NCBI GenBank assembly: GCA_000004985.1 | Contig: GG738865.1 | Strand: one strand, 5' to 3' | Length of the DNA: 64,000 nt | Origin: Naegleria gruberi | Lineage: Eukaryota | In this document: piece after piece, positions 1 through 64,000 of the stretch | Position numbering within the stretch: the stretch's first letter is position 1 | How the letters are laid out: each line of letters starts with the position of its first letter | The notes under the pieces: generated by a model | What the model was told of the DNA's origin: nothing | What the model saw: the letters and a program-made list of their open reading frames with translations, nothing else | Database searches by the model: none | Position numbers and translations under genes: made by a program

Positions 1-1
1 A

Positions 2-85
2 ACTTCATCAGGAAAGACTGCTCCAAAGAAGAGAGAGAAGAAGGAAAAGAAGGAAAAGTCTGAAAAGGCTACTGAAAGCAAGTAA
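2..85 (+). CDS. 3' end of an upstream gene (lysine/glutamate-rich C-terminal tail); partial, 5' end outside window
   Basis: Frame 2 is open from the window edge to TAA at 83-85 (..TSSGKTAPKKREKKEKKEKSEKATESK*). No start codon within the window. Confidence 0.35.
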   Translation, partial: TSSGKTAPKKREKKEKKEKSEKATESK

Positions 86-318
86 ATTGCTATTGGTAAA
101 ATCCATCAATACACACAAAAACAACCCTAGGCAACTGTACAAATTAACTTATATAAACATACAAAATTCTTAAATATTTATTGTTTAATATTTCGCTAAG
201 CTTACAAGTATCGGAAATGTTTTAAAATCATAAAAAATAACTTCACTACTGTTGGAAGCTAATGTGATTGATAACACTTAGTATGAAGTTAATTTCTGAG
301 GAATCATCATTATGTTTA

Positions 319-1263
319 TTACAAATCTTCATTGGAATCAATGAGTCTCTCTTGACCAAAGTTGGCAGTATTTCTCCTCTTGATAGTATCATTACTACTT
401 GTTACTACATCGGAGGAATTGTGAGTAGTTGTCTTTCCAACATAATCATCATAATCTTCATCATCCTTCTCTTGTTTGGTATAGTCATGATGAACAACTT
501 CTGCAGAATGATCATCATGTCCATGAGCATGCCCTGGATGAGCATTCTTTGGAATATGTTGTGCCTTAGCCAAATACAATGAAACACTGTGACCACTATG
601 AAGGAAATGCGAACCTTTGTCTGCTATGATATACATGTGAATAACAACTTCCAAAATTTCCACAACCAATTCCTGTTCCAAAGTAACTTGAGCATGTGCA
701 AATTCTTCTGGTTTCTCCTCTCTCTCAACAACCTCTGAAGCATACTTCTTTCCAATATAAACAATATGAAGAATGGCAGTAAAACAACTATAGATGAAAT
801 AGGTTAAAAAGACAAAAGCTTCAAGCCAGTTGACCCATGTTGTGAGTGGTTTCTTTCTCTTGATAGCAATTAATTCTCTGATATATCTGATTGTGAACAT
901 GAGAATTAACACAGCCATGTAAAAATATGAAATAATTTGGAGTGCCTTTTGTAAATCAATTTCAAATTGTTTTCTTGCACTAGAATTGGTACCGATCAGA
1001 GAGTTTGCTTGTACATAGGTAATTGCAAACATCTATTTCGTTAGTTTGATTTCGAATAAAATATAGCAGGTTACTAATCGTGAAGTAACTTTGCTACATA
1101 CCTTCAAGACTGAGTAAATGTACATCTTGAGTCTTCTATTACCGAAAGTCCACTGATTAAACTTCTTCCACTTTTGTTTGAAACTTTCCCATCCACTTGT
1201 TGGAGCTTTATTATTCGATTGACCATGGATATCATAATAGGGAGTGTGATGATCGTGTGCCAT
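319..1263 (-). CDS. Hypothetical small membrane protein with His-rich acidic C-terminal tail; 2 exons: complement(join(319..1032,1102..1263))
   Basis: ORFs 1033..1263 and 319..1032 are joined by a 69-nt GTATGT...TAG intron (1033..1101) in phase 0. Two predicted TM helices, then HPGHAHGHDDHS..HH tail. Confidence 0.55.
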
Positions 1264-2217
1264 TATGAGTTGTTTCTTTTTATTTTCTTTCTCTCTATTG
1301 TGACTGGTAATTTATCTCATATTATATTGCGTCTTTTAAGTCGCTCACCAAATTTGATAATTCAACTCCACTCTCCGCTCTGGAAAACACTTTTTTGATT
1401 GGATAAAACATTCCAGAACCATTAAATGAAACCTTGCACCAAACGGATAACATTTTTATATGGAAGTGTTACAAACAATCATATCTAGCGAGATTTATTG
1501 TTACATTTTGCAATGTAGATGTCTTTCGCTCAACTCTGATTTCTAAATGCAATATTTAATTTAAAAACTAATTGGGTTTTATTTACTCCAAAAAGATGTC
1601 TCACAAAATTTTGATTTACAAGTGGATTTCGAGATAGATTTTAGCTTTGGTCCTGAGAAATTGATTTACTAAGGTACAACTATAGCTTTGAAAAAACACT
1701 TTTCAAAGGTCTGTATCAAAGATCGTTCTCTTGTACCTTTTTGCTCAGACTTTTCTGGAGACAAGAAAACAATGTAGTTGACTGAATACCAATTTGACCT
1801 ATGAGTTGAAGTGGTCCATTGTTCCAGATAACTCTCACAAAATTCAATTATGTTTCACTTTTTGAATGTACTCAGTTGAGAAGTCTATCAACTCTACCAA
1901 TTTAATGGATTTTAATCAGGTCACGTCTAGTTAAGATTGGGCCTTTTATTTAAGCAATTTGGACCATCGAATACATGTGTGTTACTTCCCAGCAAACACT
2001 TTATTGGGATGCACACAGGTCTGTATCGAGGTTTGTCAAATAATTGCCAAATCCTCTCATCTCCCAATTACAACTGTTGCATAACTTGTTCAACCAATCA
2101 AATAATTGCTTATTTACAAATCTCTTCCATTAGAACAATACTAATCAAAACTAACTCGTCCTATTGCGTAGCACTTGTCACCACGTCTTTGTTGGAAGGA
2201 AATTTTGACAAAAAAAA

Positions 2218-4179
2218 ATGTTCAAACAATTCCCAGCAGATGTACTTCCCCATCTGTTTAGTTTTTTCTCTCTGAGAGAAATCTATTATAATCTCCAATT
2301 TGTTAGCAAGGAATGGCTAGAAATTGCCAACGTACCTAATGAATATAACAAAGTACGAAGAAGAAACAATGTTGGTGGAGGAGACAATAGTGATAATGGT
2401 TATCATCAGTCGTGGTCAATTTATTTGGTTTCGTCATTCAGAAGTGGAAAGCAATTTAAAGAAATTAATCGAATGATGAGTGATTTGGAGAGCGATGCTT
2501 CTGATGAGGAAATTTCAAGGGCCATGTGGGATGATCAACATACACAATTGATCTTTTCATGTATTGAAGGAAAGATGGTGCATGGCTTGCATGCTGGTAA
2601 TCCACTTGTTAAAAAGGATGGTATTGGTGAAATGATCAAATCAATGCAATTCCTCTATGGAGTTCATTATGATAAGGAGCTTGTTAAGAGAATTGTTTCA
2701 GATAGTAACTCAATCAAGTCATGTCTCTATGTAGAGAATGAAGAATTTGCTAAAAACTTTCAAGAAAGAGTGGTTGAAAATGGTAGCGGTTTAAGTGATC
2801 TGAAGGAAAAGTTCTATTTTATGGATTTGTGTTATTTGGACTCCTCTTTGAAAAATGTTAGTGATGAGGTATTCATTTACAAAATATTTGAGAGGGTGTT
2901 TTCTTTGGATTTAGATAACGATTGGTCCAATGTATTTCCCTGTATTCGAAAATGCAAATTATTGAAACAGAAACTAGAAAAATGTAATGGAGAAACTATT
3001 AGAAAAATGTTTCAAATTGAAATGGAGATTGCCTTGAAAATGTTACTCAATATTCTCAAGTGGGGTTACCATCTATCTGATTTGAACTTTCTATACTCCT
3101 TTGCAAGTTATTGTAAATTCACACAAAGCCAATCTGAAGAGATAGTGAAATTGTCTGATTCTCTTATTAATGAAATTAATAGAGTTGTATTGATTGAAGA
3201 AGTGGTACTCACTCCAATCATTGAAGATGACTACATCTCCACCAGCATATTGGATCAGTTCAAGAATAACAAACTTATTGAAATGGTCAACCAAAATAAT
3301 GCACATCCACTCGAAGAAATCGAATATAGAAATCTCTATACTAACACATCTTGCTTTTTAAAATTTCTTCATAGAAAATTTTCAATAGGAGAAATGTTTA
3401 GAACAACAATTAACAAAAGAAAAAAGCTACTAGATGCAGAGAATAGATTGAATGGATATTTCGTTTTTTGCATTGTCAACCAGAGAGACATGGAAAAGAG
3501 AGCAAAATTTTTGGAAAAGATTGAACAGGCATTTATTTATGCAACTGAGCTGAGGGATTTCAGAACTGCTTTCTTTTTCTCGACTCTATTGAATAATGCT
3601 TGTGTTTATAGATTACGTAAAACTCGTGAACACGTGGATAGATCAAGTAATTTCAAAAATCTGTTCGAGGAGAGCCAGAAAACAATTTCTTCAGACGGAA
3701 ATTATAGAAAATTATACCAAACTGTTGAAAAATATGCCAAAGAAGCCAATATTCCAATGTAAGTTTGTAATTTCTGGTTAATTCGATTCAACTCATTATG
3801 GTATATTGATAGCCATCTTCCATTGACAAATTTAACGTTTGTTATTGAAGGAAACTCAAATCAAATTACTATTCTCTTTTTGAGTTACAGATTTATAGCA
3901 CAATTTGGAAGATCATTGAGGATACCATCTAAACTTGGTAACTATGAGAGGAATTTATTCGATAAGAAAACTATTAAAATTATTGACAAGAAGGGAGTTA
4001 AGCATTCAATCAAATCATTTTTTGAAGGAGATGATGATACTTCACACATGCATTATGAACTACAAGCTGATCAACAAGTGTTGGAACTTTTTGTTTTCAT
4101 TGCATTTAATTTCCAACTAAAAGAAGATTCAGAGTTGTACAAAATGAGTTTAGAATGTGAACCAAGACAAGCCAAATAA
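2218..4179 (+). CDS. F-box-like + RasGEF (CDC25-homology) domain protein; join(2218..3758,3813..4179)
   Basis: N-terminal F-box-like motif (FPADVLPHLFSFFSLREIYYNLQFVSKEWLEI). C-terminal RasGEF motifs (LRDFRTAFFFSTLLNNACVYRLRKT; after splicing ..IPIHLPLTNLTFVIEGNSNQI). A 54-nt GTAAGT..TAG intron (3759..3812) restores the frame into ORF 3823..4179. Confidence 0.65.
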
Positions 4180-4242
4180 TAATATAACTTATTCTTGAAT
4201 TTTTGAAAATAATGATTTTAATATAATTGCTAAAGAAAGATT

Positions 4243-4989
4243 TCATCTCAATAAGTCGAATATTTTCTGTATGGATCCAGAATCAAGATAAATAATTGAA
4301 TTGGATCTTCTGATTCTAACTTCATTGGGTGCGAGTGAGCATTCAGATTGTTTACAAATTGACAAGTAGACATTCTTATCTTTTGGAACAATATTATCAT
4401 TCCTCAAACTCAAATCTCCATTCACAACAAAGATATCTGCCTGTGAATTTTGAACTAATTCAAATCTTGCCTTCAGGTAGGTATTTCTTGTCAGTTGCTG
4501 AATGATGGCTGATTTCATTTCATCTTTGAAATCATCTCCAATGAAGAATTTGATTCTTCTTCTTGTTACAAATCTCCAAATAAAGAAACATCCAACAGCA
4601 GCAGTACACAAGAGCACACTCTTTCCAAGAGTGAAATGAGTCTTGAGAATTGAAAGGAGACCAACTGGCGAAAATTGTGTCAAATTGTCAGATGTTGGTT
4701 TCATTGGTATTTCTGAAATTACTGAAATTTCAGGATTTGATTGGACTATTTCCGGTTTTGCGTTTAGAATTTTCTGAATTCTTTCTCCCAAGTTGGCAAC
4801 AACAGTTTTCAAGCTATTGGTTGACTTCTCCACATTGTCAAGTTTTTCCATTAATGTCTCAAGTTGTTCATCAGGGATTGAAACTGTACTTGAGTTTAGT
4901 TGAGGTTTACTTTTGTTGTTGGAGAAGAAAGAGCCGAGAAATGCACCCACTGTAGAAGTAAGCAGTATACCAACAAGCCGTTGATTCAT
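4243..4989 (-). CDS. Hypothetical protein with N-terminal signal/TM segment, coiled-coil region and internal TM
   Basis: 248-aa ATG-initiated ORF. Hydrophobic N-terminus (LVGILLTSTVGAFLG) and an internal hydrophobic helix (SVLLCTAAVGCFFIW). No recognisable domain. Confidence 0.45.
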   Translation of the reverse strand: MNQRLVGILLTSTVGAFLGSFFSNNKSKPQLNSSTVSIPDEQLETLMEKLDNVEKSTNSLKTVVANLGERIQKILNAKPEIVQSNPEISVISEIPMKPTSDNLTQFSPVGLLSILKTHFTLGKSVLLCTAAVGCFFIWRFVTRRRIKFFIGDDFKDEMKSAIIQQLTRNTYLKARFELVQNSQADIFVVNGDLSLRNDNIVPKDKNVYLSICKQSECSLAPNEVRIRRSNSIIYLDSGSIQKIFDLLR

Positions 4990-5243
4990 TTTTTAATTAT
5001 GTGAATACAGATATATTACATCACGTTTAAGATTTATTAATTGTAGAGTTTAATAAAACGTGACATCACGGTTCGAGAATTTTTACATTTTGATTAAATT
5101 GTAAACTGCTACAACTGCCTTGGAGCCCATTGTAGGGTATTGTCATTGTAAACTGAAAACGTGAAATCACGTATTGTAAACAGCTATTTAAAGAATCAGA
5201 ATGATTTGATAATTCAGTAATATTCAACAAAAAAAACAACAAA

Positions 5244-6412
5244 ATGTTCAATATTCCAAATAATATTACTGATATTCGTTCTTTGTTTACCTATGCAATC
5301 GGAACACTTTCTATTGGCTCCATTGTCGCAGCTGCATCCCTTTCTTACAAACACTTTTTTACATGGTCCTTGAATAAGCAAGACAAAAATCCAAATGTTT
5401 GTGTGTTGAGGCTTGCTGGTTTAACTCCAAGAAAGCTGGAGATTGTGGACAGAGAAACACAAGTAACCTTGTATATTGCAAATGAAACCAAGGAGATTAG
5501 AATAGTGGACAATTTTAAGGGCTCTCTCTTTTTCAAAGTGTATGGTAAATCTGACATTCCATATATTCATATATTACCAATTCGGTCTATGTCAATACTA
5601 GAGATAGACTTGGTGTTTCTGATAGTTTACTTGAAAAGATTGATGCCAAAATGGAAAAATTGCAATATTTCTCTATTTTATTCACTGGAGGAAAAGGTTG
5701 TGGAAAGAGTATGATGATTGTTTGCTTTATTATGTTCTTCATTGAAATGGGATATGAACTTAAAGTTTCTGAACACAGATCACCAAAGGAGGCATTTGTT
5801 ACAGCAGGAACTGATGATCATGTCACAACAAAATTTCAAGTTGCCAGATTGGAGAAGAAGATCAATAACAAAACTATTGTATTAGAATTGATTGACTCTC
5901 CAGGAATTGAAAAGAGTTACAAGGGTCAACCTTGGTATGGAGACATGAAGGAAACATTCAAGAAAATAATGGATGGTCAAGTGAGAGCCAACTCTTGTGT
6001 TTTCGAAGAAAGAAGGCATACTCTCAATTCAACTAATCCAGATGAAAACATTCCAAAACCAATGTTAGCACTTGTTTGTTCAAACCAAGCATCAGTTGAA
6101 TCTGGAAATGCCAACGATCCATTATTGAACGTCCTGACGAAACAATTACAAAAGAGGGCCTTCTCTGTTTCTACCAAAATTGACCAATCTATGGAAAAGG
6201 ATGATAAGAAAACAACAGTGTTAAAGTTCAATAATGGAAAATTTGAAGAAGTTTTGAATGATATTCGTTGTGTTGGTGATCAGAATGATTTACAATTCTT
6301 TTCACTTACAAAAGAAACCTATTTCAAATTTAAAGATTGTGATGATATTATCAAGTTGCACACTGCCAGATTCATTCACAGTATTCTTGATATGTATAAC
6401 AAAAATTGCTAA
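5244..6412 (+). CDS. Putative membrane-anchored P-loop GTPase; join(5244..5539,5602..6412)
   Basis: N-terminal TM helix, then G1 (FTGGKGCGKS), G3 (DSPG) and G4-like (TKID) motifs. ORFs 5244..5714 and 5651..6412 are joined by a 62-nt GTATGG..TAG intron (5540..5601; an alternative acceptor lies at 5607). Confidence 0.5.
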
Positions 6413-6554
6413 ATGGGATTCCTTTTTTCAATTTTTAAATATTTTGTAAATTATTTTAAAATTTATTAAACATTTATTGTATTTGTTAAATTTTTGGCGC
6501 CAAAAGTGTTTGAGGTTGTATTACAGTTTTTTAAAAAAAATTAAGAAGAAAAAA

Positions 6555-8092
<1,538 letters not shown>

Positions 8093-8396
8093 AAACATCA
8101 TGTTTAAAAATCTTTACAAAAATGTCCAAGCACTTCTTAACAAGTTGATTCATTACTCTTATCAAGTACTCCACTCCAGTAATTCCTTAATTGTCGGCCA
8201 GCTTAGAGGTTCATTTTCAGTGTGTAGATAACCTCCTTTAGATCTGCAGTAGATCTTTGCTCAATAAGGGCATCAGAAATGAGAGAATAAGGAATAAGGA
8301 TGGACTCCTTTATGGACAATTACGAAAAGATCATCTTTGGTTATTTCACATTGTTAATGTGTTGTTATATGAAATTGTGACAAAATTGTTTTTTAT

Positions 8397-9776
8397 TCAA
8401 GCAATAAGCCCTTGACTTTGCTTCCACTTTTGACCGTGAGAAGCTACTTGTGTTCTTGATCGTGTCTTGACATACTTTTCAGCAATGAGTTTCCAATTGT
8501 TACCACATGCCTCAAGACCTTCGAGGAAACGTTGATGTTCTTCCTCTGTCCACCATCCCTTATGACTACCATTCTTATTCTTGGCAGACAAATCACCCTT
8601 CACACTCGACTTGAGTCTCAGCTTACCAATCTTTTGTTTCGAGTAATTGTTAGCAATGTCAACTTCTTCATCGTCACCTTCAGATTCTTCACTTGGTGTC
8701 GTGGTATTTTGTTTGTTTCCTCTCTTAATACATGCAGAAGCAACCTTCTTGAGCACTTCAACATTTGGACATGTTGTTGATGAGACACTGGCAGTTGTTG
8801 TCGTTATGGTTGGATTCTTCTTCTGGAGCTCTTCCTTACTACTACTTGTCATTGTGGTTTCACTACTAGAAACACCACTCGAATGATGATCGTTGAATTG
8901 ACTAGGGGATGATGAATTACTACTTTTCACATCTGTGCCAATAATTGAGACATTGGAAGAATGGGAAAATCCAGATTCATCCATCAATACATTACTATTT
9001 GGAACGTTTCTAACTGGGCTCAATACAGGTGGTGCTGTAGTTGTAGTGGCTGTAATTGTTTTACAGGCAATTGGCACTGCACATGTCACTATCTGCTGAC
9101 TTGTGGCATGATTAAAAGCAACAATTCTTCCAGTAGTTGGGGAGGTATTCAAAAGTGGGTGTTAAAGTGGTGTTAAAGTTGGTGGTGGACTATTCACATG
9201 ATCCACTACTTTAGAGTTGGTTGTAAAATAATTTGGCTTGTTTACAGTACCTTCCCAAATGGAGTTTTCTCGATATAGTTGTTGAGGTGCTTGATGGGTT
9301 GGATAAACGGAGAATAACGAGGAGTAACGATTGCCAACAACGACATGATGACTCGTAGACGATGATGCAACAACAGGCATTATTGATTGGCTTGTGGTGG
9401 TGGAGTGAGAAAGGGATGGGAGTTGTTGTGGATGATGTTGCATCATCTGTGGTGGTTGTGTTGAAGAATAATTATTATTACATGATGAGGATTGACTGGT
9501 AGTAGGAATGGCTGTACAGGAAATGGTATTAGAGAAGGCATGTGTTGGTCTGGTTAACAAATTAGGATAGTTTGGTGTTGTTGTGGTTGCAGGATATATA
9601 TCTGAAAAGAGTGAAGAAATGGAAGGTAATTGAATAGTGGCAGAACTATTAGTACTGCTGCCACTGTCTTTTGTCAAATGATTCATTGGCTGAATGTATT
9701 GTTGTTGTTGTTGGCTTGCACTCATGAGTGGATTGGTGGTCATAGTATTCATTCTTGTCATGTTATCTGCCATCAT
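8397..9776 (-). CDS. Myb-like (SHAQKYF-class) DNA-binding protein. Two in-frame ORFs (9162..9776 S/T/Q-rich N-terminal part; 8397..9152 Myb part) separated by a single TAA (9162..9164)
   Basis: Myb repeat WTEEEHQRFLEGLEACGNNWKLIAEKYVKTRSRTQVASHGQKWKQ near the C-terminus. The upstream 204-aa ATG-initiated low-complexity ORF is in the same frame, only 3 codons from the TTG-initiated Myb ORF. No GT..AG intron spans the stop. Confidence 0.55.
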
Positions 9777-11314
9777 GATGATTTAATTCGTATGTTCGGT
9801 ATTATCTTTGAAATAATGATATTGCTGCTGCTATTGTGTCAGAGTAACAAAATAGATCGAATATCGAACCTAGTTGTGTGTGTTGTTTTTTTTGTTGTGT
9901 TGCTGAAGATTTAAATGCTTAGTAATCTTGTGTGTGGTTAGCTGTTTGGCGATTTTGGTGCGTTGTTCTTTTGTTGTTCTTTTGACGCAACGCAAAATTG
10001 CTGTCGATTTTTGCATTTTTCACTTTTTGCTTGGAAGAGAATTGTGATAGCTCTTGGTTGGCCATGAGTGAAATGAAAACGCGAGTATTTTGGAGTTTTT
10101 CTGGCCAATCAGAAAAGAGACAGATGATGAGAGGAACTAGCATCGCAACCAAAACATACTTGAGAATGTGATTGAATTGGTCACTAATAAGCATGTTTAA
10201 TTATCCATAGTTTCCATTTGCTGTGGTGACACTACCATGTCACTCAAAGATCTAATATCAGCAAATGGAATGCATCATGTTGCATTGATACATCCTCTTC
10301 TTGAATAAAATCTATCACTATTTCTGTACTGTATAAGAAGATCAATGTCAATGTGAAATAGAGGTTCCCAAAATCAAGTCACACCATCAGTGTCTTTAAG
10401 GAGTTGTGAAATTACAGTGTTTCACACAACACCAACCCACTGAAAAGCATGGTATTACAATTTTCGATAGATAGCTCTATTTTGGGTTGGTACACAAAGC
10501 TTAATCCTTATTGTTGTTTTTACCGTTGATTCTGGGTTGAAAACAGCAAAAATCGCGAATTCCTTCCTAATCGGTAAGTGGATTGTTGAATCTTGCCCTT
10601 GACTACAGTGAATTATTATCTTGGCTATCTTGTAAATATCAACAGCCCATTCCCAACGTCACTGTATCTAACAGACCAGTGAGAATTGGCTCTTTCTGGA
10701 TAATGGTCCAGTAATCAAATCTATTGAGGATGGTCCGTAAATTCCAACAACCATACGGTTGTATCAATGATTTGTGAACAAACAATCTAAGGTTCATATT
10801 GAGTAAAATCACTACAGTCCTATCTGAAATCTTTCTAAATGCAGACTGATATCGTTAATACAATTAATACAATGCAATTTCAAGGGCTCAAGGGTGGTAC
10901 CTCATTGCAGATAAGTGGTTGTGAGGATTACTCAACGAGCACACACACCCTTACTCACTTAGTACTCACTTCATTCAACAATTTGATCATTGTGTTTGTT
11001 GAGCTGATGATAATCTAGTATCCTCTTTTTACGTAATTATTGAAACATAGTTATTCCAACTAAATATTCCACTATTACATTAATAATATTACTCAATATT
11101 ACACCTTACTAGAGGTTTTAACAATGTGAGGTTGGTTAAAAACTGTAAATTACACATGTTAAAAAAACCTAAAATAGATTGATTATCATCACTAGAACGT
11201 ACTGTTAGGAAAATTCGAGATAGTAACCTCTCATTATTGCAAAGTGAATGTTGAATTACCAACGTAACTATAATCAACTATAATAACCATAATTACATGT
11301 TACTATTATTATAA

Positions 11315-12826
11315 TCAGAGTTGATATTCGGAAAATTCAAAACTGAATGGCTCCTTTTCAACAATCATTGAGCCAATTTCATCATTGTCAAGTAATGATT
11401 CGTAACATACTGAAAGACAACAAATACTCTTCAATTTATCCTTAGCACTGTTGAAAAAGATGGATGTGTAATAATTCTTGAAATTTTTCCTCTCGTTTGA
11501 TTTCTTCCACAACCTGACCTTCTTTAATACATGTCTCTCAATGGTATTCTCAATGAGGAGAGGAGATCCCACCATGAGGGAGTGGGAACTAGATGACACA
11601 CATCCATTGTATAAATAGTACAGTACTCTCATGGTGTGAATCAATATGAAATCAATGCTCAATAGATTATACTTGTCCAATTCATAAATCCACCTCGAAA
11701 CGATATGATTCAATACTTTAAAGTTTTTCTTTGGAGTTGGCTCGAGAGGTTGAGGGATTTCAAAATAGTTTGTATTCGATTGTTTGATAAATTTGGGTTG
11801 AATCCACATTGGTTTGAATCTGCCTTCAAATGTTGATATTAAAGACTTGGTTGCTCGTTTCATTCTAATCTTTTTCCAAATATCTGTTATGATTTCTTCC
11901 TCATTGCCACTACTGCCATTACTTCCACTTGATTCTTCTTCATCTTCGCTATCTTGTCTATTTGTATCAATTGTCTTCTTTTTGGCATTTGATAAAAAAT
12001 TCCAATCTTTTCTTTGGTCAACTGGAGAAGAATCAGTACTATTGGGAAAATTTAGTGTTTTTCTTCCTTTTTGAAAAGTTTCTGAATGGATAATCGTCCA
12101 ACAATTATCCTTTCGCTTTGACAATAGTATTGAATCCATTTTCAGTTCGACATCATTCATTGAAAAGAACCAATTTGACATGGTAATTTCACTCCAATCA
12201 CAACAAACTCCCTTCTTTAGTGCACTTCTAAAATCAATTTGTAAAAATTGAGGAATTGGGGCTGAAAATTGGGTTCTTTTCAATCCTCTTATCCAATTAG
12301 GTTCCGTAAAAAAAGACTTTTTATCCACCAACAAGGAACACTTATTAATTGAAAATAGGTAATTTGAAATCATGAGAGTGGCCTGTCTCCTCGTTCTCAG
12401 TTTTGTTTGACTTTTCAAATAAATTTCCAATTGTCTTTGTAAATTTAATTTAAATTCCTCCCTCAATTTAATATCCTCCAATGAGAGGGAATAATTCGGA
12501 TCATCATGAAATCTTTCATTTTGCTCACGATAATTAATTGATTTGTTATAGATAAACACCTGATTGGTGGGCACTAATTCCGAAATATAATTCCAAATAT
12601 TATCAGATAGATAGGGCCACAGAGAGTGAATATCATCCCTATTGATTTTATCATACCATTTATGACAGACAAGACTTGATTGAATTAAAATGGATGGTAG
12701 TGGTAGATAACTCAAAATACTATTGAATAATTCATCAATTTCAAATAAATGGTGCCAAAAGTTTTCCGAAAGGGTCAATTTTGTGGATAAACTTTTTGTC
12801 AAGTTTTTCATTTTTTTTAATTTCAA
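11315..12826 (-). CDS. F-box domain protein (hypothetical)
   Basis: 503-aa ORF with an N-terminal F-box (LFNSILSYLPLPSILIQSSLVCHKWYDKI). The remainder has no recognisable domain. Confidence 0.6.
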   Translation of the reverse strand: MKLKKMKNLTKSLSTKLTLSENFWHHLFEIDELFNSILSYLPLPSILIQSSLVCHKWYDKINRDDIHSLWPYLSDNIWNYISELVPTNQVFIYNKSINYREQNERFHDDPNYSLSLEDIKLREEFKLNLQRQLEIYLKSQTKLRTRRQATLMISNYLFSINKCSLLVDKKSFFTEPNWIRGLKRTQFSAPIPQFLQIDFRSALKKGVCCDWSEITMSNWFFSMNDVELKMDSILLSKRKDNCWTIIHSETFQKGRKTLNFPNSTDSSPVDQRKDWNFLSNAKKKTIDTNRQDSEDEEESSGSNGSSGNEEEIITDIWKKIRMKRATKSLISTFEGRFKPMWIQPKFIKQSNTNYFEIPQPLEPTPKKNFKVLNHIVSRWIYELDKYNLLSIDFILIHTMRVLYYLYNGCVSSSSHSLMVGSPLLIENTIERHVLKKVRLWKKSNERKNFKNYYTSIFFNSAKDKLKSICCLSVCYESLLDNDEIGSMIVEKEPFSFEFSEYQL

Positions 12827-13011
12827 AATTAAAATTGAAAATCAAATATGAAATGTCAATGTTTTAGAAAGGCATAGCATGCTAGTGTCAAAAATAAACC
12901 AGAGTTAGAAATCTGTACGCTGGCTGGGTCAAAAATAGCATTTTTCTATAGTAAAGTTAATTAGGTAGCAATGTTATTTGACATAAATAGTTTTTGAATA
13001 ATAAACAAGAA

Positions 13012-13083
13012 TCCCGTGTGGTCCAATGGCTAAGATACCTGGCTCTCACCCAGGAGATCCGGGTTCAATTCCCGGCACGGGAG
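13012..13083 (+). tRNA. tRNA-Glu (anticodon CTC)
   Basis: 72-nt cloverleaf: acceptor TCCCGTG/CACGGGA, D-arm GTCCAATGGCTAAGAT, anticodon stem CCTGG/CCAGG with loop CTCTCAC (anticodon CTC), T-arm GGGTTCAATTCCCGG. Near-identical to canonical eukaryotic tRNA-Glu. Confidence 0.9.
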
Positions 13084-13089
13084 GATTCA

Positions 13090-13094
13090 TTTTT
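13090..13094 (+). terminator. RNA polymerase III oligo-T terminator for the tRNA-Glu gene
   Basis: TTTTT run 7 nt downstream of the tRNA 3' end. Confidence 0.6.
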
Positions 13095-13345
13095 GCTGGC
13101 CTTCGTTTTTCATTCTCATGCTGCTTTTGCATTATCAATACTGCAATAATATAAATAAAGTCTTTTTTCAAATCATTTTGCAACTACTAGTACTAGTAAG
13201 TTAAATTAGTACTACGCACAAATATTCCAAAATCAAGTCATCTTGACTCATATCAAATATTTCAAATAGTAACAAAAACCGAAATTCATAGACCACATCA
13301 ATTTTCGCTTCCTCCACAAGTAGCACTTTCCACAAGTTCTCAATT

Positions 13346-14695
13346 ATGTTGGGTCAGTCATCATCTTTAAAAAAAATGGCAACTAAAGTAACCGAAACTC
13401 TTGTTGTGCTTTTGTTGTTATTCTTCGCTACTGCTTCTGGCATTAACGCATCATCACCTGCGGAGCCAGCATTCAAAAGTCAATTACGTTCATGTTTTGA
13501 AGCAAATAGAAATACCGAATGTTTGGCCACACAATCATCTTGGTCTTCATGTGGAGGTTCAGTTTATTCTTCATATCAACTTGCACTCTCCATCTCAATG
13601 AATTGTATGAGAAGTGTCTGTGGAAGTCAAAATAGTTTATGTTGCAATACCTATTGTACAATGTATGGTTTATCTGGATATGATCATTCAGTTTGTTTCA
13701 ATAAGTGTTTCAATGGATATACTGGTTCAGTTGTTGGTGCTGCAACTTTGATGAAAACAATCAAGAGTAGTTTGGATACCAATGTTGATTATGTTCCTCC
13801 TGCCACAGCTCAAAAGAAGGACGATGAAACCAAAGTCTATTGTGATATTCCATGTAATTCAGAATTTGCTTTCTATTCCACAACTGGTAAACAACCAAGT
13901 ATTTTAAATGGTGGTTTGAAGGCATTGTTGGCTTCTAATACCAAGACTAATACTTTGGCTGCTAAGAAAAAGCTCATTTCTTCTTGGTCAACCAAGGTTG
14001 GTTCCTCTAAGCCATCATCCTCATCCTCCTCCTCACGTAAGAGCATCAGCAGCATTAAAAGCATCATTGGAAGAAGTAATAGTGGTTACAACAAGGCCAT
14101 TTCAAAGAGCATCTCAAAATACCTTGGCTTCAAACCAGTTAAACAAATTAATAGTGATCTGGTCTATAAGAGACTTGTTAAATTTGTTTCAAGCATTCCA
14201 AGTCTTGGATACATCTTGAGAGGTATTCGTGATAAGAAAACCAGAACCTACCTTACAAGAGGTTACAAATTCATTCAAGCTGCTAGAAAACAAGTCTATC
14301 CACAAAAAGCATTTGCAATCTATGATGGTAAAGTATTGAATGTGAAAGCCACAGTTCAATTGGGTAATCCAGCATTGGTTAAGCAGAGAAGTACCATTTT
14401 CCCAATTCCATTCAATTCATTGACTCCATCTTCACTTTCAAAGAAATCCTTTTTCAATTCCAGTGTTAAACATAATCAAATCTGTACTGGTACAGCTATT
14501 GCCAAAGTGGAATATTATCGTAGATCTCGTATCACTTGTAAAAAGATCAAGTCATGGATTAGTGGAGCTTCAAAGATTAATCCAAAGAATATTTATCAAG
14601 TCAACAAGTTCCTCTTCCTTGTTTATAATCAATGTAAGAAAGCTAAAGCTACTTGTGTTGTTCCATTTGTTGAAGCAATCAAAACAACTGATTAA
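13346..14695 (+). CDS. Secreted cysteine-rich protein, paralogue 1 of a three-member uncharacterised family (likely start at second Met, 13376: MATKVTETLVVLLLLFFATASG)
   Basis: Signal peptide, then a ~10-Cys N-terminal module (SCFEANRNTEC..SSCGGS..MNCMRSVCGSQNSLCCNTYCTMYGLSGYDHSVCFNKCF). A K/S-rich linker follows. The conserved C-terminal 4-Cys module is QICTGT..YYRRSRITCKKIKSW..NQCKKAKATCVVPF. Confidence 0.7.
   Translation: MLGQSSSLKKMATKVTETLVVLLLLFFATASGINASSPAEPAFKSQLRSCFEANRNTECLATQSSWSSCGGSVYSSYQLALSISMNCMRSVCGSQNSLCCNTYCTMYGLSGYDHSVCFNKCFNGYTGSVVGAATLMKTIKSSLDTNVDYVPPATAQKKDDETKVYCDIPCNSEFAFYSTTGKQPSILNGGLKALLASNTKTNTLAAKKKLISSWSTKVGSSKPSSSSSSSRKSISSIKSIIGRSNSGYNKAISKSISKYLGFKPVKQINSDLVYKRLVKFVSSIPSLGYILRGIRDKKTRTYLTRGYKFIQAARKQVYPQKAFAIYDGKVLNVKATVQLGNPALVKQRSTIFPIPFNSLTPSSLSKKSFFNSSVKHNQICTGTAIAKVEYYRRSRITCKKIKSWISGASKINPKNIYQVNKFLFLVYNQCKKAKATCVVPFVEAIKTTD
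13445..13740. repeat. Left arm of a ~300-bp inverted repeat (partner 16740..17035), about 95% identical
   Basis: The N-terminal ~100 mature residues of paralogues 1 and 3 are identical. Shadow ORFs 13473..13661(-) and 16797..16985(+) differ at 3 of 62 residues. Nucleotide differences I could read are synonymous (e.g. TCACCTGCGGAG vs TCTCCAGCGGAA). Confidence 0.65.
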
Positions 14696-14904
14696 ATTTT
14701 TGTAATTCAATAACTTTTTACAAATATAATATTAATAATATTGAAAAATACTTATTACAATTACAGGTCTGTTACAAAATCTTTTAATGGATAGGAATAG
14801 CATTTTTAAAATACTCGCTCAAACTATATGCAAATTAAACAGTGTACTTTTCACCAAATGTGTATGTGACTCAAAACATCCAACTGTCACACCAGTAAAA
14901 AAAA

Positions 14905-15894
14905 ATGACATTGTCATCCAAACAAATTGTCGTTGTGTTAATTATTGTTGGATTCTGTGTTTCTTACACATTGGCTTCTTCTGCCAGCGAACCAGCATTC
15001 AAAAGTCAATTACGTTCATGTTTTGAAGGAAACAGAAACACAGAATGCATAGTCAATCAAGGAAGCTGGAATTCTTGTGGTCGTTCAGTTTATTCTTCCT
15101 ATCAATTAGCTGTTTCCATTTCAATGAATTGTATGAGAAGTGTTTGTGGTAGTCAAAATGGTTTATGTTGTAATACTTATTGTTCAATGTTTGGTTTATC
15201 TGGAAGTGATCATTCGAATTGTTTCTCCTCATGTTATAATTCATACAGGCCATCGACAAATGGTGGTTCATCTTTTGGTGGAAATATTCCTGCAGCTAGT
15301 GATGCTTTAACTGGTTCTGTATCTTGTTCTATTCCATGCGCTGCTGCTTTCTCCTTCTATGAAAATAAAGTAGCCGAAAGTGTGGCCAAAAAACCAGCAG
15401 AAGTCAAGACATTCAAAACTTTGGTCAAGAATTTACAATCTGGCAAACCAATCAAAAAATCAAATCCTGGCTACACAATCACCTCTGCCAAGACTTTGTC
15501 AACCAGCAGCCCTAGTTCTGCAACCTATTTCACAGCACTTAAACCAAAAGTTGTCCTGAAGGGAAGTGAACATAATCAAGTCTTACGTACCTCTATTGAA
15601 GAAGCTGTTCCAACAAACTTGGACTCGGCTCAATTTTACAATTCTCAAGTGGCATCCAATCAAATTTGTTCCAATTCAATGAAAGATGTTGTAAAGGTTT
15701 CAATTTTGAAGAATACCAAAATTGAATGTTCTAAATTGTTGCAATGGATTAAGAATGATAAGACAATTGCTCCTGAAAATTTGGAAAATGTTTATAATTT
15801 CATGTTGGTTTTGCATCAAAAGTGTTCTGCTTTGCCAAATAGTAAATGTGTCATGCCAAATGTTGGATCCATCAAGCTCACTAACACTAAATAA
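14905..15894 (+). CDS. Secreted cysteine-rich protein, paralogue 2 (more divergent)
   Basis: Signal peptide (MTLSSKQIVVVLIIVGFCVSYTLASSA). Same N-terminal Cys module (SCFEGNRNTEC..CGSQNGLCCNTYCSMFGLSGSDHSNCFSSC) and C-terminal module (QICSNS..IECSKLLQW..HQKCSALPNSKCVMP). Confidence 0.7.
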   Translation: MTLSSKQIVVVLIIVGFCVSYTLASSASEPAFKSQLRSCFEGNRNTECIVNQGSWNSCGRSVYSSYQLAVSISMNCMRSVCGSQNGLCCNTYCSMFGLSGSDHSNCFSSCYNSYRPSTNGGSSFGGNIPAASDALTGSVSCSIPCAAAFSFYENKVAESVAKKPAEVKTFKTLVKNLQSGKPIKKSNPGYTITSAKTLSTSSPSSATYFTALKPKVVLKGSEHNQVLRTSIEEAVPTNLDSAQFYNSQVASNQICSNSMKDVVKVSILKNTKIECSKLLQWIKNDKTIAPENLENVYNFMLVLHQKCSALPNSKCVMPNVGSIKLTNTK

Positions 15895-15969
15895 ATTGTG
15901 GATCTATCAATTAATAACTAATTTTTATTAGAAAGCACCCAAATCATAAATTTCCAAAATAAAATTATT

Positions 15970-17124
15970 TTAAAGAGTGTCAGTATTCAAATTAATTCTT
16001 CTAAACATTGGAACAACACATTGTTTAGACTTCTTTGGAATGAGAGATCTACACTTATTATGAACAATCATCATGAATTTGTAAACAGTAAGCAAATTAT
16101 TTGGTGAAATTTCTGAAACTTCCTTCATCCAACGTTGAATCTTGTTACAATTTACTCTAGATCTCTTATAATAGGTAACTTCAACTGTCTTTCCAGTATT
16201 GGCACAGATTTGATTTTTACCAACTTGGCTGCTTTTCAAAACGGGATTCAAAGGGACAACCTTATCAAGTGAAATGTCAAAAACTTGAAGTCTGTCACGA
16301 GTTACTTGAATAACATTGGAAATCATCTTTTTATCAGTTTTTCCTGATGATTTAGAGGTTGATTTAGTGACCTTTCCATTCTTAATAGTTGTGAGTTTAG
16401 TTTTTTTCACAAAAGACGAAATGAAAAGTTTCTTCTTTTTGCCCAATACTGAAACTCCACCATTTCCACTTGCTGTTCCAGTAGTACTATTTGAACCATT
16501 AATTTGAGAAAGGAGAGTTCTCAAGAAATTTCTTTCCTTTCTTGTTGGTTGTTCATTGGCAAAATAAAAAGCATAAGTAGCATCACATGAAACAGAACAT
16601 TTGACAATGGCTTTATCATCAGTGGTGGCACTTTTTGGAACAAAGTCAGAGTTATCATCGAATGGGATGGAAGCATAAGCAATAGAAGTAGAAATTGGTT
16701 TCATCAAAGTTGCAGCAGCAGAAACAACTGAACCAGTATATCCATTGAAACACTTATTGAAACAAACTGAATGATCATATCCAGATAAACCATACATTGT
16801 ACAATAAGTATTGCAACATAAACTATTTTGACTTCCACAAACACTTCTCATACAATTCATTGAAATGGAGAGTGCAAGTTGATATGAAGAATAAACTGAA
16901 CCTCCACATGAAGACCAAGATGATTGTGTGGCTAAACATTCGGTATTTCTATTTGCTTCAAAACATGAACGTAATTGACTTTTGAATGCTGGTTCCGCTG
17001 GAGATGATGCATTGACAAAAGATGAAGATGTGAGAAGGGCTGCCAACAAGACGAAACATGCCAAAACTAGTGGATTGAATCTTGTCATTATTTTTTTTAA
17101 GCTTTCTTCAAAGATGTCACCCAC
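15970..17124 (-). CDS. Secreted cysteine-rich protein, paralogue 3 (inverted orientation; likely start MTRFNPLVLACFVLLAALL at ~17086)
   Basis: N-terminal module identical to paralogue 1 over ~100 aa, then diverged. C-terminal module QICANTGKTVEVTYYKRSRVNCNKIQRW..HNKCRSLIPKKSKQCVVPMF. Confidence 0.7.
   Translation of the reverse strand: MGDIFEESLKKIMTRFNPLVLACFVLLAALLTSSSFVNASSPAEPAFKSQLRSCFEANRNTECLATQSSWSSCGGSVYSSYQLALSISMNCMRSVCGSQNSLCCNTYCTMYGLSGYDHSVCFNKCFNGYTGSVVSAAATLMKPISTSIAYASIPFDDNSDFVPKSATTDDKAIVKCSVSCDATYAFYFANEQPTRKERNFLRTLLSQINGSNSTTGTASGNGGVSVLGKKKKLFISSFVKKTKLTTIKNGKVTKSTSKSSGKTDKKMISNVIQVTRDRLQVFDISLDKVVPLNPVLKSSQVGKNQICANTGKTVEVTYYKRSRVNCNKIQRWMKEVSEISPNNLLTVYKFMMIVHNKCRSLIPKKSKQCVVPMFRRINLNTDTL
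16740..17035. repeat. Right arm of the ~300-bp inverted repeat (partner 13445..13740)
   Basis: See the left-arm entry. The arms are separated by ~3 kb containing paralogue 2. Confidence 0.65.
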
Positions 17125-17305
17125 AAGAACACTGACACAATCAAAATGGGTAAATTTGTCAAAAAAAATTTAACACACTAAATATCTTATAACCATCACC
17201 CGTCAATATTATTATTCGAATCCAATGAACATTCAAAGAGAGATGAAAGAAATTAAAGGGAACTTGCAAGTGAAAAGTTCCCGCCAAAAATAACTACAAA
17301 AAAAA
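17125..17305. promoter_or_regulatory. Compact (~180 bp) divergent intergenic region between paralogue 3 (-) and the polytopic membrane protein gene (+); putative bidirectional promoter
   Basis: The two start codons (17124 on - and 17306 on +) face away from each other. The intervening sequence is AT-rich with an A-run immediately upstream of each ATG. Confidence 0.3.
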
Positions 17306-20300
17306 ATGAGTAAAAACATATGGTTGCCGCCACTTTCGCTATCATCTCTGCAGAGAAATGATGGGAAGAACATCATGTTTGACACTCAGAAAGTAATCAA
17401 GCCGACCACCTGGTTGTATATAATGATGATACTGCTGATATTGTTAATGAATAGTGGAGGAGTTGTGAGATGTGGAAATGTTGTGGAAGTGGATGCTGAG
17501 GAAGTGAGGCAGTTGGATTTATATTTGAAAAAATCAAAACCTGATTTGGAAAATTCTCAGCTAGCTTTATTGGCATTTAAGGAGACGAGTCAAATGCTTA
17601 TACTCACCAAGACATTGTCATCCTTGTCCATCACACCAAGAACAATATTTTACTCTGCAGGGTTTATCGGAAATACTATTGTTCAATTGAATGCAAGTGA
17701 AATCAAATTCACCTCCTTGGCTAATGTATTTAACAATTCAACAAGACCATACAAAGTTGTTGATAGGCTTACATCATTATGCTCTTCTACTCTTTCTCAA
17801 TTATATCAGAACAACACCTTTATTCCAAATTATTATATTTGTTTTTTCAAAACAACACTCACATCAGAGAATAGAGTTTTCTTCTCAACAACAAGTGAAG
17901 GATTCAGATGTTTAAAACTAAATTCGGATGGGGATGTAATAACCAAGGATGTTTCTAAGGGATTTATTGAAGATTTTGCTACCTCATTATGTGTTATAAC
18001 CATAATATTTATAGCCCTTCTGTGGGTACAAGGATCATTTAAAAGGAGAATTATTGATACAAAGAGATATCCCTTTACCAATTATTACTTTGGAAACGAT
18101 ACTGATTGGAACTCTTCAACTTTTTCGGATCTTTCAGTAACTCTTAGACCAATATTTCCATTCTTTAAACATTTTTCCAATCAGTTTGACAAGCTTTATA
18201 AACTGATATTCAGATCAATTCAAAACAAAGTGGACCAGGAACATATTAGGAAGTATAAGAAATTTGGCTCTTCAACACTGCTGAAATACCAATTATTCTT
18301 CGACTTTTTCCTCTTTATAGTTATTAGTTGCTTATCAATGGTGCAGTTATTTGTTCCTTCTGTACTATATTTCCCAAATTTTATTCAAATACCTATTAAT
18401 TTTGACCTTGGGAATGACGAAACCTTCACAAGTTATTGGATAGGAGGGGCTGATTTTGTACCTATCAGTTTGGGTTTTTGGTTAATATCCCTCACTTTGA
18501 TGATATTGGGAATAATTTTGTTAATAGTTACTTCTAGTTCAAAAGAAAAGATGATGTATTGGAGCACAAACTCTTTGCCAGACACCAACATTTTGGTTTT
18601 CACTGATGCAATCTTCAAAATTATTTTCATAGTCTTGATTAATGTGATAATCATTTTACTACCGTTCTGGACATTTACCATTAAGGGAGTTCTTATGGTG
18701 GTTATTACAATAGCATCTATTTTCTATGGGAGTCAACAAATTTTAATTCCAACAGAGAAGGTTATTCACGCTATTCATGATGGAAATTATAAGATGGTTG
18801 TTGCCTTCTTGATGTTTGCATATTTTAAGGAACTTCTAGTGATCATACCATTTTTTATTCAGATATTCATGGTGGCCGAAACTATATTTGGGCTAGTTTG
18901 GAGCTTGATTCTTTCCTTTGTTGCAAACAACAGCAAGCTTTCCTTGATTGGTATTTTTGGTATTGTAATTAATTCTGCAACAAGTTTACTTCAAGACTTA
19001 CTACAGCCATCCAGAGTTACCAGGAAAAAGATTGTGGAAAGGTCAGATACATTCGTTTTTCCCTCTCTAACAAAGACCAGCACACAATTCATCCTTGATA
19101 ATGTCGCTGCAAAATATGGTGGCATTATTAATACCTACTCTAAACTGGTAGAAAGTAATGAGATGGTGGATTATACATACAAGGATATTCTCTCATTAAA
19201 TGACAACTTGGAAGAACTTAAGGACATTACAAGAAAAAGAAGTCAGTCTGTTGGAAAATCTGAAAACGGTGAAGCTAAGCTAGCAGCAACAACTATTGAA
19301 AAAATTCACAACCCTGTTAACATCAAATTCGAAAAAAATGAAGACAAAAACGAAGAGGAGCTAAAAACAAGATATACGGAGATCAATGATAGGCCAAAGT
19401 ACATGCATGTTCTCTTCAAGAAAGAAATTGCCTTACTCGTTAGAGGCATCTTCCTTTCAACGCAAGAGAAGAAAAATGAAAAATTGAGAGTAATCTTTAA
19501 GAGAGGAGAGAGGCTTTATACTCCATTGTTGAATACAGACATCAGAAGAATCCATCACAATTTAGTGGGTAGAGTCAAGATAGCAACAGGAAATCTGAGT
19601 AATTATTTAGTAGTAATTTTGATTGCAATGATTATTTTCTTGTCTTTTACTTATTCTGGTGCTGAAAGTGATGGTATGGACATTATGTCAAATATGGCTA
19701 TTGTTATTTCAATCTTTATTCCACAACTTTTTGGAAGATTGGATGAAGGACAAGTTGATGAACTATTCGAAAGAAGAATTGAGGAAACTATCCTTTTAAC
19801 CAAGAGAGATCTTGCAAAGAAACTTGACTTACCAGAGAAGGATCTCAATTTTTGCATTTTCAATTTTCAAAACGATTCAGATATTAGTAACTTTTTAGAG
19901 CACAACACCCCAGCAGTGTCTGAAACTATTGGAAGAAAAATGTAAGTATATTTTAACGAATTGTTTTACTTGAATCAAATGAAAGATTGGAACATTGGGA
20001 AAGTGCTTCAACAAATGGATTTATTACAGCTCAAAAATTCAAGCCACTCATGCTTATTGTATGGGATGAAACCCTTAAAATCAATGCAAAGAAGGGCACT
20101 GCTTCCGCTACAAATGACTATCTCAAGACTCATAGCCAATTCTTGACATCATTTTCAAACATAATTTATTGTATTAGTAATTTTGAGGCTGACTCCTTTG
20201 TGAGTGCTTACGAATTCATTCACGCTGTGGAGCTTCTCAAAAAATCAATCACAAGAAAGGAAGAAGATCAATGCTCAGATATGGATATAACATTTGCATT

Positions 20301-20601
20301 TCTATTCTTTTGCTATTTGAGAGGAAGAAGTGCTGAAGTAGGAATGGTGAATTGTAATTCTTTAGAAGTTAGTTTTGCAGAAGAAGAGTATAACCATTTC
20401 TTTTCCACTTTCTATACTTGGATAGCTGTTAACGATACCAAGAGAGAAAAGCTAAAGGAAGCAAAACAATTTATTGAGTTGGTATTCTCTGTGTATAGCT
20501 CTGAGCAGCGTCTATCATTGGAACATTTCTTGAATAGCTATAGATCGGTCAGAAGTGCAATGTCCAACACAAGTAGATCGATTGAAATCGAAGAGTTTTG
20601 A
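17306..20601 (+). CDS. Large polytopic membrane protein (signal peptide, ~230-aa luminal/extracellular domain, >=8 TM helices, ~300-aa coiled-coil-containing C-terminal region). Probable extra 3' exon: join(17306..19941,20004..20601)
   Basis: 879-aa ORF 17306..19945 ends ..GRKM immediately before a GTAAGT donor at 19942. ORF 19987..20601 is open upstream to 19957 with no ATG, and an in-phase AG acceptor sits at 20003 (alternative 19985). No recognisable domain. Confidence 0.5.
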
Positions 20602-21064
20602 CTGGACATGTAATGGAGCTGACTACAATTCATTTAGCTTAGAAAGAACAGCTCATTTTCTTCAAGTTTGACACAAAAGAAACACAATTTTACTGATGCT
20701 GTCATTCAAACAAAAAAAGAAAGCATTCATCCTGAATGATTAGAGCTTTACCATAGACTTCCAATAAAAAAAGTACGAATGCCAACCTTAAACCAGAAAA
20801 TTACTCTAGTGTTTGAAGTCGTTTTGTGGTATACCTGATGACATTTTTCCATTGAAGAGAACCTTATGTTTTTCAACAACAGAAGTTAACATTCAACCTA
20901 TTTCCTTCATTGATTTACAAATTGGTATAAACAAAGAACAAAAATGATTAGAAATGCACTTGTACAGGAATTGGTTCATTTGTCAACCACTTGAACTGTT
21001 TCTATTGTCAGATTTTCATTGTAAAATAACTTGTTTGCAATTTCCGCAAATCAAGAGAAAAAAA

Positions 21065-22024
21065 ATGAATGCAAAACTCACCATCAAACGCAAGCAATCA
21101 CAATCATCTTCATCGTCTGCATCAGCTTCAGCATCACAATCTTCGCAATCTTCAACAATAAATTCTTCCACAAGTTGTATACAAAATAGTCAAAATGATG
21201 AAGCAGATGATGATGATATTGTGGAGGTGGCTCCATCATTATCGGGAAGTAGTACATTGCACTTTCCGATTAGGACAATGGTATCAATTCATAGGAATGT
21301 AGTGCTACAGATTACATTATTTGACAAGTTGAGGGATAAATCTACATTAAAGTCTTCATTGGCTTCGACTTGGTTTAAAAAGGAGCACCTGGATGAGTTC
21401 TACACTTATTTGAAATACTTTTTGAAGAAACAAATTTATCAGGAAATCAAGTTTATTCCAACAGAACCAGGTAGGATTGAATTGAAAATAGAATTACCTC
21501 CAGAAAAGACGATTCAAGTAATTAAATGTAAAACCATTCAATTTACCTATGAGTGGAAAAAGACATATTCTAATTTTTTCATGTTGAGGAGAAAGGATAC
21601 ACAAGAGGAGTATGAAAGAGAATTATTGAAAGCACAACTTACAAGAAAGCCATCTGTGCCTATTCTTATTGAGGATGATCCACAAGGTCCAGTCAAACAC
21701 AATTTGGATTTAAGTGACGAGGAAACACCAAACAAGAAGCAAAAATCAATTCACAATTTGGATTTGAGTGATGAGGAAAATGTGAAACAAACCCCACCAA
21801 GAAAGAAAAAGAAACCAACTGTTATTATTGAGGATGACGATTCTTCATCATCTGAAGAGGAAGATGTAGAATTAAAGGAAGATATTGAGTTAAACTCTCC
21901 ACCTTTCAAAAAGTTTAAACAAAGTCTGGTATCTTGGCGGTACCAGCTACTTGTCTATTTGGAACCAAAGGAAAAGGATATTCTGGAATTGACAGGAGCT
22001 AAATCAAAAAGCAAATTCTTTTAA
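21065..22024 (+). CDS. Acidic serine-rich protein with multiple SUMO-interaction-motif-like tracts (hypothetical)
   Basis: First plausible ATG at 21065 (MNAKLTIKRK). Motifs DDDIVEVAPS, VPILIEDDP, PTVIIEDDDSSSSEEEDVE and a duplicated NLDLSDEE. The 5' extension of track ORF 20954.. looks non-coding. Confidence 0.5.
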   Translation: MNAKLTIKRKQSQSSSSSASASASQSSQSSTINSSTSCIQNSQNDEADDDDIVEVAPSLSGSSTLHFPIRTMVSIHRNVVLQITLFDKLRDKSTLKSSLASTWFKKEHLDEFYTYLKYFLKKQIYQEIKFIPTEPGRIELKIELPPEKTIQVIKCKTIQFTYEWKKTYSNFFMLRRKDTQEEYERELLKAQLTRKPSVPILIEDDPQGPVKHNLDLSDEETPNKKQKSIHNLDLSDEENVKQTPPRKKKKPTVIIEDDDSSSSEEEDVELKEDIELNSPPFKKFKQSLVSWRYQLLVYLEPKEKDILELTGAKSKSKFF

Positions 22025-22055
22025 TAATTTAAGATTTTTTTACAATTATTTGGAT

Positions 22056-23279
22056 TTAAATATTGAGTACACGAAGTTTTTCAGCTTTTGGAACAGTGTG
22101 GATCAAGACACGACCATCATAAGATACAGTACCAAAGGTCCAGCTGTTAGTATTACTCCAACAAAGAGAGTAGACACTTTCTTCATGTTCATCATATGTG
22201 TGAACAAGGTTATCAAACAATTCCTCCTTCTTTGGTTTGGATTTTTCTTCTTCAGATGCTTGTAATTCTTCGTCTAATTCTTGCTCTTTTGCCTTTGATG
22301 AAATTGAGGCAATAGACCATAAATTTACCTTACTGTCAGTACTTCCTGTCAAAATCAATTGATCATATTGTGGATTAAATCTGACTTTGGAAATCCAGTG
22401 TGAATGACCTCCTAAAACCAACAATGGTTCCTTCGTCGAACGAATATCCCAAAACTTTACAAAGCAGTCATCACCACAAGTTGCCAATCTGTACATATGA
22501 TATGGATTGTATTGGACATCCCTAACCATTTGGTCATGAGCAATAAATTCAACATTCTTCTTATTATTCTTTTCTCTCAAGTCAACTTGGATGACCTTTC
22601 CTTGGGCAGCAACAGCAATAATTTCTGAATGATGAGGATCCCAAGCACCAGTTCTTAATCTTCTTCCACCCAAATCATACTTGTTAACAAATTTACATGT
22701 TTTTTCAAATCTAAATTCTCTCAAACATTTTTCATCGATTGAAATTACACGATCACTAGTTCCATTTTGATCCCATAATATTTCGTGTACTCTTTCATTA
22801 TCAAATTGTTTGGCATCTAATTTTGACAGAGTTTCCAAATTATTGGTATTATTACTTTCCAATTCTTCTCCAACATCTGATTGTCCTGCTTGTTCCGAAT
22901 ATGTTGACATTCCGTATAGTGCTGCTTCAAAACCATTTTTAATGGTATTATATGTTGTGAAGAAATATTTTGGTTTTGATGGATGTGGACTAATCGACCA
23001 AACTTCGTGTTGATGTGAAAAAGCAGCTTGACAAAAAACATCATTTTCTTCCTCGTTAAATTCAATAAGATGGACTTCATTGTTGGCATTCAGAGCACAA
23101 GTTCCTACAAGAAATCTATTATTTTGAGTATCACCTTTTACCGCAGCCATACATCTACTCTTGTTTAAACGTTGACCATAGATTGCAGAGGTGTGTCCGT
23201 GACTATCCTGTTGTGATGCTGATGAGGCTGTGTAATCACTGTGTGATCGTAAATGTCCTCTTGTGTTGGATCTTTTCAT
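22056..23279 (-). CDS. EIPR1: WD40-repeat protein, EIPR1/TSSC1 (EARP-interacting protein) homologue
   Basis: Similarity from memory to TSSC1: NRFLVGT, LATCGDDCFVKFWDIRSTKEP, GHSHWISKVRFNPQYDQLILTGSTDSKVNLWSIASISS, YDEHEESVYSLCWS, VSYDGRVLIHTVP. Single 407-aa exon. Confidence 0.75.
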   Translation of the reverse strand: MKRSNTRGHLRSHSDYTASSASQQDSHGHTSAIYGQRLNKSRCMAAVKGDTQNNRFLVGTCALNANNEVHLIEFNEEENDVFCQAAFSHQHEVWSISPHPSKPKYFFTTYNTIKNGFEAALYGMSTYSEQAGQSDVGEELESNNTNNLETLSKLDAKQFDNERVHEILWDQNGTSDRVISIDEKCLREFRFEKTCKFVNKYDLGGRRLRTGAWDPHHSEIIAVAAQGKVIQVDLREKNNKKNVEFIAHDQMVRDVQYNPYHMYRLATCGDDCFVKFWDIRSTKEPLLVLGGHSHWISKVRFNPQYDQLILTGSTDSKVNLWSIASISSKAKEQELDEELQASEEEKSKPKKEELFDNLVHTYDEHEESVYSLCWSNTNSWTFGTVSYDGRVLIHTVPKAEKLRVLNI

Positions 23280-23463
23280 TTTTTAATTATAAATATTAAA
23301 TCTTTTAATAATATATCGTTATGATAATCACCTGTCCCATCACGCCAAACAAAATAAAAACACTTTTTAATATTTTAAATGAATATTAAATATTAAATAA
23401 TATTAAATTTAATTTTATTTAAACACAATCATGGTGTAGATTTTCATTTACATATAAAAAGCA

Positions 23464-24633
23464 TTAGTGCTTCTTATAATTATCGAGAATTTCTCTGAGA
23501 TGGAACTTTTTACGAATTATTGTCCTCACATCAGAGTGTTTGTATAATTGTTTCAAAAATGGAATGAGTTTCATCAATTCACGATCTTCCTTATCATCAA
23601 ACCAACTCAAAATTGGTATTCCGTTATCGATTTGATAACCGTATGCTTGTGGTGAGTTATCAACAATGCAAGTCTTGGAAAGATCACGTCCAAGTACTTC
23701 TAAATCCTTCAAATAGTTTCTCTCAACATCAATACAAGAATTTCTAAAAACTCTGTACTTGATGTACTTTCTTTCAGGATCAAGGATTGAAAGCAATTTA
23801 TCAGCATACACACTTTGTGATGCAGTGAAAACAACAACTTCGAAGATTTTTGATACAGCTTCCAAAAACTCAACAAAGTAAGGTCTCTTCCGCACGTAAA
23901 CTGTATATTCAACTCCATGGAAGAGTACAGTAAAGGTAAAGTCAGGATCAGGAATTGGTTCAGTGCTACAATGGACAAGAGTTTCATCAAGATCCAAAAC
24001 TAGGGTTATATCTGGTTGTGATAATTCTTTAGGTGGAAGACAATATTGATGAGGGGAGATCTTAGGTTTTGGTGGAAGGTGGGCAATAAAGTCAAATCTA
24101 TGAAAACGTTAGAACAACAAATGTTTTCATATGAAAATAAAACTTACGGATTGAATTCATCATCATCTTCATACTCAATATCTAATAATTGAGAGTATGA
24201 AAAATCATAAATATCTTCTTCATAGTCTTCTTCCTTTTGCATGACTTTTTCATCATAATTTACACCAAGAGTAATATCTGTGTCAGAGTCACTCAGAGAG
24301 AATCTTCGGGGTGAGAAGAGTTCATCTTCATTGGAGATGGTTGATGTAGAGTCAGAGTAAGAAAGTTTACGAAGAGCTAATGGAGAGGAAGATTTTGGAG
24401 TTGATGATTTTTGTTCTGTCTGATCGGCGTCATTTTCGTTTCCTTTTCGTTCTGTTATGGAGGAACAAAAGTTTGGACGTTATTATTGATTGTATAGAGT
24501 TGTTCATATGTTATCAGCAGATGGTTTGTTGTTGAATAGAGTTAGCATAAATACAGTAAAATAGATAGTTACTTTTTTGAGTTGGTTTGTTAGGAGAGGA
24601 GGTTATTATAAAAGCAGACTTTGGATTAGACAT
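23464..24633 (-). CDS. CTD small phosphatase / NIF (FCP1-homology) family protein; complement(join(23464..24097,24148..24451,24573..24633))
   Basis: Catalytic DxDxT motif [15 protein letters not shown], then conserved FCP1-homology core ([43 protein letters not shown]). Two introns (121 nt GTAACT..ACAG; 50 nt GTAAGT..ATAG) precede a short first exon ([20 protein letters not shown]). Confidence 0.7.
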
Positions 24634-25150
24634 TTTGGAAATCTAGGTACCTGAACAATGGAATAATTCGGATGATGAAACCGTTACGTAAATCCAATAA
24701 ACAGCAAGGTAGGATTGCTAGGTATTGTTCTGGTATTTTTTTTAATAAATTTTAAAACAATAATTTTTTAAAATAAAATTACTGATTTGCAACGTTTAAT
24801 TTTTTTTAGGAGGGAATATTTGTTGTGACAGGTTTTGAAAAGAATATTTTGAAAATATCGACAAAGAATGACTTTGATATAAATGATTACAAACCGAAGG
24901 TAAGGAATAGTTTTCCAGTTCGACTTCGAGATATTGATTGTTGAAATGATGTGTAATTATTTTGAACATTTCTTTGTGGATTACAAAATTCAATGGAATC
25001 ATTCTCTAATTATGTCTGCTCTCTTCACATCTATTAAGAGAATCAAAAAGACCAATCAATCAAATATATTTTCTGTAGTATTAAAGTGATTGGTTTATGG
25101 CGGGAAATAGAGCTGTTGATTAGGTTGTAAGCTAAACCAAAATCAAAAAA

Positions 25151-28100
25151 ATGCTTTCACTGAACAGAACACTATCATCATCGATTTTAACTCAATGTAA
25201 TAGGGTTGGCTCTCACACATTGTCTCTATCACACAGAGTGTCGAAAGCTTGTGGAAAATCCAATTTTAAAGTTATTCTTGGGGTGAATAATTATAACACA
25301 TCGGAATTGATAAACTGTGTTATTAAAAACAACAATCAGAGAAATTACACTCTTACACAAAAATTAAATGGAAAGAAGAAGGACGCTACAAATGATGAGG
25401 AAGAGGATGTTGTAGAACTAAAATCAATCACTACCGAAAGTGTTGATTTAAAAAATCAGAAATTTACTCCAATGATGAATCAATATTTCAAAATTAAAGA
25501 AAAACATTCGGATTATTTATTATTATTTAGAATGGGAGATTTTTATGAAATTTTCTTTGAAGATGCTGTTAAAGCTTCACAAGTTTTACATATTACAGTA
25601 TGTTTAATATTAGATTATGAAAGTATTGAATTTATTTAAATTAGTTGACTAAAAGAGGAAAGCATTTGGGACAAGATATTCCAATGTGTGGAATTCCACA
25701 CCATGCATTAGATGCCTATTTACAAAAATTAATTAAGAATGGTGTTGTAGTTGCTATTTGTGATCAAGTAGAGGATCCAGCCGAAGCCAAGAAGAATAAG
25801 AAAATAGTCGAGAGACAAATTACTAGATTGTAAGTATTAATTTGAATTGGAATTCATTACTCAACTAATATAGAGTAACACCAGGAACATTGACAGAGGA
25901 TAGATTTTTGGAAGCAAGTGAACACAATTATTTAGCTGCTATTGGATTGCCAGAAAAATTCTCAACCAATGACGAAAATCATAAGGAGCAACAGGTTACT
26001 CTTTCATGGGTTGAATTATCGACTGGTGAATTTAATTATTTGAATTGTTCCTGTATGTAACAACCTTAATTATTATTTTAATATTTCAAGTTGGTAATTT
26101 ACAATCGGAGTTATTGAGATTGAGTCCAAGTGAAATTTTGATTCCTTCCAACTTTGAATACGTATTCAAGGTAAGACTGGAGGAATACCATGTCACTCTC
26201 AGAAAACCAGCTTCATATCAACACTATGCAAATTTCATTCAAAATCATTTCAAATTGGACAAGCTTTCAAGTTATAGTGGTGTAAGTTATTTAATAATAT
26301 TAATTTCTCATTATCAAATAGTTGGACATAACTACATGTGGAATGATTTTGGACTATGTTAAAGAAACTCAAAAAGGTCAAATGCCAACACTTAGTACAC
26401 CTGAAAAATTCAAAATGGAAAGAAATATGTCTATTGACTTGGCAACCAGAAAAAGTTTGGAACTCACACGGACCCTATCAGGATCTAGGAAGGGAAGCTT
26501 ACTTTCAATTATTGATAAATGTGTAACAGCACCAGGTGCTAGATTATTGTCGAATCGATTGGCCTCACCATTGGCTGTTCCTTCCGAGATTGAGGATAGA
26601 TTGGATTGTGTAGAATATCTCACTGAAGATAAAGTTCTCATTGATCAAATCAGAGACTATCTGAAGAATTGCTACGACATTGAAAGAGCCATTCAAAGAT
26701 TGAGCATGAGCAGAGGTTCACCAAAGGATCTTTTCACAGTTGCAGCAACGGTTTCACAATGTCAACAACTGAAGGAAATTATTTTGGAAAATGAGGCGAG
26801 GAGACATACCAAATTACCAACAGTGTTGGCCAAAGTAGTGGAAGAATTGAATTCGGATGTCCAACTCGAGGCGATGAACGAGATTTTATCCGCCATGAAA
26901 GAGTACGAGGACCTACCTACTTCTGTAAGTGAGGGAGGCTTCATTAGGGTTGGATATTCAACAGAGCTTGACGAATGGCTCAAATTGAGTCAACACAGTG
27001 AAACCCTTATTCAAGATCTCCAAAAGGAATATAAGGACAAGACTGGAATTAGTACATTGAAAATTAAGAATAACAATGTGATGGGTTACTTTGTAGAAAT
27101 TCCAAGCTCACAACGTGATAGAATTCTTCCATTTAAGGAGTTTTCACACAAGCAAACCATGACTAATGTAGTTCGTTTCAAGACTGACAAGCTAGAAGAA
27201 TTGCAAGAAAAACTTGGAAAGGCACAACAAGAAGCCATCGATATGGAGCTGAAAATCTTCTTCCAGCTTCAAAAGAAATTACTAATAATTGCCAAAACAC
27301 TACTCTCCTCTGCTCAATCTATTGCCTCAATTGACTTGTATTCATCTTTGGCTTTGCTGGCAAGAGAGAGAAGCTATACGAGACCTAATGTAACACCATT
27401 CATTGAGTCTGAAGAGTTGGAAAAATCGAAAAAGAAAGTTCCAATCCTCAATATTCAAAAAGGTAGACATCCAATTGTTGAATATGCACAACAAGTCGGA
27501 GGAGCCACCATTGACAAGTCAAAGTTGGGTAAGAATGTAGGATTGACCTTTGTATCCAATGATTGTACAATGTTTAATAATGAGAATAGACTCATGCTTT
27601 TAACAGGTGCAAACATGGCAGGAAAAAGTACATACCTCAGACAGAATGCCCTCATTATTATTTTAGCTCAGATGGGATGTTTTGTTCCAGCTCAAAAGGC
27701 AGAATTTATGGTGGTTGACAAGATTTTCAGTCGTGTTGGTGCCTCTGATAATCTTGCCAATGATCAATCGACATTTATGGTTGAAATGGTTGAGACTGCT
27801 AATATTCTCAATCAAGCAACCAATAAGAGTTTCGTAATTATGGATGAATTAGGAAGAGGAACATCAGTTCTAGAGGGTTTGAGTATTGCCACAGCTGTTA
27901 TTCAACATTTACACAATAAGATTCAATGCAGAGCTCTATTCGCCACTCATTTCCACGAGCTCATTGAGAAGGCAAAGGAATTGAAATTTATGAAACCCTA
28001 CAAGTTGGAAGTACGAGTTAACAAATCCAATAATATCACGTTCACATACAAGATAGTTCCAGATGAGATTATTGATGGACAAAGTGCTGCATCAACTCAT

Positions 28101-28202
28101 TCGTCCTATGCCATTCAAGTTGCTAAATTGGCTGGTGTACCATCTATTGTAACAGATGAGGCAGAAAAGATTTTAGCAAAATTAAAGGCAGAGAGAAAGT
28201 AA
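25151..28202 (+). CDS. msh1: Bacterial-type DNA mismatch repair protein MutS (mitochondrial MSH1-like); approx join(25151..25597,25645..25829,25875..26052,26091..26281,26322..28202)
   Basis: MutS domain I nearly collinear with E. coli MutS ([108 protein letters not shown]). Walker A ([13 protein letters not shown]) and helix-turn-helix motifs are in the last exon. The N-terminal R/S-rich extension looks like a mitochondrial presequence. Four short introns (47-48 nt) with GTATGT/GTAAGT donors. Confidence 0.85.
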
Positions 28203-28476
28203 GGAATGCTCAAAAATCTCTTGGAAAACAGCCGGTAACGTGTCCTTAAAATTATGTGGCTACATTATTGACAGGCGCACTGAAACACACAGAAGAGTGT
28301 CTTTGTCACTTGTCAGGCCTTGTCACTATCATTAAAAAAAATTATCATCACAACTGTGTTATCCAGTTAAAACACATCACAACGATAATCATAAAAACAA
28401 CACCACAACAACAAAACAACTGTAAAACAATAATTAACTACTAGATAACAATAACTACGGACTAAATCACATAAAA

Positions 28477-31400
28477 ATGTCCTCCCTATTCAATCGTTTC
28501 AAAAAGAATAACAGCAATGCAGAGAATAAATTTGAACAACAACGTAACGCCAATCGTAAAACACTACAACCTCAGGATTTGACCTCGACCCAAAGTGAAA
28601 TCAGTGCTCATGACAAGTCGGGTTCACTCTCAATTCCATCAAGTAATACTGCCAGTAGTGGTTCTCTAGCCTATTATGAGGAAGGAGCATCAGTGAATGC
28701 CATGACTCAACTCTCAAACAAAAACAGTAAGAAGGGAGATAACAACAAGGAAAAGATGCCACCACCAGAGGAAATTGTTGCTCAATTTGAAAAGTTGTTG
28801 AAATATCAAGGTATTACACCAACTGAAAAACGATACAAATTGATGATTATGAAACCTTTGGAAGAAAAGTGGAAATTGGTTAAAATTATGCAAAATACAA
28901 AGAAGGAAGCTGATAAATTGCATACCATCAAGGACACTCCTGAATATATTGTACATCGTTTGAAAGATGAACCAACACTTGGTTCAGTTACTGAATTGAT
29001 CAGTCTCTTAAAGGGAGCTAAATCAGAGGATTGGATTCGTAAATTCTTGGATTTACAAGGTTTGGAGTGTTTATTTCAAATACTGGTAGAAAGTTGTGAT
29101 CAACAAATTAGAGAACAGTATGTTTTTGTTAACATTTTCAATAATTTATTGAATGTAACATTATTCAATTGATTATAATCCTTTTTTGGACATTTTTGTA
29201 ACTTTTTCAATATTTGTAATGTCCTCCAATGATTTTTAACACAGAGGTGGTAATATTCACGAAGAATTTTCTGATGATGAAGCACAACCTGAGGAAGAAG
29301 AAAATGAAGAGGAAGAAGATGGACTCGAAGATGAGGAAAAGAAGGAAGAAACTGGTTCCGAACAAGTGGAAACCAAGTCTTTGGATCCAAAGAGTAAACC
29401 ACCTCCACCTATGCTTCCACCAAGAATTGAAACTAAATCAAAGCGTGAAGATCCATACGATGCTCTTCAAGCTGAATGTGTCAGAGCACTTCGTGCATTG
29501 ATGAATACCACTCTTGGTCTTAATGCCTTTTTGCAAAGTAAGGACAAGTCAGTGTTAACTGTCACCAAGATTTTGGATTCCAGAAATATCAAAACCAAAA
29601 CTCAAGTTTTCTTCTTGTTGGCAACTATTTGTAGATTCGAACAAGGTTTTTGGATTGCTATCGATGCTATGAACAAGTACAAGTTGAATAGAAAGGAACG
29701 TGCTAGATTCCAAACCATTGTTCGTTTATTGAAGAAGAAGGTTGAAGTGAGTGATGAAACTATTTTACTCAAAACTTCAATTATTGTTTTCATTAACTCT
29801 TTAATTAATTCTCCACAAGATGCTTCATTGAAGAAACAATTGAGAAAGGAATTTGTTGATCTTAAAATGATTGAAATCAGTGAACAATTGAAAGCTTTGG
29901 ATCTTGACGATACTTTAACAATGCAACTTTCATTCTTCGAAGAGGAAGTTCAAGATATTGAAGATGCTGAAGAGGAGGAAGAAGAGCTAGATCTCGACGC
30001 ATTGGAAGATCCTATGGAAATTCTCAAACTTATTAGAGTTCAATTGGGTGGTTCTCAAGCTTTCGAATATTTCGTTAAAATCCTTCAATACTTTTTAATC
30101 ATTTCCGGTAAATCAAATGAAAAGGAAAAATCAAAGAATATGAATATTCTCTTGACAATGATCAAGAAGGCTGTTGCTTTCAAGGAAGATGGTGGAGTTG
30201 AAGAAGTCAGTGTTAAGGAATTGCAATTAGCTGATCGTGTTGAAACTCAACAACGTAAGATTACACAACTCGAAACTAGATTCTTGAAATTGGCAGAAAT
30301 GTTAAAGACTGGTAAAATTGATGATAAGGTTATTGAAAAATTCATTAGTTTGACATCTAAGGACACAAGAGAAAGCTTTAACAAATCAGTTGAAAGTATG
30401 GATCCTAGTGAGTTACAAGAAGAATTCCTCAAAGATGCCGAAGAATTACTTGTAAAGGTTAAGTCAAAAGGTGGATTTGATTTGGATACTTCAAATGCTC
30501 CAGAAGATTTAAAGAAACACTTGAAGAAACTCGAAACTGAGCTCAAATTTATGACTTATAAGGCCAAACAATTAGAGAAACAATTACAATCTGGAGGTGG
30601 AGGAAAAGGTGGAGGTGGTTCTGGTGGAGGATCAGGTGGAGGCGGCTCAGTAGGTTCAGGAGAAGCAAGCTCTGGTGATTCAGGATCTGAGGTGCCCTTC
30701 AGGTGAAGGTGGTTCAACAGGAGGTGATTCATCTGTTCCATCCATACCAACAATTCCAGTTGCAACTGAAGGCATTCCATTGCCACCTGGTATGGGAGTT
30801 CCTCCACCACCTGGTATGGGAATTCCACCACCACCTGGTATGGGCGGTATTCCACCACCACCAGGATCAGGTATTCCATTGCCACCTGGCGTTCCACCAC
30901 CACCTGGCATGGGAGGAATTCCAATGCCACCTGGAGTTCCTATGCCACCTGGTATGGGTATTCCTGGTATTCCAGGTATTCCACAAGGATACGTTCCACC
31001 AAAATTACCAACCTATAAGAGTACTGCTGTAATGAAGGGTGTCTTTTGGAGTAAGGTACCAGTTCAACAATTGAAGGACTCTATCTGGATTAAGAAGGAT
31101 ATTGTCACTGGATTGGAAGGTATTGAATTGGAAACAACAGAATTGGAAAAGCTCTTTGCTAAGAAGGAATCTATTGTATTGGAAACTAACACAAAGAAAC
31201 CAGAAAAGGTTACCCTCATTGATCCAAAGAAGGCCCAAAACTCTGCCATCGTTCTCGGTTCTATGAGATTGGACCACGATGATATTAAATTATCCATGTT
31301 GAGAATGGATGAAGGTGTTTTGGCTCCAGAAAATATCAAGGCCCTCAAGGACATGGTTCCTACAGCCGATGAAAGACAAGCTCTCAGTGATTATAATGGT

Positions 31401-32567
31401 GATTTCAACATGTTGGGAACAACTGAACAATTCTTGAGTAAGGTCATGGATATTCCAAGACTCGAAGAAAGATTAGAAAGTTGGTTGATCAAACTCAAAT
31501 TCCCTGCCAGTGTTTCCTCAATTGAACCAGATATTGAAACTATCATTTCTTGTTGCAAACAATTACAACAAGGTAAAAAATTCCACAAAGTTTTGCAAGT
31601 CATTTTGGCTATTGGTAACTTTATCAATGGTAACAAGAAGGCAGTTCACGGTTTCCAAATCAATGCCCTTCCAAAGTTGAAGGACACAAAGGCAACAGGT
31701 GCTAAGATTAATATGCTCGATTATATTGTTCAATTTTTGGAGAAGAATCATCCAGAAACTCTCAATTTTGGTGATGACCTTTCTGCTCTTAAGGGTGCTG
31801 AAAGAGTTTCAATTCAAGGTATCACTTCTGAATTGAATGAAATGAAGAATGGTGTCAATTTTGTTGGTAGAGAAATTGAAAAGTCAGATTTAGACACAGA
31901 ATTCGACAAGTTTAGAGAAGTCATGGTTGACTTTTTAGATTTTGCCTCTGAAAAGGTTGAAACATTCGAAAATCAAATTAAGGAAATGCAAACTCAAATT
32001 GAAAAGATTCAAATCTTGTTTGCTGAAGATTCTAAGAAATTCACACCAGAATCTTTCTTTGCTGGTATCAATACTTTCATTACCGACTTTAAATTGGCTC
32101 ATGCTGAAATTTTGAGAAAGAGAGATATCGAAAAGAAGAAACTCGAAAAGGAACAAAAAGACAAGGAAAGACAACAAAAGGTTATGGACTCGAGAAAGAA
32201 GAAAGAAGAAACCAAAAAGATCGAAAGAGAATCAATCTCTGCCCAAACACCAAACGAAGAGGATGGACAACCAGAAGAAAAGGGTGTCCTCGATAAGACA
32301 CTCGATTCACTCATGGATGGTTCTGGTTTCAGAAAAGGAGTTTCTGCCAACAAGAAGAAGAAGGCAGCTCAATTAAATGCAGTCAACCTTATCCAAGAAT
32401 TGGAAACCAAAAAGCTAGGCTCTCCATCTAACGAAGAAAATTCAACAACAACCCCTCAATCACTGGCCTCACCAAAAGCTCAAGATGAACAAATAACAAC
32501 ACCAAGAGGACTTGCAAAAGCTCCAAGTAAGAGAAGACTTAAGAATGGTGGCGATGATGAATTGTAA
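28477..32567 (+). CDS. Diaphanous-related formin (GBD/FH3 - coiled coil - Gly/Ser linker - FH1 polyproline - FH2 - C-terminal basic tail). Intron 29118..29244; unresolved frame change near 30690-30706
   Basis: FH1: IPLPPGMGVPPPPGMGIPPPPGMGGIPPPPGSGIPLPPGVPPPPGMGGIPMPPG. FH2 begins KGVFWSKVPVQQLKDSIWIKKD. ORFs 28477..29172 and 29366..30706 are joined by a 127-nt GTATGT..ACAG intron. The ORF runs in frame 2 up to 30706 and continues in frame 0 from 30654. Confidence 0.8.
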
Positions 32568-32796
32568 ATAAAAAAACTCCCTTAATTAGTTCAATTATAC
32601 AAATAATGAAAATTTCCTTAATAATATCTTATACTTTCCAAAGATATTCATAAAATAGATGCATTGAATATTATCTTTGTTTGGTAGTTGAACAATTATA
32701 TGAGTTTCTTATTAATTTCATAAACCAATCATTAAAAAATGAAAAGACAACGTTCTTTGTCGGATTCATCAGCTTCCTCATCATCAGCATTATCCG

Positions 32797-33129
32797 ATGC
32801 AGAAGGCCCCTCCTACAAAATATGTTTTTGTAGAACAACCAAATGAACAACAGTTGGAATTATTATTGTCTTCTGATGAAGAAGATTATCAAACTTCGGA
32901 GGAGGATTATGAAGATTATTATGATGATCCGTTGACTGATGATGAATTTGATGATGTAGAATATGATTCTGATGGTTCTGGCAATGATTCCGATCCATCA
33001 GACGATTTTTTGGCACAATTGGGTTTACCAATGGGTTTACCAGCTGGATTAGGGTTACCAATCTTTACTGGTGGTACAATTGGCTCAAACTATCCTCAAA
33101 TCTTCCATTTGGTCCATTTGCATCAATGA
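32797..33129 (+). CDS. Small highly acidic ORF (110 aa). Possibly an independent gene or the 5' part of the downstream gene
   Basis: ATG-initiated D/E/Y-rich ORF ending in TGA that overlaps the ATG of ORF 33126..35327 (ATGA). No clean in-phase intron was found. Confidence 0.3.
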   Translation: MQKAPPTKYVFVEQPNEQQLELLLSSDEEDYQTSEEDYEDYYDDPLTDDEFDDVEYDSDGSGNDSDPSDDFLAQLGLPMGLPAGLGLPIFTGGTIGSNYPQIFHLVHLHQ

Positions 33130-35327
33130 GAGAATTTCAAATGCGTGATTTCTTCTTGTTTACTGATGGATTTTTAAAAAGTTATAAAGGAAACTTAGAA
33201 GAACTCAAACAACAGATTGATAGTAGAAATGGAAGAGTTGTAAATAATGCAGAAGCATTCTTTAGAGTAATATTGCTGTCAAGTATGAGTAGACGATATT
33301 GTGAACAATATGAAAAGTACAAATATCTTATGAGTTTGGGAGAGCAAAAAACTGAAGAAGAATGGAAGAGTTTATGCACTACAGATGAGCTTCAACTGTT
33401 CAAAACAGATTCAAAATCCCCAATGTCACCTTCAAAATTTCAGATGTTGAACGCAACTATATACTTGATTTGCACTGAAGATGAGGCAAGAGCGGCCACT
33501 CCACTGTTTACTATGGTAAATTCGTTTACTGATTTTAGTGACCTACCTCATGCAAATATCTTCGCTGAGAAGGGACTTGAGGCCTATTTGAATAATCCAA
33601 GGTCATTGATGATTCCTAGAATGTTTAAGCTTACCAACCCTATTCCTCTTACAAAACACTATGCCATTATGGCAGAATCTGCTGAAAAGAAAGAAGAAAT
33701 ACGTAAATTTTTACTTCAAAACGGTGCACCACATGTAATTGATAATGTGATGGGACCAGAAATTATACTAGACTATAATTCTTTCTGTGTAGTGTATAGT
33801 GATGCTATACCTGACATTATAGCTCATAATGCAGAAACATTGAATTATGAAGCAATTAGCATTGGTATTACGAGTTCTTTTAATGAATTCTACTCATACT
33901 CCTCTGTTGTTCATGCAGTCAATAGTTTGACCAATATTCCACACTCTCCTTTCGTAGAAAAGTACAGACCTTTGCTATTGAAAAACATACCAATTAAGAG
34001 TTTAGTATTATACTACAGAACCCACAGTAGAAAAATGATACCTGAAGATCAATTCCAACAATTTCCAACAATTTCTCCATCTGAAAGAATATCTACCATC
34101 CTTCCTAATGAAGTATTCTTTGTAATCCTAAAATTTTTACCAGTCAATGATATCATGAATAATTTTTCGATTACCTGTAAAAAAGCAAGGAAAATGAGCT
34201 TTGCAGACTACTTGTGGAAGGATATTTGTCTTGCCTATGCTTCCAATTATCCATTCCTGAAACCATTTACAAAAGAGGAAAATCTGACGAGAACCAAGCT
34301 TCCTCACTATTACATATTCAGAAATATCATTAACCCAATTTTAATTGATTACAAATTGGTCACAAACTATATCAATTCTGTATGTAAGGAAGAGCCAGAT
34401 ATTTTCAAACTCGATGTATTCAATAATACTGTAACAACGGCTCTGTACATGGACAGGTATGGCATAGAAGACTCTGAAATCAGTGTTGGTGCAACTAAAA
34501 TGTTTGGAAGTGCTGATCTGCCGCCATGTCTTTACAACACTAAATATGCCACAACTCCTTTATTGTTACAATTGAATATTACCGATTTGAGATCAAAGGG
34601 TATTGGAATACTTTCATTGGAAAATTCTCCATTCAAACACCTGTTCCCACAATCTGGTATCTTGTACTTCTTTAAAGACATGAGCACAGGAAAATCAGAT
34701 GATGGACTTTTATTGCATTATGATGGTGATTTGAGTGAGTTGAAGAGAACAAACGGACAAGAGTTGGCATCAGCTGTTAATTTCTATGAAGCTTTATGTG
34801 TTCCGAAGAGATCTGAAATGGGTTGGAGTAAATCTATTTCCTTAGCTTCTCTAATCACTCCACGTAATAGAGATTTTATGGATGAGTTTGGTGTCGATGA
34901 TTTTGTTTCACAATTGATTCATGCCAAGTTTATTCGTGAAGATGTAACAAAATTGTTTGGAGAATTGGGCTGTTTTACTGAGGGCGAATGGTATGGTGGT
35001 TTTCATGGTGGTTTTAATGATGATCCAGATGATGAAATTTCTCATTCAAGATGCTTAGATAAGTATGTCGATTTGAGACATATGCTTGCTCCAATCTTCC
35101 AGTTGAGTGGAAAATTTAGTATGGGTAGACGAATGGAAGCAATAGGTTTTGCTGCCCTAGTGAATACGAATGATAGACATGCAATGTGGAAGCCATTGAA
35201 TCCAAATATGCCAAATGTCTACACTTTAGATGAATGTTATTGCTCAGATTTTTTCAATCAGGTACCAGCGAAATTCAGAAAAGCCTTCAAAACACTTATT
35301 AAAGAATTTAAACGTGCAGAGTTTTAA
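33126..35327 (+). CDS. Hypothetical 733-aa protein with an internal F-box-like motif
   Basis: Long ATG-initiated ORF. F-box-like segment ISTILPNEVFFVILKFLPVNDIMNNFSITCKKARKM. No other domain recognised. Confidence 0.55.
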   Translation: MREFQMRDFFLFTDGFLKSYKGNLEELKQQIDSRNGRVVNNAEAFFRVILLSSMSRRYCEQYEKYKYLMSLGEQKTEEEWKSLCTTDELQLFKTDSKSPMSPSKFQMLNATIYLICTEDEARAATPLFTMVNSFTDFSDLPHANIFAEKGLEAYLNNPRSLMIPRMFKLTNPIPLTKHYAIMAESAEKKEEIRKFLLQNGAPHVIDNVMGPEIILDYNSFCVVYSDAIPDIIAHNAETLNYEAISIGITSSFNEFYSYSSVVHAVNSLTNIPHSPFVEKYRPLLLKNIPIKSLVLYYRTHSRKMIPEDQFQQFPTISPSERISTILPNEVFFVILKFLPVNDIMNNFSITCKKARKMSFADYLWKDICLAYASNYPFLKPFTKEENLTRTKLPHYYIFRNIINPILIDYKLVTNYINSVCKEEPDIFKLDVFNNTVTTALYMDRYGIEDSEISVGATKMFGSADLPPCLYNTKYATTPLLLQLNITDLRSKGIGILSLENSPFKHLFPQSGILYFFKDMSTGKSDDGLLLHYDGDLSELKRTNGQELASAVNFYEALCVPKRSEMGWSKSISLASLITPRNRDFMDEFGVDDFVSQLIHAKFIREDVTKLFGELGCFTEGEWYGGFHGGFNDDPDDEISHSRCLDKYVDLRHMLAPIFQLSGKFSMGRRMEAIGFAALVNTNDRHAMWKPLNPNMPNVYTLDECYCSDFFNQVPAKFRKAFKTLIKEFKRAEF

Positions 35328-35383
35328 TAATAAATTTTAAAGCCTTTACACATTCTTGTATTAACTGAATCAAAAAAAACAAC

Positions 35384-36016
<633 letters not shown>

Positions 36017-36020
<4 letters not shown>

Positions 36021-37586
36021 ATAGTTGCAAAATTATTGAAACATGTACTAATAAATAACATGATTAATGTTGAAATAATGTAATGGAAATAAGGTGAGGC
36101 AATGTTTGATCCGTTTGGACCCAGAAAGGTTGTAGTTGAATTTTTCGTAGAATTACTACTGGTACTATTGAACCAGTGTGAGCTATTTGATGTTGAATTA
36201 CTGAGACTTGGTGTTGATGGACTTGGTATTGGTGTTGGGATGGGAAGAGGTATTGAACTGTTTGAGTTAATAGTCGTGTTACTATTTGTTAAAGTACAAT
36301 TCGAAGCAGTACAATTGCTTGTTGAGTTGTTTACAGAAATACTTGAATTGCTATTGGTGGTCGAATTACTTGCACCATTATTACTGCTGGTTGTATTAGT
36401 GGTGTTATTCACTGTTGGTGTGTTAGTATTGTTGGAAATGGTGGTTGTATTTGTCGTGTTATTCACTGTTGGTGTGGATAGTGAGCTAGGTGTAACAACA
36501 GAGTAAGATTTTACTCCAACAGAAGGTACAACAGACTTGATGAATGATAGGTAATGAGTGGTGTTTGTATAGACACCCTTATTATTATAGGTTTGAGCCT
36601 CTCCACATCCATCATCTCCATAGCTTGACGAATATTAAGCTTAATGAATCAGTCTTACTTACCTTACAATTCCCAAGACAATAAAATCATTTGAGGAATC
36701 CACTCTGAATAATGGGCCACCACTATCTCCAGCACCTATAAAGGTCAGTAATTATAAGAAATAGAAATAACTTACAAGAGTCATGACCGTTTCCTCCTGC
36801 ACAAATTTGATTTGGAGTAATCATATCAAGCAAAAGACAAACACTGACTGGGTTGACAACAACGTTTGTCTTCATCAACATTGTAGGAAGACTTGTACCA
36901 GTTGTATATCCCCAACCAGATACTGTCAATGATTTAGAACCATCAATTGGATAAGTACCTCCTTCAACCTTAGCCAACTTGACCAATGTTCCATCTACTG
37001 GAATAGATGATTGTAATTCGAGAATAGCAATATCATTTCTTGTAGTTTGCTCATCATAATTTGGATGAACTGTGATAGCCTTTCCTCTATATCTGGTACA
37101 AGTACTACATGTTCTGTCATTGGATCCTGGCAAGATGTAGACAGTCGTTGGATTATCAACAGTTGTTCCACTAACAAAACAGTGAGCTGCACTCAGGACA
37201 AAATTTGGAGCAATCAAAGAACCTCCACAATAGTGTTGCCTTGAAGATGATTGAATTGAGACGAGGAAGGGAAATTCATGGGATGAAGCTTGAGTTCCTC
37301 CAGCAATCTTTGAATCCTTGATTCCTCTCAAAATAATAGAGGCAATAGTCAAGCTTGATGGTCTATAACTTTGCTTGTAGGATTGGAAAGCAGGGGTGAA
37401 GTATCTAGTCAATTCCTTGCTGATTTGTTCCTTCTTATTAATATTGAACAAGGATGAAGCTTGCACACTCCCGATAGGATGATTCATCATTAAAAAAACA
37501 CTCATCACTACAACAACCAAACAAAAGATCCTCATTGGATGGTAGTACCCTTGTGCACTGCACTTTTCAATCCTCAATTTATCCAT
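36017..37586 (-). CDS. Trypsin-like (S1) serine protease with long N/T/S-rich mucin-like stalk and C-terminal hydrophobic tail (membrane/GPI-tethered?); complement(join(36017..36623,36663..36735,36776..37586))
   Basis: Signal peptide. Catalytic triad contexts: His (LSAAHCF), Asp (DIAILEL), Ser (DSC|AGDSGGPLF, completed across a 40-nt intron). GIVS|YGDDGCGEAQTYNNKGVYTNT crosses a 39-nt intron. The 3' exon encodes ~110 aa of T/N/S-rich sequence with an internal duplication (PTVNNTTNTT x2) and ends in the hydrophobic tail YIISTLIMLFISTCF. Confidence 0.8.
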
Positions 37587-37823
37587 TTTTTATGTTATTA
37601 ATTGTATAATGATATTTGTTTGCTTCAGTACAGTGTACTTTTAGGCGCGGGTTTATTGGAAATGATGGAGATTGAGGTCTTTTTTCTTTGAGAATGTTGT
37701 TAAGGCAACCAACACAAACAATGCATAGAGAACTCAGTTTGCAATCTTATCATCAAATAGAATTTAGTTTGAAAGCCGATCTGTACAGTTAAAGTTCCAA
37801 TTAGAATAACAAACACACAAAAA

Positions 37824-39311
37824 ATGATGATACGAGACTTGTTGAGATTTATAATGATTATTGGAGGATTTACCATCCTCTTCTCAATATTTATGCCATT
37901 ATTATTGTTAAAACCTCCTTCAATTTCGGATGGTGGAAAGGGAATCGGAACGAACAGAATTGCTACAAATATTGATATGAATAATCCAGCTTCTGTGAAG
38001 GCAATTTTAAAAGAATACAGAAAGGAACATACTCTTCCCTATTATTTTGATAGATATTTAAAAACTTTAAAAATTGATGATTTATTGGAGGATTATGCCG
38101 AGTTTCATCAAAAGCATAGGAATACCTATTGTTCATCATCGGATCAAAAAAAGGATTTTCCTTCTGTTGGAGTATTAGTATTTAGACCATGGCAAAGCAG
38201 TGGATTGGCCAATGTTATGATTGGTCTTACTTCAAGTTTTTTACTTTCCATACTTTCGGGAAGGTTGTTCTTTATTAATTGGTATGGCCACTATTATTGC
38301 AACATTCATGCCAAATCACTATTCACCAAACCACATGATAAATTTGATTGGTGGTATGAAGACTTTATGAATCCTGATAATGTCAACCAATGTTCAGTCA
38401 ATTATCCTAAATTGAAAATTCCAGGTATTTATGATGATAGCTTGAAAAACTATTATGGAAATATAGAATTAACACACAGAGGAAGAGAATCAGATTACAT
38501 GTTTGAACTTTTAAAATGTTTAAATATTACTGAGGAGTTTGATAATATGGGACCAATAATTGAAGTGACAAGTAATCAATACTATTTACCTCTACTCATT
38601 CAATATAATCCATTCTATCATACATTGTTAAATACCATGTTTCCTGATGCTGACATGTTTGGTCCACTCTCCAGATTTTTATATCATCCTCTTCCTTCTA
38701 TTCAACACAGAGTTGATAAATACCTTACAGACCACAATATTTACATATCCAACACCTTGCTAGGAAACAAGAAACAAGGTAACACTGTCATGTACGGAAT
38801 TCAAATTAGAAGAAACGAAAATGAAAAGCAAATAGACTGGTTTAGAGAAAAACACGAGAAATTCTTTTGGAAAGCTTGTAGAGATGAGCTAATTTCAAAA
38901 CACAACAAAAGATTCCCAAATATGGATTATAAGATTATGGTCATTTCAGATAATGTTACAGTTGTTGAACATGCTAAAAATGAATTCGGACAAAATAGAA
39001 TACTTCATTATGAAGAACAAAAACTAACCTTCTCTCGAGATGGTGAAAGTGTTGTTGGAGCCCTCATTGATTCCTGGCTCTTCAGTCATAGTCATGGATT
39101 TGTTGTGAGTAAGCATTCAACTTTTGGTAATTTGGGACACGGCAGAGCGTCCATAAAACCTTTTATTGTGTACCATTACAATAATGGCGAATCATGCACA
39201 TGGTTCGCTCCTCAAACCAGTGAACCAGAATTCCATTGGTATGGAAGGCATAGGGAAATTACATCATGTAGAGCTGTGGCATTGAAGAGGAAGCGAAAGA
39301 GACAAGATTAG
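37824..39311 (+). CDS. Type II membrane glycosyltransferase, fucosyltransferase-like (GT37/GT11/GT23 superfamily motifs)
   Basis: N-terminal signal anchor. Segment WQSSGLANVMIGLTSSFLLSILSGRLFFINW resembles the GT37 SGLGNRM..FLYALLT..LLVD region. Basic IQIRRNE motif and C-terminal VVSKHSTFGNLGHG (STF motif typical of alpha1,2/1,6-fucosyltransferases). Confidence 0.5.
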   Translation: MMIRDLLRFIMIIGGFTILFSIFMPLLLLKPPSISDGGKGIGTNRIATNIDMNNPASVKAILKEYRKEHTLPYYFDRYLKTLKIDDLLEDYAEFHQKHRNTYCSSSDQKKDFPSVGVLVFRPWQSSGLANVMIGLTSSFLLSILSGRLFFINWYGHYYCNIHAKSLFTKPHDKFDWWYEDFMNPDNVNQCSVNYPKLKIPGIYDDSLKNYYGNIELTHRGRESDYMFELLKCLNITEEFDNMGPIIEVTSNQYYLPLLIQYNPFYHTLLNTMFPDADMFGPLSRFLYHPLPSIQHRVDKYLTDHNIYISNTLLGNKKQGNTVMYGIQIRRNENEKQIDWFREKHEKFFWKACRDELISKHNKRFPNMDYKIMVISDNVTVVEHAKNEFGQNRILHYEEQKLTFSRDGESVVGALIDSWLFSHSHGFVVSKHSTFGNLGHGRASIKPFIVYHYNNGESCTWFAPQTSEPEFHWYGRHREITSCRAVALKRKRKRQD

Positions 39312-40744
39312 AAAGTTGGTGCATCAGATACAGGATATTTGGATAACCAAATTCTAATTATCTGAACGGTTAGACCAACCAATTGTACTAGCTTATTCTG
39401 TACCTTGTGCTTGATTGAATCAATACGCAATACTTGCTCTAGAAATATTAAAGCTAGCTCAGCATGTTGGATGGTTGGAAATGGTAATAGCCCATCCTCT
39501 TTAAAATAGGTATTCTCTTTTAGTATTGCAATGCAGTATAAATATATGAATTTTTGTGATGATGTCAAAATGCAAGTGTTACTGTTAGCATTTTGAGACA
39601 ATCCAACATGAATACCATGGACATAGGATACATTATCTTGTGAATGAACTTGTGTAACACGTGTTTCCTTCTCAAAATCTACATATTCACTGTTGGAGAA
39701 GAATCTAACAACTGATCCTTTGCAACATGGAGCTGTTGAGCATAAATATTCTTGTCTTTCTGTGTATTGCTCTTTCCACTCGGTACATGTAGCTCCAAAG
39801 GATACCAAAACATCTCCATGATTAGAGTAGGCTTTGTTCAATTGGTGTTCCAACTCATCAATAATCTCATATTTTATGTCATCGTTCACCTCATGATTAG
39901 GTCCCCTAAAGTCCTTAATTAATTGATTCTTATAATTCAATGCTGTATAATTAAGCGATTCATCTTCATTGGAAACCTTTGATATTACAGCACAGTTATA
40001 TTTCCATTGGTGTGCCCCAAATATTTGAGGAGGAACTTGAGGAACGACAACACTCTTGTGATGAAAGAAAGGAGTTTCAAGGAGAATCAAGTCTTCACCA
40101 CAATGCAATAGCTCATCTACAGAAAGCTTATCATTATAAAAGCTGACACTCCCAGTCTTGGGAATGGTTCCATTCAGCAAGAGAAGAGGAGAGTATCTCC
40201 AGGACCAACCCTTTTTATCATCAAAGAGGCTTTTACACGATATTGCAAATCTGTTTGTGAGGAAGAAGGCATTCCCTTTAGGATTACACTTAATACAAGG
40301 ACCAATGTATGACGAAAAGTCGATATTGGTCTCAAAATCGTTTAGTTGTGAATCTGAAACTCTTGTTTCTCCTACCAACAAGATGTTTCCTGAAGCATAT
40401 CCAATCATTGGAATAAGTATTCTGTACTCCTCATCATTACTTTCGTCCATTTCATCTCCTCTTGTTGATGAATCATTGCTAGAGGTTGTGAAGCAAATAA
40501 GCATTCCTTCCTTTTTCGTCTTTCTCATTTTTAAGGCTTTTTTTGAGTTGTTATTTGATGATGATCGTAAGGCGTAATAATTCAACACGATGAAAAAATG
40601 ATTAAAATTGGCTGTGTGATGGATAGTACTAAGCAATTTATTCTCTGTTTGACAATATGATGGATATATTGTGAGCAATGAGAATTCCTTCAAATTGCCA
40701 ATACAATGTATCAAGAGTTGGACATTGTAAAAATCATTTACCAT
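39308..40744 (-). CDS. Hypothetical 478-aa protein (no recognisable domain)
   Basis: Long ORF convergent with the glycosyltransferase gene. Its TAA (39308..39310) overlaps that gene's TAG (39309..39311). Confidence 0.45.
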   Translation of the reverse strand: MVNDFYNVQLLIHCIGNLKEFSLLTIYPSYCQTENKLLSTIHHTANFNHFFIVLNYYALRSSSNNNSKKALKMRKTKKEGMLICFTTSSNDSSTRGDEMDESNDEEYRILIPMIGYASGNILLVGETRVSDSQLNDFETNIDFSSYIGPCIKCNPKGNAFFLTNRFAISCKSLFDDKKGWSWRYSPLLLLNGTIPKTGSVSFYNDKLSVDELLHCGEDLILLETPFFHHKSVVVPQVPPQIFGAHQWKYNCAVISKVSNEDESLNYTALNYKNQLIKDFRGPNHEVNDDIKYEIIDELEHQLNKAYSNHGDVLVSFGATCTEWKEQYTERQEYLCSTAPCCKGSVVRFFSNSEYVDFEKETRVTQVHSQDNVSYVHGIHVGLSQNANSNTCILTSSQKFIYLYCIAILKENTYFKEDGLLPFPTIQHAELALIFLEQVLRIDSIKHKVQNKLVQLVGLTVQIIRIWLSKYPVSDAPTF

Positions 40745-40902
40745 CCGACTGTCGTTGATGAATTACCACTATTAGAACTCAATCACAAACCAATTCTCTT
40801 TTGGATTCAAATGGTTTTTAAGACAAATGGTATTGTTACAAAAGTGAACATCTCAACTTTACAACTTGATGTTCTAATAATAACAATCATCACAAACAAA
40901 AA

Positions 40903-42046
40903 ATGTCAAAGCTTAACATTAACTCTAGAATTACACTCAATGATGGTACCCAAATGCCAATGTAAGTTATTTTGTGATGCTATATGAATATTCATGATTT
41001 CCATCTCTTGATTAATATTAAATTTTCATGATGATCAATAATAATTGTATTTAGTATTGGATTGGGAACATGGAGATCCGAACCACAAAAAGTGAAGGAA
41101 GCTGTCATTGTTGCTATTGAATCTGGTTATAGACACATTGATTGTGCTGCTTTGTATGGCAACGAAAAGGAAATTGGAGAAGCCCTCGAAGAAGTCATCA
41201 AGAGAGGAGTTGTTAAGAGAGAAGAATTGTGGATCACCAGTAAAATTTGGAATACTCACAAGAGAGCTGCTAATGTTAGAGCTGCTTTTGAAAAGACTCT
41301 TTCCGATTTGAAACTGTATGTTTATGAATTATTATTCATAATTATTTTAATTATTATTTGATTATTATTTATTTAATTTATATTTAAATAATAACAATAG
41401 TGAATATTTGGATCAATATCTTATTCACTGGCCTATTGCTTTCGAATTTGCTGGAATTGAATTGAAGGATTATGCTTGTATTGTACCAAGAGAAGAAAGT
41501 GGAAAAATTGCCAAGGTTGACTTTGTTCCATTCAAAGAAACATGGGGTGAATTGGAAAAATTAGTTGAAGAAGGAAAAATCAAATCAATCGGAATCAGTA
41601 ACTTTAGTGTCACTGATACTTGTAACTTGTATGCTGAAAATATCAAAATCAAACCAGCTGTCAACCAAATTGAAGCTCACCCATATTTCACAAACACTAG
41701 ATTGATGCAAACAATGAAATCATCTCAATTCAAGGAAATCAACACTGTTGCTTATTGTCCACTAGGTAGAGGTGGTGAAAATGCTCCAATTTCTGATCCA
41801 GTTGTCATTGAAATTGCTCAAAAGTATTCCAAATCACCTGCTCAAGTTGTCATTAGATGGGCTCTCCAAAGAGGAAGCATTATCGTTCCAAAATCCGTCA
41901 CACCAGAAAGAATTAAGGAAAATATCAATGTCTTTGACTTTGAATTGAACGAAGAAGATATGAATAAGATTTCAGAATTAGGAAAGAAGAGAAAGAGAGC
42001 TGTTGATCCAATCGGATCCTGGGGCATTTCAGTATTTGAAGATTAA
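40903..42046 (+). CDS. Aldo-keto reductase (AKR) family oxidoreductase; join(40903..40961,41055..41315,41401..42046)
   Basis: MSKLNINSRITLNDGTQMP/IGLGTWRS..GYRHIDCAALYGNEKEIG..LWITSKIWN..SDLKL/EYLDQYLIHWP..IGISNFS..IEAHPYF..VVIRWALQRGSIIVPKSVTPERIKEN. Two introns (93 and 85 nt), both GTAAGT/GTATGT..TAG. Confidence 0.85.
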
Positions 42047-42165
42047 CTGTATTATTATAATAGTAGACAAATAAATGTCTACATAATATTTTCACACAAC
42101 ATGTTAAAGTAAAAAGTCTTTGATTCAAATAATTCGTTTAATTTTGAAATTTTGATTGAAAAAAA

Positions 42166-43164
42166 ATGATGATGCACATTTCACGGGCAACAAATACCCA
42201 TGCACCTCAACAAATTCATCAAACTCTGATGAGGACTTGTTCCTACAGAATGTTTTCGCTTCGGGTGAAAAATTGTGCTAAAAATTATAATAGACACATT
42301 ATTCATTGGATAAATTGTTCGGAATATGAAAAAGTAACAATTTTAAATAACAAGAATCAACAATGCTCTTATAGGACATGCGGAATGATGAGAGATGCCA
42401 GTAGACAATCCCTTGTTGAAAAGGAAGAATCTAATGTGCTTGAAACTTTTGCAAATATTCATAATCACATTAATACTCTCGAACAAAAATTAACTTTTGA
42501 AAGTGTGGAAGAAAGAGATTTATACTTTGAAACACTTTTTAGTCTCTTGGAAAATGTTGCTAAAGGAATTGAAAAGTTGACATGGTTGCAAGGAACAAAG
42601 ACTTTCAGCTCTGATGAAGAGGTTGAATTTGTTTCTCCTTTTGATGATCCATTTTCAGGAGCTGATGAATATGCACCAAAAGAAGAAAAGAGAAGTAAAT
42701 TGGACAAATTGATTGAGAGAGTATTGGATGTTTTGCATAAATATGGAACTAAACCTGAATCTATTGAAAATCAAAGTAATTATGCAATGACTTTACCAAC
42801 TATTGGCTTAGAAATTTATTCAATGATGAAAAGATATGCTATGGAATTTGAAAGATGTTCTGCCAACGAAATTACACCATTTTTAGAAAACGATTGTTTC
42901 TTTGCTTTTAATCAAAATGTTATGAACTACTTGTTACGTTACTTTGCAGATACTAAGGATAAAACAAATACCCTTATCATTCTGAAAGATATGCAACAAA
43001 TGCAACTTGGAGCCAATGTAGTTACCTATAATATTCTTATTAGATATGCACTTCTTGGAGAAGATAAGGGTCAAGCAGTCAAACTTGCCAAATATATGAA
43101 ACAACAAGGACTTGAAATTGATCAACAAACCAAAGATTTGCTCCGACAACACAGATTAATGTAA
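42166..43164 (+). CDS. Hypothetical protein with pentatricopeptide-repeat-like C-terminus and putative mitochondrial presequence
   Basis: PPR-like motif VVTYNILIRYALLGEDKGQAVKLAKYMKQQGLEID. R/S/T-rich N-terminus (MMMHISRATNTHAPQQIHQTLMRTCSYRMFSLRVKN). Confidence 0.45.
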   Translation: MMMHISRATNTHAPQQIHQTLMRTCSYRMFSLRVKNCAKNYNRHIIHWINCSEYEKVTILNNKNQQCSYRTCGMMRDASRQSLVEKEESNVLETFANIHNHINTLEQKLTFESVEERDLYFETLFSLLENVAKGIEKLTWLQGTKTFSSDEEVEFVSPFDDPFSGADEYAPKEEKRSKLDKLIERVLDVLHKYGTKPESIENQSNYAMTLPTIGLEIYSMMKRYAMEFERCSANEITPFLENDCFFAFNQNVMNYLLRYFADTKDKTNTLIILKDMQQMQLGANVVTYNILIRYALLGEDKGQAVKLAKYMKQQGLEIDQQTKDLLRQHRLM

Positions 43165-43187
43165 AAAAAAGTAAAAACTCTTTTTAT

Positions 43188-44786
43188 CTAGCTAGACTCT
43201 TCATCATCACTTTCCTCTGTAGATGCTTTATCAACCAAGTCACCAAAGACCTTCTTTATCTTTGGTTCAGTGGACTGAGAAACGATTTCTTTAACTTTTT
43301 CAGAGGAGAGTAATTCCTTCAAAATGTGGAACGTATTATCCAAAAATTTGTAACATCCCTCAAATGCCAAAATTCCCATTATGACAACATTGGATTTTTC
43401 TGAGGACAATAATTTTTCAATAAAAATGAAATCAAACCAAGGTAAACCATGTTCAATACAAGTATCAAAAGTGGCGTAATTATCCAAGACCATTTGTAGA
43501 AGAATTTTCTCTTCCTTTTCATTTTCTAGCTCAATATAAGAAAGCATGTATAAGGCTGATAGTACAGAGTTTGAAACTAGAACTAGATCATCAATTTTAG
43601 TTTCAATATATGATAAAATAGAGGCTGGTGTCACTGTTTCTGAAACAATTGGTAAAGAAGTAGGATCTCTAGAGAGAATGGCACAAGCTTCAATCAGTAC
43701 AGAATAGCATTCACCTTGCCTTTCCGTCTCTTTTGCAACTCTATCAAAAAGAGAAGCAATTAAAGTAGACATGGTTTGTCTATTCTTCTTCTTATTGAAC
43801 CATTCATTGATTTTCTTTCCTGTATCGGAGAGAATAATATTTCTCAAAAGGTAAAGGAAATCAGGGAGTGAAACTTGTTCATTTTCAATAGCAGACATGA
43901 GGTCAATATTTTGAATAACAATACTCTTTTTGCTTCTACTTGTAATATTTGTAAAAACTGAAATAATAAGAGCATAATTCATAGTATAATTGTTTGCTAC
44001 AGCAGAGTTATAGGCTGTCAGTAAGTTCTTAATGACCTTTTCAGAGGCATCACACAAGTGTGACAGGTATTCTTCATCTTCATAAGTTACATGGTACATG
44101 ATTGGTATGAGGAATTCATTGATGTATTCAACAGTTTCTTCGGATTGTGGTTTGGTAAGGTTGAATAGTTTTTCAATCATAATTTCCTTCGGAAATCTGT
44201 CATGAAGTTGAGCCAAGAATTTTGGTTTTTGAATCTTTCCTTGGGACCTCTTCACAACAAGAGCCAAAATCTCTTCTTCCAATTGTTTTCCTCCAATTTC
44301 TTCTTGTTCCTTATAGTTGGATTTTCTCTTGTTGGTAGAAATACGTGATGAGGTTCTGAGTGATTCTGGTGGTTCTTTTCTTTTCCTTGTACGTGATGGG
44401 GTTCCTTCATCAAATACTTGGCTACTATTTGATGGTTTTGTTGGTGTTAATGATAAAGCCTACAAAATTATTAAATTGTATATGGTGATGATGATGATGA
44501 ATTGATTATTAATAGAGGTGGCATCATATAATATTATAACATTGTGGATTCATGTTCATTGTTGTTGTTGTTGGTGTATACTTACAATGGTTTGCTTTAA
44601 GCCTAGAGTTTCCAACAATTGTTGATTTCTATTAATTTTTTCTTGTCTCAATCTTTCATATTCGAGAGCTTGTTTTTTGGTTTCCTCATCATCCGATTCA
44701 CTACCTTCATCATATGATGATGCATCATCAGCCTCATCCTCTTGTTGTTGTGGATTTTTGCTTGGCTGTTCTTCTTTTTCGCTCAT
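43188..44786 (-). CDS. Hypothetical helical protein with acidic, coiled-coil N-terminal exon; complement(join(43188..44459,44586..44786))
   Basis: Exon 1 (MSEKEEQPSKNPQQQEDEADD..YERLRQEKINRNQQLLETLGLKQTI) is joined in phase 0 by a 126-nt GTAAGT..TGTAG intron to ORF 43188..44282, extended upstream (ALSLTPTKPSNSS..RTRKRKEPPESLR..). No named domain. Confidence 0.55.
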
Positions 44787-45304
44787 TTTTATTGGTTCCT
44801 AACCGTTAACAATATATTTGATTTTAAAAAAATATTTTAAAAAATTATTAAAAACAGAACAAATACAAAGGTGAAGGGAGTAATAATTTTGTTGGTTTAA
44901 AATTGATGTGGATTTCCGATCTGAAAGGATGATATTGAGTACTTTATCATGCCTTCCTTTTCATGAAAATCTAATTAATATCTTCCCATGATTGAATTTG
45001 TTGAATGTTCATACTAGACCCTAACAAGTGTCAAATGGGAACGAGCAATGTTCTATTGATTGCTTGCTATTCGTAAAGCAGTAGAATTTTTATTCACCAA
45101 TTACAATTCAGCTCTTCCTTAAATTAGTCTTCCAATTATGGGTAAAGAAAATAAGTGTTTCCTTTGATATTAATTATTTTCTAGAAGAATTGAATTAATT
45201 TCTATTAGACATTACAAAATTGTGTAATTGATAACATTGGATTAAACCTTTCCTCTCAAAAATTGTAACAATTCCAAACTCTTCAAGAAACCAAGATTGA
45301 AAAA

Positions 45305-47976
45305 ATGTCTCTACAATTTGGCAGCACCTTGCTGTTTGCTGTTCTGATCATCTTTCTCACCTACTACAATCAATCTCGTTTGCCATCAAATTTACCAGTG
45401 CCAAACAGTATTGGTGCACCTGTTGATTATTTATTTAGAGAGGATCGAGCATTGAAAACTCTCGGCATTCTCTCCACTACTATCGGACCAAAAGTTGTTG
45501 GTACTCTGCAAGAGAAACAAGCTTTTGAATTTGTTAGAGATGAATTGAGTACGATTGTACATAGTGAATGGAAAATGAAATTGGAAAATTGTGATGAGAT
45601 GAATGTGAATGTTAATGGTCAGGATGAAGAGTTTGGATTAAAGAGGTTTATTAGAAAGGAGGGAAATATTAATAGTATGAAAATCAAGAGATGTCAACTT
45701 GTTGGGAATAATCATAAGATTACCCTTGATCAACAATTTATTTCTGGTATGTGTATTTATTTGGTTTGTGGTCAATTATAATTAATTGATCAGGTGATGG
45801 ATACATTGATATTTTGAAGAGAAAACTGTTTACTTCCTACCAAAATTTGACTAATTTAATTGTTAGAATTGATCCAAATCAAGATAGATCGGATAATCAT
45901 GGTTTATTGGTGTCAAGCCACTTTGACAGTGGTGTGTCTTCACCTGGATTCTATGATGATGGTATTCCTGTTGTTTGTATGATTGAATCATTTAGAAATA
46001 TTGTGAAAATGATTAGAGATGGAAAGTTAGAATTGAAAAGAAGTGTTATTTTCTTGTTTAATGGTGCTGAAGAAACTGGACTATTGGGAGCTGAATCATT
46101 CATGTATCATCCATATTCTAGGGATGTAAAATACTTTTTAAATTTAGAGGCTGCAGGATCTGGTGGAAAAGAGGTTGCTTTCCAAATAGCTACAGAATTC
46201 TTGGCTAGACATTTCGCCAAGTCAACAGTGAGGGCTAGTGGAAATGTCATAGCTCAAGATATTTTCCAATCAAATATTATTCCATCAGCAACTGATTATC
46301 ATGTATATTCTTCATTTGGAATGCAAGGAATTGATGTTTCATTCTACAAGAATGGTTATGTTTATCATACATCAAAGGATTCTTCATCTTCTTATGAAAA
46401 GGGATCTATTCAGCATATGGGTGATAATGTCCAATCATTTGTAACCCACTTCTCAAATATCACTGAAAATGACTCTGATCCAAAGACAAACTTTGTCTAT
46501 TTTGATCTTTTTGGATTCAATATGAATGTTTTTGACATCAATACTCTCAGACTGATTAACGTTTCAGTCATTGTAATATCTATTACTCTGTTAATTATTC
46601 CATTGATCAAAGGAGGTGCCGTAGCCTTGTACCATAGAGTGTTGGCCTTATTTTTAATATTCCTCTTTTTACTATTTGCTATTGGAATTAATATTACTTT
46701 AACAATTGGATTAATGAGATTGGGATACGATATGCTCTATTTTGCCTATCACCCAATGTTCTCTTTGGTTCTTTATGGATCAGTAGTAGTGACAACCTTC
46801 ACTCTTGGTTTTTGGACAACCAACAAGTTTATCATTGCCTTATCCACTGAAATCATGGCAGAATCAATTCTAATTCTCTACACTTGTATTTTGACACTTT
46901 TCACAATTTTCAACATTGCTTCTGGATATCTTTTCTTGGCTGTCACAATATTCTTATTATTGGGCACTTATTTCAACAAGGTTTACCTTGATTTTTCCTT
47001 GATAGGATTGGCATTTTTGAGTCCTATTTTGAACCAAGTTATTGACATGTTTATTCCAATTACTGGAAGACTTGGAAAGGCCGTTCAAGTTGATTATATT
47101 GCCCTTATGTTGTGTAGCATTGCTGTATTCTTAATATTGACAACATTGTTACCAGTTCTTGTTAGACAAATCTCTGGAAAAACTGTTTTACTATTAATTT
47201 TGGGAACTATCATCACCTATGCATATCTTATTTTGGGTAATAATGGCAAAGCATTTACCGAGGCACATCCAAAGAGAACTTCTATACAACATACCTTCTT
47301 AATGGCAAGTAATAATTTGAATGATTGGGAGCAGCTCTCTCAATATATTATGATTGCAGGAGCAGATTCATCTAAGGAGGAGGAAATAACTGATGTGTTG
47401 GGCAAGAGATTTAATTTTGAAAGAAGTCATGACACTTTAGAACCACAAGTTGTCAGAAGTGTAATTAATCCAAGAACTCACAAGAAGCCATATCTTATTA
47501 CCGAAACTACAGATAGTTTACCACGTTATATTACCCCTAAAATTTTCATTACAAACAAGGTCCATGAAAAAGGAAGAATTGAGTTTAGTATCCTCTTCCA
47601 TGAAAAGATTTATCATAGTGGAATATTCCTCTATTCAGATCATGAGATTGTAGAGTCATCATTCGATACCAATACATCATTCGGAAGAGTTGTTCAAACA
47701 AATACTGATTCTCAATATGAGTTTGAATATAACTTTTGGGCATTATTTGGATACAATAGAGATAGCTCTTTAATGAACCAAAATCAAAAATCTTTCAAGT
47801 TTTGGATTGAGTTCAAGCAAAATCCACAAAAAGATTTCAAATTGCGAGTTACACTCAAGAATACCTTCCTCGCAAATACATATTCTCTTGCAGAGTTGGA
47901 GACAGAGTTAGAGTCACTCCCTTGGTCTGAACATATTTCTACAACCCATTCTGTCATGGATTTCCAAATTAATTAG
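45305..47976 (+). CDS. ERMP1: ER metallopeptidase 1 (ERMP1/FXNA)-like M28-family peptidase with polytopic C-terminal membrane domain; join(45305..45746,45794..47976)
   Basis: M28 zinc-binding contexts HGLLVSSHFDSGVSSPGFYDDG, FLFNGAEETGLLGAESF, NLEAAGSGGKEV, YHTSKDS. Nine or more TM helices follow. 47-nt GTATGT..TCAG intron. Confidence 0.85.
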
Positions 47977-48164
47977 ACACAGAATAACGTGAATAAACTC
48001 ACTAAATGGGTTGAAGAACAATTATCTAAAAGCGAATTCTAATGGCACCACTCTAATTTTACAACGTGTTTTATTTGTATTAATAACTGACAAAACGTGC
48101 TGTGGCAAAGTAGTTTTTTAAACAACCTAACACAAATTTACGTTAAAGAAGAATTACAAAAGAA

Positions 48165-49424
48165 ATGGACAACAAGAACCATCTTGAATTCCTGGAAAAG
48201 CACCAATTGCTAGACAAAATCCGTAATGAAATGGGCTCAGAAAAAGCCTTCACTGCATTTCTGGAGAGTGTACGGAAATCGTATGGTCTTGGGAAGGAAC
48301 TATTCGATGAATTCATCTCCACTCCTGATACCAAGTATGCTCATGCAAGATTTATTCTCTGCAAACATTTATTCAATCCCCATATTAAGGCCACTAATTA
48401 TATTGGGTACTTGAGAGAGAATAATCTTGTTAGTAATATGCGAGATGTATTGGATAGAATTGAAAGATCTTTTAAAGGACCCTCACTAGCAAATGAAAAG
48501 AAATTTGTTCTCTTCCTTGATGGAGACAATCTTTCCAACTTGTTAACATTCAAGAAATTGAAAGAATTGTCATTTAAAGTACAGTTTCATGTCTGTCTCT
48601 TCCTCACTAAGGACATTATCAATGACTCCATGATGGGATATGAACATGAAGAGTGGCTTTCCATCATTTACTCTGAAACAAGGGAGAGGGATGCTGCTGA
48701 TAATTGTATAACCTTTTTGATGGGCAGAGTAGATTCTAAACTTGACAGGATGGATTGTGACTTTATTCTAGTCACTCGTGATCACTTTTACAGAGAAATG
48801 ATATCACAATTCGAAAAGTATTTCGATCGTCAATGCCATCATTCCAACACCATGGATGGATTGGAAGAGTTGCTCGAGAACAATGAAACATGTTTGAGAA
48901 AAAGACCAAGATCTCTCTCCTCATCAACAGTGACAGAAGCAATTCCTCTCCATTCTGTTGAGATTATGAAACTAGATCAGAAAGACCTTTCTCCCGAGTT
49001 TCTGATAGACTTCTTTAAAAAATTCTGGTTAGGAAGTGGTAAATCACAAGCATCCTTACGATTAATGTGTTTGGAGAAGTTGGTTGCATCGAGATTGTTT
49101 GTTTTGCAGAAGAATAATACCCGCTTCGATATGATACTTTTAGATTACTACTCCTCATTTATAGACTGTAGTGCCATTTGCAATTTCGCAATAAGGGTGA
49201 ACCAAAACGTAGCGCCAATCCATATTTTCTCCATTTCCACCAGATTTGGAGAAAATGGAGATTCTCCACTAATTCAACAACACACTAACTACTACCATCA
49301 AAATATCATAGAGATTGATACTGAGAAATCACAGTTACAATCTCAAAAACAATTCTCTCTCTTTGACACTGCATTTATTCTTGAGATGCATGATGGAATC
49401 AATGTTTATGTCACATCTAATTGA
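48165..49424 (+). CDS. NYN (PIN-like nuclease) domain protein, hypothetical
   Basis: KKFVLFLDGDNLSN, then ETRERDAADNCITFLMGRV and DRMDCDFILVTRDHFYREMI, matching NYN-domain acidic motifs. Single 419-aa exon. Confidence 0.5.
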   Translation: MDNKNHLEFLEKHQLLDKIRNEMGSEKAFTAFLESVRKSYGLGKELFDEFISTPDTKYAHARFILCKHLFNPHIKATNYIGYLRENNLVSNMRDVLDRIERSFKGPSLANEKKFVLFLDGDNLSNLLTFKKLKELSFKVQFHVCLFLTKDIINDSMMGYEHEEWLSIIYSETRERDAADNCITFLMGRVDSKLDRMDCDFILVTRDHFYREMISQFEKYFDRQCHHSNTMDGLEELLENNETCLRKRPRSLSSSTVTEAIPLHSVEIMKLDQKDLSPEFLIDFFKKFWLGSGKSQASLRLMCLEKLVASRLFVLQKNNTRFDMILLDYYSSFIDCSAICNFAIRVNQNVAPIHIFSISTRFGENGDSPLIQQHTNYYHQNIIEIDTEKSQLQSQKQFSLFDTAFILEMHDGINVYVTSN

Positions 49425-49960
49425 TGAGAGATTGAAAGTTGTTAATAAAGTGTTTTTCTTTATAAAAACTGTAACTGTTTTTGATACTGAACATTTCAAA
49501 ATGTTTAAAACACTCATTTTTGAATAAAGTCCAAAAAATATTTGATCATGATTTTCATTATCCATTACAATAAATCTGATTGTGAAATTTCTAATTTCAC
49601 ATTGGCAACTATCTTTTTAGATCTTAAAAATTCGCACAGTTTTCTAGAGTTGACTTTATTTGCAGTAGTTTTTCCAAAAAGTCGAAAATTTAAATGGCCG
49701 CAATTCCGTTGGTCAATTGGATAAATTGGGTAAAAAACAAGTCATTCAAAATCTTTGCAAATTATTCATCCATTCTCATAGATTCTATCAAGCTTGCTCA
49801 GAAAATTGTCGTAAAAAAAGTGTCAACAAATACCGCCGGGGCTGTTTTGTGCAAAAACCACAACACATCATTTCCTAATTGTTTCCAATTTTGATATTAG
49901 ACTTTAAAACCTACCACCATCAATAACATCAAAGAACCATCATATAAAGAAAACACTATA

Positions 49961-52488
49961 TTGTTAATCAGATTGCTTATCAATATGTTGGTCAATTCGT
50001 CGTCTCCATCTTCGGTTCATCCACACAGTAAACTTTTAAATTCATCATCCTCTTCGAGTAATAATAATAACATGACGATTTCTAACAAATCTGCAGTGGC
50101 GAGTCAACCTGTATTCATTAATACTACTTCAACTTCATATTCTGCCTCCTATACGAATCTAAAACAACAACAATCGGCACCAATTTCAATGGCTAACACC
50201 ACAAATAATAATAGCAAACATATTACGAGACAATCCTCCACTCTAACTTCTTATTCATCCTCCAATAATATCAACAACAACAGCAACAATACAAAGATTA
50301 TCAATTCAAAGCCCGTTCTGCAGATCAACTCTACAAATTTTGGCGACAAACTCGCACATAATGTTATTCATCAAACAGAAACATTTAAAACAATACCCAA
50401 CAACACTAATTATTCCCAAATCAATCCAAAAACTCTTTATAGCACCGATTACAATATTCAGTCAACCAGTAACAGTCCACCACTGGCTAACAAGGCAGGC
50501 ACCTCCAAACACAGTAATATTCAAAGCTGTGTGCACCATCAACAACCAAACACTATTTCAAATACAGTGACAAACTCCACCGCACAAAATATCAATAATA
50601 TTAATAGACAAGTCAGGAGTACAAGTAATGGAAGTGATGTCCTTCCATTGAATCTTGGTGTTAACACAATGAGAACAAATAGCAGCAATGGTCAACATAT
50701 TAGGGGGCTTGCAATAAGTACTTCCTCACTAACAACAAACTCCTCAACCAAACTACCTCCTCTTTCCCTTCATCGATTGGAAAAATCTACCTCTGAGTCA
50801 TCATTGGAAAATTTACATAATCACCACCATCAACATGGTGCTGAACCAGCAACACCAAGAGTTGTTAATCTTGACAAGTATTTTAAATTTGCTCAACTAA
50901 TTATGGACGAGGAGGCATGTGAGGTTTTTCTTGAATTTTTGAGAAGGAAACGAAATGAAGAAAACTTGGAGTTTATTCTTCAAGTTTCTGCTCTTAAAAA
51001 GATTCCAACACTAAGTCATGGATATGCTATTGAAATTTTGCAAAGAATTCGTTCTGATTTTCTAACTAACGGCGCCAGTACGAACTGAATGTTAGCAAAC
51101 ATGTCAAATCACTCTCGATTGACAGGATTGATCGCTGTTTACAACAATCAATGCCATCAAGTCATTCTTCACTCAATTTTGCCAGTTCTCCTGTTGATTC
51201 TCTTATCCAATCCTCTTCGCCATCTACTGTTTCGACTCTAACTTATTCAACAACAGCCAATTCTGTGGACAACTCATACGATTCTCCAAGTTTAATATCC
51301 TCTTCCTTTTCCTCATTATCGTTGCTTCACAACTCATCACCAAGAGATCATTCAGAGTGTAGCTCCACATTCACAATGAGTGGAGAAATAATTCCACAAC
51401 AACCTATAACAACGAGTACCATATTGAAAGAGATCGAGTTGGAGGTTAGACTCCAGTTACAGAATGAGTCTTTCAAGGAATTTAAAGCAAGTGACGAGTT
51501 TGAACACTTTTTATTGACAAAAGTGATTGAACAGAGTCAGAATAATAACCCTGTGAATGATCAATCCCCACACAACTCTCCTCATCAATCTGAGACTGTA
51601 AGCTCTTCTAGATCAGACAAGTCTAACTCTTCTATTGGTTCTCCACAGTCCAGTAATTTCTTCTCCAAGATTTTCAAGAAGAAATCTACAACAAGCACTG
51701 CTGTTCAAGAACCAAAATCTGATGAATCAATTACAGATGATGAAACGTCAGTTGGAAGTGGTGAATCAGAATATATTTACAATCCTCAGAATCCTAATGA
51801 TATCACCTTTGTGGAAAATCTTCAGATCAGAAAGTGGAGTAATCAACAAGTGATCAACTTTTTCAAATTCAAGTTGGATCTACCAGAATATACTGATGCT
51901 TTGAAAAAGAATGAAATCAAAGGAATTGATCTTAGCTTATTGAAAAAGGAAGATACTCCAGATCAAGCAGCAGATAAGATTGATACTTCTGATCTTCAAA
52001 AGAAGGTCGATGCACTCTACAAGAAGATAAAGATGGTTAAACTTGGACACAAGAAAAAGCTTCAAAGAGAAGTCAATGAAGCAATAATTGCCTATCAGAA
52101 AAAGCAACAAAAATCCAACAAGATTTCATCTCTTGAACGTCCAAGAAAAGTTTCTGATTCTATTCTTCCAAAATCACAAATCTCCACATCAATGGACGCT
52201 GACTTGACTACGATCATTATCAAGTTGTGGATTCTGCCAATGGATCAGAAACGAGTTTTCACTGTCAAACGTTGTATCAAGCTTGATCGTTTAAAAACAA
52301 TCATTCTCAAGGAAGTTAGTGATATTGTAGAGAAAAAGTTTCCATCTGAAAATCCAACACTTTTAATGAATAATCGAGTCATTAAAACCTCAAAAGGTGA
52401 CTCTCTCACTTCTAATGAAAAACTTTACCAATACCTATGCTCAGAATCTACCAGCAGTCAATTTGTTACTCTAAAGATTGAATTTTAA
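49961..52488 (+). CDS. RGS-domain + SAM-domain protein. Two ORFs (49961..51088, 51151..52488), presumably one gene with an unresolved junction
   Basis: RGS N-terminal half FAQLIMDEEACEVFLEFLRRKRNEENLEFILQVSALKKIPTLSHGYAIEILQRIRSDFL ends at TGA 51086. An RGS C-terminal-like segment (EVRLQLQNESFKEFKASDEFEHFLL) and a SAM-like segment (WSNQQVINFFKFKLDLPEYTDALKKNEIKGIDLSLL) lie in the downstream ORF, which is in a different frame. Confidence 0.55.
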
Positions 52489-52576
52489 ATCATAATAAAT
52501 TAAACAATTTATTTTGAATTTTCCAAATTTAGTGCCAACAATTTAATTAAAATTTTCTAAATCTAATGAATTTCTC

Positions 52577-53824
52577 TTAATTCCCCTTGATGAAATTCCG
52601 AGTGGTAGATTTGGCAGCAATTATTGTCTTTGTTTTTAGGGTGAAATTATCTGGTCGATAGGCAAGGAACGCATGTCTAAGATCTATGAGATTTTCACTA
52701 GGAGAAATAATAGGTTGACCTTCAAGTTTGATATCTGGAAATGTGAATTGACATTCCACATTATATGACTCATCATTATCTTCTTCAGATGGTTTTGATT
52801 TTAATTTTAGGATGCCAGACACAATAATAGATGAAGTGTTGAGCGGAATATTATTCACTTTGCATTCTCCCTTATCTATGGATGTTTGAGATATTTCCTG
52901 ATTGTTTGAATCAAGGAATTTGAATGAAACATTCTTAAACCATGATGAAATTCTATTTCCATTCTTTTCTGATCTGAATTGGCAATCAAACGAAAGCTCT
53001 TCTTGTTGTTTTTGAATAGAGAGCAGATAAGATTTTGAGGCAACATAGGTCGGTATCTGATATCCTAATCCATTCATTAACCTCTCCATAAATTCATCTG
53101 TTTTCATATTGATTTTCACATCTGCATAAATATCCTTTGGTGTGGTTTGTAAATTTACAATTATTAATTTTCCCTTATGTCCGTAAGTGTTGAATTTACA
53201 CAATTGTGGCAAATCGCAAATTGGCAATACCTTCAAGCTAGTTCCAAGAACAATTGCCACATCTGCCAATTTCGAATGTTCCAAAGCCCTTTCGAACCAC
53301 TTCTGATCCAGTGGATCGTTAAAATTGACAATAGTATCAAACAATTCCTTTCCACACTTATTGCAAAATCTTCCAGTTGTATGCTCATGCACTTCCTTAT
53401 TATTTCTAACTGAATAATCTCTAACATATTCAATTTCACATTCTTTACAAATTTCAATATTTGTATTTCCATGAATTTCACTCATACAATCTCTTGAAAT
53501 TCCAGATTCCAAATGAAGTCCATCAACATTTTGTGAAGTGAGATATTTCAACTTTTTTTGTTTGTACAATTCTGATATTGCCATGTGACATTTTGTTGGA
53601 AACTTGATGAAAGGAACAGATTTGACTGGTTCCTTCCCTTGCTTCAACATGGTCCAAATTCCCTTCGGACCTCTATAATCAATTATACCACTCTCCGTAG
53701 AAATACCAGCCCCCGTATAAATAACCAAATGTTTAGAATCCTTCACATAGTCAATGACCCATTTGATCTTTTCTTCAATCTCCTCGGCAGAGTCAAAATA
53801 TTCAGTACAATCTTCTTGTTCCAT
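52577..53824 (-). CDS. NAD-dependent protein deacylase, sirtuin class IV (SIRT6/7-like) with C-terminal extension
   Basis: GAGISTESGIIDYRGPKGIWT..QNVDGLHLESG..LSEIHGN, Zn ribbon (CKECEIEY..CNKCG), GTSLKV..LIIVNLQTTP..DEFMERLMNGLG. Collinear with SIRT6 from memory. Confidence 0.85.
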   Translation of the reverse strand: MEQEDCTEYFDSAEEIEEKIKWVIDYVKDSKHLVIYTGAGISTESGIIDYRGPKGIWTMLKQGKEPVKSVPFIKFPTKCHMAISELYKQKKLKYLTSQNVDGLHLESGISRDCMSEIHGNTNIEICKECEIEYVRDYSVRNNKEVHEHTTGRFCNKCGKELFDTIVNFNDPLDQKWFERALEHSKLADVAIVLGTSLKVLPICDLPQLCKFNTYGHKGKLIIVNLQTTPKDIYADVKINMKTDEFMERLMNGLGYQIPTYVASKSYLLSIQKQQEELSFDCQFRSEKNGNRISSWFKNVSFKFLDSNNQEISQTSIDKGECKVNNIPLNTSSIIVSGILKLKSKPSEEDNDESYNVECQFTFPDIKLEGQPIISPSENLIDLRHAFLAYRPDNFTLKTKTIIAAKSTTRNFIKGN

Positions 53825-53956
53825 TTTTTTCTGTTTTGTTTATATTGAATTCTGGAATTGAATATACTCCTTCTCTGATTCTCAACTTTGAAATTGAATT
53901 GGTAAATTGCTAGCGACACTAAGGAAAAATTTTGTATAAAATTGATTTTTATTACT

Positions 53957-55709
53957 TTAATAACAGATGGCAATGAAAGCAAAGATAACAAACAAGATAA
54001 GATTGAGTAAATTGTTAAGGATTGTTGAGGAAGATCCTGAATGGCTTGGATTGCTGTGATATGGAGCTGGAGAAACATAAATAGGTCCACAACTTCTACT
54101 AATGTCTTGAGTTTGATTGTAGGAGGAGAGGAATTTGTATTGTTCTCTAGTCAATGAACGGAATTGAGCACAATCCATCAAAAAAACTCTTCCACAATCA
54201 ATACCATCCTGAAGTTGAGGAATAGTGAGTCCACTAAAGGTTGAAGGTTGAATACAATTGTACAAATAGGATGGATTTTGCAAAGCACAGATGAGGTGAG
54301 AGGTCATTTGAGAAATTTGATCAGCTCTTAAACCTGAGATTGAAGCACAATCCAAAGCTGACACTTGTCCATCAGTGGCATTAGTAAAAATGTTTGAGCT
54401 CATTTGACTAACTTGAATTTCCAAAAATCCAGAGAATGTGTAAGTTGAAATCTTTGGAATATCATAACTTGTTAGCTTTGAAGTGTAAACAGCAGATGAT
54501 GAAGCCAATTGCAACCAATTTAATTGACGAATATCGCTTGGTAAATTGTTTGCTGATTGTAATTGATAGGTGGAGAACATGAGCTTCATTTGAGAAACAA
54601 TCAAAAAATCAATTCTTTGAGCTTGGTCCAATGATAATCCTTCAAATAATTCCTTTCTCTTGTATCTGTATTTTTATAATGATATTCCAATAAAGTTACA
54701 ATACTTACTTGTAAATTTGAGCTAATTGAGATGAAGAAATAAGAGAGAATGCTGCTGGAGGAATATTACTAATAAGGTCAGCTGTTAAACCTCTAAGGCC
54801 AGGATTTGGAATACTCTCCATACAGAGAGCAGACATGCCACGCATGGCACTTGGAGGAATATTGGAAATACACGACTCTGTAAACATACAACTTTCGTAT
54901 GGTAGCAGGGATAACTTGTTAGCACTAAATCCGGCACATACTTCTCCATCAAATAATTGGAAAATTTGAGGTCCAATATATGAAACAAGTCCATCTGATA
55001 ATTTAGAAAATCTTTTAGAATCCATAAAAACAAGAATGCTAGCTGGTATCTTTGCAAAACAAGGATATTCAAATCCAGATAAACTATCCAATGAAATGTT
55101 GAAGAAACAAGCCTTTGAGAAACCAATGCAAGTATCAAACATAACAGTTGAAGTGAGTCTAGAAAGTTGAAGTTTAGAGAAGGCAGCACAAGTTGCAGGA
55201 CTAATAGAGCTCAATTGACTTGCTGTCAACCCAGTAAAAGAATCAGGTTGAATATTCTGTAATTGATTATAAGAAAGCATTCCCATAGCATCAGTTCTAA
55301 TATTCAAAATACAAGGAGAGGTAAATCCTGAAAAGGCCAAAGCAGGAATATTTGCAAAACAAAGTGGTGTGAAACCAACACATCCATCTTCTGTCAATCT
55401 CGTAATTTGTTCTGATCTAAACCCAACACAAGCAGATGAAGGAATAGAAGCAATATCTAATGCCGAAACACTAGTAAAAACAGAAGGATCCAAAGCCTGT
55501 AATTCACTTGCTGTAATATTATTCCAATTAACTTGAGACAAAATCATTGTTTTTGTTGTTGAACATTCTCCAAAAGTTCCAAGTAATATAATTGATGTTA
55601 TTATCAATGAACACAACAATAAAACAAGCCTTGTTTGTTGTTGTGGTTGTGCATGATGACAATTCTTCCCGTTCATCACCAGTACGGAAGAGAAAAGAGA
55701 GATAGGCAT
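53957..55709 (-). CDS. Putative surface protein built of ~22-25-aa cysteine-containing repeats, with N-terminal signal anchor and C-terminal hydrophobic (GPI-like) tail; complement(join(53957..54665,54709..55709))
   Basis: ORFs 54705..55709 and 53957..54631 are joined by a 43-nt GTAAGT..TACAG intron (phase 2). Repeats of the form ..S.L..L..S.F..L....I..I..S.C.GF resemble LRR-like surface proteins but are not canonical LRR. Ends ..SSTILNNLLNLILFVIFAFIAICY. Confidence 0.55.
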
Positions 55710-56249
55710 TTTTTGAAAAGAAAATTGTGAGGTTCGGGAAATGTCTGTTTATTGGTTCTAATCACAAATATTGCACCCATCAAATAGCCACTTTAGAATC
55801 CTTTTAGATATTTTCTTATTGGTTATGGTGTTTGTTAATCATGATCCTATTGGTACCGATTGTTTTTTTGAGATTTACATCGATTATTCCTGTTCGCTCG
55901 ACGAGAAGGTGAAGAAAAAGAGAGAATCACTTATTCGTTAGATTGATGGAATCGCATTTTTTAAAATTGTTTTAAAATTTTAATTATTTCAAAATTAAAA
56001 AAAATCGAAACAACTTCCTTCGATCATATTTCTATACAACAACAACAAGAATAATTGCCAATCATTTAATTTCTTGATAAATTGTGCTATTTGTTGTTAC
56101 AACTCGATTGACGATTAATTTATCGAGTTATTAGAGAACCGTTTTTTAAGATAAATATTATTACGAGAAGGAAATTTGTAAATTTGCAATAACGAAATAT
56201 TATCATCATCATCTAATATATTTATAATAATAATAATAACAGCATAGAA

Positions 56250-58184
56250 ATGACATTTCGTAATCTTTCAAGTGACGAAGTTAATTTCATGATTTATAGA
56301 TATCTTCAGGAATCTGGCTTTAAACACAGCGCCTTTTCTTTTGCTAGTGAAAGTAATGTACAATCGTGTGGTATTAGAGGAGCAGAAGTTCCACCAGGAG
56401 CCTTGATTTCCTTCCTTCAAAAAGGTATACAATACCTTGAAGTTGAAACTAAACTACGAAACAAGAGTGATCAACAAGTACAATTTGATACTGTATTTGA
56501 AATGCTTTTACCAGATGTACCTAAAGAAAAGTTACTCTTTACCAGAGGTACACCACCAGGTGTAACTACATCAATTGCTATGGCAGGTACTATTTCAGAT
56601 CATCCTTCATCATCCACAAATAATTCTAGATCCACTACTATACAATCCTCTACTACTACTCAACAAGCTTCTACCTCTAAAACAACAAGCGGAAGCTTAA
56701 AGGAAACCAATTCTTCATCAAATTCTTCCAATCCAACAAATCCTAATAACACAACCACTACAGCTTCTACTACTTCTACTACTAATACCACACAACGACG
56801 AAAGAATTCATCCAGCGAAAAAGCCAATGTTAGAACAAGTTCTAATGCTAATGGTAATAGCGGAACCAATTCTTCTGGACGTCCATCAAAGAAACAAAAA
56901 CAAAATACTACAACACCTGCAACTACAAGTAGTACTGCTGTTACTACTAGTGGAACATCATTGGCCAGTAATGGTTCACACAATAGTTTGGCAACTCATG
57001 ATGAAGAGAGTGCTGCCGTTATGGTTATTGATGAAGGACATTTGTATCATTCTGAAGCCAATACTAGTACAATAATACCTGATAGTCTTGTTACTAAACT
57101 GAAAGGACACACTCATGAAGTTTTTATTTGTGCTTGGAATCCTGCTCGTAGCAATGTTTTGGCATCAGGATCTGGTGATTCCACTGCTAGGATTTGGGAA
57201 TTGGTTAAAGATGAAGTTGGTCCTAGGGCAGCTCCTCTTCATCCACTTGTTTTAAATCACGGAGATAATACAGCTACAGGAGAGCTTCAAGCTTCAACTA
57301 AGGATGTCACAACTCTTGATTGGAGTGGAGATGGTAAAAGGCTTGCAACTGGTTCATATGATGGTAAAGCTAGGATTTGGTCTGAAGATGGTAGACTCAG
57401 ATGTATTTTGGATCAACACAAGGGTCCAATCTTTTCACTTAAATGGAATAAGGCAGGAAATTATCTTTTATCTGGTTCAGTTGACAATACTTCAATTGTA
57501 TGGGATGTTGAAAATAATCAAGTTAAACAACAATTTGCTCATCACTCTGCACCAACATTGGATGTTGATTGGAGAACTAACACCTCTTTTGCTACATGCT
57601 CAACTGATAGAATGATTTATGTTTATGAATTGGGTACAAGTAACCCAACCAGAACATTTTCTGGACACGAAGATGAAGTCAATGCTATTCGATGGAGTCC
57701 AAATGGTAAACTTTTGGCTTCATGTTCTGATGACTTTACAGCCAAGATTTGGTCCTATGATAGTCAAAAATGTGTCTGGGACTTTAAGGAACACACAAAG
57801 GAAATTTACACAATCAAATGGAGTCCAACAGGTCCTGGAACTGATTATCCTAATAAGAATACAGTTTTGGCAAGTGCTTCATTTGATGCTTCTATCAAGT
57901 TGTGGGATCCTATTGCCGGAAAATGTTTACATTCACTCACAAAACATACTGATCCTGTATATTCTGTAGCTTTCAGCCCTGATGGTAAATATTTAGCAAG
58001 TGGGTCCTTTGATCGTTATTTGCACATTTGGTCAGTTCATGATGGTAAATTAGTAAGGACATATCATGGAAGTGGTAGTATTTTTGAAGTTTGTTGGAAT
58101 GCAACTGGTGATAAGGTTGCTGCTTGTTTCTCGAACTCTATAACGGAGGAATTTAATGTTTGTGTTCTCGATTTTCGTATGTAA
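56250..58184 (+). CDS. TBL1: TBL1/TBLR1 (Ebi)-like LisH + WD40 repeat protein with long S/T/N-rich insert
   Basis: N-terminal LisH (MTFRNLSSDEVNFMIYRYLQESGFKHSAFSFASES). Seven or more WD40 repeats (GHTHEVFICAWNP.., ..LASGSGDSTARIWEL.., ..GSYDGKARIWS.., ..GSVDNTSIVWD.. etc.). Single exon. Confidence 0.8.
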   Translation: MTFRNLSSDEVNFMIYRYLQESGFKHSAFSFASESNVQSCGIRGAEVPPGALISFLQKGIQYLEVETKLRNKSDQQVQFDTVFEMLLPDVPKEKLLFTRGTPPGVTTSIAMAGTISDHPSSSTNNSRSTTIQSSTTTQQASTSKTTSGSLKETNSSSNSSNPTNPNNTTTTASTTSTTNTTQRRKNSSSEKANVRTSSNANGNSGTNSSGRPSKKQKQNTTTPATTSSTAVTTSGTSLASNGSHNSLATHDEESAAVMVIDEGHLYHSEANTSTIIPDSLVTKLKGHTHEVFICAWNPARSNVLASGSGDSTARIWELVKDEVGPRAAPLHPLVLNHGDNTATGELQASTKDVTTLDWSGDGKRLATGSYDGKARIWSEDGRLRCILDQHKGPIFSLKWNKAGNYLLSGSVDNTSIVWDVENNQVKQQFAHHSAPTLDVDWRTNTSFATCSTDRMIYVYELGTSNPTRTFSGHEDEVNAIRWSPNGKLLASCSDDFTAKIWSYDSQKCVWDFKEHTKEIYTIKWSPTGPGTDYPNKNTVLASASFDASIKLWDPIAGKCLHSLTKHTDPVYSVAFSPDGKYLASGSFDRYLHIWSVHDGKLVRTYHGSGSIFEVCWNATGDKVAACFSNSITEEFNVCVLDFRM

Positions 58185-58313
58185 TCGTTTGAATAAATCC
58201 ATGTTTTCTATTAAGGTATTTTGTTTAAAATTGTAAACTTTTCCAATGTGTACTGTTACGAATAAAAGGTATTTGTAAAATGTTATTGATCTAATTGACC
58301 AATAAAATGTTGT

Positions 58314-60783
58314 TTATTCAATGTCATAACAATCAAGTCCGCGTGCCTGACATCTACAACATGGTCTCACATTTGTACACCGCAAATGTGATCTTCTACA
58401 ATGATGGCAAGCTCTTTTAGCATTGCTTCTGCGTTTCTTTTTCAGTTTTCCTTTCTTGGAAATTCCACCACCTACAGGAGGCATGTAATCATCATCTTCC
58501 TGTGAATCACTACTGCTTCTATCACTATCTCGGGAAGATTGTTTTTTCTTTGATTTTTTCACAAGCGATGGAGAGAAGGATGAAGAATCTGTGTTTGAAA
58601 GAGATCCTGATAAATCGTATGGGTTATCATTGGAATTACTGTTGGAATTTGGTGATTCTGAGGTAGGTCTATAGTACACTTCTGGTATGTAGTTTTGATA
58701 ACAGTTATTGTAATATTTCAAATGTGGTTCATATTCATCTTCTTCTTCAGAGAGTAGAAAAACAAAATCACTCTCGCTATCTTCGTCATCACTTTGTTCT
58801 TCTAGTTCTAGTTTTTGTTCTAGAGATTGCATTTTGATACCTAGAGGGCTATAATCTTGTTCTTCTTCAACACCGTACTTATTCAAGAAGATTTCAATCT
58901 TATTCTTTAAAAGTGTTATGGAGTCTTCTGGAGAAAATGATTCTACCAATGAGTAGTCAAATAACATTGTGGAATACTTGTTATCATTGAGAATTAACCC
59001 GTTATTAATCATTGAGGTTAAAACACCATAAGCATCAACTCTTCTTCCACTGAATCAAATTGTTATTCCACCTAATATTGTGTGCTATACTTACACAAAT
59101 AAATATAATAAGAATTGGATTTCATCAAAGTGTACAAGTATTTCTTTCAAATCACCATTTTTCATCTTCATTTCTTCATCTTCCATGATGTCAAAGTGAT
59201 TATTTGTCATTAATGCAGGATCATAGTATGGGAAATGTTGTAATAAATAAATTCTTGCTCTCTTCATTTCATAATCATGAACAAGTTCGTAAAATACACT
59301 TCTCTTGAACCTATTATTTTGTTGTTATTGTGGTCAACACTCTTGCAAGTACTTACTCTGAAATTTTCCATTGATAAGGATTCTCTTTTTCTGGGTTTGT
59401 TTTTTCATCATTTAGATCAACTGTTGATGTACTAGGGCTATCTTTGTGAGTAACTGAATTGGTGGTATTAAAAGTATTATAGGAAAAAGTAGGGGAGGAA
59501 TGTAATGAAATATTTGAAGGATCATTAGAATCAACCTTTGGATTAGGGATATGGTGGTTATTGGTTGAAGGAGCAATGGTTTGTTGTTGATTATATTCGG
59601 AATTGGTCATTATTTGATTGGGCGAACATGATTGATTAATCGGAATAGTATAATTAGAGGAAAGCACTGATCCATTATTGTTTGATGTACAATTAGCAGC
59701 ACTTGTCATGGCATTATTTTGATTCAAATGATGGGAAGTTAAACCAGTATTATTATTGTAGTGGTGATCATTAGCCATCAAACTTTCGTTACTTGTTACA
59801 GATGGTTTGAGTGACAAGGTTGGATGAATTTGGTGATGATACAGATTAAAGTTTGTGGTCTGACTATTGGTATTTGAGCTAACCAAATTACTGCTATTGT
59901 GTAAATGATTATTGTTAACTGAATTATTACCACTATTAGTGTTACTTCCAATATGGGATTGGACAACGGATGAGTTATAAAAAGGTTGTGAAGTTGGCCA
60001 GGATGATTGATTGTAATTATAACTAGGGTTTGGAGCTTCATTCTTTGAAAATCCTTGTTGTTCAGCAGCGGCCATATTACTTGTGGCAGGTGAAGAATTG
60101 ATTGACAGTGTTTGTGTAGTAGAATAGGAGGATAATGATCTATTGATCACAGAGTTCATCGGATCTGAAGTATTTAATGATTGTTGCTGATCAGTATGAG
60201 CAAAATGGTGAGGAGAGGATATTGGTGCAGCTTGCTGTGGAGAGGAGGAGGAAACAATTTGTTGTTGTTGACTTGTTGAACCATTCAATCCCGATGAAGG
60301 ATTCAAGCAATGATAAACATTACTATTGTTCAATTGTTGGTGATTAGATACAGACAACGCGCTACTATTATTTGAAGAATTAGAGTTATTGTTTTTTAAA
60401 GATCCTCCATTAATTAGAGTTGGAATTGTAGCGCTGCTTCTTGTATTATTACCATTATTAACTACTGAATATTGTTGTTGATTAGACTCCGATACAGAAC
60501 TGATTCCGTAGAGTTGTTGTGATTGGTTTATAATATGGTGATGATGATGATGGTTTGTATTGGTAAAAGTTTGATTCATCACCCCGACACCTCCAACAGG
60601 AGTTATATTATTATGGTCAATATTATTACTATGATTACTATGGTTCATCATTGAATTAATGTTATGATAGCTCGGACTTGAATTATCAAGTGGCTGAACA
60701 ACGGTCGTCATCAGAGAATTACCAGGAAGTTGTGGTGAAGATGTTGTTGCTCCGAGAATAGCTCCACTATAGTCGTGAGACAT
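58314..60783 (-). CDS. Large N/S/Q-rich protein with C-terminal Zn2Cys6 (fungal-type zinc cluster) DNA-binding domain; complement(join(58314..59049,59095..59310,59357..60783))
   Basis: C-terminus ACHHCRRSHLRCTNVRPCCRCQARGLDCYDIE fits CX2CX6CX5CX2CX6C, preceded by a basic KKGKLKKKRRSNAKR. Two 45-46-nt introns (GTAAGT donors) join the 476-aa low-complexity exon to the C-terminal exons. Confidence 0.6.
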
Positions 60784-60957
60784 TTTTTTGTTAAATGGGT
60801 TGTACTTTTTTTCTTTTGTAATGTTTCAACTTTCACCGATGGAAAAATATCAATTCATGATTGGATCATCGCAAGTTGGTTAACCTCGAATAAAAAATAT
60901 TTACAAAAAATTAAAAAACTGTCATCGGAAATGTCACACATAGCTATGATTAATTTA

Positions 60958-63900
60958 TTAATCATACATTTCTTCAATTTCTTTAACAATTTCTTCAAAA
61001 TCAACAATTGTGATTTTTTGAACAGGTCCAATTCTTCTTTTTGTTTTTTGTTGGGTTAATGTACTTGTTCTGTCTCGAGTTAAAATTTCATCTTCTGCGT
61101 GCTCATCAATAGCTACAAGTGTTACCTTATTAGCATTAGACCTGTTGTTGGATCTTCCATTTCCAAGATTTTCAGGAGCTAACTGTAGAATCTTTACACC
61201 AGTTAACCTGGTAACTGAAGATGATGAAGGAGCACTCAATTGTTCCAAAGCAATATCAGCTGCATTCTTCTTCTTGGCATTACCACCCTTCTTCTTCAAT
61301 GATAAATCATCTAGCAAGTCTATTGGTGGTCTCTTATCCAGGGCTTTATCTACAGTAGACTTTACTTGATGGAAATCAAAGAACTTTCCACGTACTTCCT
61401 CTTCATTAACCTTTCTGCCTTCCATAATGTAGGTGCGACTGGTCTTGGCGATTTGTATCAATTCTTTCTCATCCTTATTTTCACAATGCACACATGCCAC
61501 TTGTTTAATACCGATGCAATTTACATGGAATGCATGACCGCAAGGGAATATTCTACACATACTTGATTCTTCCATGGTTTTCTTACCTAGTGGGTTTCCA
61601 CAAAGGAAGCAGTATAAACTGTTAGGCTTTAGGGCACTATTCAAATCTCTGTGTAGTTGATTTCCAATATTGAAAATGTCATAAGAAATTAGTTCATTGG
61701 ATTGCTTTAACAATCCACTTTCGTAGCTATAATTATCTAATAATCTCATAATTGTTACCTTAACATTACCGAATGCATCACTATCGTGCTCAGTAACAAT
61801 ATCATTCAAGATTGATGGAATATCCACATATCTCATCATCTCACTAAGTATTATTCTAATATACAATGAATTACATCTTTGTAACCAAAGATTAGCCAAT
61901 TTTTGAATGTTGTGAGGAGCTGTTGGATCATTATTTCGTTCTTCTTCGAGTTGTTTTTCTAATTTTTCCTTTTCTTCCAAACTCTTCAATTGCATTTGGA
62001 GATTATGAATGTGATCCTTTTTCTTTTTTAATTTAATTTGGAGTCTTTCGATTCTTTCCTCATCTGGGTCATGCAACTCTCTCTCAGCATTCAAGTCTTT
62101 CTCAATCTTGATAATTTCAGTGTTTGTATCGACAATTTCTTCCTTGATGATATCAAATTCATCAAGTTGGGTATCCTCCAAATCGAACTCATCAAAACCT
62201 TCACTGTCAACAATTTTCTTTTGAAAAACTGAAGATTCCTCTCTCTTACTAACACTCAGAGGTTTTCCTTCTAAAAATCCATATCTCAACTTTCTTTGAA
62301 GTAAAACAAAGGTATTCAACAATCTGAACCATAATTGTCTAACTTCACTATCATCCAGAGTTTTTCTTTCACTGTTTTCGCAGCACAAGTTAATAGCAGT
62401 CTTGAGTTCTTTTACCAGATTTCTGGATTCATGACAAGTTAGCACATCAGTAAGTTCTGCTTTTTCTCCAGCATCATAACCTTCCTTCAAAGTTACTTTA
62501 GGGAGTTTGATTTTTGGTTTTTGTTGTAAAACCTTCATTTGTTCGATAATTGGTTCATTTGGACAATAAACAGGTGGGTCATCTGTGATCAAGTTGAAAT
62601 CCTTACTAATCTCATCAAAGTTCTTCTCAAAAGCAGCATTTCTTTTTCTGGAAACTTCATCAATTAACTTTAATTTCAGAAGGTCAACAGTGTGTTCTAA
62701 TTCTCTCAAAATTTCATTCAATGCATGTTTGACTTCTCCAGTTCTTTCGAGAAGGAAAGATTTTGCTTCTGGAACATCCTTACATATTTTCATACATTTA
62801 TCAACATCAAGGCCGGATCCTTGTTGTTGTAAATACTCCTTAACTTTCTTATTGTCTTCAAAGTCGCAAACCATTTGCAAGTATGTGTAGGTTAACTCTT
62901 CCACAGAGATACCCCTTTTAGCAACTTCATTCATATTCAAAGAACCATTCTCAGAAGTTGGATCCAATAATAAGGAAGTAATATAACAATAGAAGAAAAA
63001 TCTTAGAGTTCTATATCGTTCTGGATCCCTTTCTTCGTCAAGTAATTTTTGTATTGTCATGACTACGTGTTGATGGCAAGCATTAGAAAACGACAAGTCA
63101 ACAACCAAAGTTTCGGCAAGCTCTGGAATTTGAGACCAAGTAATCTCGAACAATCTCTTTAAATTGACTTCAAGATACCACTGATATTTTTGGGTGCTAG
63201 ACATGAAAAACTTGGCAAGTTTGTAAAGATCAAATCTTTTTGCAAGTTCCATGAATTTGGTCTTATCATAATAGGTTTTTCTCTTTTCAAGGATTTCAAT
63301 AAATCTTTCTTCTCTATCCTCTCTGAGGGACAAAATTCTTTGTTTTTCTTTATCGTCAGTGCAATTCCTAAGTCTTCTCAAAATATCTTCTGAAAGGAAG
63401 GTAAAGATTACAAGAAGGATATTATAGTCTTCAGCTTTAAGTATACCCTTTGCTAAAAACTTAGCATAGAAAGAGAAGAAAGCAATTCTTCCATCATAGA
63501 AACTTGGATGTTTCATAAATTGATGGGGCAGTTGGAGTCTCAAAATGTATTCAATAAGGTTTTCTTGGGTAAAGTCTTCATCCCATGGATTAGTGGCTGA
63601 ATCATCATTCATTGCTATTTCAAGAACATCAAATAGCTTTTCAGGATAGTGCCTGACAATGGAGTGGAAGGCTGATGTTGGATCTCTGTCACCATCCTCT
63701 TCCTCATCAAATATAAAATCGACAACATCCTTCTTGATATCAGTAACCAAATCCTCATGTTCTGGAACATTACCAACTAGGTATCTCTCAAAGAAGTAGA
63801 GAATTACTTCTGCAACTTCTCTTTCACGGCTTTCTCCATATTCTTCAAGTATTCTTTCAAGAGGTTCTACATATTCTCTTTGGTAAATATTAGTAACATG

Positions 63901-64000
63901 TACATAAGTTTTCAGAAGTGAACATTCTCTGCAAAATTGAATAATCTTATCATACATATTATATTGTTGAAGATCCAATCTCATAATCAATGTATCAAGT
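60958..64000 (-). CDS. vps8: VPS8 (CORVET complex subunit) homologue, C-terminal ~1010 aa with RING-H2 finger; 5' end beyond window
   Basis: C-terminal RING-H2 (CFLCGNPLGKK..CRIFPCGHAFHVNCI..CVHCENKD) plus the long alpha-solenoid region typical of VPS8. The reading frame stays open to the window edge, with no ATG in the last codons. Confidence 0.75.
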   Translation of the reverse strand, partial: LDTLIMRLDLQQYNMYDKIIQFCRECSLLKTYVHVTNIYQREYVEPLERILEEYGESREREVAEVILYFFERYLVGNVPEHEDLVTDIKKDVVDFIFDEEEDGDRDPTSAFHSIVRHYPEKLFDVLEIAMNDDSATNPWDEDFTQENLIEYILRLQLPHQFMKHPSFYDGRIAFFSFYAKFLAKGILKAEDYNILLVIFTFLSEDILRRLRNCTDDKEKQRILSLREDREERFIEILEKRKTYYDKTKFMELAKRFDLYKLAKFFMSSTQKYQWYLEVNLKRLFEITWSQIPELAETLVVDLSFSNACHQHVVMTIQKLLDEERDPERYRTLRFFFYCYITSLLLDPTSENGSLNMNEVAKRGISVEELTYTYLQMVCDFEDNKKVKEYLQQQGSGLDVDKCMKICKDVPEAKSFLLERTGEVKHALNEILRELEHTVDLLKLKLIDEVSRKRNAAFEKNFDEISKDFNLITDDPPVYCPNEPIIEQMKVLQQKPKIKLPKVTLKEGYDAGEKAELTDVLTCHESRNLVKELKTAINLCCENSERKTLDDSEVRQLWFRLLNTFVLLQRKLRYGFLEGKPLSVSKREESSVFQKKIVDSEGFDEFDLEDTQLDEFDIIKEEIVDTNTEIIKIEKDLNAERELHDPDEERIERLQIKLKKKKDHIHNLQMQLKSLEEKEKLEKQLEEERNNDPTAPHNIQKLANLWLQRCNSLYIRIILSEMMRYVDIPSILNDIVTEHDSDAFGNVKVTIMRLLDNYSYESGLLKQSNELISYDIFNIGNQLHRDLNSALKPNSLYCFLCGNPLGKKTMEESSMCRIFPCGHAFHVNCIGIKQVACVHCENKDEKELIQIAKTSRTYIMEGRKVNEEEVRGKFFDFHQVKSTVDKALDKRPPIDLLDDLSLKKKGGNAKKKNAADIALEQLSAPSSSSVTRLTGVKILQLAPENLGNGRSNNRSNANKVTLVAIDEHAEDEILTRDRTSTLTQQKTKRRIGPVQKITIVDFEEIVKEIEEMYD

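What the first reader, a model, noticed from the sequence alone, without database searches (positions are those of the whole stretch)
9147..9168. Myb gene interrupted by a single in-frame TAA
A 204-aa ATG-initiated S/T/Q-rich ORF (9162..9776) is in the same frame as the TTG-initiated Myb-domain ORF (8397..9152). Only TAA (9162..9164) and 3 further codons separate them. I found no GT..AG intron that removes the stop. The possibilities are a recent nonsense mutation making a pseudogene, a base-call error, or stop-codon readthrough.
Basis: seen in the sequence. Interest (0 to 1): 0.55.

Follow-up and report, generated by a model that had tools for sequence, protein, structure and literature searches.

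The report
Myb gene broken by small duplication
A single-exon Myb transcription-factor gene of the amoeba Naegleria gruberi carries a premature TAA stop, created by a tiny in-frame duplication that a close relative lacks, so this is an ordinary broken allele (or an assembly slip) and not an unusual way of decoding.

Summary
On the minus strand, a 204-codon ATG ORF (9776..9165) and the Myb-domain ORF (to TGA at 8399..8397) share one frame and are separated only by TAA (9164..9162). The window is Naegleria gruberi. A 98%-identical metagenome contig (L001) encodes one uninterrupted 460-aa protein, and the syntenic N. lovaniensis and N. fowleri orthologues are uninterrupted single exons. At the site, the window has a net +9 nt relative to L001. 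This forms an exact 11-nt tandem repeat (ACTTTAACACC x2) and moves a formerly out-of-frame TAA into frame. So the stop is neither a point nonsense mutation nor a single base-call error. TAA is the usual terminator in the window. The 3' context (CACCCA) misses CARYYA, there is no downstream RNA structure, and the stop is absent from all relatives, so programmed readthrough is unsupported. The NCBI gene model avoids the stop with a 318-nt "intron" and fuses the gene to the upstream F-box gene. Real neighbouring introns are 47-51 nt and start with GTATGT, so that model is an artefact. Most likely this is a recent loss-of-function allele, possibly heterozygous. An assembly artefact is the main rival, and reads are needed to decide between them. 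Interest is low.

The parts
8397..9776 (-). Whole gene: a single-exon SHAQKYF-class Myb gene (conceptual 459 codons including the internal TAA, then TGA at 8399..8397)
   Evidence: It is 98% identical over 100% of its length to the uninterrupted 460-aa P0001. The orthologues are single exons.
9165..9776 (-). ORF A: the N-terminal 204 codons (S/T/Q-rich; contains the LPSI motif shared with P0003 and P0005). This is the only part translated if the TAA terminates.
   Evidence: Codon-usage score is +33.6 in frame against -97 to -147 in the other frames.
9162..9164 (-). The in-frame premature TAA
   Evidence: It is absent from L001.
9158..9179 (.). Exact 11-nt tandem duplication (+ strand GGTGTTAAAGT x2; gene strand ACTTTAACACC x2). 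The TAA lies in the downstream copy on the gene strand.
   Evidence: There are 2 such duplications in the window against 0.08 expected from shuffles.
9159..9167 (-). Net 9-nt insertion (CTTTAACAC on the gene strand) relative to the intact allele L001, plus an adjacent substitution at 9158 (C in the window, A in L001)
8400..9161 (-). Coding remainder downstream of the premature stop (254 codons). It is in frame and intact, but untranslated if the TAA terminates.
8982..8984 (-). First ATG downstream of the TAA (residue 57 of the table-11 ORF). It is the only conceivable independent start for a 195-aa Myb-only product.
   Evidence: No such product is on record.
8421..8558 (-). Myb DNA-binding domain (SHAQKYF class; the motif here reads SHGQKW)
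   Evidence: PF00249, E=5.5e-11, 42.8 bits against a cut-off of 24.4. The domain is nearly invariant across the Naegleria orthologues.
8933..9250 (-). The 318-nt 'intron' used by the public gene model (P0002) to skip the stop. I judge it to be an annotation artefact.
   Evidence: It has GTACTG..CACAG ends and 39% GC, whereas real neighbouring introns are 47-51 nt, start with GTATGT and have 18-28% GC. The interval is coding in L001.

Best explanation
The locus is one single-exon gene for a SHAQKYF-class Myb transcription factor of Naegleria gruberi.

In the copy in this window, a small local duplication added a net nine bases. The likely mechanisms are replication slippage or template switching on the sequence ACTTTAACACC, or an 11-nt tandem duplication followed by loss of 2 nt. 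In the parental sequence the triplet TAA lies out of frame inside ACT-TTA-ACA (Thr-Leu-Thr). The repeat copy is offset by 11 nt (2 mod 3), so its TAA falls in frame. Because the net length change is 9 nt, everything downstream stays in frame, which is why the two ORFs look like one gene cut by a single stop.

Inferred consequence: ribosomes terminate at UAA after 204 residues, giving a product without the Myb domain or the conserved YSKQKIGKLRLK motif. The downstream 254 codons are silent apart from background readthrough. This copy is therefore a recent loss-of-function (truncating) allele, in effect a young pseudogene. It may be one haplotype of a heterozygous strain.

What is shown: the gene's unity, the nature of the lesion, and the intact state in relatives. 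What is inferred: the direction of the change, that the insertion truly exists in the organism, and its effect on expression.
For: (1) The organism is N. gruberi, and an intact allele exists. P0001/L001 is 98% identical over 100% of the conceptual product and reads ...SPPPTLTP-TLLNTSP... where the window has ...SPPPTLTPL*HPLLNTSP....

(2) At the DNA level, L001 reads CCAACTTTAACACCA|ACACTTTTG and the window reads CCAACTTTAACACCA[CTTTAACAC]CCACTTTTG. In the window this forms an exact 11-nt tandem repeat, of which there are 2 in 64 kb against 0.08 expected. Exact tandem copies are the signature of a young duplication.

(3) The orthologues are uninterrupted single exons next to the same TTL gene: N. 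lovaniensis 438 aa at L002 5001-6317, N. fowleri 501 aa at L003 5001-6506, and a JGI metagenome relative of 395 aa in L004. Parts of the N-terminal half align with them, for example the LPSI motif.

(4) Both halves evolved as coding sequence. Between the window and L001 there are 6 substitutions in 1380 nt of CDS against 17 in 962 nt of flank (p=0.002). The CDS indels are 6, 3, 9 and 3 nt; the flank indels are 1, 1, 1, 1, 4, 2, 3, 2 and 1 nt (p=0.007). Codon usage favours the frame on both sides of the stop.

(5) TAA is the normal terminator in this genome, ending 29 of 42 long ORFs.

(6) The downstream part carries no further disabling change, so the lesion is recent.
Against: No reads or transcripts could be examined, so it is not shown that the nine extra bases exist in the organism and not only in the assembly.

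The polarity of the indel rests on the tandem-repeat signature and on function, not on an outgroup. The more distant orthologues are too divergent at this spot, and two metagenome scans found no other close allele.

The lesion is not explained by one clean event. It needs a 9-nt copy plus one substitution, or an 11-nt duplication minus 2 nt.

The complete integrity of the downstream 254 codons fits a very recent mutation, but it fits an artefact or a still-used reading frame equally well.
Confidence: 0.62

Rival explanations
1. Assembly or consensus artefact. The nine extra bases are not in the organism. They arose from a mis-called or mis-aligned consensus in the reference assembly, for example reads from two haplotypes that differ by an indel being merged, or a cloning or sequencing artefact at a short repeat. 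In that case the real gene is intact.
For: Apart from the stop, the gene is perfectly intact downstream, with no other disabling change. An independently assembled close relative lacks the insertion. Naegleria is described as mainly a heterozygous diploid (PMC9928731), a setting in which consensus errors at heterozygous indels do occur. The lesion is not a single clean event.
Against: A nine-base insertion that forms an exact 11-nt tandem repeat is not a typical base-calling error. L001 is a different strain or allele (23 substitutions and 13 indel events over 2.36 kb), so it cannot vouch for the reference strain. The public annotators were working from the same sequence: the exons of their model match the window, and the model skips the stop.
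Confidence: 0.25
2. Functional (programmed or tolerated) stop-codon readthrough. UAA is decoded by a near-cognate tRNA often enough to give useful amounts of full-length Myb protein, so the gene remains functional.
For: The base after the stop is C and the next is A (UAA-CA...). From general knowledge of eukaryotic termination, this is among the leakier contexts, and CACCCA matches 5 of the 6 positions of CARYYA. The downstream frame is fully intact.
Against: From general knowledge, UAA is the least leaky stop, and it is the standard terminator here. The R position of CARYYA/CARNBA is not met. The 115 nt from the stop onward have no unusual structure (z=-0.10; 87 of 200 shuffles fold at least as well). 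The stop and its context are by-products of the duplication: the same TTTAACACC occurs in the first copy. They are absent from the intact allele and from all orthologues, so there is no conservation, which is the hallmark of programmed readthrough. No literature on readthrough in Naegleria was found.
Confidence: 0.06
3. The stop is removed by splicing, as in the public gene model P0002 (intron 9250..8933) or by another 3n GT..AG interval such as 9197..9096.
For: 249 frame-preserving GT/GC..AG intervals exist, and the NCBI/JGI model uses one of them.
Against: The two verified neighbouring introns are 47 and 51 nt, start with GTATGT, end with TTAAAG and have 18-28% GC. The model's intron is 318 nt, has GTACTG..CACAG ends and 39% GC, and scores as coding in frame. 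No GTATGT or GTAAGT lies upstream of the stop anywhere in the gene. The interval is translated in the uninterrupted L001 allele and contains the SNVLMDES motif, which aligns with SNALVDEF in P0004. The orthologues are intronless. The same model also fuses the gene to the upstream F-box gene across about 2 kb, which marks it as a prediction artefact.
Confidence: 0.03
4. Gene fission or two products. The locus now expresses a 204-aa N-terminal protein and, from the internal ATG at 8984, a separate 195-aa Myb protein.
For: An ATG exists 59 codons after the stop, and the Myb domain and its conserved upstream motif lie downstream of it.
Against: There is no evidence for an internal promoter. From general knowledge, re-initiation after a 204-codon ORF is inefficient in eukaryotes. 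The 59 codons before that ATG are coding-like and identical in protein to the intact allele. No such product is on record.
Confidence: 0.03

Closest known systems
SHAQKYF-class (single-repeat, R1/2-type) Myb-like DNA-binding proteins, as found in plants, Dictyostelium and other protists
   Same: There is one C-terminal Myb repeat matching PF00249. Related Naegleria-like proteins (P0006, P0008) are labelled 'SHAQKYF class myb-like DNA-binding protein' by JGI. The rest of the protein is long, low-complexity and S/T/Q-rich.
   Different: The signature reads SHGQKW instead of SHAQKYF. A Naegleria-specific invariant motif, YSKQKIGKLRLK, precedes the domain. In this copy the domain lies behind a premature stop.
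Premature-termination (nonsense) alleles or young unitary pseudogenes created by slipped-strand micro-duplication
   Same: A short exact tandem repeat lies at the lesion. There is a single disabling change, the rest of the ORF is intact, and intact alleles or orthologues exist elsewhere.
   Different: Micro-duplications usually disable a gene by frameshift. Here the net change is 3n, and the gene is disabled only because the copied segment brings a TAA into frame.
Programmed stop-codon readthrough (TMV-type UAG-CARYYA; UGA-CUAG in animals)
   Same: An in-frame stop is followed by a long open, coding-like extension, with C at +4 and A at +5.
   Different: The stop is UAA. The hexamer fails the consensus. 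There is no stimulatory structure. The stop is not conserved in any relative.
Stop-codon reassignment (ciliate or diplomonad code, UAR = Gln)
   Same: There is an in-frame TAA inside a Q-rich protein of an AT-rich protist genome.
   Different: TAA terminates 29 of the 42 long ORFs in the window, and this is the only interrupted gene. The only tRNA gene in the window is Glu-CTC.

Membership tests
SHAQKYF-class Myb-like DNA-binding protein | A Myb/SANT helix-turn-helix repeat detectable by the Pfam Myb_DNA-binding model above its gathering score | tested here: met
   PF00249, E=5.5e-11, 42.8 bits against a cut-off of 24.4, residues 199-244 of the downstream ORF.
SHAQKYF-class Myb-like DNA-binding protein | SHAQKYF signature in the third helix | tested here: inconclusive
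   The sequence reads VASHGQKW, a variant of the motif conserved in all four Naegleria-type orthologues. The class name comes from JGI labels on the more distant hits P0006 and P0008.
SHAQKYF-class Myb-like DNA-binding protein | The domain is actually translated as part of a protein | not testable with these tools
   The domain lies 203 codons downstream of an in-frame TAA. No expression data are available.
Pseudogene or null allele | A disabling lesion in a gene that is intact in close relatives | tested here: met
   intact L001 allele; intact orthologues.
Pseudogene or null allele | Relaxed constraint after the lesion (excess non-synonymous changes or further disabling changes downstream) | tested here: inconclusive
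   There are 5 substitutions downstream of the stop and 1 upstream (p=0.24). All 3 non-synonymous changes are downstream, but the numbers are too small, and there is no second lesion.
Pseudogene or null allele | The lesion is present in the organism's DNA and not only in the assembly | not testable with these tools
   No reads are available. Look-ups for the exact products and scans for other alleles found nothing.
Spliceosomal intron removing the stop | GT..AG boundaries with frame-preserving removal | tested here: met
   249 formal candidates; the public model uses 9250..8933.
Spliceosomal intron removing the stop | Resemblance to verified introns of the same genome (length, 5' splice-site hexamer, AT-richness) | tested here: not met
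   Real neighbouring introns are 47 and 51 nt, run GTATGT...TTAAAG and have 18-28% GC. No GTATGT or GTAAGT lies upstream of the stop in the gene. The model's intron is 318 nt, starts GTACTG and has 39% GC. Only two reference introns were examined.
Spliceosomal intron removing the stop | The interval is non-coding in relatives | tested here: not met
   The interval is translated in the uninterrupted L001 ORF and is coding-like in frame. The orthologues are single exons.
Programmed stop-codon readthrough | A stimulatory 3' context (CARYYA/CARNBA or CUAG) | tested here: not met
   The context is UAA CAC CCA. The third position is C, not a purine.
Programmed stop-codon readthrough | Downstream stimulatory RNA structure | tested here: not met
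   MFE -18.2 kcal/mol against a shuffle mean of -17.9, z=-0.10.
Programmed stop-codon readthrough | Evolutionary conservation of the stop codon and its context | tested here: not met
   The stop is absent from L001 and from P0003, P0004 and P0005.
Programmed stop-codon readthrough | Measured readthrough product | not testable with these tools
   This needs ribosome profiling, reporters or proteomics.
Variant genetic code (UAA as a sense codon) | UAA is not used as a terminator and occurs frequently in frame within genes | tested here: not met
   TAA ends 29 of 42 ORFs of at least 150 codons; this is the only single-stop interruption in the window.

The most novel reading that the evidence does not exclude
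The UAA is tolerated. The duplication happened to create a leaky UAA-CA context in an intronless mRNA, and enough ribosomes read through to keep the Myb factor functional. That would explain why the 254 downstream codons are still flawless. It would be a natural example of a newly arisen nonsense allele rescued by context-dependent readthrough in a heterolobosean, and a possible first step toward a regulated readthrough gene.
Probability: 0.05. Interest if true: 0.5.

Novelty: new member of a known kind. Interest (0 to 1): 0.15.

Why it matters
The main value is for annotation. The public N. gruberi gene model for this locus is a chimera. It joins part of an F-box gene to the Myb gene and invents a 318-nt intron to dodge the stop. 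Comparative or pangenome studies that use this protein therefore inherit a wrong sequence.

Biologically, this is a clean small example of how a 3n micro-duplication can still knock out a gene, by shifting a hidden TAA into frame. If reads confirm the insertion, it would also mark allelic loss of function in a strain thought to be heterozygous. It does not bear on any open question about decoding.

Tried and rejected
(1) Variant genetic code. Rejected, because TAA is the dominant terminator and there is no other interrupted ORF.

(2) Intron removal. I enumerated all frame-preserving GT/GC..AG intervals and compared them with the two real TTL introns. Rejected on length, splice-site sequence, composition, and coding status in the relatives.

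(3) Readthrough signals. I checked the hexamer context by eye against CARYYA/CARNBA, the downstream fold and the tRNA genes. Nothing supportive was found.

(4) Search for more alleles or transcripts. Exact-product look-ups for ORF A, the TTG-start ORF B and the ATG-8984 product all returned 'not on record'. A gapped DNA pattern that would match either allele found 0 hits in JGI metagenomes. A protein-guided metagenome scan found 0 confirmed loci. The P0002 model itself was not found in the gene-position index.

(5) Literature. The N. gruberi genome paper (PMID 20211133) is not held. Nothing was found for PRJEB11402. No paper on readthrough in Naegleria was found.

(6) Clean deletion of one 11-nt repeat copy as the ancestral state. 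Rejected, because it shifts the frame and runs into a stop (worked out from the sequence). The intact allele differs by 9 nt, not 11.

Full report
**1. The observation**

The feature lies on the minus strand. An ATG-initiated ORF of 204 codons runs from 9776 to a TAA at 9164..9162. Three codons follow (CAC CCA CTT), and then the ORF that the bacterial-code lister starts at TTG 9152, which ends at TGA 8399..8397. The downstream ORF carries a Myb_DNA-binding domain at window 8558..8421 (PF00249, E=5.5e-11). The upstream ORF has no Pfam match.

This is the only place in the 64-kb window, in any frame, where a single stop is flanked by at least 150 open codons on both sides (206 and 254). At the window's stop-trinucleotide frequency (0.059), 254 open codons have a chance probability of about 2e-7, and even the 59 codons between the TAA and the first downstream ATG (8984) have only 0.027. 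A codon-usage model trained on 26 other long ORFs of the window scores the shared frame positive, and the other five frames negative, for all four segments of the locus.

**2. Organism and genetic code**

The window has 34% GC and is gene-dense. TAA terminates 29 of its 42 ORFs of at least 150 codons, so the code is standard.

A protein search with the conceptual read-through product returned a 'predicted protein [Naegleria gruberi]' (P0002) and orthologues from N. lovaniensis (P0003) and N. fowleri (P0005). It also returned a 460-aa protein from an ENA metagenome assembly (P0001) that is 98% identical over 100% of the query.

**3. The gene is one gene**

P0001 is encoded by an uninterrupted ORF on a 2349-nt contig (L001, ERZ929261), which aligns to window 10465..8124. 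The N. lovaniensis and N. fowleri orthologues are single uninterrupted exons: L002 5001-6317 for 438 aa, and L003 5001-6506 for 501 aa, each exactly 3 x (aa+1) nt. Both lie in the same neighbourhood as the tubulin-tyrosine-ligase-like gene that sits convergently downstream in the window (6992..8092). A further relative from a JGI metagenome (L004) is also a single 395-codon ORF.

In the protein alignment, the Myb domain and a preceding YSKQKIGKLRLK motif are nearly invariant. Pieces of the N-terminal half also align: the LPSI motif is shared with P0003 and P0005, and SNVLMDES aligns with SNALVDEF in P0004.

Between the window and L001, the coding region has 6 substitutions in 1380 nt and the flanks have 17 in 962 nt (Fisher p=0.002). 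The four coding indels are 6, 3, 9 and 3 nt, while the nine flank indels are 1, 1, 1, 1, 4, 2, 3, 2 and 1 nt (p=0.007). Both halves have therefore been evolving as one protein-coding sequence.

**4. What the lesion is**

At the site, L001 reads CCA ACT TTA ACA CCA ACA CTT TTG (P T L T P T L L). The window reads CCA ACT TTA ACA CCA CTT TAA CAC CCA CTT TTG (P T L T P L * H P L L). The window thus has a net nine extra bases (CTTTAACAC, a copy of the sequence two bases upstream) and one adjacent substitution (9158).

The result is an exact 11-nt tandem repeat, ACTTTAACACC x2 (+ strand 9158..9179). Exact 11-nt tandem repeats occur twice in the window against 0.08 expected from shuffles.

The TAA inside ACT-TTA-ACA is out of frame in the first copy. 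The second copy is displaced by 11 nt (2 mod 3), which puts its TAA in frame. Because the net change is 9 nt, the downstream frame is preserved.

It also shows that the lesion is neither a point nonsense mutation nor a one-base miscall. Removing one whole 11-nt copy does not restore the gene: the frame shifts and soon hits a stop (sequence). The history is therefore either a 9-nt copy plus one substitution, or an 11-nt duplication minus two bases. I infer that the window state is derived, for two reasons: exact tandem copies are young, and every relative has an open frame. No close outgroup was available to prove the polarity.

**5. Splicing**

The public model P0002 actually uses one. It maps to the window as three blocks: 12181..~11597 (the middle of the upstream F-box ORF), 9599..~9251 and ~8932..8400. 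That implies an intron of about 2 kb that discards this gene's own start codon and first 59 codons, and a 318-nt intron at 9250..8933 that discards the stop together with 106 codons.

For comparison, I located two real introns in the neighbouring TTL gene by homology with the sister species. They are 6757..6803 (47 nt) and 6892..6942 (51 nt). Both begin with GTATGT, end with TTAAAG, and have 18-28% GC.

The 318-nt interval begins GTACTG, ends CACAG and has 39% GC. It scores as coding in frame, is translated in L001, and includes residues conserved in P0004. No GTATGT or GTAAGT occurs anywhere upstream of the stop in the gene. I conclude that the model's introns are devices a gene predictor used to escape the stop, and that the model is chimeric. 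Only two reference introns were examined, so the intron 'consensus' used here is thin.

**6. Readthrough**

The stop context is UAA CAC CCA. CARYYA and CARNBA both require a purine at the third position, so the match is 5 of 6 and fails. C at +4 is, from general knowledge, the leakiest neighbour, but UAA is the tightest stop.

The 115 nt from the stop onward fold no better than shuffles (z=-0.10). The only tRNA gene in the window is Glu-CTC. The context is simply the copied sequence (TTTAACACC occurs in both repeat copies), and neither the stop nor the context exists in L001 or the orthologues. The key criterion for programmed readthrough, conservation, is therefore not met. A literature search found nothing on readthrough in Naegleria. 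Background readthrough cannot be excluded, and if it occurred it would produce a full-length protein three residues longer than the intact allele's product at this site.

**7. Real mutation or artefact**

This could not be settled. L001 differs from the window by 23 substitutions and 13 indel events over 2.36 kb. It is therefore another strain or allele and cannot validate the reference. No transcript- or read-derived product matching either reading was on record.

Naegleria is described as mainly a heterozygous diploid (PMC9928731). A heterozygous null allele and a consensus error at a heterozygous indel are thus both plausible. Apart from the stop, the downstream 254 codons are flawless: 2 synonymous and 3 non-synonymous differences across the whole CDS, and no second lesion. 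This fits a very recent mutation, but it fits an artefact equally well.

I put about 0.62 on a real, recent truncating allele, 0.25 on an assembly artefact, and the remainder on readthrough, splicing or gene fission.

**8. Comparison with known things and verdict**

The protein belongs to the single-repeat SHAQKYF-type Myb family. The Pfam criterion is met, and the signature here is the variant SHGQKW.

The lesion belongs to the familiar class of slipped-strand micro-duplications that disable genes. There is one small twist: the net change is a multiple of three, and the knockout comes from carrying a hidden TAA into frame.

Nothing here points to a new decoding mechanism. The practical outcome is a corrected gene structure: a single exon, 9776..8397, disrupted at 9164..9162, with the upstream F-box gene kept separate. 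Interest is low (0.15). In kind, this is a new instance of a known phenomenon.

Noticed in passing
window 11597..12181 and 8400..9599 (minus strand): The public N. gruberi protein P0002 (488 aa) is a chimeric model. It joins residues from the middle of the upstream F-box ORF (11315..12826) to the Myb gene across about 2 kb. This drops the Myb gene's own ATG and first 59 codons, and also drops the C-terminal part of the F-box ORF.
   Followed up: partly
window 6757..6803 and 6892..6942 (+ strand): The tubulin-tyrosine-ligase-like gene has two very short introns (47 and 51 nt, GTATGT...TTAAAG, 18-28% GC) upstream of its 366-codon main exon (6992..8092). Its first exons lie around 6675..6756 and 6804..6891. 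The start of the gene was not determined.
   Followed up: partly
window 9962..9983: This is the only other exact 11-nt tandem duplication in the window (+ strand GTTGTTCTTTT x2). It lies about 190 nt upstream of the same Myb gene's ATG. L001 differs here (…AAAAGAGGAGCAACCAAAAGAACAAC…), so this small region also carries indel and duplication polymorphism between the two alleles.
   Followed up: partly
window 13012..13083 (+ strand): A tRNA-Glu (anticodon CTC) gene, the only tRNA found in the window. It lies just beyond the F-box gene.
   Followed up: no
L002 543..4541, L003 470..4525 and L003 6578..7816: Synteny is only partial. In N. lovaniensis and N. fowleri the Myb gene is preceded by two Glyco_transf_61 genes, whereas in the window the upstream neighbour is an F-box gene. 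N. fowleri also has a Ras/Roc-type GTPase gene inserted between the Myb and TTL genes.
   Followed up: no
window 8595..8630 (minus strand; residues YSKQKIGKLRLK): A 12-residue basic motif about 18 residues upstream of the Myb repeat is almost invariant in all four Naegleria-type orthologues (11 of 12 positions identical), although the rest of the protein outside the Myb domain is poorly conserved. It might be a nuclear-localisation signal or a DNA-contacting arm. This was not tested.
   Followed up: no

Follow-up and report, generated by a model that had tools for sequence, protein, structure and literature searches.

Bacterial genes domesticated by eukaryotes include the 'dae' amidases, which derive from type VI effectors. 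The saposin-like pore formers (naegleriapores, amoebapores) and the plant nsLTP-type 8-Cys proteins share a general build with the N-terminal domain described here: small, secreted and all-alpha (in our case as predicted), with three to five disulfides, one of them on a CC pair. A third point of comparison comes from enteric E. coli, where AatD partners CexE/Aap, secreted lipoproteins that are acylated on glycine (PMC7943197, PMC7478709). The antistasin-like cysteine-rich proteins of Naegleria (PMC12482156) belong to a different family. Literature searches covering the accessions, the Naegleria secretome and Cys-rich proteins, and gene transfer between Naegleria and Comamonadaceae returned no paper that mentions the present genes.

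The stretch analyzed (the window, 64,000 nucleotides) is nuclear DNA of Naegleria gruberi, a heterolobosean and neither a dictyostelid nor an amoebozoan. It contains three adjacent, intronless genes (+,+,-), here called A, B and C, on an 820-kb contig. The initial annotation of these as paralogous cysteine-rich reading frames is borne out at the coordinates in Table 1 by full-length alignment (43–55% identity; HMMER E-values among the three from 1e-56 to 1e-242, well past chance). The N-terminal module (N-module; ~90 aa, 10 Cys) is near-invariant, and the four cysteines of the C-terminal module (C-module) are invariant. These two cysteine counts had been described correctly, but an additional conserved pair (CxxxC...FY), located between the N-module and the linker, had been missed; with it, each mature protein has 16 Cys (10 + 2 + 4). 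Database searches returned no N. gruberi members besides A, B and C, in keeping with the local amplification proposed earlier.

Table 1. Coordinates of the genes, modules and repeat arms, numbered from the first nucleotide of the window.
Feature	Position	Strand	Description
Gene A (NAEGRDRAFT_67035 / XP_002677700)	13346..14695	+	449 aa; NCBI model ATG at 13376; order: signal peptide, N-module, CxxxC motif, long K/S-rich linker, C-module
Gene B (XP_002677701)	14905..15894	+	329 aa; architecture of gene A, shortest linker
Gene C (NAEGRDRAFT_48735 / XP_002677800)	15970..17124	-	384 aa ORF; NCBI model ATG at 17088; architecture of genes A and B
N-module, gene A	13451..13720	+	Mature N-terminus SSPAEPAFKSQLRSCFE to CFNKCFNGY; 10 Cys
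N-module, gene B	14977..15246	+	76% identity to bacterial protein P0010
N-module, gene C	16738..17007	-	Sequence used for AlphaFold2 model
CxxxC...FY mini-motif, gene A	13841..13876	+	Naegleria only, N. lovaniensis included
CxxxC...FY mini-motif, gene B	15325..15360	+	Naegleria only
CxxxC...FY mini-motif, gene C	16564..16599	-	Naegleria only
C-module, gene A	14474..14692	+	NQIC...C.KI..W...C...CVVP, 4 Cys; relatives found in Naegleria only
C-module, gene B	15658..15891	+	4 Cys
C-module, gene C	15973..16215	-	4 Cys
Inverted-repeat left arm	13445..13743	.	299 nt; 97% complementary to 16715-17013
Inverted-repeat right arm	16715..17013	.	Pairs with 13445-13743; A/C gene-conversion tract

As the initial annotation had it, the proteins look secreted, judging from the predicted signal peptides. 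At the N-terminus of each lies a hydrophobic stretch (Kyte-Doolittle >2.6 over 15 aa) whose last residues, INA, TLA or VNA, directly precede SSPAEP. No hydrophobic C-terminal segment was found in A, B or C, and there is thus no sign of a GPI anchor or transmembrane helix. The mature proteins are strongly basic (pI 9.1–9.9). Gene B carries the name 'nucleoporin' in NCBI and UniProt, which we reject given its signal-peptide-like N-terminus, 16 mature Cys, and lack of a Nup Pfam domain and FG repeats.

Searches for a named family were uniformly negative, in agreement with the initial view of an unnamed family. The three whole proteins gave no Pfam matches at E<=0.1, and N-module and C-module members searched separately at E<=10 gave isolated chance-level matches only. 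The NCBIfam profile search returned no match, and sequence-profile searches of the PDB with three alignments returned chance matches only (E>0.3). An AlphaFold2 model of the N-module (core pLDDT ~86) has six helices and is all-alpha, and a fold search with it recovered no relative among known structures. The model is a confident one and shows the N-module as a helical bundle, locked by disulfides, whose fold matches none that is known. Of the two families of similar build, saposin-like proteins (SAPLIP, naegleriapores) were rejected, as the 6-Cys pattern and fold are absent, the cysteine spacing does not fit and there is no Pfam match. The nsLTP 8-Cys motif (C..C..CC..CxC..C..C) was rejected likewise: the N-module has the CC but no CXC, with misfitting spacing and no Pfam or fold match. 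The C-module model, built from five sequences, was unusable (pLDDT 44). A derivation of the C-module as a diverged copy of the N-module was also discarded (hhalign probability 0.2%).

Relatives of the N-module were found in bacteria. Scanning 1.84 billion representative proteins exhaustively with HMMER yielded just five matches: the N. lovaniensis protein C9374_014248 (P0006), which has both N- and C-modules, and four short proteins consisting of the N-module alone. A word-indexed search added ten further proteins of ~115 aa. The short proteins map to bacterial contigs and genomes, including those of Acidovorax lacteus JCM 31890 (WP_345063684), Acidovorax sp. DW039 (BEU95835) and an Acidovorax MAG (MBP8140968), as well as metagenomic contigs. 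More distant relatives are proteins of lower-GC bacteria. The N-modules carry a signal peptide followed by the family pattern EP.F..QL..CFE ... C.R..C ... CC[NT]T[YF] ... C. Against the stand-alone, ~115-aa secreted Acidovorax proteins, the N. gruberi N-module has 58–76% identity, a level that argues for gene transfer between bacteria and the amoeba. Neither search found the N-module in any other eukaryote, and no relatives of either module were present among IMG/VR viral contigs, where a possible viral vector was sought.

The homology between the Acidovorax and Naegleria N-modules extends over the whole length from the signal-peptide cleavage site (A|SSPAEPAFKSQLRSCFE), and both have the cysteine framework C-x36-C-x4-C-x6-CC-x3-C-x12-C-x3-C. 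The bacterial proteins differ in standing alone, with ~92 mature residues and 6 or 8 Cys, and in lying in a cassette with a lipoprotein and a paralog of the lipoprotein N-acyltransferase Lnt. The Naegleria proteins, in contrast, have a further Cys pair as well as the CxxxC motif, the long basic linker and the 4-Cys C-module, and lack an Lnt neighbor. In gene A numbering, C104 and C117 covary, both being missing from the 6-Cys bacterial subtype, and C59 and C69 occur in N. gruberi only.

The family had initially been regarded as lineage-specific. This holds for the linker and C-module, whose relatives are in Naegleria only, and fails for the N-module. That the whole family is an orphan without relatives beyond Naegleria, as this restriction and the absence of a matching named family might suggest, is extremely improbable, being refuted for the N-module by the bacterial homologs just described (E-values 1e-21 to 1e-45 with the full-length ~85-aa core aligned). 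A significant match to a CHARACTERISED domain family, which the initial annotation had named as evidence against its reading, was not obtained, because the bacterial relatives are themselves uncharacterized 'hypothetical proteins'.

High identity to Acidovorax proteins could also arise from bacterial contamination or an assembly artefact. The probability of this is practically nil, and the reading is already refuted: the genes lie inside the 820-kb eukaryotic contig, which has 34% GC; the reading frame of the N-module runs on into Naegleria-only sequence; GC3 of the N-module is 16–21%, compared to 70–81% in the Acidovorax genes; and an independent environmental metagenome contig (L013) from a related strain has the same arrangement, with a gene B allele 97.9% identical. 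Divergence between the two strains is 5.7–6.7% in intergenic and 1.7–1.9% in coding sequence, and the changes within both modules are all synonymous. The N- and C-modules are under purifying selection. In the inverted-repeat tract shared by A and C, codons are identical at 93% of identical residues, vs. 17–79% elsewhere; gene conversion homogenizes the two N-modules across this 299-nt repeat.

The linker evolves fast and the end domains are conserved. Together with the signal peptide, 16 Cys, high pI and a low-complexity S/K/T-rich linker of variable length, this would also suit structural proteins of the extracellular matrix or cyst wall, of which such features are typical. The end domains would then cross-link, the Ser/Lys-rich linker would be a spacer or glycosylation region, and bacterial ancestry would be irrelevant to function. 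We regard this as distinctly unlikely, as the proteins lack a chitin- or cellulose-binding domain and any Pfam match, and protein scans found no homolog in N. fowleri or other cyst-forming heteroloboseans.

The counterpart in N. lovaniensis occupies a syntenic neighborhood, with the TTL and Myb genes known from the window ~6 kb away, and has the C-module in common with N. gruberi; in the 1.84-billion-protein scan it was the sole match outside the N-module, over two stretches. Its N-module is only 42–43% identical to those of N. gruberi, falls with the second bacterial clade, and contains a spliceosomal intron. Trees of the N-module (87 columns only) were built by neighbor joining and parsimony, with bootstrap values obtained by bipartition counting. 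Neighbor joining separates N. lovaniensis, P0007 and P0009 from the rest with 99.7% bootstrap, joins N. gruberi to the Acidovorax type with 88%, and gives 0% for Naegleria monophyly. Enforcing that monophyly costs 13–14 extra parsimony steps (Templeton p=0.001–0.005). Placement of N. gruberi within the Acidovorax clade rather than as its sister is less clear (bootstrap 48% vs. 22%; Templeton p=0.45), and long-branch attraction, with N. lovaniensis as divergent as it is, may have some effect on the tree. Taken as drawn, the tree would call for two or more crossings between the domains of life, or for a single crossing together with a replacement. It is awkward, in terms of mechanism, for a domain acquired a second time to have become joined to the same C-terminal tail.

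The direction of transfer was most likely from bacterium to amoeba. The reverse is that the N-module is native to Naegleria or heteroloboseans and was captured, Legionella-style, by bacteria that associate with amoebae or are eaten by them; a gruberi-like amoeba would have supplied Acidovorax, and a lovaniensis-like one the lower-GC bacteria. The grouping of each Naegleria N-module with a different bacterial clade is also expected from such captures, the N. lovaniensis intron and two-species synteny suggest long residence in Naegleria, and the family is extremely rare in bacteria (the pattern searched for hit one of 185,579 species-representative genomes). Host-to-Legionella transfer is moreover documented, according to a passage of PMC12482156 that cites it. 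We nevertheless consider this direction unlikely. Two independent captures would both need to arrive in an Lnt-paralog neighborhood, as this linkage is found at 13 of 13 loci and in both clades; the deeper diversity is in the bacterial sequences (35–97% identity, with P0005 intermediate); the bacterial proteins consist of the N-module only, behind a bacterial-type signal peptide; and the domain is in no other eukaryote searched.

At all of these bacterial loci the Lnt paralog is downstream of the Cys-protein gene, either directly or after two small genes, in a cassette that comprises a lipoprotein, the small Cys-rich protein and the Lnt paralog. The paralogs retain the WPE, K..LVPF.E and LCFE catalytic motifs and, by these motifs, are catalytically intact. 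No Lnt paralog was found in the 64-kb window or at the N. lovaniensis locus, and the bacterial partnership may thus be irrelevant in the amoeba. Co-transfer of other cassette genes (lipoprotein, Lnt) can be dismissed for the window, where none is present, as can an origin of the Naegleria linker and C-module from another bacterial cassette gene (tblastn gave nothing below E=0.6).

The cassette invites comparison with CexE/Aap and AatD. As there, the gene for a small protein exported through Sec sits, in the bacterial relatives, beside that of a dedicated Lnt-family acyltransferase, here with its catalytic triad (E-K-C) intact; the small protein has a type-I signal-peptidase site, and the start of its mature chain is conserved. 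The N-module family differs in having no sequence similarity to CexE/Aap, in a mature N-terminus that is Ser-Ser in nearly all members and not Gly, in lacking AatPABC (Aat-like) transporter genes on the bacterial contigs examined, and, for the Naegleria genes, in having no acyltransferase partner in the window. By analogy, the bacterial Cys protein might serve its own Lnt paralog as a dedicated substrate or partner, and would then represent a second class of envelope proteins N-acylated on a residue other than cysteine, unrelated to the first. Naegleria lineages would have captured this envelope-targeting domain from prey bacteria at least twice and would secrete it, fused to a basic tail, to recognize or attack bacterial envelopes. 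This is a long shot; if true, domesticated bacterial antagonism genes would have a counterpart in protists.

Taken as a whole, the proteins are probably secreted, basic, disulfide-rich chimeras with a putative binding role, made of a transferred N-module of a bacterial family and a Naegleria tail, and shaped by local duplication and gene conversion. In this proposal the N-module would have crossed from a prey bacterium into Naegleria and been placed ahead of a Naegleria-only tail (the CxxxC motif, a disordered Lys/Ser-rich linker and the 4-Cys C-module). Local duplication built the cluster, and gene conversion keeps A and C, the inverted copies, near-identical in their N-modules. The captured N-module may serve as a ligand-binding head for a lipid or a bacterial-envelope component, as suggested by the bacterial ancestor's linkage to the Lnt paralog and lipoprotein, and the basic linker and C-module may provide attachment or multivalency. 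Our best guess at function is extracellular binding, by a protein based on an envelope-associated domain captured from bacteria. For the secreted signal or adhesion role put forward in the initial annotation, the results speak neither in favor nor against. Similar to the 'dae' amidases, the N-module would be a bacterial secreted domain that a bacterivorous eukaryote now encodes behind a eukaryotic signal peptide, fully ameliorated and subject to purifying selection; unlike them, its bacterial donor family has no known enzymatic or toxic activity, and the Naegleria domain is fused to a eukaryote-specific tail.

The practical weight of these results is limited until a function is found. They define two uncharacterized protein domains, one of which, as modeled, has no detectable relative among known structures. 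As an instance of gene sharing between domains of life the case is also unusually clean: amino acid identity is still high despite complete codon re-adaptation, and the shared domain has been joined to eukaryote-specific sequence, amplified, and held uniform through gene conversion. The grouping of syntenic N-modules from two Naegleria species with different bacterial clades is a puzzle that could reflect repeated capture, domain replacement or hidden paralogy. In bacteria, the comparison exposes a conserved, unannotated cassette that may be a new protein-lipidation or envelope system.

The three ORFs of the initial annotation are all present, and their products are exact matches to predicted proteins, on an 820-kb contig, of Naegleria gruberi, which is a heterolobosean amoeboflagellate rather than a dictyostelid. 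The local amplification proposed at the same time also holds. Gene B carries the name "nucleoporin" in NCBI and UniProt; its product begins like a secreted protein, keeps 16 cysteines in mature form and contains neither FG repeats nor a Nup domain, and the name looks like an annotation error. Genes around the cluster are ordinary eukaryotic ones (an F-box protein, a tubulin-tyrosine ligase, EIPR1), and GC content averages ~34% over the window (31-39% across 2-kb windows). ARAGORN and Rfam place a tRNA-Glu(CTC) gene 260 bp upstream of gene A, and directly downstream of gene C lies an 879-aa ORF that is rich in hydrophobic segments and matches nothing in Pfam.

Positions of the features discussed, in the window unless prefixed with a contig (L001-L004, L006, L008, L010, L011 and L014, bacterial; L012, N. 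lovaniensis PYSW02000081.1)
Feature	Position	Strand	Database entry or name
Gene A	13346-14695	+	XP_002677700 / NAEGRDRAFT_67035
Gene B	14905-15894	+	XP_002677701; "nucleoporin"
Gene C	15970-17124	-	XP_002677800 / NAEGRDRAFT_48735
N-modules of the three genes	13451-13720, 14977-15246, 16738-17007		
tRNA-Glu(CTC) gene	13012-13083	+	
879-aa ORF	17306-19945	+	
TTL/Myb pair	6650-8717; L012:1296-3241		
N. lovaniensis homologue	L012:10001-11186		C9374_014248
Acidovorax cassette	L001:5294-8175; L002:~5100-7970; also L003, L004, L006, L008, L014		
Lower-GC (45-48%) cassette variant	L010:340-3471; L011:152-1581		

Proteins A, B and C can be aligned end to end. Each begins with a hydrophobic, signal-peptide-like segment ending in INA, TLA or VNA, which supports the earlier suggestion of secretion as probable, and continues with an N-terminal module (N-module) of ~90 aa that starts SSPAEPAFKSQLRSCFE and contains 10 cysteines. 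A short spacer and a conserved CxxxC...FY motif, absent from the earlier description, come next, followed by a linker that is rich in Lys, Ser and Thr and differs greatly in length, and a C-terminal module (C-module) of ~75 aa with four invariant cysteines. The mature proteins have 16 cysteines and a pI of 9.1-9.9. Their C-termini lack a hydrophobic stretch, so neither a GPI anchor nor a transmembrane helix is indicated. Sequence-profile searches of Pfam, NCBIfam and PDB returned nothing for the whole proteins or for either module, consistent with the original description of the family as unnamed. Modelled with AlphaFold2 from a 14-sequence alignment, the N-module is predicted to be all-alpha with six helices, with confidence in the core (pLDDT ~86, residues 4-90), and matches no known fold; the model of the C-module (pLDDT 44) is not usable. 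C59 with C69 and C104 with C117 (gene A numbering) are the predicted disulfide partners. Kinship between the two modules was considered and rejected, as they are unrelated to each other. No paper in the literature mentions genes A, B or C, and the family is undescribed.

The three genes are real and constrained. Over window positions 14434-16486, a metagenome contig of a closely related strain shows 97.9% identity and the same arrangement (end of A, B, end of C). The two spacers between the genes have diverged by 5.7-6.7% between the strains, the coding sequence by 1.7-1.9%; every change within the N- and C-modules is synonymous, amino-acid changes are confined to the signal peptide, linker and extreme C-terminus, and the sole coding indel is in frame. 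Within the window, the N-modules of A and C lie as an inverted repeat, with 97% complementarity over 299 nt. Residues identical between these two N-modules are encoded by identical codons in 93% of cases, compared to 17-79% elsewhere in the pair, and protein identity outside the module is only 24-50%. This pattern reflects gene conversion between A and C, restricted to the N-module.

To look for relatives, 1.84 billion representative proteins were scanned exhaustively with HMMER, giving only five matches. One is the N. lovaniensis protein C9374_014248, which carries both modules; the other four are short proteins with the N-module alone, and further searches added about ten more homologues of ~115 aa. 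These short proteins are bacterial: Acidovorax lacteus JCM 31890 encodes one in its genome, Acidovorax sp. DW039 and a MAG of the same genus encode others, and the remaining high-GC members sit on metagenomic contigs (60-67% GC) together with LIV-type ABC transporter and GGDEF genes. Two more members lie on bacterial contigs at 45-48% GC. Homology between the Naegleria and bacterial proteins runs exactly from the predicted signal-peptide cleavage site to the last cysteine of the module. The description of the family as lineage-specific was thus wrong for the N-module, which Naegleria shares with Acidovorax and other bacteria. The family is very rare: the search pattern matched one locus in 185,579 species-representative genomes, the JGI metagenome collection yielded two further loci, and the viral contigs searched yielded none.

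Identities and trees were calculated from an 87-column core of the N-module. N. gruberi N-modules share 58-76% identity with the Acidovorax-type proteins, within the range of the latter among themselves (58-97%), and only 42-43% with the N-module of N. lovaniensis, whose nearest relative is a protein from the lower-GC bacteria (P0007, 50%). Neighbor-joining bootstraps were 99.7% for the split of N. lovaniensis, P0007 and the bacterial protein P0009 from the rest, 88% for N. gruberi with the Acidovorax type, and 0% for Naegleria monophyly; forcing the latter costs 13-14 extra parsimony steps (Templeton p=0.001-0.005). Placement of N. gruberi inside the Acidovorax clade or as its sister was not separated by bootstrap or Templeton tests.

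The N. lovaniensis gene has the CxxxC motif and C-module, as in N. gruberi. The TTL and Myb genes of the window also occur ~6 kb away from it, so the two loci are positionally related. This TTL/Myb pair sits beside the Cys-rich locus in both species; its orientation to the Cys-rich gene is inverted, and different genes lie in between. The N. lovaniensis gene has a 115-nt intron within the N-module, after residue 99; genes A, B and C are intronless. Contamination as the source of the N-module is excluded by the GC3 of the module, which is 16-21% in N. gruberi vs. 70-81% in the Acidovorax genes, a gap implying a transfer old enough for complete amelioration. N-module GC3 is also lower than in the remainder of genes A, B and C (24-31%) and in neighbouring genes (25-36%), which may come from codon bias.

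In all 13 bacterial loci, the Cys-protein gene has downstream of it a gene for an apolipoprotein N-acyltransferase (Lnt) paralogue, whose domains are LNT_N and CN_hydrolase. The paralogue retains the motifs WPE, K..LVPF.E and LCFE, which we take to be the catalytic E-K-C triad. At the 11 high-GC loci the Lnt gene follows after about 20-30 bp and a ~300-aa lipobox protein is encoded before the Cys gene; the Acidovorax cassette comprises the lipobox protein, a 115-aa Cys-rich secreted protein and the Lnt paralogue, with gaps of 20-30 bp. At the two lower-GC loci, the Cys gene is followed by genes for a pair of small secreted paralogues (137-141 and 196-218 aa; mutual identity 33-38%), and on L010 this pair separates the Cys and Lnt genes; contig L011 ends before the Lnt position. 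No Pfam or NCBIfam family was found for the cassette partner proteins. In the CexE/Aap-AatD system of enteric E. coli, an enzyme of the Lnt family acylates the N-terminal residue of a small protein exported through Sec (PMC7943197, PMC7478709). The bacterial loci resemble this in pairing a small, predicted Sec-exported protein with an Lnt-family enzyme, but here the mature protein starts with Ser-Ser instead of Gly, and the contigs showed no Aat transporter genes. The resemblance is one of analogy, not membership.

Taken together, these results require one of three histories: two or more inter-domain events, a single event combined with N-module replacement, or ancient paralogy with differential loss. 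Both bacterial clades retain the Lnt linkage, and diversity is deeper among the bacteria; for these reasons we favour transfer from bacterium to amoeba, and regard the reverse, amoeba to bacterium, as rather unlikely.

Based on their anatomy, we propose that proteins A, B and C are extracellular binding proteins; the main functional rival is a structural role in a cyst wall or matrix. As binding proteins, they would use the conserved, disulfide-locked, helical N-module as a ligand-binding head and the basic, disordered linker with the C-module for attachment. Given the ancestry of the N-module beside an acyltransferase and a lipoprotein, this head may bind a lipid or bacterial-envelope component. 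We rate the N-module as a domain shared between domains of life and fused into a secreted Cys-rich protein. The evolutionary history of the family is unusual, and the conserved, unannotated Acidovorax cassette is a candidate for a new envelope or lipidation system.

What the first reader, a model, noticed from the sequence alone, without database searches (positions are those of the whole stretch)
13445..17035. Near-identical ~300-bp inverted repeat shared by the two outer paralogues
Paralogues 1 (+) and 3 (-) encode the same first ~100 mature residues, while the rest of the two proteins is only about 30-40% identical. The antisense shadow ORFs at 13473..13661 and 16797..16985 differ at only 3 of 62 codons. 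The nucleotide differences I could read are synonymous. This mosaic pattern points to recent gene conversion confined to the N-terminal Cys module. It also creates a 3-kb-spaced inverted repeat that could promote inversion by non-allelic recombination.
Basis: seen in the sequence. Interest (0 to 1): 0.7.

Follow-up and report, generated by a model that had tools for sequence, protein, structure and literature searches.

The report
Converted inverted repeat in amoeba paralogues
Two of three neighbouring Naegleria gruberi genes for secreted cysteine-rich proteins share a nearly identical 300-base stretch in opposite orientation, best explained by one gene copying that stretch from the other; unexpectedly, the copied protein module also occurs as a small stand-alone protein in freshwater bacteria.

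Summary
Window 13445-13743 and 16715-17013 form a 299-nt inverted repeat with 97% identity. It extends to about 317 nt across one 3-nt indel. Identity collapses on both sides. The window is Naegleria gruberi. The arms are the N-terminal cysteine module of two of three tandem paralogues that have signal peptides.

All 8 differences up to 13735 are synonymous third-position changes: dS is 0.14 and dN is 0. Elsewhere in the same two genes dS is about 1-1.9, and the third paralogue's module differs at dS 0.6-0.9. Protein-level selection alone therefore cannot explain the identity. Non-reciprocal recombination (gene conversion) confined to the module can. The event is not very recent.

A simulated inversion between the arms keeps both genes in frame and both mature proteins unchanged. 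It only swaps promoters and signal peptides. Whether inversion actually occurs cannot be tested here.

Unexpectedly, the module is 64-75% identical to 114-116-aa secreted bacterial proteins. These occur in Acidovorax lacteus and in metagenomic contigs, always in an operon with an Lnt-like acyltransferase. The module is only 42% identical to the single-copy N. lovaniensis gene in the corresponding genomic neighbourhood. That implies exchange between bacteria and amoeba, with direction unresolved.

The conversion itself is an ordinary phenomenon. The module family is undescribed.

The parts
13445..13743 (+). Left arm of the inverted repeat. It encodes the end of the signal peptide and the N-terminal Cys module of paralogue 1.
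   Evidence: I1, 299 nt, 97%. (8 synonymous and 2 edge mismatches).
16715..17013 (-). Right arm of the inverted repeat. It encodes the same module in paralogue 3.
13744..13761 (+). Short 3' extension of the homology (AATLMK) beyond a one-codon indel. Its partner is 16694-16714. The right breakpoint of the tract lies at about 13761.
   Evidence: I3, 88%. (blastn 13445-13761 versus 17013-16694, 95.9%). alignment.
13376..14695 (+). Paralogue 1 CDS. The annotated protein is P0001, 439 aa; the mechanical ORF starts at 13346. Layout: signal peptide, 10-Cys module, CxxxC element, Ser/Lys-rich linker, 4-Cys C-terminal module.
14905..15894 (+). Paralogue 2 CDS (P0003, 329 aa). Its module at 14974-15261 is 83% identical in nucleotides and 80% in amino acids to the arms.
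   Evidence: (D1, I2).
15970..17088 (-). Paralogue 3 CDS. The annotated protein is P0002, 372 aa; the mechanical ORF extends to 17124.
13473..13661 (-). Antisense shadow ORF inside the left arm. Its twin is at 16797-16985 on the plus strand. It is not a gene: all 4 nucleotide differences are silent in the sense frame and replacing in the antisense frame.

Best explanation
Three tandem, lineage-specific paralogues in Naegleria gruberi encode secreted proteins. Each has a signal peptide, a helical 10-Cys N-terminal module of about 95 aa, a low-complexity linker and a 4-Cys C-terminal module. The two outer copies lie in opposite orientation. At some point after the copies had diverged to saturation, a homologous-recombination repair event copied about 290-317 nt of the module from one outer copy into the other (interlocus gene conversion). 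The tract begins 3 codons before the predicted signal-peptide cleavage site (NA|SSPAEP). It ends about 10 codons past the last Cys of the module. This is the stretch where purifying selection on the module had kept enough nucleotide similarity for strand invasion; the diverged flanks stopped the tract (inference). Since then 8 synonymous and 0 replacement changes have accumulated, so the module peptide is under strong purifying selection. A by-product is a 3-kb-spaced inverted repeat. A crossover inside it would invert 13.7-16.7 kb and exchange promoter plus signal peptide between the two genes without altering either mature protein. That outcome is shown by simulation; whether it occurs is unknown. 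Shown here: the repeat, its boundaries, the synonymous-only differences, the dS contrast, and the in-frame outcome of inversion. Inferred: the recombination mechanism, why the tract is limited to the module, and secretion.
For: Repeat and boundaries. Module P1-P3 has dS 0.14 (8/62) and dN 0 (0/229). Elsewhere in the same gene pair dS is 0.97-1.9 and dN 0.5-0.8. The module in P2 differs from P1 and P3 at dS 0.62-0.86 and dN 0.21. Fisher tests give 5e-6 to 8e-13, and synonymous versus non-synonymous changes within the module give 3e-6. No other copies exist in the window. Only these three N. gruberi proteins were found among 5.8 billion database proteins. N. lovaniensis has a single copy in a genomic neighbourhood with the same flanking genes: TTL and Myb on one side and an ORF204 homologue on the other. 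The triplication and the repeat are therefore specific to the N. gruberi lineage. Simulated inversion keeps both ORFs open and both mature proteins identical. Naegleria encodes the RAD51, DMC1, MSH2 and MSH6 machinery (PMC9928731).
Against: No population or read data were available, so the event is inferred from one assembly. The direction of conversion (P1 to P3 or the reverse) is undetermined. Four of the 8 differences cluster in the first 21 nt (13447-13465), so there may have been two nested events, or the true tract may start at about 13466. A rooted three-gene discordance test between the module and the rest of the gene could not be done reliably, because C-terminal dS is saturated. An illegitimate 5'-segment duplication followed by fusion would leave the same pattern.
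Confidence: 0.8

Rival explanations
1. There was no conversion. P1 and P3 are old duplicates, and the module is simply so strongly constrained that it has not diverged.
For: dN is 0 across 229 non-synonymous sites. The module is highly conserved even between amoeba and bacteria.
Against: Constraint on the protein does not protect third positions. P2 carries the same module with 31 and 26 synonymous differences from P1 and P3 respectively (dS 0.62-0.86), against 8 between P1 and P3. The identity boundaries are sharp at the nucleotide level.
Confidence: 0.03
2. The repeat is an assembly artefact: one arm is a mis-assembled or collapsed copy of the other.
For: Only one assembly was available. Exact-protein look-ups found no second assembly.
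Against: The arms differ at 8 positions plus an indel at the edge. Each arm is joined in frame to unique, intact, homologous but diverged flanks: a different signal peptide on one side and a different body with a conserved C-terminal Cys module on the other. At 300 nt the arm is shorter than a Sanger read, so single reads should span it (this last point is inference from general knowledge of the N. gruberi genome project).
Confidence: 0.03
3. The pattern comes from a chimeric duplication rather than homologous conversion. In this view the 5' module segment of one copy was duplicated and joined by illegitimate recombination onto a diverged paralogue body.
For: The end result would be the same mosaic: a young module in old flanks.
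Against: Both junctions fall at exactly homologous, in-frame positions. The 5' flank (signal peptide and promoter) of each copy is also old and unique. The replaced piece is therefore internal to a pre-existing gene. That is the signature of a homology-guided patch rather than of an end-joining fusion.
Confidence: 0.1
4. The repeat is a programmed invertible switch whose arms are maintained because inversion regulates which body is expressed from which promoter.
For: Inversion would be in frame and would leave both mature proteins unchanged while swapping the 5' regulatory regions.
Against: No recombinase is nearby: the neighbours are an F-box protein and a protein with no Pfam domain. The arms are 97% rather than 100% identical, and the longest perfect block is 84 nt. 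N. lovaniensis has no such arrangement. There is no evidence for the second orientation.
Confidence: 0.04

Closest known systems
Interlocus (ectopic) gene conversion between inverted tandem paralogues. Examples from my own knowledge: the Drosophila hsp70Aa/Ab inverted pair, human RHD/RHCE, and arm-to-arm conversion in Y-chromosome palindromes.
   Same: Two paralogues in opposite orientation a few kb apart. A tract has much lower synonymous divergence than its flanks. The boundaries are sharp. The byproduct is a repeat able to mediate inversion.
   Different: Here the tract is restricted to one protein module of about 100 codons inside otherwise saturated genes. It is not kept near 100% identity (dS 0.14), and a third copy in direct orientation is not included.
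Domain-restricted conversion in secreted or surface multigene families. Examples from my own knowledge: segmental conversion in trypanosome VSG and Plasmodium var genes, and conserved exons of MHC genes.
   Same: A mosaic of conserved and diverged segments in tandem genes for extracellular Cys-rich proteins.
   Different: There are only three genes. There is no evidence of diversification, because the converted part is the conserved one. There is no evidence of a role in antigenic variation.
An unnamed bacterial family of small secreted proteins of 114-145 aa, encoded next to an Lnt-like apolipoprotein N-acyltransferase paralogue. Members were found in Acidovorax lacteus JCM 31890 and in metagenomic contigs.
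   Same: The predicted mature N-terminus is the same (SSP[AS]EP[AP]FKSQLRSCFE). The core motif is the same (C[MR]R.VCG..N.LCCNT[YF]C.M.G). Identity to the N. gruberi module is 64-75%.
   Different: The bacterial proteins are stand-alone, have 6-8 Cys rather than 10, and sit in a conserved operon. The Naegleria module is fused to a linker and a C-terminal Cys module that have no bacterial counterpart.
Site-specific invertible DNA switches (Hin/Gin-type invertible segments, shufflons).
   Same: Inverted repeats flank a segment whose inversion would re-pair 5' regulatory regions with different coding bodies.
   Different: No recombinase gene is present, the arms are long and imperfect rather than short core sites, and no second orientation has been observed.

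Membership tests
Interlocus gene-conversion tract | The segment has significantly lower synonymous divergence than the rest of the same gene pair. | tested here: met
   dS is 0.14 in the module against 0.97-1.9 elsewhere. Fisher p is 5e-6 to 8e-13.
Interlocus gene-conversion tract | The low divergence is not explained by constraint, because synonymous sites in the segment can vary. | tested here: met
   P2 carries the same module at dS 0.62-0.86 from P1 and P3. There are 63 sites where P1 = P3 but P2 differs.
Interlocus gene-conversion tract | Breakpoints are sharp and homologous, with old sequence on both sides. | tested here: met
   Identity drops to background 5' of 13445 and 3' of about 13761.
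Interlocus gene-conversion tract | The tree for the tract disagrees with the tree for the flanks. | tested here: inconclusive
   In the module P1 and P3 pair together (100% bootstrap). In the C-terminal module dN is 0.54 for P1-P3, 0.54 for P2-P3 and 0.74 for P1-P2, so P1 and P3 do not pair specifically there. However, the flanks are saturated and the tree is unrooted.
Interlocus gene-conversion tract | Both arms are confirmed in independent reads, assemblies or strains. | not testable with these tools
   No other record carries these proteins.
Programmed invertible switch | A dedicated recombinase is encoded nearby. | tested here: not met
   The neighbours are an F-box protein (11315-12826) and an 879-aa protein with no Pfam domain.
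Programmed invertible switch | Both orientations are present in a population. | not testable with these tools
   No reads were available.
Bacterial Lnt-associated small Cys protein family (unnamed) | Significant sequence homology over the whole mature module, including the conserved Cys and the N-terminal EP[AP][FY] motif. | tested here: met
   The profile search gave E-values of 2e-32 to 1e-8. blastp and tblastn gave 1e-30 to 1e-45.
Bacterial Lnt-associated small Cys protein family (unnamed) | A stand-alone protein of about 115 aa, encoded immediately upstream of or near an Lnt-like gene. | tested here: not met
   In Naegleria the module is the N-terminal domain of 329-439-aa proteins. No Lnt-like or operon-neighbour homologue is present in the window or in L001.
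Saposin-like / naegleriapore proteins (considered because they are small, helical and Cys-rich in Naegleria) | A match to the SapB/saposin profile or fold. | tested here: not met
Nucleoporin (database label of P0003) | A nucleoporin domain or FG repeats, and no secretory signal. | tested here: not met
   There is no Pfam family. The protein has a hydrophobic N-terminal leader and a Cys-rich module shared with secreted bacterial proteins.

The most novel reading that the evidence does not exclude
The N. gruberi module is not the vertically inherited counterpart of the N. lovaniensis module. Instead it is a later acquisition from a Comamonadaceae-type bacterium that overwrote an older, homologous, intron-containing module in the same gene. 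Tandem triplication and the P1/P3 conversion followed. This would be repeated bacteria-to-amoeba exchange of one secreted domain, with in-place xenologous replacement of a domain in a eukaryotic gene. Supporting observations: N. gruberi modules are 64-75% identical to type-A bacterial proteins but 42% identical to N. lovaniensis; they nest inside the bacterial clade (bootstrap 87-98%; 25 columns against 2); and N. lovaniensis is closest to a different bacterial subtype.
Probability: 0.3. Interest if true: 0.7.

Novelty: new member of a known kind. Interest (0 to 1): 0.45.

Why it matters
The conversion is a clean, small example of how homologous recombination and purifying selection together keep one domain homogeneous while the rest of two paralogues diverge freely. 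It also creates an inversion substrate that would swap regulatory regions without changing the mature proteins.

The more consequential result is that the converted domain belongs to an undescribed family shared at up to 75% identity between Naegleria and freshwater Betaproteobacteria. In the bacteria it is tied to an Lnt-like acyltransferase. That gives a concrete case for studying inter-domain transfer and domain fusion in a free-living amoeba. It also offers a first handle on the function of three orphan N. gruberi genes, one of which is labelled 'nucleoporin' without support.

Tried and rejected
Pfam and NCBIfam scans of the paralogues, the bacterial module proteins and their small operon neighbours found no family. 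Only the Lnt-like gene matched, below the TIGR00546 cut-off.

Exact-protein look-ups of P0001, P0002 and P0003 in other assemblies found nothing, so there was no independent check of the assembly or of orientation.

The viral-contig scan and the plasmid tblastn search for the module found nothing. No vector for the transfer was identified.

Base composition gives no clue to the direction of transfer. GC3 of the module is 15-21% in N. gruberi, and in bacteria it equals that of the operon neighbours.

The C-terminal part of the Naegleria proteins has no similarity to the bacterial operon neighbours. The idea that the amoeba gene is a fusion of two operon genes was therefore dropped.

No tandem repeats lie in 10-21 kb. 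Literature searches found nothing on this family.
Full report
**Observation.** The repeat exists as described. The repeat finder gives arms 13445-13743 and 16715-17013, 299 nt, 97% complementary, 2971 nt apart. A base-by-base comparison shows 10 mismatches. Eight are third-position synonymous changes, at 13447, 13456, 13459, 13465, 13525, 13594, 13618 and 13651. The other two, at 13736 and 13737, form one Gly/Ser replacement at the 3' edge. Upstream of 13445 identity is at background. Downstream, after a one-codon indel, another 24 of 26 nt match, so blastn aligns 13445-13761 with 17013-16694 at 95.9%. The only other match to the arm in the 64-kb window is the middle paralogue at 83%. All four of those differences are silent in the sense frame, which identifies the sense frame as the coding one.

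**What the genes are.** The window is Naegleria gruberi. The three ORFs are 100% identical to three proteins from an 820-kb N. gruberi scaffold (P0001, P0002, P0003). GC is about 34% throughout.
- All three proteins share one layout: a hydrophobic leader, a predicted cleavage site (NA|SS or LA|SS), a module of about 95 aa with 10 Cys, a CxxxC...FY element, a Ser/Lys-rich linker of variable length, and a 4-Cys C-terminal module.
- P1 (13376-14695) and P2 (14905-15894) are on the plus strand. P3 (15970-17088) is on the minus strand, so the two modules at the outer ends face each other as an inverted repeat.
- No Pfam family matches.
- These are the only N. gruberi members found in 5.8 billion proteins.
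- N. lovaniensis has one full-length homologue (P0005, KAG2370754.1). Its genomic neighbourhood shares the TTL and Myb genes on one side and an ORF204 homologue on the other. The triplication, and with it the inverted repeat, therefore arose in the N. gruberi lineage.

**Gene conversion.** Nei-Gojobori counts on a codon alignment give the following for P1 versus P3.

| Region | dS | dN |
|---|---|---|
| Module | 0.14 (8 of 62 sites) | 0 (0 of 229 sites) |
| Signal peptide | 1.26 | 0.80 |
| Middle | 1.9 | 0.78 |
| C-terminal module | 0.97 | 0.54 |

The contrasts are significant, with Fisher p of 5e-6 to 8e-13. The same module in P2 differs from P1 and P3 at dS 0.86 and 0.62 (dN about 0.21), so third positions in this module are not frozen. 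Protein-level selection alone therefore cannot produce 97% nucleotide identity. A non-reciprocal homologous exchange limited to the module can.

All 8 later changes are synonymous (p = 3e-6 against neutrality), so the module has stayed under strong purifying selection. The tract runs from 3 codons before the predicted mature N-terminus to about 10 codons beyond the last Cys. I infer that only the selectively conserved module kept enough nucleotide similarity for strand invasion, and that the diverged flanks terminated the tract.

The event is 'recent' only relative to the duplication. Four of the 8 differences lie in the first 21 nt. The core, 13466-13735, is 98.5% identical, which may indicate two nested events. 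Using P2 as outgroup, 6 of 7 resolvable differences are derived in P1, and 5 of those are A/T to G/C. The direction of conversion cannot be determined.

**Inversion.** I simulated a crossover inside the arms. Both ORFs remain open, at 370 and 441 aa. The mature products are exactly the present P3 and P1 proteins. Only promoter plus signal peptide are exchanged, and P2 flips orientation. Inversion would therefore carry little protein-level cost. Its occurrence is untested, however: the longest perfect block is 84 nt, no recombinase is nearby, and no reads or second assembly could be found.

**The module is shared with bacteria.** An exhaustive profile search returned only five cluster representatives. 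Four of them, together with the further hits, are proteins of 64-145 aa.
- Their contigs are bacterial. One is the isolate genome of Acidovorax lacteus JCM 31890, family Comamonadaceae (L003).
- 'Type A' context: a further eleven metagenomic contigs with a fixed arrangement, of which the five whose base composition was measured have 61-64% GC. The arrangement is a lipoprotein of about 300 aa, then the module protein (114-116 aa), then an Lnt-like protein of 500-547 aa. The contigs are L002, L004, L005 and L008-L014.
- 'Type B' context: two contigs with 45-48% GC. The arrangement is the module protein, then two small paralogous proteins, then the Lnt-like protein where the contig extends that far (L006; the 1.6-kb L007 ends before it).
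- The Lnt-like protein scores below the Lnt equivalog cut-off, so it is a paralogue of Lnt.
- Only the module is shared. The rest of the Naegleria proteins and the bacterial neighbours show no similarity to each other.
- Over the mature module, the N. gruberi copies are 64-75% identical to type-A proteins, with the single exception of P0004 (56-59%). They are 42% identical to N. lovaniensis.
- Neighbour-joining never recovers Naegleria monophyly (0 of 500 bootstraps). It places N. gruberi inside type A (87-98%).
- Twenty-five alignment columns unite N. gruberi with type A. Two unite the two Naegleria species alone. Four columns place N. gruberi with the P0011-P0017 subgroup inside type A.
- N. 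lovaniensis is closest to type B (53% over exon 1). Its module is split by a 115-nt GT..AG intron, whereas the N. gruberi copies are intronless.
- GC3 is fully native on both sides, so the transfer is old at the nucleotide level and composition does not indicate direction.
- No viral or plasmid copy was found.

The operon conservation and the nesting favour transfer from bacteria to amoeba. But the shared C-terminal module and the shared flanking genes of the two Naegleria loci then require either in-place replacement of the module in the N. gruberi lineage or strong rate acceleration and long-branch effects in N. lovaniensis. I could not resolve this with about 90 alignment columns and distance methods.

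**Comparison with what is known, and verdict.** Conversion between inverted tandem paralogues, and the inversion risk it creates, are textbook phenomena. This is a well-resolved new instance with a domain-restricted tract. The module family appears in neither Pfam nor NCBIfam, and the literature searches found nothing on it. Its distribution across bacteria and Naegleria is the part that deserves follow-up.

Noticed in passing
window 13448-13735, 14974-15261, 16723-17010; loci L002-L014: The N-terminal Cys module is 64-75% identical to stand-alone secreted proteins of 114-116 aa in Acidovorax lacteus and in metagenomic bacterial contigs. There it always sits in an operon with an Lnt-like acyltransferase paralogue. 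N. gruberi nests inside this bacterial clade, while N. lovaniensis (42% identity) does not. This implies inter-domain transfer, with direction and number of events unresolved.
   Followed up: partly
L001 10001-11186 (N. lovaniensis PYSW02000081.1): The single N. lovaniensis homologue has a 115-nt GT..AG intron inside the module, after CCNTFCKM. The three N. gruberi copies are intronless. The neighbourhood shares flanking genes with the window (TTL and Myb; an ORF204 homologue) but with local inversions and different intervening genes.
   Followed up: partly
window 13012-13083 (+): A tRNA-Glu(CTC) gene lies about 290 nt upstream of the paralogue 1 start codon, at the left edge of the three-gene cluster. 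It was not examined for any link with the origin of the cluster.
   Followed up: no
window 14905-15894 (P0003): Public databases label paralogue 2 'nucleoporin'. Nothing supports this: there is no Pfam domain, and the protein has a secretory leader and a Cys-rich module shared with secreted bacterial proteins. The label is probably an automatic mis-annotation.
   Followed up: partly
window 13456-13651: With P2 as outgroup, 6 of 7 resolvable P1/P3 differences are derived in P1, and 5 of those 6 are A/T to G/C. The module has GC3 of only 15-21%. This could hint at GC-biased repair or at a further exchange between P2 and P3, but the numbers are too small to decide.
   Followed up: no
window 13473-13661 (-), 15053-15271 (-), 16797-16985 (+): An antisense reading frame stays open across the module in all three paralogues (62, 72 and 62 codons). 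The P1/P3 differences are all replacing in that frame and silent in the sense frame, so these ORFs are most likely a by-product of the module's codon composition.
   Followed up: partly
window 17089-17305: Paralogue 3 and the 879-aa ORF at 17306-19945 (no Pfam hit) are transcribed divergently from an intergenic region of only about 220 nt. An inversion between the arms would place the paralogue 1 body under this shared region.
   Followed up: no
L006 827-1906 and L007 569-1581: In the lower-GC 'type B' bacterial context, the two small genes that follow the module gene (and precede the Lnt-like gene in L006) share a motif (DGIY.CN...S[VI]NGK..G.T.F) and look like paralogues of each other. Type A instead has a single lipoprotein of about 300 aa with a lipobox (L[AT][AG]CGG).
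   Followed up: no

What the first reader, a model, noticed from the sequence alone, without database searches (positions are those of the whole stretch)
30640..30710. Frame discontinuity inside the formin between the Gly/Ser linker and FH1
The formin ORF runs in frame 2 up to TGA at 30704..30706 (..SGDSGSEVPFR*). The FH1/FH2 ORF opens in frame 0 from 30654 (..QDLRCPSGEGGSTGGDSSVPSIPTIP..). The overlap window is only about 50 nt. The only in-phase GT..AG pairs there give 10-34-nt introns, below the shortest introns in this window (39 nt). Deleting one C from the CCC run at ~30695 gives a clean G/S-rich reading (..DSGSEVPSGEGGS..). This looks like a homopolymer sequencing error, or a genuine frameshift allele of an essential cytoskeletal gene.
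Basis: seen in the sequence. Interest (0 to 1): 0.5.

Follow-up and report, generated by a model that had tools for sequence, protein, structure and literature searches.

The report
Private frame break in Naegleria formin
The break in this Naegleria gruberi formin gene comes from four surplus bases found only in this reference assembly, not in a 99%-identical independent contig or in any orthologue, so it is an assembly error or a defective allele and not an intron or recoding signal; it is ordinary.

Summary
The window is the Naegleria gruberi NEG-M reference scaffold. A Diaphanous-type formin gene (28477-32567, + strand) changes frame between the Gly/Ser linker and FH1. One ORF ends at TGA 30704-06 and the next is open from 30654.

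It is not an intron. About 20 introns in the window have GTA[AT]GT donors (one GTAAAT), are at least 38 nt long and are 56-92% A+T (mostly 67% or more). No in-phase GT..AG pair at the junction looks like that.

Orthologues in N. fowleri, Willaertia and three metagenomic relatives read straight through the linker. An independent contig (L005, 99.1% identical) carries one uninterrupted 1053-codon ORF. There the window's TCTGAGGTGCCCTT reads TCTGTCCCTT.

So the lesion is a net +4 nt (AGG plus G), resembling the linker's own AGGTG repeat. It is not a miscounted CCC run, because L005 also has CCC.

At least one more 1-nt frame break (RGS gene, about 51076) lies in the same window. An F-box gene and a Myb gene probably carry further defects.

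Most likely this is a consensus error at a polymorphic, repeat-rich site (about 0.5). A genuine, sheltered frameshift allele comes second (about 0.38). Only reads or cDNA can decide. Interest is low.

The parts
28477..29117 (+). Formin exon 1. It starts at ATG and holds the N-terminal part of the GTPase-binding domain.
   Evidence: ORF and Pfam Drf_GBD (E 8e-13). The 231-aa ORF product is identical on the independent contig L005.
29118..29244 (+). Intron 1, 127 nt, GTATGT...CACAG, 78% A+T, phase 2.
   Evidence: Read from the sequence. It is the best in-phase intron with a 6/6 donor. The N. fowleri and L002 genes are split at the same place.
29245..30688 (+). Exon 2, upstream part, in the frame with codon starts at mod 3 = 2. 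It holds the rest of GBD, FH3/DID, a coiled coil and the Gly/Ser linker (linker from about 30587).
   Evidence: Pfam Drf_FH3 (E 3.4e-21) and Drf_GBD. Alignment to orthologues. Only 2 amino-acid differences from L005, both in the linker.
30689..30695 (+). The lesion. The window reads GAGGTGC where the intact contig reads GTC. The surplus bases are AGG (30690-92) and G (30694), or equivalently AGGT plus G>T. The net +4 nt shifts the frame by +1.
   Evidence: Whole-contig alignment of L005 to the window. Sequences side by side. Codon usage turns rare in the old frame here: GTG 13%, CCC 4%, AGG 14% of their synonymous sets.
30704..30706 (+). Premature TGA that ends the shifted reading ..SEVPFR*.
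30696..32567 (+). Exon 2, downstream part, in the frame with codon starts at mod 3 = 0 (open from 30654). It holds the end of the linker, FH1 (about 30774-30990), FH2 (about 31011-32093), a DAD-like motif GVLDKTLDSLMDGSGFRK (32283-32336) with a basic cluster (32349-32372), and the stop at 32565-67.
   Evidence: Pfam FH2 (E 7.8e-91, profile 4-372/372). Motif coordinates. No amino-acid difference from L005 in FH2 or the C-terminus.
30590..30990 (+). Array of short degenerate direct repeats. The linker has 12-15-nt GGTGGAGG-type units and FH1 has 24-27-nt units. This is the indel-prone context of the lesion. A 9-nt in-frame indel (GIP unit) separates the window from L005 at 30956.
   Evidence: the repeat finder families D1-D6. 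Differences between the window and L005 cluster here.

Best explanation
The gene is an ordinary single-polypeptide Diaphanous-related formin: GBD, FH3, coiled coil, Gly/Ser linker, FH1, FH2 and a DAD-like tail. It has two exons. In this particular sequence, the N. gruberi NEG-M reference scaffold, the repeat-rich and hypervariable linker carries 4 surplus bases. These shift the reading frame by +1 and expose a TGA 10 nt further on.

The surplus is private to this assembly. I think it most likely arose when the assembly consensus was built at a site where alleles differ by small indels. One route is a real in-frame AGG insertion plus one spurious G. In that case the organism makes the full-length, roughly 1320-aa formin, and nothing unusual happens at the RNA or protein level.

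Shown: the frame break, the exact difference from an intact conspecific sequence, the absence of an intron, and the absence of the break in relatives. Inferred: that the surplus is an artefact and not a true allele.
For: 1. Source. The window is N. gruberi NEG-M. Four ORF products are identical to RefSeq proteins on an 820,293-bp scaffold.
2. Intact conspecific sequence. Contig L005 (ENA ERZ929261, 6509 nt, 99.1% identical over window 26179-32668) has one ORF of 1053 codons through the junction. It reads TCT GTC CCT TCA GGT (S V P S G) where the window reads TCT GAG GTG CCC TTC AGG TGA.
3. Ancestral state. The L005 reading matches the outgroup L002 (..SGNVPT..), so L005 is ancestral.
4. Orthologues. 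All read through. N. fowleri has ORF 6731-10129 in L003. The metagenomic Naegleria relative has ORF 3307-6639 in L002. Willaertia and two other relatives also read through. tblastx shows the relatives stay in one frame while the window switches at about 30690-30697.
5. No decay. Both halves are otherwise open (489 and 638 codons). Against L005 the folded domains differ only by synonymous changes.
6. Other defects in the same 64 kb.
   - The RGS gene lacks 1 nt near GGCGCCAG (51071-78). Adding one base raises the Pfam RGS score from 24 bits (profile 2-62) to 47.5 bits (profile 1-93).
   - An F-box gene probably has an indel near 33095-33125.
   - A Myb gene has an in-frame TAA.
   That many broken conserved genes in about 25 genes fits imperfect consensus better than biology.
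7. Context. The site lies in short direct repeats and is the local hot spot of differences between the two genomes.
Against: - The difference from the intact sequence is not a single miscalled base. It is a net +4 nt, and it resembles the linker's own AGGTG motif. That looks like replication slippage or a templated insertion, which would be a real mutation.
- Under the error model two events must sit 1 nt apart: a real 3-nt indel and a spurious G.
- Naegleria is described as a heterozygous diploid (PMC9928731), so a defective allele could persist.
- I could not see reads, quality values or cDNA.
- L005 is 0.9% diverged. It shows what the species has, not what NEG-M has.
Confidence: 0.5

Rival explanations
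1. The frameshift is a genuine allele of strain NEG-M. A 4-nt slippage or templated insertion (T replaced by AGGTG) occurred in the repeat-rich linker. It truncates the protein after GBD-FH3-coiled coil at about 700 aa. The allele is tolerated because a second, intact allele and 13 other formins exist. The assembler happened to pick this allele.
For: - The change is complex, a net +4 nt that matches the local AGGTG repeat. This is unlike a typical base-calling error.
- Natural small indels are common between the window and the ENA strain: 10, 5 and 1 nt in non-coding DNA, 9 nt in FH1, and one codon in another gene.
- Naegleria is described as a heterozygous diploid (PMC9928731).
- N. gruberi is reported to have 14 formins (PMC7594500).
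- No N. gruberi protein model for this locus came back from two protein searches. Neighbouring RefSeq proteins are in the collection.
Against: - There is no other sign of decay. Only synonymous differences occur in the folded domains on both sides.
- At least one more frame break, and probably two further defects, lie in the same 64 kb. As true alleles they would imply an implausible load of broken conserved genes.
- The intact state is present in a 99.1%-identical genome.
Confidence: 0.38
2. A short or non-canonical spliceosomal intron restores the frame. Candidates are 30675-30702 (28 nt), 30650-30683 (34 nt), 30654-30702 (49 nt) or one of the 46-163-nt GT..AG pairs.
For: About 55 in-phase, stop-free GT..AG pairs exist. 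GTAGGT at 30650 matches 5 of 6 donor positions. Introns as short as 38-47 nt are common in this window.
Against: - All of the roughly 20 well-supported introns in the window have GTA[AT]GT donors (one GTAAAT). They are at least 38 nt long and 56-92% A+T, mostly 67% or more.
- Junction candidates have donors GTGGAG, GTGGTT, GTTCTG, GTTCAG or GTGATT. By direct count the 34-nt candidate is about 50% A+T.
- The only 5/6 donor gives introns of 34 nt or less. That donor is GTCGGT in L005.
- In L005 the same bases are translated in frame as linker.
- No relative has an intron here.
Confidence: 0.03
3. Programmed +1 ribosomal frameshifting at CCC_UUC_AGG_UGA. Either peptidyl-tRNA-Pro slips from CCC to CCU, or the shift happens at the rare AGG before UGA. 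This would yield the full-length formin from the sequence as assembled.
For: The required shift is +1. The last codons of the old frame are rare (CCC 4%, AGG 14% of synonymous use) and are followed by UGA. This is superficially reminiscent of +1 sites, a resemblance I recall and did not test.
Against: A programmed site should be conserved. The conspecific contig, N. fowleri, a second Naegleria lineage and Willaertia all encode the protein in one frame. The site lies in a non-conserved low-complexity linker. No stimulatory element was examined or is evident.
Confidence: 0.02
4. The gene is functionally split. The regulatory half (GBD-FH3-CC) and the catalytic half (FH1-FH2-DAD, starting at an internal ATG such as 30792) are made as separate proteins.
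For: Both ORFs are long and intact. An in-frame ATG exists at 30792.
Against: There is no promoter, spacer or start context between the ORFs, which overlap by 53 nt. The first ATG lies inside FH1. All relatives, including a 99.1%-identical genome, have the fused form. DID-DAD autoinhibition in this family normally operates within one chain (established knowledge of Diaphanous-related formins).
Confidence: 0.03

Closest known systems
Diaphanous-related / DAAM-like formins; closest protein is N. fowleri FDP41_010637 (P0001, 1321 aa)
   Same: Same domain order: Drf_GBD, Drf_FH3, coiled coil, linker, FH1, FH2 and a DAD-like tail. About 70% amino-acid identity over the full length once the frame is repaired. 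Same length (1320 against 1321 aa). Same neighbour (MutS homologue upstream) and same position of intron 1.
   Different: In this assembly the ORF is broken in the linker. The linker itself is Gly/Ser-rich here and Asn/Thr-rich in N. fowleri.
Consensus or indel errors in draft whole-genome assemblies of heterozygous organisms
   Same: An isolated frame break in an otherwise intact, conserved gene. It sits in a repeat-rich polymorphic spot and is absent from an independent sequence of the same species. There is at least one more such break nearby.
   Different: The difference is a net 4 nt and not a single base. No read-level evidence is available here.
Heterozygous loss-of-function indel alleles in low-complexity coding repeats (replication slippage)
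   Same: A small insertion that resembles the neighbouring repeat unit AGGTG. The region shows other natural indels, such as the 9-nt GIP unit in FH1.
   Different: Not shown to exist in the organism. Several other broken genes in the same window argue for artefact.
Programmed +1 ribosomal frameshift sites (for example antizyme, or yeast Ty1 CUU_AGG_C; recalled from knowledge, not tested)
   Same: A +1 shift is needed. Rare codons and a stop codon sit at the end of the zero frame.
   Different: Not conserved in any relative, including a 99.1%-identical genome. No known heptamer is present. The site lies in a variable linker.

Membership tests
Formin (FH2 protein), Diaphanous-related type | FH2 domain | tested here: met
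   Pfam PF02181, E 7.8e-91, profile 4-372 of 372.
Formin (FH2 protein), Diaphanous-related type | Proline-rich FH1 immediately upstream of FH2 | tested here: met
   IPLPPGMGVPPPPGMGIPPPPGMGGIPPPPG.. at 30774-30990. 24-27-nt repeat units.
Formin (FH2 protein), Diaphanous-related type | N-terminal GBD and FH3/DID | tested here: met
   Pfam Drf_GBD (E 8e-13 and 5.9e-09) and Drf_FH3 (E 3.4e-21).
Formin (FH2 protein), Diaphanous-related type | C-terminal DAD | tested here: inconclusive
   GVLDKTLDSLMDGSGFRK followed by NKKKK (32283-32372) resembles the DAD core plus basic region by eye. No Pfam hit even at E up to 10.
Formin (FH2 protein), Diaphanous-related type | Regulatory and catalytic halves on one polypeptide | tested here: not met
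   Not met in the window as assembled: TGA at 30704-06 and a frame change. Met in L005, L002, L003 and Willaertia.
Spliceosomal intron of N. gruberi | Donor GTA[AT]GT (rarely GTAAAT), length at least 38 nt, A+T-rich | tested here: not met
   About 20 window introns fit. No junction candidate does. The only 5/6 donor (GTAGGT at 30650) gives introns of 34 nt or less.
Spliceosomal intron of N. gruberi | The segment is not translated in relatives | tested here: not met
   The same bases are in-frame coding linker in L005. No relative has an intron here.
Programmed ribosomal frameshift | Shift site and two-frame arrangement conserved in relatives | tested here: not met
   All relatives, including the 99.1%-identical L005, have a single frame.
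Programmed ribosomal frameshift | Full-length product made from the shifted mRNA | not testable with these tools
   Needs a protein or reporter assay.
Assembly or sequencing error | The lesion is absent from an independent sequence of the same species | tested here: met
   L005 has an intact ORF of 1053 codons.
Assembly or sequencing error | Reads of the sequenced strain disagree with the consensus | not testable with these tools
   No access to NEG-M traces or reads.
Pseudogene | Further disabling mutations or relaxed constraint | tested here: not met
   Both halves are open for 489 and 638 codons. Differences from L005 in the folded domains are all synonymous. The sample is small, about 10 sites.

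The most novel reading that the evidence does not exclude
The 4-nt surplus is real in NEG-M, and the full-length formin is still made from this allele by +1 ribosomal frameshifting at CCC_UUC_AGG_UGA. That would be a recently arisen, strain-specific recoding event in a heterolobosean nuclear gene.
Probability: 0.02. Interest if true: 0.6.

Novelty: already known. Interest (0 to 1): 0.1.

Why it matters
It matters little for biology. A small indel in a low-complexity linker, whether artefact or sheltered allele, is a familiar thing.

The practical value is for annotation. The N. gruberi orthologue of N. fowleri FDP41_010637 is a complete GBD-FH3-FH1-FH2 formin. It should be modelled as one protein of about 1320 aa. 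No N. gruberi model for it came back from my protein searches, so formin counts for this species may miss or truncate it.

The same 64 kb holds at least one more 1-nt frame break (RGS gene) and probably two further defects. Gene models from this reference should therefore be checked against independent sequence before absences or truncations are interpreted.

Tried and rejected
- Intron hypothesis. I enumerated all in-phase stop-free GT..AG pairs and compared them with the window's own introns. Rejected.
- C-homopolymer miscount. It restores the frame, but L005 keeps CCC. Rejected as the specific lesion.
- Looking for the reference annotation's own model.
  - Two protein searches returned no N. 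gruberi protein. The second also failed to re-list N. fowleri, so recall of that tool is imperfect and this absence is weak evidence.
  - Exact look-ups of the truncated N-terminal product and of the FH1-FH2 ORF from ATG 30792 found nothing.
  - The L005 protein is not in the clustered collection.
  - N. gruberi gene positions are not in the contig index.
- Independent sequence for the RGS, F-box and Myb defects. Look-ups failed. L004 ends before the RGS gene.
- JGI metagenome scans for either junction variant, or for relatives of the linker region, found nothing.
- Literature. The project accession PRJEB11402 is not in the library. Supplements of PMC7594500 are not held. The N. gruberi genome paper is not held.
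- Pfam did not detect a DAD.

Full report
WHAT THE SEQUENCE SHOWS

The finding is accurate at its coordinates. An ORF with codon starts at position mod 3 = 2 runs from 29245 (after an intron) to TGA at 30704-30706. It ends ..GGGGSVGSGEASSGDSGSEVPFR*. A second ORF with codon starts at mod 3 = 0 is open from 30654 to 32567. It reads ..SGEGGSTGGDSSVPSIPTIPVATEGIPLPPGMG...

Pfam finds Drf_GBD in the ORF 28477-29172. It finds Drf_GBD plus Drf_FH3 in the first long ORF. It finds a complete FH2 (E 7.8e-91) in the second.

The gene has a 127-nt intron at 29118-29244 (GTATGT..CACAG) between exon 1 and exon 2. So this is one Diaphanous-type formin gene, 28477-32567, whose second exon changes frame by +1 within a 53-nt overlap.

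WHERE THE WINDOW COMES FROM

Four ORF products of the window are identical to RefSeq proteins of Naegleria gruberi on an 820,293-bp scaffold. They are XP_002677707, XP_002677806, XP_002677711 and XP_002677701. The window is therefore the NEG-M reference assembly. G+C is about 34%.

NOT AN INTRON

I listed every in-phase, stop-free GT..AG pair around the junction. This is because GGT codons in the linker supply many GTs.

I then collected the window's own introns from ORF junctions:
- About 20 introns were found.
- All have GTAAGT or GTATGT donors, except one with GTAAAT.
- Lengths run from 38 nt upward (38, 40, 43, 44, 44, 45, 46, 47, 47, 50, and longer).
- A+T is 56-92%, mostly 67% or more.

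At the junction the donors are GTGGAG, GTGGTT, GTTCTG, GTTCAG and GTGATT. The single 5/6 donor is GTAGGT at 30650. Its in-phase acceptors give introns of 34 nt or less, and the 34-nt candidate is about 50% A+T by direct count. The sequence there is ordinary Gly/Ser coding repeat.

RELATIVES READ STRAIGHT THROUGH

With one base removed, the protein is 1320 aa. It aligns end to end with several relatives, and every one is a single chain across the linker:
- N. fowleri FDP41_010637 (1321 aa, about 70% identity)
- a Willaertia magna protein
- three metagenomic heterolobosean proteins

At the DNA level, N. fowleri has one ORF from the start of exon 2 to the stop (L003 6731-10129). A second Naegleria lineage has the same arrangement (L002 3307-6639). 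Both have the same MutS neighbour upstream. tblastx shows these relatives staying in one frame while the window switches frame at about 30690-30697.

THE DECISIVE COMPARISON

The exon-1 ORF product (231 aa) has an exact match on an ENA contig. This is L005 (ERZ929261, run ERR1078381, 6509 nt). L005 aligns to window 26179-32668 at 99.1% identity. It is a different strain or haplotype of the same species. Two other contigs of that assembly match the window at about 99%.

On L005 the gene caller found one ORF of 1053 codons. It runs from the ATG equivalent to window 29411 to the formin stop.

At the junction L005 reads ..GGT GAT TCA GGA TCT GTC CCT TCA GGT GAA GGT GGT TCA.. (G D S G S V P S G E G G S). 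The window reads ..GGT GAT TCA GGA TCT GAG GTG CCC TTC AGG TGA. The window therefore has a net 4 surplus bases. These are AGG at 30690-92 and G at 30694, or equivalently AGGT plus G>T.

L005 has CCC too, so the CCC run is not miscounted. The L005 state (S-x-V-P) matches the outgroup L002 (..SGNVPT..) and is therefore ancestral. The surplus resembles the linker's own AGGTG repeat unit. Codon usage agrees that the old frame stops being real here. GTG, CCC and AGG make up 13%, 4% and 14% of their synonymous sets, whereas the new frame uses common codons from CCT onward.

STATE OF THE REST OF THE GENE

Against L005, the folded domains (GBD, FH3, coiled coil, FH2, C-terminus) differ only by synonymous substitutions. 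All amino-acid differences lie in the linker and FH1: G/S, S/N, M/A and a GIP unit. There are no further stops or frame breaks. So the gene is not a decayed pseudogene. The power is low, about 10 sites.

ERROR OR ALLELE?

This cannot be settled without reads.

For a consensus error:
- The same 64 kb contains a second frame break inside a conserved domain. The RGS gene changes frame at 51070-51088 with no possible intron. Adding one base near GGCGCCAG extends the Pfam RGS match from profile 2-62 (24 bits) to 1-93 (47.5 bits).
- An acidic ORF (32797-33129) ends on the ATG of the F-box ORF. Its G/L/P-rich motif continues in the other frame, and a distant homologue has an acidic N-terminus fused to the same domain.
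- A Myb gene has an in-frame TAA at 9159-9161.
- Three or four broken conserved genes among about 25 is far more than a viable genome should carry on one haplotype. A shared technical cause is more economical.
- The formin site is also the local hot spot of differences between the two genomes, and it lies in short repeats. Consensus building is fragile in such places.

For a true allele:
- The change is a net 4 nt and looks templated, which is unlike a base-calling slip.
- Natural small indels are frequent between the two genomes.
- Naegleria is described as a heterozygous diploid (PMC9928731).
- 14 formins are reported for N. gruberi (PMC7594500), so one bad allele could be tolerated.

I put the error at about 0.5 and the true allele at about 0.38.

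OTHER READINGS

A programmed +1 frameshift at CCC_UUC_AGG_UGA is formally possible, but it is contradicted by the lack of conservation even in the 99.1%-identical genome. A functional split into two proteins lacks any start context, and no relative shows it.

COMPARISON WITH WHAT IS KNOWN, AND VERDICT

The gene is a typical Diaphanous-related or DAAM-like formin. It is the orthologue of a named N. fowleri gene. The DAD is seen only by eye, with no Pfam hit. The frame break is a familiar kind of defect. Nothing here is new in kind.

The useful outcome is a corrected gene model and a warning about consensus quality in this part of the reference. No N. gruberi protein for this locus was returned by two searches. 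That tool's recall was imperfect, because the second search also missed N. fowleri, so absence of a reference model is only suggested.

Noticed in passing
window 49901-52488 (+), break at about 51070-51088: An RGS/SAM-domain gene changes frame inside the RGS domain. One base appears to be missing near the palindrome GGCGCCAG. Adding one base doubles the Pfam RGS score and extends the match from profile 2-62 to 1-93. No intron can explain it.
   Followed up: yes
window 32797-33129 and 33126-35327 (+): An acidic 110-aa ORF ends with a TGA that overlaps the ATG of a 733-aa F-box ORF. A G/L/P-rich motif continues in the other frame. A distant homologue (P0048) has an acidic N-terminus fused to the same conserved start. 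This is probably a third small indel, near 33095-33125.
   Followed up: partly
window 9159-9161 (- strand), between ORFs 9782-9162 and 9161-8397: A single in-frame TAA interrupts a Ser/Thr/Gln-rich ORF that ends in a Myb DNA-binding domain. No canonical intron spans it.
   Followed up: partly
L001, L004, L005 (ENA ERZ929261, run ERR1078381, project PRJEB11402, labelled metagenome): This public 'metagenome' assembly contains contigs 98.6-99.1% identical to the N. gruberi NEG-M reference. It therefore holds a second N. gruberi strain or haplotype that can be used to check reference gene models.
   Followed up: partly
window 30956 (FH1) and 30547-30817: The window and L005 differ by a 9-nt in-frame indel (one GIP unit) in FH1. 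SNPs cluster in the linker and FH1, whereas 29084-30546 has none. The linker and FH1 are hypervariable within the species.
   Followed up: yes
window 13346-14695 (+), 14905-15894 (+), 15970-17124 (-): Three neighbouring paralogues encode signal-peptide-like, Cys-rich proteins that share an N-terminal domain (..SSPAEPAFKSQLRSCFEANRNTEC..). They are 55-57% identical overall, and the N-terminal domain of the first and third is nearly identical. The middle one carries the RefSeq name 'nucleoporin', which looks doubtful.
   Followed up: partly
window 25598-26321 (+), MutS homologue: Four very short introns in a row (47, 44, 38 and 40 nt; 77-85% A+T). The 38-nt one at 26053-26090 is the shortest I found in the window.
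   Followed up: partly
window 5545-5603 (+): A likely 59-nt intron with a GTAAAT donor. It is the only intron in the window whose donor departs from GTA[AT]GT.
   Followed up: partly

Follow-up and report, generated by a model that had tools for sequence, protein, structure and literature searches.

The DNA analysed here is a 64,000-nt stretch, referred to as the window, from Naegleria gruberi. This organism belongs to Heterolobosea/Discoba, and an ORF adjacent to the gene described below matches the N. gruberi protein XP_002677707.1 exactly; the host is thus not the amoebozoan that the first-pass annotation had supposed. The minus strand of the window carries, at 36017..37586, a real and intact gene that encodes a trypsin-like protease and comprises 3 exons, 2 introns and 496 codons plus stop. 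Reading of the reverse strand places the start ATG at 37586, with an in-frame TAA 6 nt 5' of it, and the stop TAA at 36019-36017, giving a spliced protein of 496 aa; Met18 is an alternative start. Exon 1 (36776..37586) encodes aa 1-270 and base 1 of the Cys271 codon (chymotrypsin Cys191), which is interrupted in phase 1 by intron 1 (36736..36775; 40 nt; GT-AG; GTAAGT..TACTGAC..TATAG). Exon 2 (36663..36735; 73 nt) encodes C-AGDSGGPLFRVDSSNDFIVLGIV-S and holds the codon of the catalytic Ser275 (36724-36722). It is followed by intron 2 (36624..36662; 39 nt; GT-AG; GTAAGT...TCAAG), located in phase 2 within the Ser214 codon, and by exon 3 (36017..36623), which encodes the end of the S1 domain, a stalk, a hydrophobic tail and the stop codon. 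All these features lie on the minus strand, and the lengths of the two micro-introns as well as the gene ends are exactly those first proposed.

Splicing rebuilds the S1 motifs DSC|AGDSGGP and IVS|YGDDGCG, while the unspliced reading frame terminates within intron 1. Both junctions align with matriptase, the sole gaps there being short loop insertions downstream of the second junction. The resulting protein consists of a predicted signal peptide, a propeptide of about 50 aa, a complete S1A domain, a disordered stalk of about 140 aa and a C-terminal hydrophobic helix.

The protease gene is arranged head-to-head with the GT37-like fucosyltransferase gene NAEGRDRAFT_67047 (37824-39311, plus strand), with which it shares an intergenic region of 237 bp (37587..37823). 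The same arrangement is found in contig L002, and a positional orthologue of the protease, P0003, is present in one environmental Naegleria-like contig. At its other end the gene converges on a UBC gene whose stop (36018-20, plus strand) overlaps that of the protease (36017-36019, minus strand). The protease gene is absent from the same genomic slot of N. lovaniensis, and tblastn found no further paralogue within the 64-kb window. The N. gruberi copy evolves at about twice the rate of its neighbours. The N. gruberi protein set apparently lacks it, since there is no N. gruberi model of it among the close matches listed (the best 120). Furthermore, neither the 496-aa protein nor its Met18-start version, the exon-3 ORF or the UBC model has an exact entry in a collection of 15 billion proteins.

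The S1A catalytic domain (aa 94-328; 36524..37307, minus strand) is split by both introns and is supported by Pfam, the alignment with matriptase, AF2 and Foldseek. The full PF00089 Trypsin model (1-220/220) matches aa 94-323 (E=3.2e-42; 145.3 bits vs a cut-off of 20.6) and is the only domain that Pfam finds in the protein. The catalytic His135 (chymotrypsin His57; codon 37184-37182), Asp185 (Asp102; codon 37034-37032) and Ser275 (Ser195) lie in the contexts AAHC, NDIAIL and GDSGGP, so that the catalytic domain is complete, as initially claimed. Alignment with matriptase recovers this triad together with Asp189, the oxyanion Gly193 (Gly273), Asp194 and three canonical disulfides (Cys42-58, 168-182 and 191-220). 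In an alignment of 68 sequences, Asp185 and Ser275 are invariant and His135 and Gly273 nearly so (at least 90%). Three pocket residues, Asp269 (GHDSC; codon 36782-36780), Gly297 (SYG) and Gly311 (KGVYT), align with matriptase Asp189, Gly216 and Gly226, from which a specificity for Arg/Lys is predicted. The AF2 model has a pLDDT mostly above 90 over aa 94-335 and shows the double beta-barrel fold; Foldseek superposes it on matriptase and TMPRSS11D with TM scores of 0.86-0.89 and rmsd of 2.0-2.4 A. The best PDB sequence matches are likewise catalytic domains of membrane-anchored proteases (matriptase, E=5e-34).

Upstream of this domain, a signal peptide is predicted at aa 1-43 (37458..37586) from reading of the sequence, in which the h-region is IFCLVVVVMSVFLMM at aa 21-35 and cleavage would take place at VQA|SS; AF2 models residues 17-34 as a helix. 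The propeptide that would follow (aa 44-93; 37308..37457) has no Cys, is predicted to be disordered (AF2 pLDDT <50 over aa 40-93) and ends at the putative activation site DSK|IAGG. The matriptase alignment begins at Ile94, which corresponds to matriptase Ile16. Judged from the sequence, the features of zymogen activation are therefore present, namely the new N-terminus and the Asp274 (=Asp194) that precedes Ser275. The P1 residue of the activation site is Lys or Arg not only in this protease and in P0003 but also in P0122, P0123, P0125 and P0127. Some paralogues have a non-basic P1 (Ser, Tyr, His, Glu), and trypsin-like auto-activation is thus not a rule of the family.

The stalk (aa 329-470; 36098..36523, minus strand) amounts to about 142 aa instead of the roughly 110 aa first estimated, although its low-complexity character, of the kind associated with glycosylation, was correctly recognized. 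It contains 36 Ser, 31 Thr, 29 Asn and 11 Pro (Ser+Thr 47%, Asn 20%, Pro 8%; 68% S/T/N) but only 2 charged residues, and it is predicted to be disordered (AF2 block-mean pLDDT 39-54). The internal tandem duplication of the first-pass annotation is borne out both by an exact 21-nt repeat at 36476 and 36422 (spacing 54 nt), which encodes TPTVNNTTNTT twice, and by Tandem Repeats Finder, which reports 3.5 copies of a 27-nt period at 36378..36473. The label "mucin-like" is imprecise, the stalk being rich in Asn with a significant excess of N-x-S/T sequons: 21 are observed against 12.5 +/- 2.4 in composition-preserving shuffles, of which 1/2000 reached the observed count. An Asn-rich stalk enriched in N-x-S/T therefore points to N-glycans. 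The stalk of P0003 also holds 21 sequons, vs 11.2 expected, whereas its sequence can hardly be aligned with that of the N. gruberi stalk. A complete N-glycosylation pathway has been described in N. gruberi (PMC4973528).

The protein ends in a hydrophobic tail (aa 471-496; 36020..36097, minus strand), which could be either a GPI attachment signal or a TM anchor. Its sequence YIISTLIMLFISTCF lies within aa 472-495, where AF2 predicts a helix (block-mean pLDDT 68-83), in agreement with the kind of tail first suspected. A crude home-made rule for omega sites picks out two small-residue triplets ahead of a 15-residue core, NGS (465) and NIA (468); the best candidate according to this heuristic, Asn465-Gly-Ser (codon 36115-36113), is located just upstream of the tail. 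The same rule finds no candidate in P0003.

The relatives of this protease share its build. Every apparently complete homologue (13, drawn from N. gruberi, N. fowleri, N. lovaniensis, Willaertia magna and related environmental contigs) combines an S1 domain, a stalk and a hydrophobic C-terminus. The architecture is thus common to Naegleria and Willaertia, and not unusual as had been thought. In an NJ tree, the N. gruberi protease falls within an exclusively heterolobosean clade of 16 tips, recovered in 170/200 bootstraps (85%), and its domain shares 45-55% identity with the heterolobosean S1A paralogues. These are the "chymotrypsin" P0122 and P0130 of N. gruberi, FDP41_012825 (P0004), its tandem neighbour and FDP41_009595 (P0125) of N. 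fowleri, C9374_005560 and C9374_000907 of N. lovaniensis, and ABK040_008491 and ABK040_006448 of Willaertia magna. They have the layout of the protease studied here: a predicted signal peptide and a short propeptide precede the S1 domain, which has Asp189 and, in the 70s loop, one more Cys pair; a conserved FIxxYVxSV..SYS linker then leads to the low-complexity stalk and the hydrophobic C-terminus. However, their stalks are Ser/Pro-rich or Pro/Cys-rich, whereas the present protease has a long stalk, rich in Asn and dense in sequons. Furthermore, the latter is located at a different locus, is apparently unannotated in strain NEG-M, and no 1:1 orthologue of it was found among annotated proteins.

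Intron positions were read by eye in the N. fowleri and fish genes. The intron in the Cys191 codon recurs, in identical position and phase, in both N. fowleri tandem paralogues. Intron 2 is private to the N. gruberi gene, being absent from these paralogues and from P0003, which is a single ORF, and the Ala56-codon intron of N. fowleri is missing from the N. gruberi gene. The shared position does not recur in the one fish trypsin-like gene examined, whose intron ahead of the Ser195 exon is displaced by 5 nt and differs in phase. Identities outside Heterolobosea (33-44%) are scattered over fungi, gammaproteobacteria and animals. The NJ sister is a single environmental sequence (P0088), which is uninformative, and any named donor for a horizontal transfer was rejected on these grounds. 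According to the first-pass annotation, a grouping with a common amoebozoan clade of secreted S1 proteases, together with a tail not predicted as an anchor, would speak against a cell-surface protease. A lineage-specific S1 grouping was indeed found, but the clade itself carries tails and, for this reason, the membrane-tether reading survives.

This reading is probably correct: the gene product would be a serine protease zymogen with trypsin specificity, tethered by its C-terminus at the cell surface, and a GPI anchor is favoured over a single-pass TM anchor. The tails of all 13 apparently complete homologues are uncharged and hydrophobic, typically span about 15-17 residues and end at or close to the C-terminus. 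A charged cytoplasmic tail is found in none of the 13 and, by the same crude home-made rule, small-residue omega candidates lie 7-14 residues upstream in most of them. GPI anchoring is near-universal among eukaryotes, Discoba included; a literature search on GPI biosynthesis or the transamidase of Naegleria returned nothing specific. A type I TM anchor is conceivable because the core is followed by six more residues (NNFATI) and because the AF2 helix spans 24 residues (472-495). The tail would then be a true TM helix without GPI, in a single-pass protease essentially devoid of a cytoplasmic tail, comparable to human tryptase gamma. The segment YFHYIISTLIMLFISTCFNNF (about 21 residues) would be long enough to cross the bilayer, and tails of 20-25 residues are found in P0123, P0129 and the second N. 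fowleri gene. Nevertheless, we consider a TM helix unlikely, since this protease and most of its homologues have no positively charged stop-transfer flank, since most family tails, with about 15-17 uncharged residues reaching the very end of the protein, look like GPI signals and are short for a TM segment, and since the triplets NGS and NIA lie at the right upstream distance.

It could also be argued that the enzyme is a soluble secreted protease whose C-terminus is cleaved off as a pro-segment or serves as a retention signal, or even lies outside the real protein owing to a further intron or early polyadenylation. The crowded 3' end, where the stop codons of the protease and UBC genes overlap, and the absence of the gene from the reference protein set would fit this idea, which is nonetheless very improbable. 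Downstream of the S1 domain, 168 codons remain open in a genome of 35% GC, with a chance probability of about 4e-6 at this base composition, and the 13 substitutions seen in a second strain leave the frame open. Moreover, the tail is present in 13/13 complete homologues, including those encoded by intronless single-ORF genes. Because of this conservation, the idea that AT-rich 3' sequence had produced the tail by chance was rejected as well. In the same way, the gap in the reference annotation would be explained if the gene were an unexpressed or decaying paralogue, i.e., a young pseudogene, as would the empty slot of N. lovaniensis and a stalk dN/dS of about 1 between close strains. This is extremely unlikely, given that catalytic, disulfide and activation residues, both splice sites, the predicted signal peptide and the tail are all intact, and that the catalytic domain has a dN/dS of about 0.2 relative to P0003 (pN 0.32, pS 0.70), showing that it is under purifying selection. 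In the strain contig L001, which is 98.85% identical, the ORF and both introns are intact, and the catalytic domain shows 2 changes in 705 nt vs 3 in the 40 nt of intron 1. The substitutions in the stalk and tail comprise 10 nonsynonymous and 3 synonymous ones, which indicates no constraint on these parts at the sequence level.

Among the S1A proteases of other organisms, the closest parallels in design are prostasin (PRSS8) and testisin (PRSS21), metazoan GPI-anchored enzymes whose catalytic domain faces outwards from the plasma membrane. They too are trypsin-fold zymogens with Asp189, and they have the signal peptide and the C-terminal hydrophobic signal of the GPI type that are putative in the N. 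gruberi protease. However, the N. gruberi protease belongs to the heterolobosean clade and shares 30-39% identity with the metazoan proteins among the matches listed (36% for a prostasin-like one), so that, from sequence comparison, it is best regarded as analogous to and not orthologous with prostasin and testisin. A fish "trypsin-like" match (P0177) has a tail of the same kind. The metazoan GPI-anchored enzymes are nearly stalkless and their propeptide stays disulfide-linked, in contrast to the stalk of about 140 aa with sequons and the Cys-free propeptide found here. The closest catalytic-domain matches, in sequence and in structure, are the TTSPs (matriptase/ST14, TMPRSS2, TMPRSS11D, hepsin), which have the trypsin-like specificity and the membrane tether predicted for the N. 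gruberi enzyme. They are held by an N-terminal signal anchor and carry stems of SEA, CUB, LDLa or SRCR domains, whereas Pfam finds no stem domain in the present protease, in which only the disordered propeptide of about 50 aa precedes S1 and the putative anchor is C-terminal. The highest identities outside Heterolobosea (39-44%) are those of fungal and bacterial trypsins (Pleosporales, Sarocladium, Fusarium, Cellvibrionaceae), a group taken here to include the Fusarium oxysporum trypsin (1try, 1fn8) and the Streptomyces-type and marine gammaproteobacterial trypsin-like proteases. They lie outside the heterolobosean clade in the NJ tree and, unlike the N. gruberi protein, those with solved structures are stand-alone catalytic domains of 224-230 residues. 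The Fusarium and Streptomyces trypsins are not known to have a stalk or a hydrophobic tail.

What we infer for the tethered zymogen is that it is GPI-anchored, glycosylated, activated by cleavage and located at the surface, with prey or surface proteins as plausible substrates. The signal peptide would direct the protein into the ER, where a GPI anchor would most likely take the place of the hydrophobic C-terminus at a site of small residues, the best candidate being Asn465-Gly-Ser; less likely, the segment would be kept and cross the membrane once, leaving almost nothing on the cytoplasmic side. The disordered stalk, if densely N-glycosylated, would keep the catalytic domain off the membrane. 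A cut after Lys93 (DSK|IAGG) would liberate Ile94 and release the Cys-free propeptide, and the pairing of Ile94 with Asp274 would then form the active site of an enzyme expected to cut after Arg/Lys. A more far-reaching and rather improbable reading is that heteroloboseans independently assembled a family of GPI-anchored zymogens with trypsin specificity. As Lys or Arg occupies the activation site in most members, these zymogens could then activate each other at the surface, a protist counterpart of the metazoan matriptase-prostasin cascade. Within this reading, the GT37-like neighbour might glycosylate the stalk of the present, lineage-restricted copy, and an arms race with prey or pathogens could have moulded the protein.

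Since a small Naegleria/Willaertia family has the same build, the find is modest and not surprising. For general biology the gain is incremental, a known anchoring solution being used convergently on a known fold. The genome of the model organism N. gruberi nevertheless gains an apparently unannotated, intact protease gene. Discussion of tethered trypsin-fold proteases has until now centred on animals. The literature found on S1 or trypsin-like proteases of Naegleria is limited to MEROPS family counts and to cysteine proteases, cathepsin A and S81, and does not cover this architecture; full-text literature searches found no paper describing C-terminal tethering of Naegleria/Willaertia trypsin-fold proteases. 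As a family, these proteases appear to be built for C-terminal membrane tethering. If this is true, FDP41_012825, its tandem neighbour and FDP41_009595 of N. fowleri would be Arg/Lys-specific enzymes displayed on the surface of a lethal pathogen and, if so displayed, candidates for targeting with antibodies or with inhibitors of the benzamidine or camostat class.

The protease gene, read on the minus strand from 37586 down to 36017, consists of three exons whose spliced product has 496 aa. Its start codon is the ATG at 37586, two codons downstream of an in-frame TAA, and the spliced frame ends with a TAA at 36019-36017. Both introns begin with GTAAGT and end with AG; intron 1 (36775-36736, 40 nt) is in phase 1 in the Cys191 codon (chymotrypsin numbering) and intron 2 (36662-36624, 39 nt) in phase 2 in the Ser214 codon. 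The gene ends and intron lengths proposed by the first-pass annotation are exact on this reading of the sequence. The introns look like the three ~45-nt introns of the adjoining ubiquitin-conjugating-enzyme (UBC) gene, and the unspliced frame reaches a stop within intron 1, leaving a 287-aa ORF. The splice model is validated by the alignment with solved-structure relatives, which runs through both splice junctions with only short loop insertions after junction 2. Neither the 496-aa protein nor its Met18 version nor the exon-3 ORF has an exact entry in a collection of 15 billion proteins, and no N. gruberi protein, exact or near-identical, is found among the close matches; the protein of the adjacent gene is present there. 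The N. gruberi NEG-M reference protein set thus seems to lack this gene.

Pfam Trypsin (PF00089) covers residues 94-323 over the entire model (E=3.2e-42, 145 bits for a cut-off of 20.6 bits). The catalytic triad is His135, Asp185 and Ser275; Gly273 is the oxyanion-hole residue and Asp274 the equivalent of Asp194. With Asp269 at the position of Asp189 and with Gly216 and Gly226 conserved, the predicted cleavage is at Arg/Lys. Disulfides 42-58, 168-182 and 191-220 are present, and an additional Cys pair (RTC..STC) is common to the heterolobosean family. Among solved structures, the best sequence matches are the matriptase (E=5e-34) and TMPRSS11D catalytic domains and the Fusarium and bovine trypsins. 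In an AlphaFold2 model based on a 68-sequence alignment, the pLDDT of the domain is mostly >90, and Foldseek gives TM scores of 0.86-0.89 against matriptase and TMPRSS11D.

The mature N-terminus IAGG directly follows Lys93, so that the protein would be a zymogen activatable by a trypsin-like cut. The propeptide of ~50 aa is Cys-free and would be released upon activation. In some paralogues the residue before the mature N-terminus is neither Lys nor Arg: SIS precedes IAGG in P0004 (N. fowleri), NAY precedes IAGG in P0002 (N. lovaniensis), NLH precedes IAGG at about 4975 of the N. fowleri contig L003 and VE precedes ISGG in P0006 (Willaertia magna). Judging from these residues (Ser, Tyr, His or Glu), such paralogues must be activated otherwise than by a trypsin-like cut.

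The stalk (residues 329-470) contains 36 Ser, 31 Thr, 29 Asn, 11 Pro and only 2 charged residues, and its pLDDT, averaged over 10-residue blocks, is 39-54. It carries 21 N-x-S/T sequons; composition-preserving shuffles give 12.5 ± 2.4, and 21 was reached in 1 of 2000. Residue order, beyond composition, thus favours N-glycosylation; a full N-glycosylation pathway exists in N. gruberi (PMC4973528). The internal duplication reported previously is real, an exact 21-nt repeat occurring 54 nt apart; Tandem Repeats Finder delimits a period of 27 x 3.5 copies at 36378-36473.

The last 26 residues form the hydrophobic tail, with a helix predicted by AlphaFold2 at 472-495. By a simple omega-site rule, Asn465-Gly-Ser and Asn468-Ile-Ala are candidate sites at a suitable upstream distance. 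Across the family, the terminal stretch is typically ~15-17 uncharged residues long and reaches the C-terminus; no charged cytoplasmic tail follows it. A stretch of this length without stop-transfer flank looks like a GPI signal and is short for a transmembrane span. Since the family tails are short and lack this flank, a GPI anchor is the favoured reading. The tail could also be a type I transmembrane anchor, the most likely of three alternatives: the query helix is 24 residues long and has six trailing residues, but the tail length and the absent stop-transfer flank of the family resemble GPI signals. That the query is a soluble secreted enzyme is less likely, and that its gene is a pseudogene is the least likely.

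A profile search retrieved relatives from N. gruberi (P0122, P0130), N. fowleri (P0004, P0125), N. lovaniensis (P0002, P0123) and W. magna (P0006, P0124, P0131, P0171), as well as environmental ORFs. Neighbour-joining of 229 S1 domains places the 16 domains of heterolobosean type (from annotated heterolobosean proteins and from unnamed environmental ORFs assigned by similarity) in one clade, recovered in 170 of 200 bootstraps and split into two subclades. The query belongs to subclade A, and no annotated protein is its 1:1 orthologue. As for the horizontal origin considered initially, the clade may be of vertical or of horizontal descent; no single donor group is indicated, the closest identities outside it (33-44%) being scattered over fungi, gammaproteobacteria and animals.

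Every apparently complete member shares the same layout: signal peptide, short propeptide, S1 domain, linker, low-complexity stalk and terminal hydrophobic stretch. The linker FIxxYVxSV..SYS is conserved between S1 domain and stalk, the latter being Ser/Pro-rich, Pro/Cys-rich or sequon-rich; the four tail-less members are truncated models or contig-end fragments. The observation and architecture of the first-pass annotation therefore stand, but "unusual" is overstated within a lineage whose apparently complete relatives are built alike, and "amoebozoan" is wrong: the product of ORF 37824-39311 matches XP_002677707.1 (NAEGRDRAFT_67047) of N. gruberi exactly, and this species belongs to Heterolobosea (Discoba).

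Some database models deserve comment. The model P0002 (C9374_005560, 790 aa) fuses two tandem S1 genes, and the counterparts of its halves are annotated separately in N. fowleri (L003 3001-6223; 425 and 335 aa). P0130 is seemingly truncated at both ends. The name "chymotrypsin" for P0122 is a misnomer, because Asp at 189 (GHDSCSGDSGGP) predicts trypsin-like specificity.

Both tandem N. fowleri genes have an intron at the position and phase of intron 1 (after the T of the TGY codon of Cys191), which is thus old within Naegleria. They lack intron 2 and carry an extra intron in the Ala56 codon, absent from the query. The suggested comparison with metazoan trypsins, made with a single fish prostasin-like gene (P0177, contig L004), gave no match: the last intron of the fish gene separates Gln192 from Gly193 in phase 0, 5 nt from intron 1 and in a different phase. 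P0177 (Xyrauchen texanus) ends in a hydrophobic tail, SPNLLSLIFSIIPLIFSLYVFS; its label says only "trypsin-like", but it is a membrane-anchored protease of the prostasin type.

The protease gene is flanked by the convergent UBC gene and, head-to-head over a 237-bp spacer, by NAEGRDRAFT_67047, a type-II-looking membrane protein with an N-terminal anchor matching Pfam XG_FTase (GT37, xyloglucan-fucosyltransferase family, E=1e-9). One bidirectional spacer thereby serves a glycosyltransferase-like gene (spacer and gene together span 37587-39311) and the gene of a predicted heavily glycosylated protein, a pairing found in the environmental contig L002 and not in N. lovaniensis. The UBC TAA (36018-36020, plus strand) and the protease TAA (36019-36017, minus strand) overlap by two bases within 36017-36020, so each 3' UTR must extend antisense into the other coding region; these stops are ~30 nt apart in L002. 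Upstream, at 33126-35327, lies a 733-aa intron-free ORF with an F-box (Pfam F-box-like, E=7.5e-7), whose exact sequence is absent from the protein collection.

The environmental contig L001 (ENA ERZ929261, metagenome PRJEB11402) represents a second N. gruberi-like strain: over 3.3 kb its identity is 98.85%, and the ORF and the two introns are intact in it. It shows 2 differences in the catalytic domain (705 nt), 3 in intron 1 (40 nt) and 13, including 10 nonsynonymous, in stalk and tail (504 nt). L002 (ENA ERZ27315067) has the same three-gene order, which makes its protease, P0003, the positional orthologue of the query. Its GT neighbour is 76% identical, whereas the protease domains share only 55% identity (dN/dS ~0.2, with dS saturated) and the stalks, with 21 sequons each, are scarcely alignable; the P0003 gene is intron-free. 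By its GT37 neighbour, L002 represents a second Naegleria-like species about as far from N. gruberi as N. lovaniensis. In N. lovaniensis (L005 4328-6470), no protease lies between UBC and GT37, which are only 52 nt apart, and in W. magna (L006 3152-6536) the slot holds an unrelated 275-aa type I membrane protein that has a TM segment, an acidic tail and an ectodomain rich in Cys. As the slot differs among species, two histories fit: insertion of the query copy in the N. gruberi lineage, or its loss from N. lovaniensis. This interval resembles a small hotspot at which genes turn over; the S1A family is a dynamic one, and the protease is evolving more quickly than the genes beside it.

The best explanation is that the query is a surface-tethered, heavily N-glycosylated zymogen of trypsin specificity. 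The principle of C-terminal anchoring is already known from animals, and in its mode of working the query can be likened to prostasin and testisin of metazoans, whose GPI anchor is C-terminal. The catalytic domain of the query is most similar to those of membrane-anchored proteases; however, it belongs to neither group, since it lacks the stem domains and N-terminal anchor of TTSPs and does not group with metazoan proteases in the tree. It is a new, apparently unannotated member of a catalogued, uncharacterised protist S1A family, in which the N. fowleri homologues and the tethered design shared by all apparently complete members are most worth following.
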